Assembly (NCBI GenBank): GCA_024695605.1
Contig: JAILHW010000151.1
Coordinates: 1 to 54,840, forward strand
Source of the DNA: Lachnospiraceae bacterium
Lineage (GTDB): Bacteria; Bacillota; Clostridia; Lachnospirales; Lachnospiraceae
Direction of reading: 5' to 3'
Length of the DNA stretch: 54,840 bases
Notes under the pieces: model-generated
What the model was told of the DNA's origin: nothing
Database searches by the model: none
What the model saw: the letters and a program-made list of their open reading frames with translations, nothing else
Translations under genes and position numbers: made by a program
In this document: positions 1 through 54,840 of the stretch, piece by piece
Numbering within the stretch: position 1 is the stretch's first letter
How the letters are laid out: each line of letters starts with the position of its first letter

Positions 1-544
1 CAGAAGATACCGAAACCTGCTTTGGATCCTTCTGCATGGACATAGCAGAGAAATATGCGAAATTAAATCCCTTATTCGCGATATTCAGGGAAGAACCTCC
101 CCATGTAGCACCGCCCAAATCCTGAAGAGAATCATCACCGGGCTTGGGTAATACCTTTACAGCAACATCTCCGCCCTCATTTGTTACATTAAACTTCACG
201 TTAGATACTCTTCTGGAATTCATACCATCCGGTAATTTAAAGAATACCTGTGCATACTGGTCATAAAAGGAAAAAACAGCATCTCCGGCACTATTCACAC
301 TCACTGTAGCACCTTTCTCGTTTTGTCCCGAGGTTTTACTCGCCTCTTCATCAAAATCCAACTGGTTAAAGTCAAAGGTGTACGTCCCGTTTACCTCATA
401 AGGATCAGCCGCCTTGACTTCAGCAATCTTCTTAATCTCCGTTGGATCAGCTGCCTGAGCGTCGATCCCTGCCGTAGCCAATGGCGCTATGAGCGATGCC
501 ACAAGCCCGGCGACAACGAGTCGCTTTAACTTCTTTTTTAACAT
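1..544 (-). CDS. Secreted protein, N-terminal part only (gene runs off the left edge)
   Basis: Absent from the ORF track because it has no stop in the window. ATG at 544-542 on the minus strand; frame is open to position 2. The N-terminus MLKKKLKRLVVAGLVASLIAPLATAGIDAQA is a classic signal peptide. Confidence 0.7.
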   Translation of the reverse strand, partial: MLKKKLKRLVVAGLVASLIAPLATAGIDAQAADPTEIKKIAEVKAADPYEVNGTYTFDFNQLDFDEEASKTSGQNEKGATVSVNSAGDAVFSFYDQYAQVFFKLPDGMNSRRVSNVKFNVTNEGGDVAVKVLPKPGDDSLQDLGGATWGGSSLNIANKGFNFAYFSAMSMQKDPKQVSVSS

Positions 545-801
545 CTACAATTTCCCCTTTCTTTGGTAAATAATTGGTTTTTGCTATCTCCTGATAGAAG
601 TAAAACCCTGAGTAACTCCCTTCTGAACTTCATCAGAAAATAACTGACTCTACTATGATAGGATGAACACTTAAAATTTTCGCCCGAAAAATTAAAGATT
701 TAATACCGAAAAAGTATGATATTTTACGATTTGATTACAGAATCCTACGAAAGTGTGACAAAAAGAGGGGAAAAGGGTGCAAAATATAGGCAAAGAATTT
801 T

Positions 802-837
802 AGCTTGGATAACAAGACGAGCTTGGATAACAAGACG
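802..837. repeat. Perfect 18-bp tandem duplication (AGCTTGGATAACAAGACG x2); an inverted 17/18 copy lies at 956-973 over the rplQ stop codon
   Basis: Read directly: 802-819 equals 820-837. The reverse complement of 956-973 is AGCTTGTATAACAAGACG. Confidence 0.9.
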
Positions 838-890
838 CTCTGTTCTTGCCGCGCTTTGCGCAGCAAGAACCGTCGCCATAGGCGACTCAT

Positions 891-940
891 AAGAAAAAAA
901 AAGGGAATCCCTCTGCGTGCCAGCACGCTCGGGATTCCCT
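891..940 (-). terminator. Rho-independent terminator after rplQ
   Basis: Stem AGGGAATCCC...GGGATTCCCT (902-940) with inner stem GCGTGC/GCACGC. On the minus strand it is followed by a 10-nt U run (A run 891-901 on plus). Confidence 0.75.
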
Positions 941-962
941 ATATTTTTTCTTGCGCGTCTTG

Positions 963-1499
963 TTATACAAGCTCGATGAGTACTTCCATTGCGCCGTCGC
1001 CCTTACGCTGGCCAATCTTTACGATGCGGGTATAACCGCCCTTGCGCTCTGAGTACTTCGGTGCAATCTCATCAAAGAGCTTTGCTACCATATCAACGTC
1101 CTTGGTGTTTTTCTTGCGGCCTGCTCCCTCAGTAGGAATCTCCTTGATGGGATACAGTACCTGAAGCATCTGACGTCTTGCATGAAGGCGGGAAGGCTTA
1201 TCCTTCTTGATCTCCTTCTCAACTTCATCATAAACGGTAACCTTCTTGCCGTCCTTTACCTCTTTTACTCTCTTGCCGTCTTTGTCCTTCTGAGCAACCT
1301 TAGCCTTAACGGTTACGGTCTCGAAGTTGTCTTTTTCCTTAACTGCAAGGGTGATCAGCTTTTCAGTGATCTTACGAAGCTCTTTTGCTCTTGCCTCGGT
1401 GGTTACGATCTTTCCATGATAGAGAAGATTCGTTACCTGGTTACGAAGAAGTGCTTTTCTCTGGGAAGAGGTTCTTCCGAGTTTTCTGTACTTTGCCAT
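963..1499 (-). CDS. rplQ: 50S ribosomal protein L17 (long form with an internal Lys-rich insertion)
   Basis: N-terminus [21 protein letters not shown] and C-terminus [25 protein letters not shown] are L17-like. It lies directly downstream of rpoA. Confidence 0.95.
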
Positions 1500-1644
1500 T
1501 TTATTTACCTCCTGTTGCGCCTCCTATTGCTCATCGGTCTTACATAGAAAGCATTGAGTGCAGGTCGGTGCTCGTCGGTCTTATCCGGCCTGTGACTATA
1601 TTACCTATGCAGGAAAGCCTGCATTTTTTTACTGTTTGCAGATC

Positions 1645-2601
1645 TTATTCCTCGCCTGCTTTGAGCTCCAGATTCAGCTCTTTGAGCTTAGCCAGAACCT
1701 CCTCAAGGGACTTGCGTCCGAGGTTTCTTACCTTCATCATATCGTCCTGGGTCTTATCGGTAAGCTCCTGAACGGTGTTGATTCCTGCACGCTTTAAGCA
1801 GTTGTAGGAACGAACGGAAAGCTCAAGCTCATCGATGCTCATCTCAAGAACTTTTTCCTTCTCATCATCTTCCTTCTCTACCATAACCTCTGCGGTCTTG
1901 GCATTCTCGGAAAGATCGATGAACAGGGACAGATGCTCGGAAAGTACCTTTGCTGCAAGGCTGACAGCCTCATCCGGCTCCAGGGTTCCGTTGGTGTAAA
2001 CATCCAGTGTCAGTTTATCGTAATCGGTAACCTGACCTACACGGGTGTTCTCTACGGTCATATTCACACGCTCTACCGGAGTAAAGATGGAATCTACCGC
2101 GATCACGCCAATGGGGAAGTCCTCTGTCTTATTCTTTTCTGCGCTGGTGTAACCTCTTCCCTTTACAATGGTGATCTCCATGAAGAGCTTTGCATCCTTT
2201 GCGCCGCAGGTAGCGATTACCTGGTCTTTATTGATGATCTCGATATCGGGATCACACTGAATATCGGAAGCTCTGACTACACCCTCGCCCTCGAACTCAA
2301 TATAAGCTACCTTGGGCTCATTGGTAGAAGACGTATTCTTGATTGCCAGACTCTTCAGATTCATGATGATCTCTGTCACATCCTCTTTTACTCCGGGGAT
2401 GGAAGAAAACTCATGCAGAACGTTTTCGATCTTTACGGAAGATACTGCCGCACCCGGAAGGGAGGAAAGCATGATCCTGCGAAGGGAGTTACCCAAGGTA
2501 ATTCCGTAGCCTCTCTCCAGAGGCTCTACTACAAAACGTCCGTACTTTTTGTCTTCAGAAATCTCGGCTACTTCAATATTCGGTCTTTCAAAATCAAACA
2601 C
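1645..2601 (-). CDS. rpoA: DNA-directed RNA polymerase alpha subunit
   Basis: 318 aa. The alpha-CTD motif [23 protein letters not shown] is present. Position between rpsD and rplQ fits. Confidence 0.97.
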
Positions 2602-2658
2602 TGCAAATACCTCCTTCTGATGGTAACTGTGCTAACGGTCAACGTATCAGTTTATTTC

Positions 2659-3252
2659 TTACTTAGAATACAACTCGACGATAAGCATCTCATCAACAGG
2701 AACATCAATCATTTCCCTGGTAGGAAGCTGCTTTACAGTACCCTTGAAGTTTTCCATATCCTGATCAAGCCATTCGGGAACCAGTCTTCTGCCGGTTACC
2801 TCAGCGATATCCTTATATCTCTGAAGGCTCTTGGATTTCTCACGGATTTCAATCACATCCCCTGCCTTTACTCTGTAGGAAGGAATGTTGATGGTCTTGC
2901 CGTTAACCAGAACGTGCTTGTGACCTACGATCTGACGAGCTTCTCTTCTGGTGCGGGCAAATGCAAGACGGAAGATAACGTTATCCAGTCTTGACTCCAG
3001 CATAACCATCAGGTTCTCACCGGTCTGACCCTTCATCATATCGGCCTTCTCGTAGTAGTTACGGAAGGGTTTCTCCAATACGCCGTAGATGAATTTTGCT
3101 TTCTGCTTCTCACGAAGCTGAAGACCATACTCGGAAACCTTTCTGTTTGCTCTCTCAAGCTTACGGCGGGAAGTTTTGTCATATCCCAATACCGCAGGCT
3201 CTAAACCAAGAGATCTGCATCTCTTTAATACCGGTACTCTGTTTACTGCCAT
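2659..3252 (-). CDS. rpsD: 30S ribosomal protein S4
   Basis: [16 protein letters not shown] is a typical S4 N-terminus. The ORF-track start at 3303 is 17 codons too far upstream. Confidence 0.93.
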
Positions 3253-3370
3253 TGTATAAATCCTCCTAAATAATTTCTCTGTGCCGGGATCCTCCCGGTA
3301 CAAACTTACAGTTGTTTACAGCCTTTCGGCTTTCGTCCAACACAAACCAAAACGGGCTTGCCCAAAAGCA

Positions 3371-3766
3371 TCATACACGACGACGTTTCGGAGGGCGGCA
3401 TCCATTGTGGGGAACGGGTGTCACGTCACGGATGCTGGTAACCTCCAAGCCGGTAGCCTGCAATGCACGGATCGCTGCCTCACGGCCTGAGCCGGGACCT
3501 TTCACCATGACATCCACGGTCTTCAGACCATGAATGAGTGCAGCCTTCGTAGCTGTTTCTGCTGCCATCTGTGCAGCATAAGGAGTAGATTTCTTTGAAC
3601 CTCTAAAGCCCAGACCACCTGCACTTGCCCAGGAAAGAGCATTACCCTCGTTATCGGTCAGGGTAACGATCGTATTGTTGAAAGATGCCTGGATATGTGC
3701 CTGTCCGTGTTCAACGTTTTTCTTGACACGCTTCTTTGTTACTTTTCTTGTATTCTGCTTTGCCAT
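3371..3766 (-). CDS. rpsK: 30S ribosomal protein S11
   Basis: 131 aa with [14 protein letters not shown] and a C-terminal [13 protein letters not shown]. Confidence 0.97.
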
Positions 3767-3797
3767 AAAACTAACCTACTTTCTCCTTTTCAAAGTT

Positions 3798-4166
3798 TTA
3801 CTTCTTCTTGTTTGCAACAGTTCTCTTAGGACCTTTGCGGGTTCTAGCATTGGTCTTGGTCTTCTGTCCGCGAACAGGAAGACCTTTCCTGTGACGAATA
3901 CCACGATAGCATCCGATCTCCTGAAGACGCTTGATGTTCAGCGCTACCTCACGACGAAGATCACCTTCTACCATCTGGGTATTTTCGATCACTTCACTGA
4001 TTCTCTTTACCTCGTCATCGGTCAGATCACGACAACGGGTATCCGGATTTACCTTTGCTTCCGCACAGATGCGAGTTGCTGACGGACGTCCGATCCCATA
4101 GATATAGGTCAGGCCGATCTCAACGCGCTTGTCTCTCGGTAAATCTACACCTGCAATACGAGCCAT
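3798..4166 (-). CDS. rpsM: 30S ribosomal protein S13
   Basis: Begins [26 protein letters not shown]; 122 aa. Confidence 0.97.
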
Positions 4167-4425
4167 TTCAATTTCCTCCGTTCTGTAAAGCTGCCAAAAG
4201 GCCTCGACTTTTTCCCGGCAGCTTTCTTTCGGTGCCTCACTTCTGACACCACCTGCTAGTTACTCATTGACTGGGGCGAAAAATACGCAGTCCGGGTTGG
4301 ATTTGGTATTTCCCTCAAGAGATGCCCAACCGTTTTTCTTCTATATATAGAAGAAACGAAACGGTCTTGCCCGCTTTCGCGGTATCAACAGTAAACACGG
4401 GAGCTACGCTCCTTTTCAGTGCTGA

Positions 4426-4539
4426 TTAGCCCTGAACCTGTTTATGTTTAGGATTTTCACAGATAATTCTGATCTTCCCTTTTCTCTTGATGACTTTGCA
4501 CTTTTCGCAAATCGGTTTTACTGACGATCTAACCTTCAT
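4426..4539 (-). CDS. rpmJ: 50S ribosomal protein L36
   Basis: Below the ORF-track cutoff. My translation is [37 protein letters not shown], 37 aa, with the CxxC...C...H zinc ribbon. It lies between infA and rpsM. Confidence 0.93.
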
Positions 4540-4609
4540 CTTAAAACCTCCTTTCAAAAAAGACCATTTTGCATTATATCACGCAAAACCCCTTAATGCA
4601 ACCAAAAAT

Positions 4610-4828
4610 TTATTTTGCTCTCCAAACAATCCGGCCCTTGGTCAGATCGTAAGGGGAAAGCTCCAACTTTACGGTATCTCCCGGAAGGATCCTGATATAA
4701 TTCTGGCGCAATTTTCCGCTGATATGTGCCAGCACTACATGTCCATGCTCGCATTGTACCTGAAACATGGTGTTCGGTAACTTTTCGATCACAACGCCTT
4801 CCATTTCAATTACATCTGCTTTCGACAT
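4610..4828 (-). CDS. infA: Translation initiation factor IF-1
   Basis: 72 aa S1-like fold; begins [24 protein letters not shown]. Confidence 0.96.
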
Positions 4829-4841
4829 TTTTCTCCTCCCG

Positions 4842-5600
4842 TTAATCCAGCAATGTCAAAATTTCCGGCTCACCCTCTTTGTTGATCACTATGGTATTTT
4901 CATAATGAGCCGATATACTCCGATCGGACGAAACCACCGTCCAGTCATCATCCAGCCAGTCCACATCTCCTCTTCCGAGGTTGATCATGGGCTCAATGGC
5001 CAATGTCATGCCTGCGCAAAGCTTCAGGCCGCGCTTCTTCTGCGCAAAATTGGGGATCTGCGGATCCTCGTGAAGCTTCGTTCCGATGCCGTGTCCCACC
5101 AGGTCTCTGACGATCCCGTATCCAAACTGACTGATGTATTCATCAATCCGGTTTGAGATGTCATATAGATGACCGCCATCTACTGCTTTCTTGATGCCTT
5201 CAAAAAAGCTCTGCCTGGTTCTCTCTACCAGAAGCTTTACTTCCTCGGGCGCGTCCCCCACGATATGGGTTCTTGCCGCATCGGAGTGATACCCTTTGTA
5301 GATCAGTCCGCAGTCGAGGGAAACCACATCCCCATCCTTCAGGATCCTGTGCTTATTGGGAATGCCGTGTACCACTTCCTCATTCACCGAAACACAGATG
5401 GAAGCCGGAAACCCGTTATAGTGCAGAAAATTCGGAGTGCATCCATAGCTTCGGATGATCTTCTCTCCCATTCTGTCTATGTCCATGGTGCTCATTCCGG
5501 GTCTGATCGCTTCACCCATTTTTTCATGCAGCTCAGCCAGGTATTTTCCCGCTGTCCGCATCAGATCGATCTCTCTTGCTGATTTTACCGTTACTGCCAT
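4842..5600 (-). CDS. map: Methionine aminopeptidase type I
   Basis: 252 aa. Metal-site contexts [24 protein letters not shown] and LAIEPM are present. Confidence 0.95.
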
Positions 5601-5663
5601 TTCTTATTCTCTTACTCTTCTGTTATCAAAATCTCTGTGTTTATTGCTGCCCTGACCGGATCC

Positions 5664-6305
5664 TTATCCCAAAAGAGCGGTGATCTCCGAGAAGATCTCC
5701 TCCATGGATCTGGTTCCGTCTACCGAATGCAGAACGCCCTTCTTCTGATAGAAATCGATCAAAGGCTGGGTCTGCTCATGGTAAACATCCAGTCGCTTTT
5801 GTACCGTTGCCGGCTCATCATCCGGACGAAGGATCAGCTCGCTGCCGCACTGATCGCAGATGCCTTCCTTCTTCGGAGGGATGTTCACGATATGGTAGGT
5901 TGCACCGCATGTTACGCAGGCGCGTCTTCCGCCCATTCTCTTTACGATCGCCTCATCCGGCACATCCACATCGATCGCATAATCAATGCTCTCGCCTCTT
6001 TCTGAAAGTGCCTGATCCAGCACCTGGGCCTGCGGAATGGTCCTCGGGAATCCATCCAGTACATAGCCTCTTTCGCAATCTGCCTGGGAAACCCTGTCCA
6101 AAAGGATCTTTACCGTAAGCTCATCCGGCACCAGTGCGCCGGCATCCATATATTTCTTTGCTTCCATTCCCAGCTCGGTGCCATTCTTGATATTGGCACG
6201 GAAAATATCGCCGGTGGAAACGTGCGGGATCTGATACTTCTCCGCAATCTTTTTAGCCTGTGTTCCTTTTCCCGCTCCGGGAGCGCCTAACATTATGATC
6301 TTCAT
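5664..6305 (-). CDS. adk: Adenylate kinase
   Basis: MKIIMLGAPGAGKGTQ P-loop at the N-terminus and a Zn lid (CVTCG...CDQCG). The ORF-track start at 6335 is 10 codons upstream. Confidence 0.95.
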   Translation of the reverse strand: MKIIMLGAPGAGKGTQAKKIAEKYQIPHVSTGDIFRANIKNGTELGMEAKKYMDAGALVPDELTVKILLDRVSQADCERGYVLDGFPRTIPQAQVLDQALSERGESIDYAIDVDVPDEAIVKRMGGRRACVTCGATYHIVNIPPKKEGICDQCGSELILRPDDEPATVQKRLDVYHEQTQPLIDFYQKKGVLHSVDGTRSMEEIFSEITALLG

Positions 6306-6376
6306 GTCTGTCTCCTGTTCCTGGGGATCCCCCATTTACTTACATTTAAACTCATTGCCCTTACAGGCAACAATAA

Positions 6377-6407
6377 GTTGGGGACAATGCAAGCGCATTA
6401 CCCCAAC
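6377..6407 (-). promoter_or_regulatory. Intercistronic stem-loop between secY and adk
   Basis: GTTGGGG-AC-AATGC-AAGC-GCATT-A-CCCCAAC is an imperfect 12-bp hairpin with no clear U tract. Confidence 0.3.
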
Positions 6408-6419
6408 TCTGTTTTGTGT

Positions 6420-7742
6420 TTATGCATTCAAAAAGCCCTTGTAATTTCTCACCAGCATCAGAGACTCGATCTGCTTAATGGTCTCCAGGATAACGCTGAC
6501 AATAATGATCAGGCTGGTTCCGCCGAAGGATACGTTTGCGCCGAACATTCCGTTGAAGAAGATCGGGATAACCGCAATCAGTACCAAACCGACAGCACCG
6601 ATAAAGATCACATAATTCAAAATATTGTTCAGATAATCCGTCGTCGGCTTACCGGGACGAATACCTGGGATAAATCCACCCTGCTTCTTCATATTGTTGG
6701 ATACCTCCAAAGGATTGAAGGTAATCGAGGTATAGAAGTAAGCGAAGAAGATCACAAGAAGGATATATACCAGCAGTCCGATATTGTACTGCGGAAGGGA
6801 AGGATTGAACCAGTTGTTGGAGTTCAGACCCTGCAGGATCTGTGCCCATACACCGGTACCTCCCTGGTATCCTACCAGCTGGCTGATCACGATCGGGAAC
6901 TGCATCAGGGAAGATGCAAAGATGATCGGGATCACACCTGCGGTGTTGATCTTCAGAGGAATATGGGTTGAATTTCCGCCGAAGGTTTTTCTGCCCTGCA
7001 TCTTCTTAGCATACTGAACGGGGATCTTTCTGACACCGTCATTGAGCAGAATAACCAAAACTACCGTTGCCAGAATGATCGCGATGATCACGATGGCTGC
7101 GATCACTGACATCGTTACCGTGTCCGCATTCTTTACGAACTGATCGTAAAGGACTTTCAGATCGTTAGGCATTCTGGAAATGATGTTGATGGTCAAAACG
7201 ATGGAAATACCGTTTCCCACACCATGCTCCGTGATCTGCTCTCCGATCCACATGATAAATGCTGCACCGCCTGTCAGTGCTGCGATCACACAGATGTAGT
7301 CAAGTGCAACTGCATCACCTGCCAGAAGGCCGCTGCGTCCGAATCCGATGGCCATTGCCGAGGATTCGATCAAAGCCAATCCCACCGTTACATATCTGGT
7401 GATGGCTGCGATCTTCTTGCGCCCGTCCTCACCGTCACGCTGCATCTCCTCCAGCTTCGGAATTGCGATCGTCATAAGCTGCATGATAATGGAAGATGTA
7501 ATGTACGGGGTAATGTTCAGGGCGAACACCGACATGTTCAAAAAGGAACCGCCGGTAAAAGCATCAAAGAAGTTGAAGGCATCGCCCGAATGCTGCTCGA
7601 ACCAACTCTTAAAGAAGGTTCTGTCAACCCCCGGTACCGGGAGCTGACAACCAAATCTGATCACCACAAGCATCACGAGGGTGAACAAAAGGCGGTTTCT
7701 AACTTCTTTTGCTTTTAAGGCATTTCTCAAAGTCTGTAACAT
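6420..7742 (-). CDS. secY: Preprotein translocase subunit SecY
   Basis: 440 aa polytopic membrane protein at the canonical position between rplO and adk. Confidence 0.97.
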   Translation of the reverse strand: MLQTLRNALKAKEVRNRLLFTLVMLVVIRFGCQLPVPGVDRTFFKSWFEQHSGDAFNFFDAFTGGSFLNMSVFALNITPYITSSIIMQLMTIAIPKLEEMQRDGEDGRKKIAAITRYVTVGLALIESSAMAIGFGRSGLLAGDAVALDYICVIAALTGGAAFIMWIGEQITEHGVGNGISIVLTINIISRMPNDLKVLYDQFVKNADTVTMSVIAAIVIIAIILATVVLVILLNDGVRKIPVQYAKKMQGRKTFGGNSTHIPLKINTAGVIPIIFASSLMQFPIVISQLVGYQGGTGVWAQILQGLNSNNWFNPSLPQYNIGLLVYILLVIFFAYFYTSITFNPLEVSNNMKKQGGFIPGIRPGKPTTDYLNNILNYVIFIGAVGLVLIAVIPIFFNGMFGANVSFGGTSLIIIVSVILETIKQIESLMLVRNYKGFLNA

Positions 7743-8182
7743 TAGATCACCTCTGCTGTTCCACCAAGAGCCTCAATCTTTTCCTTTGCTGCTGCGGAAA
7801 AGGCATTTGCTTTAACATCAAGCTTCTTGGTAAGTTCTCCGTTTCCGAGAATCTTGACACCGTCACGGGTGTCTTTTACCACGCCTGCCGAGATCAGTGC
7901 TTCCACATCTACGGTTGCACCATTCTCAAAGCGCTCGAGCATTGAAATGTTGATGCCTACGATTTCCTTTGTATTCCTGTTCTTGAATCCCCTCTTGGGC
8001 AGTCTGCGGTACAAAGGCATCTGACCACCTTCAAAACCGATTCTGGGTGCTCCGGAACGAGCCTTCTGTCCCTTATGACCCTTACCTGCGGTCTTGCCGT
8101 TTCCACTTCCGTGTCCGCGGCCTCTTCTGAAGTTGTCATTATGCTTGGAACCGTCTGCAGGTCTTAAATTTGATAATTCCAT
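7742..8182 (-). CDS. rplO: 50S ribosomal protein L15
   Basis: Gly/Lys/Arg-rich N-terminus [24 protein letters not shown]. Confidence 0.96.
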
Positions 8183-8197
8183 TTTTAACCTCCCGCT

Positions 8198-8380
8198 TTA
8201 CGCTTCTACTTTCACAAGATGCTTTACCTGGTTTACCATGCCCCAAGTGCATGCGTTGTCCGGAAGCTCTACTGTCTTGTGCATTTTCTTAAGTCCCAGC
8301 GCCTCCACCGTTTTTCTGTGCTTCGGAATCGCACCGATGGGAGACTTGACCAAAGTCACCTTAATTGTCTTATCTGCCAT
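8198..8380 (-). CDS. rpmD: 50S ribosomal protein L30
   Basis: 60 aa; begins [30 protein letters not shown]. Confidence 0.95.
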
Positions 8381-8396
8381 TTTTTCTGCCTCCTAA

Positions 8397-8906
8397 CTAA
8401 GCTAAAATCTCACTAACCTGTTTTCCGCGCTTAGCAGCTACTTCTTCAGGTGTTTTCAGTCTGCTCAGTCCTTCGATTGCAGCCAAAACAACGTTCTGCT
8501 TGTTGTTTGAACCAAGGGACTTGGTACGGATGTTCTTGATGCCTGCAAGCTCGCATACGACACGGGCAGGACCACCTGCGATGATACCGGTACCACTGGG
8601 AGCTTTTTTCAGAAGCACGGAAGCACTGCCGAATTTGCCGATATTGTCATGGGTGATGGAACCAACCTCATCAAGTGCTACGGTTACCATTCTCTTCATA
8701 GCGTCTTCCTTGCCCTTGCGGATTGCTTCAGGGATTTCAGTCGCCTTTCCGAGACCGGCGCCTACATGTCCGTTTCCGTCTCCCACAACCACCAAAGCTG
8801 TGAAGCGCATGTTACGTCCACCCTTGACAACCTTGGTTACGCGCTTGATGGCAACTACTTTTTCAGTAAGTTCCTCATTGCTTGTATCAATGATTGTACG
8901 TTTCAT
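8397..8906 (-). CDS. rpsE: 30S ribosomal protein S5
   Basis: 169 aa with [31 protein letters not shown]. Confidence 0.97.
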
Positions 8907-8924
8907 GTATTCTGTCTCCCTTCC

Positions 8925-9299
8925 TTAAAATTCCAGACCTGCTTCTCTGGCTGCTTCAGCCAAAGCTGCGATCTTTCCTTGATAAATAAATCCGCCTCTG
9001 TCAAATACTACGTTTTTGATTCCTTTATCAAGAGCCTTCTGTGCGATCACCTTACCGAGGTAAGCTGCTGCATCCACGTTGTTGGTCTTCTCAAGCTCAG
9101 CCTTTACATCCTTCTCAAGGGTAGAAGCCGATACCAGCGTATTTCCCACTGTATCATCGATAATTTGAGCATACATGTGGTTGTTGCTGCGGAAAACTGC
9201 AAGACGGGGTCTTTCAGCAGTACCGGAAAAACGGTTACGCAGCCTTTTGTGTTTTTTCACACGGACTTCTTGTCTAGATACTTTACTAACCATTTTCAC
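8925..9299 (-). CDS. rplR: 50S ribosomal protein L18
   Basis: [20 protein letters not shown] motif. The start could be the second Met, 2 codons in. Confidence 0.95.
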
Positions 9300-9313
9300 A
9301 CTCTCCTTATCTA

Positions 9314-9856
9314 TTATTTCTTACCGGTCTTACCAACCTTGCGGCGGATCGTCTCGTCAGCATACTTGATACCCTTACCCTTGTAAGGCTCCGGTCTTCT
9401 CTTGTCGCGGATCTCTGCTGCGAACTGTCCAACCTTTTCTTTATCGATACCCTTTACAATGATGACGTTCTGACCTTCAACTGTTGTCTCAACACCTTCG
9501 GGATCCTCCATCTCTACCGGATGGGAGTAACCCAGGTTCAGTACCAGCTTCTTGCCCTGCTTAGCTGCACGGTAGCCGACACCGTTTACTTCAAGCTTCT
9601 TCTCATAGCCGTCCGTAACACCTACAACCATGTTGTTCAGAAGGGATCTGGTCAAACCATGTAAAGCTTTCATTTTCTTCAAATCATTCGGTCTTGCGAT
9701 GGTCAGCGTGCCGTCTTCCATTTTGATCTCCATCTCGGAAGGCAGTACTCTTTCCAGGGTTCCCTTAGGACCTTTTACCGTCACTTTGTTATTTTCTGCA
9801 AGATCCACAGTTACGCCTGCGGGAATTGCGATTGGCATTCTTCCTATTCGTGACAT
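9314..9856 (-). CDS. rplF: 50S ribosomal protein L6
   Basis: 180 aa; begins [17 protein letters not shown]. Confidence 0.97.
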
Positions 9857-9888
9857 GCCCGTACCTCCTATATTATTCTCAAACTAGA

Positions 9889-10290
9889 TTACCAAACAAA
9901 TGCTAATACTTCGCCGCCTACCTGAAGCTCGCGTGCCTTCTTGTCGGTGATCACACCCTGATTGGTGGAAATGATCGCACAACCGAGTCCGCCGAGTACC
10001 TTAGGCAGCTCATCCTTACCGGCATATACACGAAGACCGGGTTTGGAAATTCTCTTGATACCGGTGATGATCTTGTCGTTCTTGTCAGCGCCGTATTTCA
10101 GCGTGATGCGGATGTTCTTGAAGTTTCCGTCATCGACCAGATCATATTTTGCAATATAGCCCTCATCCACAAGGATATCAGCGATAGCCAGTTTCATTTT
10201 GGATGAAGGAACGTCTACTGTATCATGCTTTGCAGTGTTTGCATTACGGATTCTTGTAAGCATATCTGCAATCGGATCACTCATTGTCAT
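9889..10290 (-). CDS. rpsH: 30S ribosomal protein S8
   Basis: [13 protein letters not shown] motif; 133 aa. Confidence 0.97.
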
Positions 10291-10310
10291 TTTACTTTCC
10301 TCCTCTTTTT

Positions 10311-10496
10311 TTACCAGCTTGCTTTCTTAACGCCGGGAATCTGTCCCTTGTACGCCAGTTCGCGGAAGCAAATTCTGCAAATTCCGTACTTTCTAAGAAC
10401 TGAATGGGGGCGTCCACAAATGCTGCAACGTGTATAAGCTCTTGTAGAGAACTTAGGCTTACGCTGCTGTTTTACTTTCATTGAAGTCTTAGCCAT
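10311..10496 (-). CDS. rpsN: 30S ribosomal protein S14, zinc-binding type Z
   Basis: 61 aa with [20 protein letters not shown] (two CxxC pairs). Confidence 0.96.
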
Positions 10497-10510
10497 GAAT
10501 TTACCTCCTG

Positions 10511-11050
10511 TTATTTTGCAAACGGCATATTGAAAAGGCGCAAAAGCTCTCTTGCTTCCTCATCTGTCTTAGCCGTTGTTACGATAGCTACATCCATACC
10601 TCTGACCTTGTCCACCTTATCGTATTCAATCTCAGGGAAGATGATCTGTTCCTTGATACCAAGGGAGTAGTTGCCCCTGCCGTCAAATGCGTTGGGGTTC
10701 ACGCCTCTGAAGTCTCTTACACGGGGAAGTGCAAGGTTTACAAGACGATCTAAAAACTCATACATCTTCTCACCACGAAGGGTGGTACGGCATCCGATAG
10801 ACTGACCTTCACGGATCTTGAAGTTTGCTACGGAATTCTTTGCCTTGGTGATAACCGCCTTCTGGCCTGCGATGGTCTCCATATCGGACATTGCGTTCTC
10901 TAAGATCTTAGCGTTGTCCTTTGCCTCGCCGACACCCATGTTCAACACGATCTTGTTGATCTTGGGTACTTCCATACGGTTCTTATAACCAAACTTTTTG
11001 ATCATGGCATCCACGATCTCGTTTTCATACGTATCTCTTAATCTGCTCAA
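10511..11050 (-). CDS. rplE: 50S ribosomal protein L5
   Basis: 179 aa; recognised by sequence and by position between rplX and rpsN. Confidence 0.97.
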
Positions 11051-11070
11051 AGTCCCTTCCTCCTTTCTGC

Positions 11071-11391
11071 TTAATCGATCACATCGCCGGTTGACTTTGC
11101 ATAGCGGACCTTCTTGTCGCCCTCAGTCTTCACACCGACTCTGGTGGGTTGTCCCTTGTGAAGATACATCACGTTAGAAAGGGAAATGGGTGCTTCTTTT
11201 TCAATGATACCGCCGTTAGCGTTAGTTGCGTTGGGCTTGGTGTGTCTCTGAACCTTGTTCACGCCCTCTACTACAACCTTGCCGTTCTTGTGATCAACAG
11301 AGAGGACCTTGCCCTCTTTGCCCTTGCACTTGATGGCATCGCCGGCAATAACTCTGACTGTGTCGCCTTTTTTAATCTTTGCAATCGCCAT
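11071..11391 (-). CDS. rplX: 50S ribosomal protein L24
   Basis: 106 aa with a KOW motif ([12 protein letters not shown]). Confidence 0.96.
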
Positions 11392-11403
11392 TTTTCGAAC
11401 CTC

Positions 11404-11772
11404 CTATAATACTTCCGGAGCCAGGGAAACGATCTTCATGAACTGCTTCTCTCTGAGCTCTCTTGCTACCGGTCCAAAAATACGGGTTCCGCGGGGTGTC
11501 TTGTCATCCTTGATGATGACTGCCGCATTCTCATCAAATTTGATGTAGGAACCGTCTTTGCGGTGAGCGCCTTTAACTGTTCTGACTACAACTGCTTTCA
11601 CAACATCGCCTTTTTTAACAACTCCGCCGGGTGTTGCATCTTTAACGGTAGCTACGATAATGTCACCGATGTTTGCATATCTTCTGGTGGATCCGCCCAT
11701 TACACGGATGCAGAGGATCTCTTTCGCGCCGGTGTTATCAGCAACCTTGAGTCTGCTTTCCTGCTGAATCAT
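11404..11772 (-). CDS. rplN: 50S ribosomal protein L14
   Basis: Begins [18 protein letters not shown]; 122 aa. Confidence 0.98.
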
Positions 11773-11804
11773 GCTAATTCTCCTTCCGTCTATTATCCAA
11801 AGGC

Positions 11805-12062
11805 TTATTTAACCTTCTCAACGATCTCAACCAGTCTCCATCTCTTGTCCTTGGACAGGGGTCTGGTCTCCATCACTTTAACAGTGTCACCAATGCTGCA
11901 CTCGTTTTTCTCGTCATGCGCCTTTAATTTGTAGGTCCGCTTTACGATCTTCTTGTAAAGAGGGTGCTTTACATGGTTCTCAACTGCAACCACGATGGTT
12001 TTATCCATTTTATTGCTCACTACCTTACCGGTACGAGTTTTTCTCAAATTTCTCTCTTCCAC
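11805..12062 (-). CDS. rpsQ: 30S ribosomal protein S17
   Basis: 85 aa with [17 protein letters not shown]. Confidence 0.96.
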
Positions 12063-12087
12063 GATGATTTCTCCTTCCTACAAATTC

Positions 12088-12291
12088 TTAAGCGCGAGCC
12101 TTCTGTGTGATCACCGTCTGGATACGGGCGATGTTCTTGCGAACCTCTTTGATCCTGCTGGTGTTATCAAGCTGATTGGTTGCATTCTGGAATCTTAAGT
12201 TGAAAAGCTCTTTCTTGGCGCTTACCAGCTCTTCGGAAAGCTCAGAAACTGATTTAGCTTTCAAATCTTCTACGTAAGTTGCACTTTTCAT
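12088..12291 (-). CDS. rpmC: 50S ribosomal protein L29
   Basis: 67 aa with ELFNLRFQ. It overlaps the rplP stop by 4 nt. Confidence 0.95.
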
Positions 12292-12719
12292 TCAGCGAGC
12301 CCTCCTTCCAAATCTGCTTTTGCAACGATCTTGCACTTGCAAGGCAGCTTGTGAGATGCCAGACGAAGTGCTTCTCTTGCGGTATCCTCAGGAACACCTG
12401 CGATTTCAAACATTACACGTCCGGGCTTCACTACTGCTACCCAATACTCCAAAGCTCCTTTACCGGAACCCATACGGGTCTCAGCCGGCTTGTTGGTAAC
12501 GGGCTTGTCCGGGAAGATCTTGATCCAAACCTGACCGCCACGTTTTACATGTCTTGTCATAGCGACACGGGCTGCCTCGATCTGATTGGAACGGATCCAG
12601 CAGGGCTCAACCGCTACGATACCAAATTCTCCGTAAGTAATCTGATTACCTCTCTGCGCCTTACCTTTCATGGTTCCGCGGAACTGTTTACGGCGCTTAA
12701 CTCTTTTCGGCATTAACAT
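12288..12719 (-). CDS. rplP: 50S ribosomal protein L16
   Basis: Begins [15 protein letters not shown]; 143 aa. Confidence 0.97.
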
Positions 12720-13378
12720 TATTTATCGCTCCCTTCCTTGTTGCCCTTGGTGGGAAGGATTTCGCCCTTGTAGATCCAAACCTTTACGCCTACCTTACCG
12801 TAGGTGGTGTCTGCCTCAGCGAATCCATAGTCAATATCTGCTCTGAGTGTCTGAAGGGGAATCGTTCCCTCGCTGTAAAACTCGGTTCTTGCCATATCCG
12901 CACCACCGAGACGACCGGAAACGGAAGTCTTGATACCCTGTGCGGAAGCCTTCATGGCGCGTCCCATGCAGGATTTCATAGCGCGGCGGAAGGATACACG
13001 GTTCTCAAGCTGCTGTGCGATGTTCTCTGCTACCAGCTGTGCATCTCTGTCCGGACGCTTGATCTCTTTGATGTCAACCAGTGCTTTTCTGCCTGTCATC
13101 TTCTCAAGCTCAGCCTTGGTCTTCTCGATCTCAGCGCCGCCCTTACCGATTACAACACCGGGCTTAGCGGTGTAGATCACTACTTTAACCTTATCAGCTG
13201 CTCCACGCTCGATCTCAACCTTGGAGATGCCTGCGCTTCCCAGTTTCTTCTTTACGTACTCGCGAATCTTGTGATCCTCTTCAAGGAACTGTGCGAACTC
13301 ACCCTCTGCATACCAACGGGAGTCCCAATCCTTGATGATGCCGACGCGGAGTCCGTGAGGATTAACTTTCTGTCCCAT
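12719..13378 (-). CDS. rpsC: 30S ribosomal protein S3
   Basis: Begins [24 protein letters not shown]; 219 aa. Confidence 0.98.
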
Positions 13379-13389
13379 TTTTCTTCCTC

Positions 13390-13776
13390 CTATCTTTCGT
13401 CCAGAACAACAGTAATGTGGCTCATTCTTTTCAGAATCCGATATGCTCTACCCTGTGCTCTGGCGCGAATTCTCTTCATCGTCGGTCCTTCGTTTGCGTA
13501 GCATTCAGCAACGTAGAGGTTTTCCTTCTTCATACCGTTGTTGTTCTCTGCATTCGCTACTGCTGACTGAAGAAGCTTCTTGATTACACCTGAAGCATAA
13601 CGAGGGTTATACTCAAGTACAGCGAGTGCTGTTTCTACATCCTTGCCTCTGATGGCGTCCAATACGAAGCAAGCTTTCTGAACAGGAATACGCGCATAAG
13701 AGAGCTTTGCGCTCGGGCGGGTATCCTTGTTTGCATTTCTTTCACGTTTGATCTGTGATCTATGTCCCTTTGCCAT
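13390..13776 (-). CDS. rplV: 50S ribosomal protein L22
   Basis: 128 aa; recognised by sequence and by position between rpsS and rpsC. Confidence 0.95.
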
Positions 13777-13794
13777 AGGTTTTACCCTCCTTCC

Positions 13795-14076
13795 TTATCT
13801 TACTTTGCCTTTCTTCTCATCCTTGCCATGTCCGCGATAGGTTCTGGTTGCTACAAACTCGCCGAGCTTGTGTCCTACCATATCCTCGGTTACATAGACA
13901 GGAACGTGTTTCCGTCCATCGTGTACCGCAATCGTGTGTCCTACAAATGAGGGGAAGATCGTGGAACGACGGGACCATGTCTTGATTACCGCTTTCTGTC
14001 CGGAAGCGTTCATTGCGTCAACCTTTTTCAAAAGACTTGCGTCTGCAAAAGGTCCTTTTTTTAATGATCTGGCCAT
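13795..14076 (-). CDS. rpsS: 30S ribosomal protein S19
   Basis: Begins [10 protein letters not shown] and contains GHKLGEF; 93 aa. Confidence 0.97.
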
Positions 14077-14093
14077 TTTCTTTCCTCCCTTAC

Positions 14094-14939
14094 TTATTTG
14101 ATGGCTCTGCCGTCACGGCGTCTTACGATCAGCTTATTGGAAGCTTTCTTTTTCCTACGTGTCTTCAGGCCCAGTGCGGGCTTGCCCCAAGGGGTGCTCG
14201 GGCCGGGACGTCCGATGGGTGCGCGTCCCTCACCACCGCCGTGCGGATGGTCATTCGGGTTCATAACGGAACCTCTTACGGTCGGGCGGATACCCATGTG
14301 ACGCTTACGTCCTGCTTTACCGATCTTTACCAGGTTGTGGTCGCCGTTTCCGACTACACCGATGGAAGCGCGGCAATTCAGGGGAACCATTCTCATTTCT
14401 CCGGAAGGAAGACGCAGGGTTGCGTATTTGCCTTCTTTTGCCATCAGCTGTGCGCTGTTACCGGCAGCTCTTACCATCTGGCCGCCCTTGCCCGGCTGAA
14501 GCTCAATGTTGTGAAGAAGAGTACCTACAGGGATCTCGGAGATCGGCAGGCAGTTACCTACTCTGACTTCGGCCTGTGCACCGCTCATTACGGTCATGCC
14601 GTCTGTCAGACCCTGGGGAGCCAGGATGTAAGCCTTCTCGCCGTCCTGATAGCAGATCAGTGCGATGTTGGCACTGCGGTTCGGATCGTACTCGATACCG
14701 ATTACCTTAGCGGGGATCCCGTCTTTGGTATTTCTTCTGAAATCTACCATTCTGTATTTCTTCTTTGCGCCGCCGCCGTGATGACGAACGGTGATCTTAC
14801 CCTGATTATTACGGCCGGAATGTTTCGGCACTGCTACGACCAGAGACTTTTCCGGTTCGCTCTTGGTGATCTCAGCGAAATCAGAACCGGTCATGTTTCT
14901 TCTGGAGGGGGTATATGGGTTGTAACTCTTAATTCCCAT
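14094..14939 (-). CDS. rplB: 50S ribosomal protein L2
   Basis: 281 aa with the [11 protein letters not shown] motif. Confidence 0.98.
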
Positions 14940-14998
14940 TTTGTATTTCTCCTTTCAAATGATTTGCTCTCGTGCTTTACTGCACATAGTTTTCGTTA

Positions 14999-15298
14999 TC
15001 AAAGACCTGCGAAGATCTCAATCTCGTTGCTCTCTTCGGTCAGCTGAACGATCGCCTTTTTGGTCTTTGCTGTCTGGCCGATGGTCATACCGCGGCGTTT
15101 CTTCTTGCCGTCCTGGTTGATGGTATTGACCTTCGCCACCTTAACACCGTCAAACATCTTCTCAACCGCTTCCTTGATCTGCGATTTGTTTGCTTCGGGA
15201 TGCACGAAAAATGTGTACTTCTTCTCGCTCATGCCATCCATGCTCTTCTCGGTGATGACCGGCTTTAAAATCACATCATAATACTGTAATGCTGCCAT
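14999..15298 (-). CDS. rplW: 50S ribosomal protein L23
   Basis: 99 aa with [10 protein letters not shown]. Confidence 0.96.
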
Positions 15299-15918
15299 TA
15301 TGCGTACACCTCCTCGATCTTCGCAGCGGAATCCTTCGTCAGGACGATGGTACCGCCGTTCATAATGTCATAAACATTGATCTGTCCAACCAATGTGGTG
15401 TTAACCTTTGCCATGTTTCTTGCGGAAAGAACGGTGTTCTGATCGTTGTCTGCCAGAACTACGAGGCCCTTCTCAACCTTCAGGTTGTTCATAACCTGTG
15501 CAAAGCTCTTGGTCTTGATCTCATCGAACTTCAGCTCATCTACTACGATCAGCTTGTTCTCCTGAACCCTGCTGGTCAGCGCGCTCTTCAAAGCCGCTCT
15601 CTTTTCCTTCTTGTTCAGCTTGAAGCTGTAATCTCTGGGTGTGGGAGCGAATACTACACCGCCGCCCTTCCACTGGGGAGATCTGTTGGAACCCTGACGG
15701 GCATGTCCGGTTCCTTTCTGTCTCCAGGGCTTTCTTCCGCCGCCGGAAACCTCAGCGCGGGTCTTTGCTTTCTGGGTGCCCTGGCGATTTGCTGCAAGCT
15801 GCTGCAAAACTGCCATATGTACAAGGTGTTCGTTGATCTCTACGCCGAAGATGGCATCATTTAAATCGATCGTTCCGACTTCCTTGCCTTCCATATTAAA
15901 TACGGATACGTTTGCCAT
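15298..15918 (-). CDS. rplD: 50S ribosomal protein L4
   Basis: 206 aa with [19 protein letters not shown]. Confidence 0.97.
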
Positions 15919-15940
15919 GATCTGTTCCTCCTTTCACCGA

Positions 15941-16624
15941 TTAAATATCCACTCTTGTGGTCTCTTTGATGGTTACCAGAGACTTCTTCGGTCCGGGAAC
16001 GGAACCCTTTACCAGCAGGAGATTCTTCTCCGCATCTACTCTGACTACCTCAAGATTTTGAACAGTAACCTTTACAGATCCCATATGACCGGGCATTCCT
16101 TTTCCCTTGAATACTCTGGAAGGGGAGGAGCATGCACCGTTGGAACCCTGATGACGGTGGAACTTGGAACCGTGCTTCATAGGTCCTCTGTGCTGACCGA
16201 GTCTCTTGATCGCACCCTGGAACCCTTTACCCTTGGAGATTGCGGTTGCATCTACATGATCGCCTTGCTCGAAGATGTCTGCCTTGATCTCCTGTGCCAG
16301 CTGATACTCGGAAGCGTTCTCGAACTTGAACTCACGAAGATATCTCTTGGTGGATACTCCGGCTTTGTCGAAATGTCCCTTCAGCGGCTTGTTTACGCCA
16401 TGTCTGTGAGCGATCTCTTTCTTACCGCCCTTATCCTTGGTGATGACCTTCTCTTTCTTATCCTCGTAACCAACCTGGATTGCATCATAGCCATCGTTCT
16501 CAGCGGTCTTGATCTGTGTTACCACACAGGGGCCTGCTGTCAGGACCGTTACAGGGATCAGACTTCCGTCTTCCTGAAAGATCTGGGTCATGCCGACCTT
16601 AGTTGCCAAAATTGCCTTTTTCAT
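15941..16624 (-). CDS. rplC: 50S ribosomal protein L3
   Basis: 227 aa with KVGMTQIF and [10 protein letters not shown]. Confidence 0.97.
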
Positions 16625-16679
16625 TTTTTACCTCCTTCATGCATCGGAACGGGACAAGCCGTTCATACATTACTATTAG

Positions 16680-16994
16680 TTACTTCATCTTTATGCCAAT
16701 GTAAACACCGGCAGGCATCTCTAATCTCTGAAGGGCATCTACCGTCTTCTGAGTGGGTGCCATCACGTCGATGAGCCTTTTGTGCGTTCTCTGCTCAAAC
16801 TGCTCACGGGAATCTTTGTACTTATGAACGGCACGAAGGATGGTCACTACTTCCTTTTTGGTAGGAAGGGGGATCGGACCCGATACCTGGGAACCATTCT
16901 TCTTTACTGTCTCGATGATCTTCTTTGCAGAGCTATCGATCAGCTGATGGTCATAAGCCTTCAATGTGATTCTCATTACTTGTTGATTTGCCAT
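16680..16994 (-). CDS. rpsJ: 30S ribosomal protein S10
   Basis: [16 protein letters not shown]... is 104 aa and has a GGAGG SD 8 nt upstream. The 187-aa ORF-track form adds 83 non-S10 codons. Confidence 0.95.
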
Positions 16995-17241
16995 AAAAAA
17001 AGCCGCCTCCTTTTCGCACTTTTTAGTTTCAAGTACGACAAGTGGTGACTGTACACTCTCCCGTGTGTGTCCTAAAAACTCACACGTCGTTTCTGCTCGC
17101 AGCAGACAGTTCGCTTTCGCTGATTCGTACAGTAACTTGTCGTCAGTTTCTTCCTGACATTCGCTCCACGGAAAACCCGAAAAGGCTTTCGCCAGTCCGG
17201 CAACCTCTCGCTTCATAGCTATCAATGTCACAGCACTTGCC

Positions 17242-17270
17242 ATTCTACTCTATCGGAATGGGAAATGCAA
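17242..17270 (-). promoter_or_regulatory. Putative sigma-A promoter of the S10 operon (TTGCAT-17 nt-TAGAAT)
   Basis: Minus-strand -35 at 17270-17265 and -10 at 17247-17242. It would produce a leader of about 240 nt before rpsJ. Confidence 0.5.
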
Positions 17271-17357
17271 GCACTTTTTATTTTTTATTGTTCTTTTTCC
17301 GATACAATCTGCACCGTATCCCCATCGGTACCATATCTTGTGTTTTCCGAAGAAATA

Positions 17358-17381
17358 CCGCAGACTTTGCAAAGCCTGCGG
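17358..17381 (-). terminator. Hairpin terminator downstream of the putP-like gene
   Basis: CCGCAG-AC-TTTGCAAA-GC-CTGCGG palindrome lies 32 nt after the stop. A U-rich stretch follows on the minus strand. Confidence 0.5.
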
Positions 17382-17412
17382 CGTTTCTTCTATAAATATG
17401 GATCGTTTCTTT

Positions 17413-18966
17413 TTACTTCGCTGCCACCTCGTCAAACTCTCCCTCGATCTCCTTTGCCGGAGCGGGGGTGATCAGGCTGACAACAACGATGAAGATCAAT
17501 GCTACCAGGAAGGCAGGGGCCAGCTCATACAGATCCCAGGCACCGCCCATGGGACGAACCGCATACTTCCAGATGAATACCATCAGGCCTCCGGAGATCA
17601 TACCGGCCATGACACCGAAGCGGTTGCATCTCTTCCAATATAAGGACATCAGGATGGCGGGACCGAATACGGCACCAAAGCCCGCCCATGCAAAGGATAC
17701 GATGCCGAATACGGAGCTGTTGGGATTCCATGCGATAATGGCGGCCAGTATCGCAACCGCTACCAGTGTGCAGCGTGCTGTGAGCATGGCTCCTTTTTCC
17801 TTCAGCTTTACCTTAAAGACATCCTGAATGATGTTTTCGGATACCGCAGATGCCGCAGCGATCAGCTGGGAGTCCGCAGTGGACATGGTGGATGCCAGAA
17901 TACCGGCGATGATCATACCTGCCACCAATGCGAAAATGAATCCGTTCTTACTGATGTGATCTGCAAGCACAACGATCAGTGTCTCTGCCTTGGATGAGCT
18001 TGTGGGATCCTCAATGAGGGAATCCAGGGAGCCGGACATCGTCATGGCACGTCCAACTACACCCAGGATCACGGCAATGCCCAGGGAAAATACAACCCAG
18101 ATGGATGCCACTCTTCTGGAGAGCTTCAGCTTATTCGGATTCTCGATCGCCATAAAGCGAAGCAGGATGTGGGGCATACCGAAGTATCCAAGTCCCCAGC
18201 AGAACATGGTGATCTTATTAAAGATCCCGTAAGGGCTAGCGGACTGACTGACATTATCAAAGGTTGCGGATACATTCAAAAAGCCGGGCAGGCTTCCTGC
18301 ATTGTCAATGACTGCGGAAACACCGCCTGCCTGCACAACGCCATAGCCAAGCACAACAAAGAGCGCAATGGTCATAACGATGGACTGGATAAAGTCTGTA
18401 GTGGAGGCTGCCAGAAAGCCGCCGGTGGTGGTATAACCCACAATGATGATGGCCGATACGACCATGGCCAGCTGGTAATTTACATCAAACAGTGAACCAA
18501 AAAGCTTACCGCAGGCAGAAAAACCGGAAGCAGTATAGGGAACAAAGAAGATAATGATGAAAAGCGCTCCCACAAACAACAGAATGTTGCTCTCATCGCG
18601 GAATCTTCTCTTTAAGTAATCGGGGATCGTGATGGCGCCCACCCGCTCCGTATAGTTACGAAGTCTCTTCGCGGTAAAGAGCCAGTTCAAATAGGTTCCG
18701 ACGATCAGACCGAAGGCCGTCCAGCCTGCATCGGCGATTCCGGAAAAGTAAGCCAGACCCGGTACTCCCATCAGCAGATAGGAGCTCATATCCGACGCCT
18801 CGGCGCTCATTGCCGTGACCAGGGGTCCCAGCTTTCTGCCGCCCAGATAAAAGTCTCCTACGTCATTTGTGTTCCTCGAGGCCATAAAGCCCACGAGAAG
18901 CATTCCGGCCAGATAGATCACGATGGAAATGATGATACCGACCTGTGCACTAGTTAACGATGCCAT
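17413..18966 (-). CDS. putP: Sodium:solute symporter family protein, proline permease-like
   Basis: 517 aa and about 13 TM. N-terminal DFYLGGRKLGP...SAEASDMSSYLLMGVPG is typical of SSF/PutP. Confidence 0.8.
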   Translation of the reverse strand: MASLTSAQVGIIISIVIYLAGMLLVGFMASRNTNDVGDFYLGGRKLGPLVTAMSAEASDMSSYLLMGVPGLAYFSGIADAGWTAFGLIVGTYLNWLFTAKRLRNYTERVGAITIPDYLKRRFRDESNILLFVGALFIIIFFVPYTASGFSACGKLFGSLFDVNYQLAMVVSAIIIVGYTTTGGFLAASTTDFIQSIVMTIALFVVLGYGVVQAGGVSAVIDNAGSLPGFLNVSATFDNVSQSASPYGIFNKITMFCWGLGYFGMPHILLRFMAIENPNKLKLSRRVASIWVVFSLGIAVILGVVGRAMTMSGSLDSLIEDPTSSSKAETLIVVLADHISKNGFIFALVAGMIIAGILASTMSTADSQLIAAASAVSENIIQDVFKVKLKEKGAMLTARCTLVAVAILAAIIAWNPNSSVFGIVSFAWAGFGAVFGPAILMSLYWKRCNRFGVMAGMISGGLMVFIWKYAVRPMGGAWDLYELAPAFLVALIFIVVVSLITPAPAKEIEGEFDEVAAK

Positions 18967-19135
18967 GTTTTCTCCTCCTCTTTTTTCCCGTTTTCTTCTA
19001 TATAATAAGAAAACGCCCTGTCAAGGTAAAACCCTAACAAGGCATCCACTCAACTTTTTGAATATACCATAGGCGCAAAGACTCCGTCAAGACAAAGCCC
19101 CCAAAGAGCCTTCGCTGTCTGTCGCTGTCTATCTC

Positions 19136-20038
19136 TTACTCCCCGCTCCATCTTCCGCTGGCACCGCAGGGCAGCACCAGACCGTTCTGCCGGATGGGCA
19201 GGCCGATCTCCGATGCCTCGACAACGCCGCCGCGCTCTTTTGCGATGGCCTCGGAAAGCATGTAGGAGAGCACTGCCGGCTGCAGCCCCGTGGTATAGGA
19301 ATTGATCAGGAAAAAGGCTGCCTCCTTTGATAAGAGCTTTGCCGCTTCTACGATCAGGGGATAGACATTCTCCTCAATTTTCCAGATCTCTCCCTTGGGG
19401 CCTCTGCCATAGGAGGGCGGATCCATGATGATCCCTTCATAGGTATTACCGCGTCTGAGCTCGCGCTGTACAAACTTCATACAGTCATCCACCAGCCATC
19501 TGGTCCTTGCCGGATCCACGTTGCTTGCCGCTGCATTTTCCTTGGCCCAGCCGACCATTCCCTTGGCCGCATCCACATGGGTCACATGCGCCCCCGCCAG
19601 GGCAGCGGAAATGGTAGCTCCTCCGGTATAGGCAAACAGGTTCAAAACCCTGGGAGGCTCTGTCCTTTTTTCCAGGGCCTGTCTGATCCTTCCCGCGCAC
19701 CAGTCCCAATTGACTGCCTGCTCGGGAAACACGCCCGTGTGCTTAAAGGCAAAGGGCTTCAGATGAAACCTGAGCGTTCCCGCCTCTCCTTCGTATGCAA
19801 TGCTCCACTCCTCGGGAAGATCGAACATCTCCCAATAGCCGCCGCCCTTGGCTGAGCGGTGGTAATGGCCGTTCTTTTTCTTCCATTCGGGCGCAAGCCT
19901 TTGGGTATCCCATATCACCTGGGGATCCGGGCGAAGGAGCACATAGTCTCCCCAACGCTCAAGCTTTTCCCCGCCGGTGGCTTCGATCACTTCATACTCT
20001 TTCCAGCCGTCTGCGATCCACATCTGTCCATTCTCCAA
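19136..20038 (-). CDS. Class I SAM-dependent methyltransferase (RlmI/RlmK-like rRNA methyltransferase core)
   Basis: 300 aa with a SAM motif I-like VLNLFAYTGGATISAALAG and the catalytic region IIMDPPSYGRG. Confidence 0.65.
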   Translation of the reverse strand: MENGQMWIADGWKEYEVIEATGGEKLERWGDYVLLRPDPQVIWDTQRLAPEWKKKNGHYHRSAKGGGYWEMFDLPEEWSIAYEGEAGTLRFHLKPFAFKHTGVFPEQAVNWDWCAGRIRQALEKRTEPPRVLNLFAYTGGATISAALAGAHVTHVDAAKGMVGWAKENAAASNVDPARTRWLVDDCMKFVQRELRRGNTYEGIIMDPPSYGRGPKGEIWKIEENVYPLIVEAAKLLSKEAAFFLINSYTTGLQPAVLSYMLSEAIAKERGGVVEASEIGLPIRQNGLVLPCGASGRWSGE

Positions 20039-20065
20039 TCTGTCTTTTCCTGCTGTTTTTTGCTC

Positions 20066-20635
20066 TTACATCGCCGCCGCAATGCCAAAGAAGATCATCA
20101 CCACAAAGAGCAGGACATAGATGGCCAAAATAACACCCATAATGATCAGCTGCGCTTTAAAGAAATTGGATTTGGATTTTTTCTCCGTTTTGCTGAAGGC
20201 CCATACAAAAACCAGTACCAGGTTCACGCAGGGGATCATCATCAGCAGCATGCTGACAAGCCACTCGCCCATGGAAACAGGCTCTTCCAATCCTTCAAGG
20301 GCTGCCGGGTTCACAGGTGCCACAGGCGCAGGCGCCGGTGCCTGATAGTAGGTATCATGGGCATTTAACATCTCCGGCATCATATCCGGTGCCTGAGGCG
20401 GTGTTGCAAACTGCTCAAAGCCCTCTCCCTCCAGATACTTTTCATAGTTGCGCTTTTGGGGCTCCTGCTGCGGGACGTTTTCATTCTGCATAGCAGTTGC
20501 CTCATTGGCAAAGGAATCTGCCCCACTTTGAGTCTCCTCGTTCCCAATGGTCACCTGCAGTGCGTCCTCTGAGTTTTTGGCGATCTCTCCGTCCTCCTCA
20601 AAGGGAATAAATTCATTTCCGTTTTCCTTCATCAC
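20066..20635 (-). CDS. Membrane protein of unknown function (acidic, Q/P-rich N-terminus and 2 C-terminal TM helices)
   Basis: 189-aa ORF with a GAGGAG SD upstream. TM segments WLVSMLLMMIPCVNLVLVFVW and LIIMGVILAIYVLLFVVMIFFGI. Confidence 0.6.
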   Translation of the reverse strand: MMKENGNEFIPFEEDGEIAKNSEDALQVTIGNEETQSGADSFANEATAMQNENVPQQEPQKRNYEKYLEGEGFEQFATPPQAPDMMPEMLNAHDTYYQAPAPAPVAPVNPAALEGLEEPVSMGEWLVSMLLMMIPCVNLVLVFVWAFSKTEKKSKSNFFKAQLIIMGVILAIYVLLFVVMIFFGIAAAM

Positions 20636-20674
20636 AATCTCCTCTCTGTTGTTGGTTTCATTTATGGTTTTCTG

Positions 20675-21139
20675 TTACAAATGCGTATAAAACAGTTGTC
20701 TGATCTTGGTAAAAACCCCCTCCGTCAAGGGCTGCATCGGCTCCCTGTGCGGATAGTAAACCGCCATCCGGTACGCATAAAAGACCAGCATCCCAAACAG
20801 CGTGATCCCCAAAAGCCAGTACAGCTCCTTTCCCTTTCTTCCAAGCAGATACCGGTTCATCGCAAAATCCAGCGCAATCAAAATCCATGCATACAGAAAG
20901 GGATGCATCAAAAAGGCTCTTACGGGGTGTCCCGAAAGCAGCAAAAGCCCAGACCTGGTCAGTCCGCAGCCCGGGCAGGGCAGCCCGAACAGAAGCTGCA
21001 TCGGACAGATGGTGTGAAACAGATGCTGAAACAATACAATATAGATCCCGACTGCCAAAAGTCCAAGTCCGTTATCCTGAAGGTCACGGATCAAAAGCGA
21101 AATCCCCTTTATTTGGCTGTCTTCTTTTTGTTTATCCAT
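20675..21139 (-). CDS. DUF2752-like membrane protein (CPxCG motif)
   Basis: GLPCPGCGLTRS motif plus 4 TM helices. Start chosen at MDKQKED to avoid overlap with the LCP gene, which stops at 21147. Confidence 0.65.
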   Translation of the reverse strand: MDKQKEDSQIKGISLLIRDLQDNGLGLLAVGIYIVLFQHLFHTICPMQLLFGLPCPGCGLTRSGLLLLSGHPVRAFLMHPFLYAWILIALDFAMNRYLLGRKGKELYWLLGITLFGMLVFYAYRMAVYYPHREPMQPLTEGVFTKIRQLFYTHL

Positions 21140-21146
21140 CCTGTTT

Positions 21147-29504: not shown

Positions 29505-32500
29505 ATGAAAGAATACAAGTTCCTGGAAATTGAAAACCTGCAACTCCCCGAAAGCAGACGTGTACAAAGAAGCCGAATGCGTAGCATCCTGGATGCAATC
29601 GCATGCATGGTTTCGGAGTACGCCGTAGGCTGTCTTGGATTTGATGCTTCGGATGAAACATTATATCCCTTCATCCGCAAATACTTCATGGGTGAATGCG
29701 AAACCAAGGAACTTCTCAAGCGTCTTATTTCCAACTTTGAGATCGAGGAAATGTTCTCTTTTCTCCCGGGACTTGAGATTTCCTTCGATGATCCCTGCTG
29801 GAAGGATGCCCTGGAAAAAATCACGGTTCGTTCAGACGCTGAAAACACCTTTTCTATGGGTGAAAAACAGTTCTCCTGCAAAAAACTCTTTTTCCATATT
29901 GCGGTATTTGAAGGCAAGCCTCGAGCTCAACGTTATTTCGCAGAGCCCGGCACCGATGAGCCCGTGTTTGCAGATCTTGAAGATGACAGTATCACCACGG
30001 TGATCAACCGACCTTATCGATTCACTGATCTTTCCGTCTCCCCAAAAGAGGATGAAACCTTTCAGATCGAGGATGAAGCCTTTTTTGACATTGAAGAGAT
30101 CAAATCCTCCGATGAGGACCAGAGAAAAGCGATCCGTGCTTCTGTTGAACATAATCTCGTTGTTTTGGCCGGCGCAGGAAGCGGCAAAACCAGAACCCTG
30201 GTTTCCCGTCTTGCATACCTTCACCTGGTCAGAGGCATTCCTTTGTCAAAGATCGTGCTTCTGACTTTTACGACCTCCGCAGCTGAAGAGATGCGCCAGC
30301 GCGCAGAGCATCTGATTGCACAGATCTATCAGCTTAAGGGTGTTCAGCGCCAGCCCTATGTATATGCCAAAACCTTTGACGCCTTTTTCCGCAGGATTCT
30401 GCTTGACTATTTCGGCGAAATCGGATTCACCACACAGCCTGTTTTGGATCTTACAGCAAGCCGGGATAAAAAATGTTCTCTGCTAAAGGATGTCATTGAA
30501 GAATATCAGCTCCAAAGAGTTTTTTCCAATTACAGAACTGACGCTCAGGGCCTTGACACCCTGCTCACTCAGCTGGAGGCTTATGCAAGCGGCCTCACTG
30601 TTAACCAGCCGGGTCTTAATCGGCTTTTGGAACTGTTTCTAGATAAGCAGGTCAGCAAAAATCAAGTGCTGGGCTTTCAATATGTGAATCTTCTGGTCAA
30701 ACGGTCCCTCTATCAGGAGGACTCTCCCTTAAAGGCTGCACTGCTGATCCGCTATAACTGTTTTCTCATAGACGAGTTCCAGGACATCAGCAGTCTCCAA
30801 AACGAAACCATGCGTCCATTTTACAACACAAGTACGCATTTTACCTTCGTGGGAGATGACGATCAGTCTATTTATGCCTGGCGAGGCGCAGATGTTTCCA
30901 TCATCCGGGACATCGTCAATCAGGAAAACACCGATACGCAATATCTCCTGATCAACTACCGAAACAATCCGAACATCGTAAAGGCCGGAAACTGCATTTT
31001 ACGTCTGATCTCAAACCGAGCAAAGCATAAGGAGATCATTCCCTATAAGACCTCCGGCGCAAAGATCTGTGTCTCCACCAACGATCCGAAGTTTGTCAAT
31101 GTTGTTGATGAGATTGACAGACTGATCAAAAGCGGCATCGATCCAAAAGAGATCTCTGTACTTGCACGCAAAAGCAGGCAGGCAAAAGGAATCGAGGATG
31201 CTCTGCGGTCCATCGGCATTCCGGTAATCTCTAAAAAAGAGCCTCCAAAGCTGGATAGTTATTATTATCTCTTAAAAACTATGATCAACATCCATAGCGA
31301 ATATGATCTATATCATTCCTGCCAGTTGATCATGCGCTTTGCAAAGGAATCGGACTTTCCGGAAAAAACCATCAAGAAAATCATCAAAGGGGAGGAGCCT
31401 GCAAAAGGTAACCTCAATGTTTTGCAAAACATTGCAATGGATGCTTTTCGCCCCGGTGCTGACCAACTCTCTGTGATCGTCGAACGATTCGCGCAAAAAG
31501 CCGGAGAAGAATTCGCAGGATTGCCAAACGGCCGTATCGAGAGTGATGCCATTGATGCATTCATTGACTTTTTGAAAGACGGCGAGCTCCCCTGGCCCAT
31601 TACTCAAAAACGACTGGCCTCTGCCTATGCTGCTTTTGAGAATGTCAGAGACTTTAAAAATATGACCCGGAAAACAGAAAACGGCGTCAGTGTGAATACG
31701 ATCCATCAGGCCAAGGGACTCGAATACAATATTGTCATGATCGTAGGATTGGATCAGGGAGAATACCCGGATATCGGTATCATAGACAATGAATACAATA
31801 AAAAGATCCAGGAGCTGGAAAGCCTAAAGGCTGCCAGAGCAGAGTATTTTGAACTGAAAAAGACCATCACGGATGAGCAGATACAAACCCTTCTTAAGGA
31901 CTGCAATCATCCCTCCCTTTCGCCGGAAGAAACGGAAAGCCTTTCTCCTCTCAGATCAGTGATCGAAAAGAATCTGCGGGGATTGAAAAACCTGTCTGCA
32001 AATGCCATCGAGGATTATCTCGACGAATTTGACAACTGCATTGCTCCACTGGACAGGCGGTACCGCTTCGATCAGTCAAAGCTTACGCGGAAAATACTGG
32101 AACTGGAATCGCTTTTGGCTCAGAGAAATGAAGAGATTAAACTTTTAGATGAGGAAGAAACCGTAGCAGCTGAGGAAATGAAGTCAGAGATCCTACAGCT
32201 TGGCGAACAAATAAAGGAGGCTAAAACAACCCTCACCACCTTGCAACATCAGCATTCCCTGTTCAGATCATCCATCAGGAATCTGCAGAGTTTCCATACA
32301 AACGCATTTATTGCCGGAGGGCTTTTAACAGATATGAGCCGTGCGGAAGAGATTGGTGCCATCAAAAAACAACTGGAACAGGAACGAAAAGTAAAAATTG
32401 AAGAAGAACGGCGTACCTTCTACGTAGCTGTTACAAGGGCCCGGGATCAGCTTTATTTGTTCACCGATGAAGGCGCAACCGAATCCGAATTTGTTAAGGA

Positions 32501-33266
32501 AATCTCCGATGATCTGAAGACGGAGTTCCTTGTTATGACTAAAAATGCAAGAGCCGAACTCGAACGCATGGCAGGTGGACTCCGCAAAGAATTTGAAAAA
32601 GAGACCATCGATGATGACAGCATCGATGGCAAGATTCACAGTATCATAGACGATTCACAGTTTAAAGTAACCATCGATGAGCGTTTCAACGAATACCTGA
32701 AACAACATCCTGAATACGCTTCACTTCCGGCACCGGCGATGCGGTATTTCAAGCAGGGAATGAACCTTCTTTTTGTTGGTGAAATGACCGGAATGCTCTT
32801 TGTTACGGAATTTTCCCATAATATGCAGAGGGCCGCGGAACAGATCTTAAAAAGTGCGGCCGGAAAAAACGCCATCCCTTTTGAAACAAAAGATCGCCAG
32901 ATGCAAAAACTGATCATCGATAAGATCCGGAAGGAAACCCGGTCTCTGAATGCACAGACACCATCGCGGCACTTTATTGAAGAGATCATCTCCTCAGAAG
33001 CCGAAGGTTCTCGGATGGATTCTTTGAAAAAAGCAGCAATTCAGCATTATATCGTGCGTTCTCATCTATTCAAGGTCAAGAAGGAAATCTATCCAACCTG
33101 GGCCTGCCAGCGAATTAACATTCAGCCGAAACAGTTTTTAAAGGCGGCACTGGATCTGTCCAATATGCGAAATGTGCTGGTGCACCAAAATGAAGATTCC
33201 TGGCCGGAGGATCCCATAACGGAAATGCTTTTAGACCTTCGTACCATTGCCGAGGCCGGCTTTTGA
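29505..33266 (+). CDS. UvrD/Rep-family SF1 helicase with an unknown N-terminal domain, a coiled-coil insertion and a HEPN-like C-terminal region
   Basis: Helicase motifs are LAGAGSGKTRTL (Walker A), LIDEFQDIS, VGDDDQSIYAWRGA, NYRNNPNIV, TIHQAKGLEYNIV and YVAVTRARDQLYLF. The C-terminal MRNVLVHQ fits Rx4-6H. Confidence 0.85.
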   Translation: MKEYKFLEIENLQLPESRRVQRSRMRSILDAIACMVSEYAVGCLGFDASDETLYPFIRKYFMGECETKELLKRLISNFEIEEMFSFLPGLEISFDDPCWKDALEKITVRSDAENTFSMGEKQFSCKKLFFHIAVFEGKPRAQRYFAEPGTDEPVFADLEDDSITTVINRPYRFTDLSVSPKEDETFQIEDEAFFDIEEIKSSDEDQRKAIRASVEHNLVVLAGAGSGKTRTLVSRLAYLHLVRGIPLSKIVLLTFTTSAAEEMRQRAEHLIAQIYQLKGVQRQPYVYAKTFDAFFRRILLDYFGEIGFTTQPVLDLTASRDKKCSLLKDVIEEYQLQRVFSNYRTDAQGLDTLLTQLEAYASGLTVNQPGLNRLLELFLDKQVSKNQVLGFQYVNLLVKRSLYQEDSPLKAALLIRYNCFLIDEFQDISSLQNETMRPFYNTSTHFTFVGDDDQSIYAWRGADVSIIRDIVNQENTDTQYLLINYRNNPNIVKAGNCILRLISNRAKHKEIIPYKTSGAKICVSTNDPKFVNVVDEIDRLIKSGIDPKEISVLARKSRQAKGIEDALRSIGIPVISKKEPPKLDSYYYLLKTMINIHSEYDLYHSCQLIMRFAKESDFPEKTIKKIIKGEEPAKGNLNVLQNIAMDAFRPGADQLSVIVERFAQKAGEEFAGLPNGRIESDAIDAFIDFLKDGELPWPITQKRLASAYAAFENVRDFKNMTRKTENGVSVNTIHQAKGLEYNIVMIVGLDQGEYPDIGIIDNEYNKKIQELESLKAARAEYFELKKTITDEQIQTLLKDCNHPSLSPEETESLSPLRSVIEKNLRGLKNLSANAIEDYLDEFDNCIAPLDRRYRFDQSKLTRKILELESLLAQRNEEIKLLDEEETVAAEEMKSEILQLGEQIKEAKTTLTTLQHQHSLFRSSIRNLQSFHTNAFIAGGLLTDMSRAEEIGAIKKQLEQERKVKIEEERRTFYVAVTRARDQLYLFTDEGATESEFVKEISDDLKTEFLVMTKNARAELERMAGGLRKEFEKETIDDDSIDGKIHSIIDDSQFKVTIDERFNEYLKQHPEYASLPAPAMRYFKQGMNLLFVGEMTGMLFVTEFSHNMQRAAEQILKSAAGKNAIPFETKDRQMQKLIIDKIRKETRSLNAQTPSRHFIEEIISSEAEGSRMDSLKKAAIQHYIVRSHLFKVKKEIYPTWACQRINIQPKQFLKAALDLSNMRNVLVHQNEDSWPEDPITEMLLDLRTIAEAGF

Positions 33267-33304
33267 AGGAAAGGCACTTTATCAAATGCTTACGGGAGCA
33301 AAGC

Positions 33305-34672
33305 TTACGCCTCACTGAAGGCTTTGTACTGCTGCTCCAGCTCCTCATCCGTGATCATGGTAACACGTCCCGCATCATACTCAGACATTACCCAGTCATA
33401 GATCCGGTGGATCAGAGCGTCGCTCTTTTGCAGCTCCGCTTCCCCGTGCTGCTTTCTGTATTCATTCACCCAGAAGGCCACTCCGGCAACACCGGAGGTA
33501 TTGGTAATGGAAACCCTGGGCGGGCGATTTAAGATGGCCCCCGTATCAAAGATGTTGTAGATCTCCGGATTTTTCATCATGCCGTCCGCATGGATTCCTG
33601 CTCTTGTCAGATTAAAGGCACTTCCCACAAAGGGCGTCATGGGCGGAATGTCGTAATTGGTTTCCCTGCTGATATAGTCTGCAATCTCCGTGATCACCTT
33701 TGTATCCATGCCATTCAGTGTACCGCGCAGGGATGCGTATTCAAATACCATAGCCTCCAGCGGAACATTGCCCGTACGCTCTCCGATCCCAAGAAGTGAG
33801 CAGTTGACGCCGCTTGCGCCGTACATCCAGGCCGTTGTGGCATTGACAACACCCTTGTAAAAATCATTGTGACCATGCCACTCGATCATCTCGGAGGGCA
33901 CATCCGCATGATGCTGCAGACCGTAGATGATCCCGGATACACTTCTGGGAAGTGCTGCTCCCGGATAAGGAACGCCATAGCCCATGGTATCGCAGGCACG
34001 GATCTTGACCGGCACGCCGCTTTCCTTGGAAAGCTCCATCAGTCTGGTTGCAAAGGGTACCACGAACCCGTAAAAATCCGCGCGGGTGATATCTTCAAAA
34101 TGACATCTGGGGCGAAGCCCTGCCTCAATACAGTCCGATACGATCCCCAGATACTTATCAAGCGCCTTCTGGCGCGTCAGTCCCATCTTATGGAAAATAT
34201 GGTAGTCCGAGCAGCTTACCAGGATCCCCGTTTCCTTGATCCCAATGGACTTTACCAGCTCAAAATCCTGTTTGGATGCGCGGATCCAGGTCGTGATCTC
34301 AGGAAACTCATAACCCAGCTCCATGCACTTTTCCAGAGCCTTCCGGTCTTTTTCCGAATAAGCAAAAAACTCCGTCTGACGGATCATTCCGTTAGGGCCG
34401 CCCAGCTTGTGCAGCAGCTTGTAGATCTGCACCATCTGCTCCGTGGTATAAGGCGTCCGGGACTGCTGCCCGTCGCGAAAGGACGTGTCGGTGATAAAAA
34501 TGTCCTCCGGCATGTTTTCGGGCACCCGTCTGTAGTTAAATGCGATCTTGGGCGTCTCCGTGTAAGGGAACATTTCCCGAAACAGCTCGGGATTGGGTGT
34601 GTCCTGAAGCTGATACATATAAGGATCCTGCTCCAGCTTGTAGGTTTTATTGCTCAGAATGATCTCGCTCAT
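33305..34672 (-). CDS. Isopropylmalate/homocitrate synthase family (HMGL-like) enzyme, probably Re-citrate synthase
   Basis: 455 aa with TDTSFRDGQQS and HGHNDFYKG motifs of the DRE-TIM aldolase family. Its size and lack of a LeuA regulatory domain resemble clostridial Re-citrate synthase. Confidence 0.6.
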   Translation of the reverse strand: MSEIILSNKTYKLEQDPYMYQLQDTPNPELFREMFPYTETPKIAFNYRRVPENMPEDIFITDTSFRDGQQSRTPYTTEQMVQIYKLLHKLGGPNGMIRQTEFFAYSEKDRKALEKCMELGYEFPEITTWIRASKQDFELVKSIGIKETGILVSCSDYHIFHKMGLTRQKALDKYLGIVSDCIEAGLRPRCHFEDITRADFYGFVVPFATRLMELSKESGVPVKIRACDTMGYGVPYPGAALPRSVSGIIYGLQHHADVPSEMIEWHGHNDFYKGVVNATTAWMYGASGVNCSLLGIGERTGNVPLEAMVFEYASLRGTLNGMDTKVITEIADYISRETNYDIPPMTPFVGSAFNLTRAGIHADGMMKNPEIYNIFDTGAILNRPPRVSITNTSGVAGVAFWVNEYRKQHGEAELQKSDALIHRIYDWVMSEYDAGRVTMITDEELEQQYKAFSEA

Positions 34673-34793
34673 GGGATTCTCCTTTTTTACAGTCCGACAG
34701 GTTCTTTACAAGTATAACCACATATTGTATTATGTGTAAAACAGATAATAATGATAGTATCTATTCGTTATTTCGATTATAAGGAGAACATAT

Positions 34794-35663
34794 ATGGATA
34801 CACAGACATTGGAAACCTTTATCGCACTTGCGGATACCAAAAGCTTTACCAAGACGGCAAACCGGCTGTTTGTGGCGCAGTCAACCGTCACCAACCGGAT
34901 CAATGAGCTCGAAAAAGAAGTAAAGCTCAAGCTGTTTTCCCGGAGTAATAAGAGCGTCAGCCTGACCAATGAGGGAGAAAAGTTCAGAGTCTATGCACAG
35001 AAGGTTCTGGATCTGACGGAGAATGCTTTGGCGGAGCTGTCCCAGGAGCACCGTTTTTCCGGACATATCAGGATCGGCAGCGCGGACTCCATTTATGAAG
35101 GCCATCTTGCGCCGCAGATCCGGGCCTATAAGGACCGGCATCCTGAAACCTCTCTGAAGATTTCCATCGGCCTTTCCAACCACCTGCTGGAGCAGCTGCA
35201 GGAGGGGCTATTGGATGTGGTGTTTGTTTACATTCCCCTTAGGAAAGCCTCCTATCAGTCCGAGCTTTACAAGCAGGATAAGCTGGTTCTTGTCACGGAT
35301 ATCGGCAATACCAGATTCCGCCGCGGGATCACGCGTGATGAGTTAGCGGAGGCAAACTATCTGATGTGTAATTTTGCTCTTCAGGATGTGGGACAATATA
35401 TCAGAAAGCTCTTTCCCAGGTTTCACCAGTTCGAGCTGGAGATCGATGACTGTATGAAGATCATGCCCTATCTGCTTGGAAAGGATCACTATACCTTCCT
35501 GCCCAAGGATATGGCAGAGCCGTATATCAAGGAGAAAAAGCTGCGCCAGATTCCGCTACTTGATTTTGATACTCCCGTGATCAACAGCTATATCGTTTAC
35601 CGGAAAACGGAAAGAGAGCGGATGTCCATGATCTGGTCCGCTCCCTCTTTGTCAAATGAATGA
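34794..35663 (+). CDS. LysR-family transcriptional regulator
   Basis: N-terminal wHTH FIALADTKSFTKTANRLFVAQSTVTNRINELE. The gene is divergent from the synthase gene. Confidence 0.9.
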   Translation: MDTQTLETFIALADTKSFTKTANRLFVAQSTVTNRINELEKEVKLKLFSRSNKSVSLTNEGEKFRVYAQKVLDLTENALAELSQEHRFSGHIRIGSADSIYEGHLAPQIRAYKDRHPETSLKISIGLSNHLLEQLQEGLLDVVFVYIPLRKASYQSELYKQDKLVLVTDIGNTRFRRGITRDELAEANYLMCNFALQDVGQYIRKLFPRFHQFELEIDDCMKIMPYLLGKDHYTFLPKDMAEPYIKEKKLRQIPLLDFDTPVINSYIVYRKTERERMSMIWSAPSLSNE

Positions 35664-35692
35664 TATTTTGTTAATTAATTTTGGCCCTATGA

Positions 35693-35731
35693 CACTCTGA
35701 AGAGTGCAAGCTCTGTCCCGGGGGGCCCATT
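35693..35731. repeat. Direct repeat copy A (about 39 bp, roughly 90 percent identical to 36785-36822)
   Basis: CACTCTGAAGAGTGCAAGCTCTGTCCCGGGGGGCCCATT aligns with CGCTCTAAAGAGTGCAAGCTCCGTCCCGGGGGGCCATTTT. Confidence 0.85.
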
Positions 35732-36602
35732 ATTCTGCTTTGCTTGAAAGCTTTATGGATACAACCTCCGGATGGTTAAAGAACCTCGGGAGAGGCGTTC
35801 TTTCCCGGGACAGCCCGCGGCTCACTTCCATGATCGCTCCGTTTTTCAACGTATATAACCCGCTGACATACTTTGCCATAAACCCCTGATCCGGAGAAAA
35901 GACACCTCGCCTGATCACGGGAAGCCCGAACTGTCCGCCATGTGCATGTCCTGTTAAGATCAGGTCAAAGGGGTATTGTTCATAATCCAAAGTCCGTTCC
36001 GGCCGATGCGAAAGAAGGATCTTAACGTGATCCTCTTTTGTTCCCAAAAAGGCACTATCCAGCTGTTCATTCCATTGCATACCTGTGCAGCCGTCCGGAT
36101 CATCCACGCCGCAAATATCCAGCGTTGTGCCTGAAACGGTGATGCTTTGACATGAGCCGGCCAGCACCGTCGCACCGCACTCTTTAACGATTTCCTTCAT
36201 CTGCTGCGCTCTGTCGCTCCAGTATTCATGATTTCCCGTCACATAATAGCAAGGGTATTTGGCAGCAAGCCTTTGCAAGGTAATCTTTGCATTTTGATCC
36301 GTAAACACATCATCAAAAATATCACCGCCCAAAAGGATCAGATCCGGCTGTTCCTTTTCGATCCGCCGGATCAGCCACTTTTGCTCTCTTCCGTAATAAC
36401 AGGAATGCAGATCCGTGATCAGTACGATCCCAACGCCATCGGATGAGACCTGTGGCAAGCGGATGGTGATCCTTTCCGTAACCGGTATCCAGGATATCGC
36501 CCATGTCACTGCAAGTAGGAGCAAAAGTCCCCAGGCTACTCTGCGGGCACCTTTTCTTCCGGTCTTTGTATGTGTTTTGTTTTCAAGCCTTTCTTTCTTC
36601 AT
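35730..36602 (-). CDS. Membrane-anchored metallophosphoesterase (calcineurin-like, YkuE-type)
   Basis: Motifs ITDLHS, GGDIFDD, VTGNHEYW and LTGHAHGGQ, plus an N-terminal TM helix. Confidence 0.85.
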   Translation of the reverse strand: MKKERLENKTHTKTGRKGARRVAWGLLLLLAVTWAISWIPVTERITIRLPQVSSDGVGIVLITDLHSCYYGREQKWLIRRIEKEQPDLILLGGDIFDDVFTDQNAKITLQRLAAKYPCYYVTGNHEYWSDRAQQMKEIVKECGATVLAGSCQSITVSGTTLDICGVDDPDGCTGMQWNEQLDSAFLGTKEDHVKILLSHRPERTLDYEQYPFDLILTGHAHGGQFGLPVIRRGVFSPDQGFMAKYVSGLYTLKNGAIMEVSRGLSRERTPLPRFFNHPEVVSIKLSSKAE

Positions 36603-36712
36603 GTGCTACTCTCGTGCTTTCTATCCTGACCAGATCAAGCGTTTTTCCTATCATCAGACATCCAATACTCTCCCCTCAATCGTCCGACTACAGGCTATAG
36701 TATATGTGATTA

Positions 36713-36760
36713 TGAGAAAAAAAGAAAGGTCCCGATGAAGCTCTTCACCAAGACCTTTTT
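36713..36760 (-). terminator. Terminator after the CPBP gene (bidirectional-looking)
   Basis: AAAGGTC-N20-GACCTTT stem flanked by an A run and a T run. Confidence 0.5.
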
Positions 36761-36784
36761 TCTTATAACCTTATGACCCAATAA

Positions 36785-36822
36785 CGCTCTAAAGAGTGCA
36801 AGCTCCGTCCCGGGGGGCCATT
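36785..36822. repeat. Direct repeat copy B (overlaps the last 11 codons and the stop of the CPBP gene)
   Basis: See copy A. In this copy it encodes ...MAPRDGACTL-stop. Confidence 0.85.
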
Positions 36823-37745
36823 TTGATGATCAGTAAAAGCAGGGCTGCCACGAGTGCTGTAGCGATCAGCATGCCGGACCACATAGAGGAGATGATTGTA
36901 TCCGCTGCCTTATCAGGGTTGATGAATCCCTGCAGGATCGCCGGATGCGCATTGCTAATGGCATGCATGAAAACCGCCGGCCAGACAGAGCCGCTCTTTT
37001 CTGTCAGAACGGTAAGCATCATGCCCACAAGGGTGCAGAAGATGCACATTTTGAGTATACCTACATAAGGGAAGCCCGGATAGTCTGTTCCGAAATTATG
37101 GCCGATGCAGGTCAGCGGTGCATGCCACAGCCCCCAGATGATCCCACCGGTGATCAGTGCTGGCACGCGGCCCATGACCGAAAAGAGCTTTGGCATCATA
37201 TACCCCCGCCATCCGCCTTCTTCCCCGAAAGCGCCAAAGGATCCGATGGTACCGCTGACAAGAGCACTTACCGGCAGCAAAAACAGAATTCTGCGGTCAA
37301 CATCCAGAATCTGATAGTAGGTCGGATCGTAGGTTTCCGGCCTTAGCAGCAGCCCGATCACGTTTCCCAGTTCCGTGTAAGCCCAGGGCAAAATGAAAGC
37401 CAGCAGATACCAGATCCATCTCCGGTCTCTAAATACGATGCCCAGCATCATGGAACCCTTCCCTGTCATGGCAAAGCCTTCCTTTGTGATCAGCCTCGTA
37501 AGGATATGGGCGATCAGCGGACACATCATACCAAGGGCCACAAGGCTCTGCTTTTCGTTGGACATATCTTCCCAGGTCTCACCGCTTCCGATGGTCAGCA
37601 AAAACCAAAGCCAGGCCAGAAAAAAGCTCAGCACCAGATAGATTGCAAGACGCTTTCCTTCTGTTTTTTTATCTATCGTCGTATCTATAGTTGTATCTTT
37701 CTTTTGATCTGCATTTTGTGTCATCATAGTATCCCTCCGGCTCAC
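36789..37745 (-). CDS. CPBP-family intramembrane glutamic endopeptidase (CAAX protease/Abi family)
   Basis: Motifs FGEEGGWRGY (EExxxR), GLWHAPL and FMHAISN; about 8 TM helices. Confidence 0.85.
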   Translation of the reverse strand: MSRRDTMMTQNADQKKDTTIDTTIDKKTEGKRLAIYLVLSFFLAWLWFLLTIGSGETWEDMSNEKQSLVALGMMCPLIAHILTRLITKEGFAMTGKGSMMLGIVFRDRRWIWYLLAFILPWAYTELGNVIGLLLRPETYDPTYYQILDVDRRILFLLPVSALVSGTIGSFGAFGEEGGWRGYMMPKLFSVMGRVPALITGGIIWGLWHAPLTCIGHNFGTDYPGFPYVGILKMCIFCTLVGMMLTVLTEKSGSVWPAVFMHAISNAHPAILQGFINPDKAADTIISSMWSGMLIATALVAALLLLIIKMAPRDGACTL

Positions 37746-37805
37746 CCATACTCCCTTGTTAACATACCCACCGGTTCATTCGTAAAGTCAAAACTGCCTC
37801 TGTCT

Positions 37806-38564
37806 TTACTCATGATAGAATCTCACGGCAATCCTGTAAGACAGATAGTACAGTCCCAGCGTAACCGGCGGCGTCAGCAGAGAAACCAAAAACACTTCAA
37901 ACGTATGCGTATTCATCCAGGTCTTTATGATACCGAAATCAAAACGCGAAAAGACATTTAAATCTCCGAACAGAAGATAGGCGATCGCGCTAAGCCCGAT
38001 GCATAATGCCACGCCATCCTTGATGACCTTTGCGATGTCTCTCCCCAGCACTAAAAACAGTGGCAGTTCAATCGACAGGATCACCATGACAGTTCCCAGA
38101 AACGGTAGTGCAATACCGGAAAACAAATAGGAAAAATCCAATACAAGACCTTCCTCCATAAATCCACATGCTACGATATGCCAGATTTCATAAAGAGAGA
38201 AAAATACATACAGCAAAATCCCGCAAAAGACATACTTCGATGCCACAAACGTTTTTTTCGAGATCGGCAGGGCTGACAGATAATGCCCGGTTTGATTCTT
38301 TGCATCGCACTGCAGGATCTTCGCGGAAAACGTAAGACTGAACAATCCGCCAAGCCAGAGCAGCATCACTTCCCCTTGCCATAAAAGCATATCGATAAAG
38401 GTAAACACATCTCCGTCATCGTTGACTACCCGCAGATTCGGATATGCCGCTGTATTCGAAAACAGAAACCGCAGCAATACAAATATGCCCGTCAGGATAG
38501 CAAAGGTCGTCACCAGTCGTTTCCCCTTGATCGCAATAAAATCTTTATACAACAGTCCACCCAT
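37806..38564 (-). CDS. ABC-2 type transporter permease
   Basis: 252 aa and 6 TM. The N-terminus MGGLLYKDFIAIKGKR is typical of ABC-2 permeases, and the gene adjoins the ATPase operon. Confidence 0.7.
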   Translation of the reverse strand: MGGLLYKDFIAIKGKRLVTTFAILTGIFVLLRFLFSNTAAYPNLRVVNDDGDVFTFIDMLLWQGEVMLLWLGGLFSLTFSAKILQCDAKNQTGHYLSALPISKKTFVASKYVFCGILLYVFFSLYEIWHIVACGFMEEGLVLDFSYLFSGIALPFLGTVMVILSIELPLFLVLGRDIAKVIKDGVALCIGLSAIAYLLFGDLNVFSRFDFGIIKTWMNTHTFEVFLVSLLTPPVTLGLYYLSYRIAVRFYHE

Positions 38565-39352
38565 CAGATCACACCCCGCTTTCTTACTGCAGCCTTCAGT
38601 GAAATACTGTAGGATACAATACTCAACGCCGCCGCGATCAGCACCAGGATCCAGGATTTTTCCTTGATAAAATCCAGTGGTCTCCAGAAAACTGCCATAT
38701 CAAAAGCGCCGGTTTGATCCGTCATGATGCTCTGTATCAGGCTGCGGAAGTACCCGAGATTGCAAAGGATCAGGGTGATCGCCATCAGGAGCAGGGAAAA
38801 GATCTGCGCATAGGCCTGACTGCCATATCCCAAAAGGATACAAAAAAAGATGACCAGCGCACTGTAAATGCTCATGACAGAGGCTGCCGACAATATGATC
38901 CCCAGAAAATCCCGAAAGCGGATCAGGTCGGTCAGCAGGGAAAGGATGCCTGCAAGTGTGACATCCAGCAACGTACCGATCCCAAATAAGGCATAGATTG
39001 TCAGAAATTTTGCCAAAAGCCGCTTGCTGATGGGCAGGGGCAGTGCGCCGGCGATCCGGTAAAATCCTGCTTTCCCATCCGCCTGAAAAACATTTGCCAT
39101 ATCGCCAACCGTTGCGATGGGAAGCAGCATGAAAAGCACCAATGCCACCGATGCAAGATTATTTACATCAATATCCGATGCCTGCTCTGCCCGCAGCATT
39201 TCCTGCCCGGCCATGGCAAGATTTCCATAGCGGGCGCTGAGCACGAACAGGATAGAAGTGAACACAACACCGATCATCACAAAGACAAAGACCTGAAGCT
39301 GATGCTTTAAACACATGATATCCTTTAGGATCAAACCCTTCATACCACTCAC
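38564..39352 (-). CDS. ABC-2 type transporter permease
   Basis: 262 aa and 6 TM; N-terminus MKGLILKDIMCLKHQ. Its stop overlaps the next gene's start by 1 nt. Confidence 0.7.
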   Translation of the reverse strand: MSGMKGLILKDIMCLKHQLQVFVFVMIGVVFTSILFVLSARYGNLAMAGQEMLRAEQASDIDVNNLASVALVLFMLLPIATVGDMANVFQADGKAGFYRIAGALPLPISKRLLAKFLTIYALFGIGTLLDVTLAGILSLLTDLIRFRDFLGIILSAASVMSIYSALVIFFCILLGYGSQAYAQIFSLLLMAITLILCNLGYFRSLIQSIMTDQTGAFDMAVFWRPLDFIKEKSWILVLIAAALSIVSYSISLKAAVRKRGVI

Positions 39353-39382
39353 CTCGAATTGATTTCGTAGTTTTTCTTCATC

Positions 39383-40246
39383 CTATTTTTTTCTGACATA
39401 ATACAGCATGATCTGCTCCAGAGAAGCCCTCTCACATACCATATCCGGGTAGAGCTTCGCAGCCGAGAACCGGTCATTTACCAGCACTTCACAGCCAAAA
39501 CTGCTTGTCTCGCTGCCTACTATAAGAGAAGTGCTGATCCCGGAAAGAGCTTCTTTTTTGCAGCGCAGGATCCCGTGTTTTTCCAGGATCTCATCCTTGT
39601 TGCCGGCAAGGACGATCCTGCCGCCGTCGATAAAGACCACCTCATCCGCAATCTTCTCCAGGTCGCTTGTGATATGGGAAGAAAGCAGGATCGTGTGATC
39701 CTCCTGCAGGACAAATTCCCGGAAGATATCGGTCATTTCGTTTCGCACGATGGGATCAAGGCCGCTGGTAGGCTCGTCCATGACAAGAAGCTTTGCATGA
39801 TGGGAGAGCGCAACAGCGATCTGCAGCTTCATCCGCATGCCCCGGGAAAAATCTCCGCATTTCTTCTTTGAAGGAAGGCTGAAGCGCTTCATATGATCGA
39901 AGAAAGCCGCCTCATCCCAATTTTTATAGATGTTTTTCATCATGATATTGATATCGTGGCCGGTCATGAATTCATGAAAACCCATTTCATCAAAGACCAC
40001 ACCGATGTCTTCCCGAAGGGCGGCGCTGTTCTGGTCGACGTTTTGGCCAAAGACGCGCACTTCTCCGCTGTCTCTGCCCACGATATCCAGGATCAGGTTG
40101 ATGGTCGTGGTCTTTCCGGCGCCGTTCTGTCCGATGAAGCCGCAGACAGATCCTTCCGGAACGGAAAAACTGACCCTGTCCAGCTTAAAATCGCCGAAGT
40201 CCTTTACAACATTTTCCAGTTCGATGACATTTTTGATCTCATCCAT
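39383..40246 (-). CDS. ABC transporter ATP-binding protein
   Basis: Walker A GQNGAGKTT, signature SRGMRMKL and Walker B LLVMDEPTSGLD. The start ATG overlaps the GntR stop (ATGGATGA). Confidence 0.9.
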   Translation of the reverse strand: MDEIKNVIELENVVKDFGDFKLDRVSFSVPEGSVCGFIGQNGAGKTTTINLILDIVGRDSGEVRVFGQNVDQNSAALREDIGVVFDEMGFHEFMTGHDINIMMKNIYKNWDEAAFFDHMKRFSLPSKKKCGDFSRGMRMKLQIAVALSHHAKLLVMDEPTSGLDPIVRNEMTDIFREFVLQEDHTILLSSHITSDLEKIADEVVFIDGGRIVLAGNKDEILEKHGILRCKKEALSGISTSLIVGSETSSFGCEVLVNDRFSAAKLYPDMVCERASLEQIMLYYVRKK

Positions 40247-40622
40247 TTTTCTTTTCCTCATAAATGATCGAAAGCATCTCCTGCATTTCGGAAAGGGATA
40301 CCTTACCCAGAATTGCCTTATCCGCTGCCTTTTCCAGGCATTCTTCAATGGCAAAGAGCATACTTTCCTTCATAAGATCGCTGTTGATGCCTTTGACAAA
40401 GCTCCCCTTCCCGACTACGGATTCGATAAACCCATCCCGTTCCAGGTCCTCATAGGCCCGCTTGGTTGTGATCACGCTGATCCGAAGCTCCTTCGCCAAA
40501 AGGCGCATCGACGGCAGGGCGTCCCCTGCTGCCAGATCTCCGCTTAAGATCATACTCTTGATCTGCTCCTCAATCTGCTCATAAATGGGCACACCGGAAG
40601 CGTTGCTGATGATGATGTCCAT
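40239..40622 (-). CDS. GntR-family (YtrA-like) transcriptional regulator
   Basis: PSMRLLAKELRISVITTKRAYEDLERDGFI wHTH and a short C-terminal domain. Start at MDIIISN has a GGAG SD. The ORF-track start at 40670 lies inside the promoter. Confidence 0.85.
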   Translation of the reverse strand: MDIIISNASGVPIYEQIEEQIKSMILSGDLAAGDALPSMRLLAKELRISVITTKRAYEDLERDGFIESVVGKGSFVKGINSDLMKESMLFAIEECLEKAADKAILGKVSLSEMQEMLSIIYEEKKNG

Positions 40623-40649
40623 ATTGTTTATCACTCCAATAATATTATT

Positions 40650-40689
40650 GTGTATATTCATTATATACACTTTGAAAATGATTTGTCAA
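40650..40689 (-). promoter_or_regulatory. Putative promoter (TTGACA-18 nt-TATAAT) overlapped by an 8-bp inverted repeat GTGTATAT-N5-ATATACAC (candidate GntR operator)
   Basis: -35 at 40689-40684, -10 at 40665-40660, palindrome at 40650-40670. Confidence 0.5.
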
Positions 40690-40809
40690 GCATAATTTGT
40701 ATCGGTTTATATAAAAAAGAGCCCCGGTATCCTACCTTTTTTGGACTTTTTTCAAAAATATGCTATTATCACCCTATGATTATTTACATGAAAGAGAGGC
40801 TTGAATGAT

Positions 40810-41625
40810 ATGTTCTGTAGAAAAATGCGGCTTTTGTTTTTATTGGCACTTCTTGTTTTACTGCCTTCTGAAAAACTGAAGGCTGAGGTGCCTACTCCCT
40901 ATTTTGGAGAATACCAGTACTGCGATGAAAAATATTCCACAAGCTTCATCGATCTTCACATCTGCATAGAGGATTCCAATACGGCAGATGGGATCGAAAT
41001 ATACAGAAAGCAGGGGAAAGGTGCTTTTCAGCTGATCACCACGATCCCAGTTAAGCAGGGCGAGGAAAGCTACAGCTACAGGGACAAAAATGTCCGATAT
41101 GCAAAAACTTATACCTACAAGCTTCGTTGTTTCAAAACGCTGAACGGTCAAAAGAGCTTTTCCGATTTTTCCTCACCCTTTGACAGAACCGCGGCAAACA
41201 GATGGGCAAAATACAAAATCCGTAAGATCAATTACTCCCCGGAGGGGATCACGGTTTCCCTGAAGAATATGAAAAACAATGGAAAACTGGTAATAGACAA
41301 AAAGGGCCTGTCCGATATCACCTTTGAATCCGGAAGTGGAGAGGGAATCACCCTTGTGGAACTGGGCCTTAAGGCCTATTCCTATGACGGCGTGCATTGG
41401 AAAAACCTTGGTAAAAAATGTACCCTGAAAGCCAAGGATTCCAAGGCATTGTACCTTCGCTTCGTCCCCATCGATGAGGACTATGATCTGCCGGCTGCCC
41501 TTCCGTCGGATGCCACCATCATGATGAACCATGTAGAGTACAACAGTCTCTGGTATACCTGGATGAAGCTGAATCTGTCCGCCAAAAGGGCACATACCGG
41601 TTTGGATCTTGAATACTATCACTAA
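40810..41625 (+). CDS. Secreted protein of unknown function
   Basis: Signal peptide MRLLFLLALLVLLPSEKLKAE. An AGAGAGG SD lies 11 nt before the ATG at 40810. The ORF track starts at a TTG at 40801. Confidence 0.65.
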   Translation: MFCRKMRLLFLLALLVLLPSEKLKAEVPTPYFGEYQYCDEKYSTSFIDLHICIEDSNTADGIEIYRKQGKGAFQLITTIPVKQGEESYSYRDKNVRYAKTYTYKLRCFKTLNGQKSFSDFSSPFDRTAANRWAKYKIRKINYSPEGITVSLKNMKNNGKLVIDKKGLSDITFESGSGEGITLVELGLKAYSYDGVHWKNLGKKCTLKAKDSKALYLRFVPIDEDYDLPAALPSDATIMMNHVEYNSLWYTWMKLNLSAKRAHTGLDLEYYH

Positions 41626-41630
41626 AGGCA

Positions 41631-41816
41631 CTACTCGAACCTGAGTCTGTCAACCACGCTCCTTTTGCTGAGGTTATGATATGCAACCACCGGAATGATC
41701 AGGATCAGCACACAAAGCAACGGCAGACTGATTACAAGGGGCGCCAGGGTAAAATGCCACTTGAACATGGCGATCCCGTCCACAAACGCTTTGATCAGAC
41801 TCTGCTTTTGTTGCCA
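41631..41816 (-). pseudogene. Orphan 3' fragment resembling the last TM helix and C-terminus of an FtsX/MacB-type ABC permease
   Basis: The open frame reads WQQKQSLIKAFVDGIAMFKWHFTLAPLVISLPLLCVLILIIPVVAYHNLSKRSVVDRLRFE-stop. A stop codon lies 3 codons upstream, and there is no N-terminal part. Confidence 0.4.
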
Positions 41817-41837
41817 TAGTTTCTCCTAATAAAGTAA

Positions 41838-41867
41838 GTGAGGAGTGCGGGAATCCACACTCCTCAC
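41838..41867. terminator. Perfect 10-bp stem hairpin (GTGAGGAGTG-N10-CACTCCTCAC) with T-rich flanks on both strands
   Basis: Read directly; possibly a bidirectional terminator. Confidence 0.45.
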
Positions 41868-42030
41868 TGCATTTTCTTAAATGAGAGTTTTCTGCTGGTT
41901 GTCAGCCGCGATACCCAATTAGAACATCTTAAGCGATGGAAGTTTACCCTGCTCCACCTGCAGCACAACTTTTTACGTTAACTTCCTGAAATAGTTCCAC
42001 TAAAACCTATGATCCACATTCTGGCGAGCA

Positions 42031-42489
42031 TCATTTGCTCGTTTTTCTTTTCCGGCCACGATGTCTTGCCGGCTTTGGCTTTTCTTCCTCCACCTTTGTA
42101 TCCGAATCAAGCAACTCCGGAATCTTATGCTCATCCAGCACCTTCTGAATGATAAGATATGCGCCGATCCGAAGGCAGCTGCTCCTATTCGAATTGAACT
42201 TCTCTTCCGGTAACTCAACTTCGGGAAAATACGTCAGGAAGTTCTGGTTCGGTACCATCATCTTCGCATTCTCTTTTGATAGTTTTCCGATGGTCACCCT
42301 TTCAGGGATCGTATATTGCCTGTCCTTATAATACTTTCTCCCGATCTCATAGTTGACGTATATCGCATTTCCTTTTTGCTTGGTAGTGATTTTGCCCTTT
42401 ACATTCGGTACTTCGATGAGAAAATCCAGGTACATTCGTACCTCCTTATGATACACAAGATTTAGTGGTACTTCCTGCGGGAAGTTCAC
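42031..42489 (-). pseudogene. Possible truncated transposase N-terminal fragment (IS4/IS1634-like), uncertain
   Basis: 152-aa ORF. The KGKITTKQKGNAIYVNYEIGRKYYKDRQYTIPERVTIGKL and SCLRIGAYLIIQKVLDEHKIPELL pattern resembles IS transposase N-termini. The ORF ends in a basic out-of-context tail and has no catalytic domain. Confidence 0.3.
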
Positions 42490-42492
42490 GTA

Positions 42493-42525
42493 TTAAAACC
42501 CTTTTCAACTTCTGAGAAAAGGGTT
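42493..42525 (-). terminator. Terminator downstream of the pilin operon
   Basis: AACCCTTTTC-N9-GAAAAGGGTT is a perfect 10-bp stem, followed by UUUAAUA on the minus strand. Confidence 0.5.
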
Positions 42526-42627
42526 GCCCCTGCTCCCTGAAGTGAAGATTGGCAATATAGGTGGTCTTGCCGATCGTGCGTGTTACTGTAAAACCACTAA
42601 AAACCTTTGTTGCCTGCTACAGCACTG

Positions 42628-43503
42628 CTATCCCACATCGCTGTACATGGTGGGTTCATTTTTATAGTATACCGTATTCAGCACAGGAATCCGTCGTTTC
42701 TTTCGATACAGCTCCTTAAGACTTCCGTCTTCTGCAACCTCACTTACGATAACGGTCACATCCACAAACTCTACTCTTTCTCCCTCCGGTGTGCTTTGAG
42801 GCTCTGTGGAAAAAAGCAGCCCGATCTTCTGGTTCTGATACAGCTGCTTCGGAAGCCTTTCCGTCGCATGCCATACCACATCCTTTCCGATGATGTCGGC
42901 ATATACGGACGATGCCGCATCGCTGCCTGGAACGATCCTGTTCAGAAACAGTCCCTTGTAGGGGTCCCTGGTTTCCGAAAAGCGACTGTAATAGCACATG
43001 GTCAGATATCCCGGCTCCAGGTCTGCCTGATAAGAGGGTATGGACGGATCCGCGGTGGGCACCGCTCTTTTCCCGTCCTCATCGATCAGGATGTCATCGC
43101 AGCCATCGGCGTCTATCCGGACCGCAGTTGCCGTATCGTTGATATTGGAGGTCAGAAATTCTATCCCGCTTCCCTCATAGACGGCTCCGTTTTTGGAAAC
43201 AGACGCCTGACCGTTTCGGATGCGAAGATACCCTCCCTTTCCCTCCTGCGTGCTGCCCTGCATGGTGCGGATCTCTTTTTTCAGCTCCGCCAGAACAATG
43301 TCCGCTACCGAATAGGTGGTAGTCCTTCTTTCCTGCTCGTAAAAGAAGGTGACCGCATGCGAAATACACATGGTCGATACGGACAGAAAGATCGCAAGCA
43401 AAGCAAAGGTAACGATCAGCTCTACCATGGTCGTACCCCTTTTGCATCTGCAAATATCCGCGATTTTATGGTTGGTTTTCCTTAGCATACTTTGTGGACT
43501 CAT
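42628..43503 (-). CDS. Type IV pilin-like protein (prepilin N-terminal cleavage/methylation motif), minor pilin candidate
   Basis: CKRG-TTMVELIVTFALLAIFLSV has Gly at -1, Glu at +5 and a hydrophobic helix. The start overlaps the upstream stop by 4 nt. Confidence 0.8.
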   Translation of the reverse strand: MSPQSMLRKTNHKIADICRCKRGTTMVELIVTFALLAIFLSVSTMCISHAVTFFYEQERRTTTYSVADIVLAELKKEIRTMQGSTQEGKGGYLRIRNGQASVSKNGAVYEGSGIEFLTSNINDTATAVRIDADGCDDILIDEDGKRAVPTADPSIPSYQADLEPGYLTMCYYSRFSETRDPYKGLFLNRIVPGSDAASSVYADIIGKDVVWHATERLPKQLYQNQKIGLLFSTEPQSTPEGERVEFVDVTVIVSEVAEDGSLKELYRKKRRIPVLNTVYYKNEPTMYSDVG

Positions 43504-43985
43504 TTTTTCGTTGAAAACAGATACAGCTTTCTGACCTGTCCCTGTGTTTCATCGTCTGTGGGCGTGTAGGTGCCGTTCGTGTTGCGGAACATAAGGCAGG
43601 CTGTTGAAACCTGCACCGGGATCTCGGTGCCCTCCGGATCCTTAAAGGTATAGCTGATGGTGCCCTCTTTCGTAAGCTCATAGGGCTCATCTCCGGTAAG
43701 CGCAGTCTGCACGGCCTTTTCAAAGGATTCCTGTCCGCGGTCAAGATCTATGGCCTCCTTTACCATATTGGAGGAAAACTTTATACTGCCGTACAGGATG
43801 ACCATGACGAGTATGAGCATCACAAAAGCGACCGTTACCTCAACCATGGTCATACCGTCCCTGCCCCTAAGGAGCAGTTTCCCTTTCCGGTAAGGTATCA
43901 TCATCCGTTTGATATACTTAGTCAGATTCATATGCTTTGTCCGTTTCATCATTTTTTTCATCCATGTGCCGCTTTTTCGAATCAC
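43500..43985 (-). CDS. Type IV pilin-like protein, minor pilin candidate (true start may be an internal Met)
   Basis: GRDG-MTMVEVTVAFVMLILVMVIL motif. The ORF as drawn has an unusually long basic leader. Confidence 0.75.
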   Translation of the reverse strand: MIRKSGTWMKKMMKRTKHMNLTKYIKRMMIPYRKGKLLLRGRDGMTMVEVTVAFVMLILVMVILYGSIKFSSNMVKEAIDLDRGQESFEKAVQTALTGDEPYELTKEGTISYTFKDPEGTEIPVQVSTACLMFRNTNGTYTPTDDETQGQVRKLYLFSTKK

Positions 43986-44530
43986 GGCTGTGCGGCTGTC
44001 GGAGGCTGATAATACCCCCGAAACTTGTACTTTAAGGCTGAGGGCGATCCTGAAATCTCATATTTACAGCTGCAGGAGGCGACCGGCGTGGATTCATCAT
44101 CCGCACTTATGGTCACGACAAGGCTGCCGGCAGATGCGCCCTTATCAAGAACTATGTCAAGCCCTGCATACGCTCCGCCCGAAGCGGGAGGCGGTGCCAC
44201 AAGCTCAATCTTTTGAGGCGCGCCCTCGCTTTCATCGGCTATAAAGCTGTTGATATAGGTAACCAAAGGGGATGTTACCCCCGTATTCGAATACTCCTCT
44301 ATTTCCTTTTGCAGGATCGCGGAAAAGGAAAGCACCTGCCTGTAATACATTTCATCCCTGCCCTCATCCGCCACAGTTGCCAGCATCTGATAGGTGGAAA
44401 CCAGTATCGTCAGGGACAGGATCATCACAACTGCCATGACACAGACCACAACGATCATGGCCGCTCCGCTCTCCCGCATTTTCCCCTTTTTTTGACAAGT
44501 TTTCCCTTTGCCTGCTTTGCACATCTTCAT
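43982..44530 (-). CDS. PilX/ComGG-like pseudopilin (hydrophobic N-terminal helix without Glu5)
   Basis: RESGAAMIVVVCVMAVVMILSLTILVSTYQML. It lies directly after the giant pilin gene. Confidence 0.6.
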   Translation of the reverse strand: MKMCKAGKGKTCQKKGKMRESGAAMIVVVCVMAVVMILSLTILVSTYQMLATVADEGRDEMYYRQVLSFSAILQKEIEEYSNTGVTSPLVTYINSFIADESEGAPQKIELVAPPPASGGAYAGLDIVLDKGASAGSLVVTISADDESTPVASCSCKYEISGSPSALKYKFRGYYQPPTAAQP

Positions 44531-44531
44531 A

Positions 44532-47500
44532 TCAGGGTTCTCCCGTATTGATCAGAGCATCTGCCCAAACACTGTTTTTATTCGTATAGTCACTGCTTCT
44601 GTTCAGAGCAGCTGCGTAATAATACTTCATTCCCTCGGCTGTCATAAGACGGATGATACCCTCCTCTCTGCTCTTGCCCTGAGCCACCTCTGCAGTAACC
44701 GGCAGCCAGAATCGCAGATGATCCTCATAATTGCTGGTATCAAGATTTGTCTCAGCTATCCAGGCAGCTACATGGAATTCCCTGTACTGCGTCAGATCAA
44801 TGCCAAGCTGCTCCACATTGATATCCAGAGAGATATCTTTTGTTTTGCTATTAGTCGTCTGGAATGAATACTCATCCTGCAGATTGAGACAGAAGCTGAC
44901 GGGATAGCCGTCTGAGGCATCATCTCTTGGATATGCATACACCTCTACCATAGGATACACCGGAACCACCTGTCCCTTACCGGAGCCGTGGTAGCCTATC
45001 TGTCCGCTAAAGCTTATGGTATTTCCGGAAACGGTTGCCTCTGTCTGGGTGATATTGTCAATATTTACCCTGAAATCTCCGTCATGGAAATTCTGCCAGA
45101 GCCAGATAGAATTCTCCGTCAATGTGCAGATCTCCGAATCCGGCAGAAGCTCGGATACAGCCTGCGCCGTGACAGGTTTTACATCTCTATTTCCATCTCT
45201 GTTGACGGCAACGGCATACGGCATCACCTGATCTGCCAGCGAGGTATCATTCGTGTCTATTTCAAAGCTACTGCTTCCGACTTTGAGCTTTATGATAGCA
45301 TCGGTTCCCACATAGGCCTCGGGATTTTTCAGCCGCACATACCACTTCGGACTACTACTCATCTGCAGGCAGATATATTCAATCTTAGGTGTCGCAAGCT
45401 GCTCTCTGACCTTAAGAAGTATGGGCTTACTGTAATAGGAATCGCCCCAAAGCTTATGATCCTTCACTCTGGCAACAACATAGTATTCATAGTTGACAAA
45501 ATCAAATCTGACTCCGTCCGGTTCTCTGGCAATATAGTTATGCCCGGTAACCTCATGTATTTCCGTCTGTCTTTCCACATCACACATCTGTATGGAATCC
45601 ACCGTGTAGCTGACCGCATTCCCCGAAACGGTTCCGTCAGGCAGCACTGTGCTTTCCGGTTTTGGAGCCTTGTAATAGATCGTTTCCACATCAAAGCGCT
45701 CAGGCGTGCTTCCGTCGGGACCGGTCCACTCCGCCTGTGTCAGATCCTGTGTCTTAACGACACTGCCGTCTGCAAGTGTCTGCTCATATTCCGGATGATA
45801 GACGGAAAGTGTGTCCGCAAAGGTATCCTGATCCGATCTGGCCAGAACATAGTCCTTCAGATTGTTGCTTACAGTGTCCCAATAATGCGGATCCTGTAAG
45901 GGAGCGACAAAGTAATATTTGTCTTTCCCTGCTCCGTCCTGCATATCATCAGCGTCTCCGACCACATGGATATAACCGTTTTTGCGGGTAAAGCTTCCTC
46001 CTTCCATCCGCGAAAGGGCAGTCTCTTCATCCAACTCATAGTAATGCGCGATCATCATATCGCTGTACTCCGCATACTGTGCCCTGTAGCCCGAATACCA
46101 GGCACTGATCCTGAGGCTGGATATATCATATCCGCTAAGATCCAGATCGGGTATGCTGATATCTGCTGTGTGCATAAGATTCGCGTTACCGTCGTTTACC
46201 AGCTCAAGATCATCACTTAAATACAGGGTCTTTTCGGTTCCGTCTGTATCCTTTGCGCTGACCTCGATCCTGTAATAATGCTGCAGCCAGCCTGTTCTGC
46301 TGCCGTCAGCAATGGCTATGGAGTCACCCTTTGTGGTATAACGCAGCCGGCCGCTGAAATGAAGCACGCGATCCTCATCTATATAGCATCCGTTTTCCCG
46401 GGCCGCAAAGCTTTGCAGATTGATCTTGACCTTCCCATTACCGCTATAGTTCTCAGGCAAATACAGCTTTCCCTTTTCGCCATCCTTCTTCGGTGTAACG
46501 ATCACCACTCCCGAAGGACTGTAATCGGTACCGTAAGCCTTGGCCAAAATGCCGTTGCCAAGATCAGCGCCGCGCCGGTTGTAATATGCTTTTCCGTCCA
46601 AAACGGAGGTATCTACTTCGATATTGTCATTCGTATTTCCCTGCGGCTTGTTATTGAAGTACAGACCGATCTTAACCCCTGTTGTATCCTCATAATCCTC
46701 CATATTAAGGAGTCTGAAGCTGTAGGTCGGGGTGTCTCGGTTTAAGGCCGCCACTTCCAGGATCGGCGCAGGAAGTACCGATCTGTGATACAGATAAAGC
46801 GGTGCCTGACTGCTCTGGGCAGAGTCATTGTCCAGTGTGCCCACAGCTGTCCTGTCCGTAATGTACCCGGACACTCTCTTTTTGCCGGCTGCCTGCGCCT
46901 TATCCACCTCGAAGTAATAATTGACAGGACCCTGGCCGGTGGAGGCATGCCAGCATTCCACCTTGAAGTCCCCGTAATCCGACAGTGCAATATCGGAGGG
47001 AACATCATAGTAACCGATATTGATCGTTTCCGACTGTCCGGCACTTAAGGAATACTCTCTTTCCGCAACGGTTTCCCAATGCCCCTTTCTTTTTGCATCG
47101 CTGCCGACATACCTGCCGTACAGCTCCAGTCTGAATACCTGGGGCTTTCGATCCTCCGTGGCTTTGTAGGTAAGGATAGCACTGTACTCCGGTCTTAAGG
47201 GTTGATCCAGCCCGTTGTCAGCCTCCGAAATGTTCATTTCGGCTCCGCCGGGCTCCAGATTCGATGGGATATAAACAGTTGTCGCAAACTCATCCGCAGC
47301 CAGAATATCCTTTTTCTCCTCCGGATCGTCTCCCTCTGATCCGGATACAGGCTCTGCAAAGCCGTAAACCTCTTTGTCACAGACATTCCTGGGGATATTG
47401 CCGGTGTAGTAAGAAAGCTTCTCCTCAGAATAATCCCGGTCAAAGTCGATCAGATAACGGGTATTGTTGTTTGCAAAGCGCACCCCTACCTCAAAGTCAT

Positions 47501-54840: not shown

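Follow-up and report, generated by a model that had tools for sequence, protein, structure and literature searches.

The question raised by this locus is whether an open reading frame of more than three thousand codons can genuinely encode a type IV pilin and, if so, where its product would be displayed and what it might bind. The frame lies at positions 44532-53735 (minus strand) of a 54,840-nt metagenomic contig from a Lachnospiraceae bacterium, the whole of which is referred to here as the window. An initial interpretation made from the letters of the DNA, the sequence-only reading, had described its product as a modular pilin or pilus-displayed adhesin.

The frame is uninterrupted and comprises 3,067 codons counted from a GTG. 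This GTG sits within a GGGAG Shine-Dalgarno-like motif, and an ATG is found 9 nt downstream at 53726. Translation is likely to start at this ATG, giving a protein of 3,064 aa with an N-terminus of MKRFWKGLKNRICKADG followed, past the predicted cleavage site, by FTLIEMVVVLTVMSIMMAATVWGV. Of the 3067-aa frame described in the sequence-only reading, the reality of the open frame therefore stands and the length likely becomes 3,064 aa. Its size estimate was about 330 kDa, and the masses computed here are 338 kDa for the precursor and 336 kDa after predicted cleavage.

A mis-assembled or fused frame, or a gene in decay whose expression has ceased, could in principle give a similar picture. The source is a metagenomic contig, the operon is near the contig end, and an unrelated 152-aa ORF stands downstream where the usual machinery would be encoded. 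However, an open frame of 3,067 codons at 49 % G+C cannot be attributed to chance, no direct DNA repeats of at least 25 nt that might cause mis-assembly were found within the giant gene, and its junctions and ribosome-binding site are intact. Uninterrupted orthologous ORFs of 2,776-3,584 aa are present in 24 Lachnospiraceae genomes, including that of a cultured isolate, Lachnospiraceae bacterium NC2004. In addition, more than 20 orthologues (33-46 % identity) align co-linearly with the gene along 90-99 % of its length, without frameshift or stop. On the basis of the missing repeats and the intact full-length orthologues, an artefact or pseudogene was rejected as highly improbable.

The N-terminus carries the features expected of a prepilin. 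The leader, MKRFWKGLKNRICKADG (aa 1-17; 53676-53726, minus strand), contains five basic residues among its 17 and ends in Gly at -1. The region scores 26.2 bits against Pfam N_methyl (PF07963; curated cut-off 21.2) and 23.3 bits against the NCBIfam model TIGR02532 (curated cut-off 16.3). Across 21 full-length orthologues, G-1 (G17), F+1 (F18), T+2 (T19), L+3 (L20), E+5 (E22) and M+6 (M23) are invariant, and the motif G/[FY]T..E, in which the slash marks the cleavage site, occurs in essentially all of the 173 family members examined. As judged by these scores and alignments, the class III (prepilin) signal is genuine, and the Phe+1, Glu+5 and hydrophobic alpha1-N helix noted at the outset are borne out. 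The only hydrophobic segment of the entire protein is aa 17-43. LPxT-like strings are internal only, and no LPXTG followed by a C-terminal hydrophobic segment or membrane anchor is present, in contrast to sortase-anchored Gram-positive adhesins, which have both at the C-terminus, together with a basic tail. The passenger thus has no other membrane or cell-wall anchor.

Predicted structure places a pilin module directly after the signal (aa 18-214; 53085-53675, minus strand), combining F+1, E+5, the hydrophobic alpha1-N, the alpha1 helix and a beta-sheet head. In an AF2 model of aa 1-1200 (pLDDT 83.7, pTM 0.74), a 54-residue alpha1 helix (aa 20-73) is followed by six or seven strands up to aa 213 (89-91, 114-119, 155-161, 166-173, 178-181, 191-194 and 210-213), at a pLDDT of about 80-88. 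This arrangement is consistent with a pilin fold, and the module is the most conserved part of the protein. Foldseek of the 1,200-aa N-terminal model against the PDB returned no match at E <= 1e-3, probably because the query is multi-domain. A profile built from the full-length alignment matched PDB sequences only in the pilin alpha1-N and not in the pilin head.

Behind this module of about 200 residues and a flexible linker, the models predict a passenger of about 2,850 residues, so that the AlphaFold models accord with the modular pilin first proposed. The segment at aa 215-500 (52227-53084, minus strand) is predicted from AF2 DSSP and pLDDT to contain a low-confidence linker (215-224), a seven-stranded beta-sandwich (230-354) and a mixed connector. 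It leads into a long right-handed parallel beta-helix (aa ~501-1720; 48567-52226, minus strand) with degenerate GLUG-like repeats of the GGIxGxN / NCxNxG type. Regular short strands with pLDDT above 90 are modelled over aa 500-1200; from aa 1200 to 1720 the helix is inferred from the repeats. Internal repeats span aa 825-1650, about 13 GGIxG-like copies are visible at aa 833-1543, and invariant Gly/Asn/Cys columns extend to about aa 1665 in the orthologue alignment. Self-BLASTP detected no repeats at E <= 1e-3, and the divergent internal repeats were visible only by a tile-wise Smith-Waterman scan. When the giant protein and two distant relatives were compared with Pfam and NCBIfam, only the N-methyl motif and GLUG (PF07581) were found. 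GLUG scored 18.4 bits in the giant protein, below the gathering score of 20.5, and 20.5 bits against the same threshold in the relative P0033.

The passenger could be chiefly enzymatic instead of adhesive. Its beta-helix would then degrade polymers of the plant cell wall, capsule or mucin from its place on the pilus, acting as a lyase or depolymerase of polysaccharides or as a protease of the GLUG type. This possibility bears on what the passenger does and would agree with any of the locations considered for the protein. Foldseek against BFVD gave proteins named right-handed beta-helix, pectin lyase, pectate-lyase superfamily, capsule depolymerase and 'putative IgA1 protease' (E 1e-7 to 1e-3). 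These matches support the beta-helix fold; their TM-scores are low, and they reflect a generic solenoid. The helix is conserved as strongly as the pilin module, yet its invariant residues are almost all Gly, Asn and Cys, as in structural ladders rather than a catalytic site, and no catalytic domain was found by Pfam or NCBIfam. The rumen or gut habitat of the Lachnospiraceae would suit such an activity. Raynaud et al. list six pilins in InterPro that combine the N-methyl motif with GLUG (IPR012902-IPR011493; Dataset S1 of PMC8179133), which they read as possible peptidases. Overall, we regard a mainly enzymatic role as unlikely.

The remainder of the passenger is less conserved. A poorly conserved connector (aa ~1721-1902; 48021-48566, minus strand), with many gaps and low pLDDT where modelled, precedes a predicted string of about ten beta-sandwich domains resembling FN3, Ig and macroglobulin folds (aa ~1903-3064; 44535-48020, minus strand). 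AF2 models this string as all-beta with only moderate confidence (pLDDT 67.5). Foldseek against the PDB matched it to titin and thick-filament proteins, the leptin-receptor FN3 domains and the MG strings of alpha2-macroglobulin and complement (E 1e-12 to 1e-9). Two pairs of tiles are similar to each other, 1950-2100 to 2700-2850 and 2175-2325 to 2925-3064, and this similarity points to an ancient internal duplication in the string. Conservation falls from a high level at the N-terminus to a low level at the C-terminus, with aa ~1903-3064 being the most variable, and the distal domains evolve fastest.

The genetic organization provides a second line of evidence. The giant gene is the second of five co-directional genes on the minus strand, with junctions of +51, +1, -4 and -4 nt, the third being -4 only if gene 4 starts at its GTG; the pilin operon originally described was therefore recovered. 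Upstream, a consensus scan gave a candidate sigma-70-type promoter (TTGAAA-17-TACTAT with extended TG; 54279-54307, minus strand) about 45 nt before the first pilin gene. The preceding unit has a terminator-like hairpin at 54565-54586, and no riboswitch or other Rfam family was found upstream of the operon. Gene 1 (53778-54233, minus strand) encodes a 151-aa type IV pilin or pseudopilin (...MKNAG/FTLVELVV) that exceeds the cut-offs of both N_methyl (35.1 bits) and TIGR02532 (29 bits). In a related locus (L003), the giant gene is likewise preceded by a pilin gene, to which gene 1 is 47 % identical.

The genes that follow encode smaller pilin-like proteins. Gene 3 (182 aa; 43982-44530, minus strand) begins 1 nt past the giant stop codon. 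Its product (...RESG/AAMIVVVCV) has no Glu+5, and when it is aligned with five orthologues the sequence G/AAMIVVV without Glu5 is seen in all six. Gene 3 gave no Pfam or NCBIfam match and no PDB sequence relative; by analogy, it is a candidate for a capping subunit of the GspK/PilX/ComGG kind. Gene 4 (43500-43985, minus strand) specifies a small minor pilin (...RGRDG/MTMVEVTV) with weak N-terminal matches to N_methyl and XpsI (GspI). Its true start is probably an internal ATG near 43901, since orthologues are about 125 aa long. Gene 5 (42628-43503, minus strand), the ATG of which overlaps the gene 4 stop by 4 nt, encodes a 291-aa minor pilin (...CKRG/TTMVELIV) with a weak N_methyl match. Profiles of genes 3-5 found no useful relatives in the PDB, and searches for H/I/J/K family membership of the minor pilins gave only N-terminal-helix matches far below cut-off (GspH, ComGD, XpsI). 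K-, I- and J-like roles for genes 3-5 are hence suggested by size and Glu5 status only. Downstream of the operon, the 152-aa ORF at 42031-42489 differs from the conserved gene of about 153 aa in related loci and has no Pfam match; our guess is that it is a transposase fragment.

Together with genes 3-5, the giant gene forms a conserved block of four minor-pilin genes, one of which lacks Glu5. This module (giant, Glu5-less gene, ~125-aa pilin and ~290-aa pilin) is kept in every related locus for which downstream sequence is available. In 13 related loci it is followed by PilD-PilC-PilMN-PilO-PilB, and in one further locus the machinery adjoins the module on its other side, making 14 in total. 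Most related loci encode a full T4P set and a separate putative major pilin. By contrast, no prepilin peptidase, assembly ATPase or platform gene is present anywhere on the 54.8-kb contig, and tblastn with the PilD, PilC, PilMN, PilO and PilB of relatives revealed no remnants in the window. The assembly genes are not beside the operon and would have to lie elsewhere in the genome, and the coupling of the giant protein to a pilus in the source organism is assumed. Three or four related genomes likewise have no assembly genes within 10 kb (L002/L022, L028 and L030).

This uncoupling would also fit a pilin-like anchor in cells that make no long pilus. In that case the adhesin might only be tethered, through its class III signal and pilin module, to the membrane or a short pseudopilus spanning the wall, and would form a cell-surface fibre. 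T2SS pseudopili are a parallel, as is the archaeal 'bindosome', in which surface-located binding proteins bear class III signals. By its length alone, the passenger could project from the cell. Beside the clusters of close relatives no retraction ATPase was seen, the 'PilT' matches there falling inside PilB, and a separate PilT is found only in a distant locus (L004). In NCBI, relatives carry the name 'type II secretion system (GspH family) protein', but this naming derives from the N-terminal motif only. The full T4P set and separate putative major pilin of most related loci are harder to reconcile with a simple anchor, as is the conserved partnership with three minor pilins, one without Glu5, which is the hallmark of complexes for priming or at the tip. 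We consider an anchor of this type improbable, though not negligibly so.

The best explanation, to which we assign a probability of about 0.6, is that the product of the ORF is a giant modular minor pilin of the type IV class, which a minor-pilin complex at the pilus tip would display. It is best read as an extreme variant of the known modular pilin design, and the modular pilin or pilus-displayed adhesin of the sequence-only reading is thus supported in silico by the signal, the conserved full-length ORF, the predicted structure and the minor-pilin context. Minor pilins of characterized systems form a tip-located complex capped by a Glu5-less subunit, and filaments grow from tip to base (PMC10191384); modular pilins have been proposed to be tip-exposed (PMC8179133). 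By this route, the precursor would be inserted into the membrane via its alpha1-N helix, the passenger would be exported by Sec, and the prepilin peptidase PilD would cleave after Gly17. The pilin module would then join the three downstream gene products, and possibly the upstream 151-aa pilin, in an assembly-priming minor-pilin complex, the Glu5-less member of which is likened to the capping subunit of known tip complexes. This complex would end at the distal pilus tip, so that a single pilus would bear only one such protein, or very few of them, as a rod measuring tens of nanometres. Since the host belongs to the monoderm Clostridia, there would be no outer-membrane secretin to limit the size of the tip cargo. 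The variable C-terminal domains may bind a gut or rumen ligand, such as plant-cell-wall or mucus glycans, or other cells.

A subunit of low abundance scattered along the shaft, with its passenger hanging by a flexible linker, would instead yield a multivalent fibre resembling a bottle-brush. The low-confidence linker at aa 215-224, between pilin module and passenger, would permit this arrangement, and the giant protein keeps the Glu5 that shaft subunits need. In characterized tip complexes, however, only the capping subunit lacks Glu5, and this residue therefore does not separate tip from shaft. The giant gene is embedded among core-type minor pilins rather than standing alone, and 336-kDa side chains on many subunits would presumably be costly and crowd the filament. 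The genomic context favours display by a tip complex over polymerisation along the shaft, and we judge the scattered arrangement distinctly unlikely.

Several known systems resemble a giant modular pilin at the tip. In the PilY1/PilC system, a large modular adhesin likewise sits on a tip complex of four minor pilins of type IVa pili and T2SS (PilHIJK; FimU-PilVWX, GspHIJK), one of them Glu5-less and all encoded by clustered genes, and its proposed function in priming and adhesion is analogous. PilY1 is a non-pilin with a C-terminal beta-propeller (IPR008707), whereas the giant adhesin is itself covalently a pilin and has no such Pfam match. ComZ of Thermus thermophilus and CofB/TcpB of type IVb pili are about 500-550 aa long, and the ComZ solenoid is inserted within the pilin fold. 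The modules of the giant protein, in contrast, follow the pilin module in series. ComZ (beta-solenoid) and CofB/TcpB (pilin, beta-repeat and beta-sandwich in a tip trimer) are, like the giant protein, pilins with such extra domains, and they are tip-associated and involved in assembly initiation and ligand binding (PMC8179133, PMC10191384). The giant protein has no sequence similarity to solved structures such as these beyond alpha1-N.

The closest design is that of Streptococcus sanguinis PilB (vWA) and PilC (lectin), which also combine a class III signal with a pilin module of about 180-200 residues, a short linker and one or more non-pilin modules (PMC8179133, PMC9934059). They likewise belong to a monoderm host, are encoded with other minor pilins and have been proposed to act in tip-exposed adhesion (PMC8179133). 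As the sequence-only reading had remarked, such streptococcal proteins are far smaller: PilB is 461 aa with one grafted domain (PMC8179133), compared with 3,064 aa here, where a beta-sandwich is accompanied by a beta-helix of some 1,200 aa and about ten more domains. Unlike PilB and PilC, the giant protein has no vWA or lectin signature. The most extreme multi-domain case cited in an InterPro survey of pilins has 860 residues (PMC8179133). GLUG-repeat and pectin-lyase-fold surface proteins (PF07581) share the degenerate GGIxG-type repeats and predicted right-handed beta-helix, with the giant protein falling below their Pfam gathering score. The four-gene Verru_Chthon cassette of Verrucomicrobia encodes a large protein A with pilin-like proteins B-D. 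Its combination of a large protein with a few prepilin-motif proteins (TIGR02596/TIGR02599) recalls the present operon, in which N-termini weakly match proteins C and D, but these matches are far below cut-off, cover the N-terminal helix only and concern another phylum, and amount to a resemblance only.

At least 280 sequence clusters, most of them 2-4.2 kaa in length, make up the family that is defined by the first 480 aa of the protein. By this shared region, the giant protein is not unique, as the family includes hundreds of putative pilins of 2-4 kaa. No description of such proteins emerged when the literature was searched for giant or large pilins. A preprint on giant genes of Omnitrophota reports some that adjoin T2SS-like loci and does not describe them as pilins. 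We tentatively suggest, as a possibility rather than an expectation, that a 'mega-pilin' class (at least 280 clusters, 2-4.2 kaa) exists in Lachnospiraceae of the gut and rumen and in relatives including Blautia. Its members would have the tip adhesin built covalently into the minor-pilin priming complex, in place of PilY1, and type IV machinery would launch a rigid beta-helix and Ig-like rod of tens of nanometres that is possibly catalytic (depolymerase-like).

If true, this would set a new upper limit for type IV filament cargo and would need a way to thread a 336-kDa passenger through the Gram-positive wall. Characterized modular pilins are about 450-550 aa, with a cited extreme of 860, and a family of 2-4 kaa stretches the concept 4-8-fold. 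Such sizes pose questions about passenger export, peptidoglycan passage and the effect on pilus dynamics. The family is centred on Lachnospiraceae of the rumen and gut and reaches a cultured human-gut Blautia species; attachment to plant fibre, mucus or partner cells in gut ecosystems may therefore depend in large part on these unannotated proteins. As cultured carriers exist, these questions are directly addressable. Blautia marasmi contributes a 3,975-aa RefSeq protein to the wider family.

The giant gene occupies 44532-53735 on the minus strand, where a GTG opens an uninterrupted frame of 3,067 codons, as the sequence-only reading had described. This GTG sits within a GGGAG ribosome-binding-like motif, and an ATG at 53726, 9 nt 3' of it, is the more plausible start. 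Translated from the ATG, the protein has 3,064 aa (pI 4.8) and a precursor mass of 338 kDa, or 336 kDa after loss of 17 residues. The N-terminus is MKRFWKGLKNRICKADG|FTLIEMVVVLTVMSIMMAATVWGV (the bar marks the predicted prepilin cleavage site). It scores 26.2 bits against Pfam N_methyl (curated cut-off 21.2) and 23.3 against NCBIfam TIGR02532 (curated cut-off 16.3), which bears out the class III prepilin signal proposed earlier. Residues 17-43 are the sole hydrophobic stretch of the whole protein. By sequence it fits the definition of a type IV pilin. An LPXTG adhesin is ruled out, as the protein has no LPXTG-type C-terminal anchor.

Repeat-driven mis-assembly is unlikely because the giant gene contains no direct DNA repeats of at least 25 nt. 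A protein search returned 32 relatives of 2,464-3,910 aa; the N-methyl motif is present in the precomputed annotation of 31, and the remaining one has G|FTLVE at its N-terminus too. Closer relatives share 33-43 % identity across 76-99 % of the query, and G17, F18, T19, L20, E22 and M23 are invariant in 21 aligned full-length members. A survey of related genomes for giant prepilin-motif proteins, suggested with the initial reading, was performed with one genome per species and found 24 loci, with an open ORF of 2,776-3,584 aa at every locus with enough sequence. The hosts are rumen and gut Lachnospiraceae/Clostridia represented by MAGs, except for the cultured isolate Lachnospiraceae bacterium NC2004, in which an ORF of 3,461 aa is followed by the same small genes. 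That the ORF is an artefact or a pseudogene is essentially excluded.

The giant protein is no one-off: it belongs to a large uncharacterised family. Searched exhaustively with HMMER, aa 1-480 recovered 801 cluster representatives at E <= 1e-3, including 280 at E <= 1e-10. Among 173 family proteins examined, 117 have at least 2,000 aa and 80 at least 3,000 aa, with a maximum of 4,208 aa; G|[FY]T..E occurs in essentially every complete N-terminus. One cluster includes RefSeq WP_302417747.1 of Blautia marasmi (3,975 aa), annotated only as 'prepilin-type N-terminal cleavage/methylation domain-containing protein'.

Domain annotation by AlphaFold, also suggested at the outset, was run on aa 1-1200 and on the C-terminal 1,200 aa, and predicts a pilin module, a linker, a beta-sandwich, a beta-helix and an FN3/Ig-like string. 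The AlphaFold2 model of aa 1-1200, built on a 30-sequence alignment, is confident (pLDDT 83.7, pTM 0.74). It predicts a leader without order, a helix of 54 residues (aa 20-73), a head of helix plus strands as far as aa 213, a low-confidence linker (aa 215-224) and a seven-stranded beta-sandwich (aa 230-354). From about aa 500, short strands follow in regular succession with pLDDT >90. Degenerate GGIxGxN / NCxNxG repeats, which can be seen between aa 833 and about 1545, make up this beta-helix; the repeats resemble one another over aa 825-1650, and their invariant Gly/Asn/Cys columns reach about aa 1665. The Pfam GLUG score is slightly under threshold. We infer that the beta-helix extends from about aa 500 to about 1720, on the basis of the model as far as aa 1200 and of the repeats thereafter.

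Foldseek comparison of the multi-domain aa 1-1200 model with the PDB gave nothing informative; in BFVD the same query hit proteins of the right-handed beta-helix type at E 1e-7 to 1e-3, named as pectin/pectate lyase, 'IgA1 protease', right-handed beta-helix and capsule depolymerase. The beta-helix could accordingly be read as a depolymerase or protease, which fits any location of the protein, though we regard this as improbable. The model of the C-terminal 1,200 aa is of moderate quality (pLDDT 67.5), all beta, with about ten domains. It matches strings of FN3/Ig/macroglobulin domains (E 1e-12 to 1e-9), named as titin-containing thick filament, leptin receptor and alpha2-macroglobulin/complement. 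An ancient duplication relates aa 1950-2100 to 2700-2850 and 2175-2325 to 2925-3064. The pilin module and the beta-helix are the best-conserved parts and the C-terminal third is the least conserved, as would be expected of a protein that docks into conserved machinery by its N-terminus and adapts to ligands at its distal end.

The giant gene is indeed the second of five co-directional pilin-type genes with tight junctions (+51, +1, -4 and -4 nt; the true start of gene 4 is uncertain). Gene 1 (53778-54233, minus strand) encodes a 151-aa pilin with G|FTLVE, and a promoter-like site lies about 45 nt 5' of it. After the giant gene, also on the minus strand, come gene 3 (43982-44530; 182 aa, N-terminus G|AAMIVVV, without the Glu at position 5 of the mature pilin, Glu5), gene 4 (43500-43985; a small pilin with G|MTMVE) and gene 5 (42628-43503; a 291-aa pilin with G|TTMVE). 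Homology did not place genes 3-5 in the H, I, J or K minor-pilin families. In every orthologous locus, the giant gene precedes the same set of three, which encode a Glu5-less protein and two pilins of about 125 and about 290 aa. About 2 kb is inserted between the giant gene and gene 3 in one related locus (L021, 19504-21443), and a gene for a 369-aa DUF1016/YhcG nuclease-like protein lies between gene 5 and the second pilin in L006/L007; these insertions suggest that the pilus cluster is an insertion hotspot.

At 13 loci, the three small genes are followed by a second pilin, a gene of about 153 aa, PilD (Peptidase_A24), PilC (T2SSF), a PilMN-like protein of about 490 aa, a T2SSM-like protein of about 281 aa and PilB (MshEN+T2SSE). 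A distant branch carries the machinery divergently upstream, with a separate PilT. Two distinct pilin genes flank the minor-pilin block in the related loci L003, L006, L012, L015 and L020: an orthologue of gene 1 of the window (47 % identity) upstream of the giant gene, and another pilin gene right before PilD. Either of them may be the major pilin. The window has the upstream type only. No type IV machinery is encoded anywhere in the window, and none occurs within 10 kb downstream of the block there or in three or four other genomes. A surface fibre anchored in the membrane or in a pseudopilus, without a long pilus, is possible but unlikely. Upstream of the operon the contig stops after 600 nt, and the machinery may therefore lie past that end or elsewhere in the genome. 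Its place in related genomes, that of the putative major pilin and PilD-PilB genes, is taken in the window by an unrelated 152-aa ORF (42031-42489, minus strand) with a basic tail and no Pfam match, downstream of gene 5. The ORF is followed by a strong terminator-like hairpin whose stem has 14 bp (41837-41868, minus strand). It may mark the scar of a rearrangement or mobile element that parted the minor-pilin operon from its machinery. Converging on the region of the pilin operon is a 274-aa ORF (40801-41625, plus strand) that has a signal-peptide-like N-terminus and matches nothing in Pfam or NCBIfam.

Core minor pilins form an assembly-priming complex capped by a subunit without Glu5; since filaments grow from the tip towards the base, this complex keeps its place at the tip (PMC10191384). 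Modular pilins enter filaments by way of their pilin module and probably lie exposed at the tip (PMC8179133). The conserved four-gene block with its Glu5-less member fits this scheme, which leads us to propose that the giant protein belongs to the tip complex as a modular minor pilin. Following presumed Sec export and PilD cleavage, it would be incorporated at the pilus tip in one or few copies per pilus, projecting a rigid beta-helix with a beaded chain of Ig-like domains, and would mediate adhesion as its variable far end binds a gut or rumen ligand. Clostridia lack an outer membrane and secretin, which removes one size limit on such cargo. Scattering of the giant pilin along the pilus shaft is distinctly improbable. 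Signal, conservation, predicted architecture and synteny are established, and as far as sequence analysis reaches they support the initial reading of a modular pilin or pilus-displayed adhesin.

By predicted architecture, the protein fits the definition of a modular pilin. It is an extreme form of modular minor pilin, new in size and known in principle. In design it comes closest, among characterised proteins, to S. sanguinis PilB and PilC, ComZ and CofB/TcpB; in function its nearest analogue is PilY1 on the PilHIJK complex. It is not itself a PilY1, as it has no propeller and is a pilin. Six IPR012902-GLUG proteins are listed in an InterPro survey of modular pilins, which cites a protein of 860 residues as its extreme multi-domain case (PMC8179133). 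Our literature search found no description of pilins in the 2-4 kaa range; an Omnitrophota giant-gene preprint reports T2SS-like loci adjoining giant genes, the products of which are not termed pilins. Giant pilins should interest specialists in type IV pili and the gut microbiome due to their size, their abundance as a family in gut Lachnospiraceae, and the questions they raise about export, wall passage and ligands, which are testable as cultured carriers exist.

Other features were observed in the window. An S10-Clostridia leader (Rfam RF03136, 71.8 bits; 17137-17224, minus strand) precedes the S10/L3 ribosomal protein operon (about 1-17243, minus strand), confirming the Clostridia origin of the contig. 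A 56-aa ORF (26511-26681, plus strand) with a Cys/Ser/Thr-rich tail ending ...TDYNTGVCSDMPECGC lies directly upstream of a LanM-type gene (26700-29450, plus strand; 916 aa, DUF4135 + LANC_like); the two are a candidate class II lanthipeptide precursor and synthetase. Right after them, a 1,253-aa UvrD/REP-family helicase (29505-33266, plus strand) has long non-helicase N- and C-terminal extensions. A 732-aa membrane protein with an HD_5/HD (HD-GYP-like) domain (22940-25138, minus strand) adjoins a 590-aa LytR_cpsA_psr protein (21147-22919). Proteins of the HD-GYP type can break down c-di-GMP, a regulator of type IV pili in some Clostridia.
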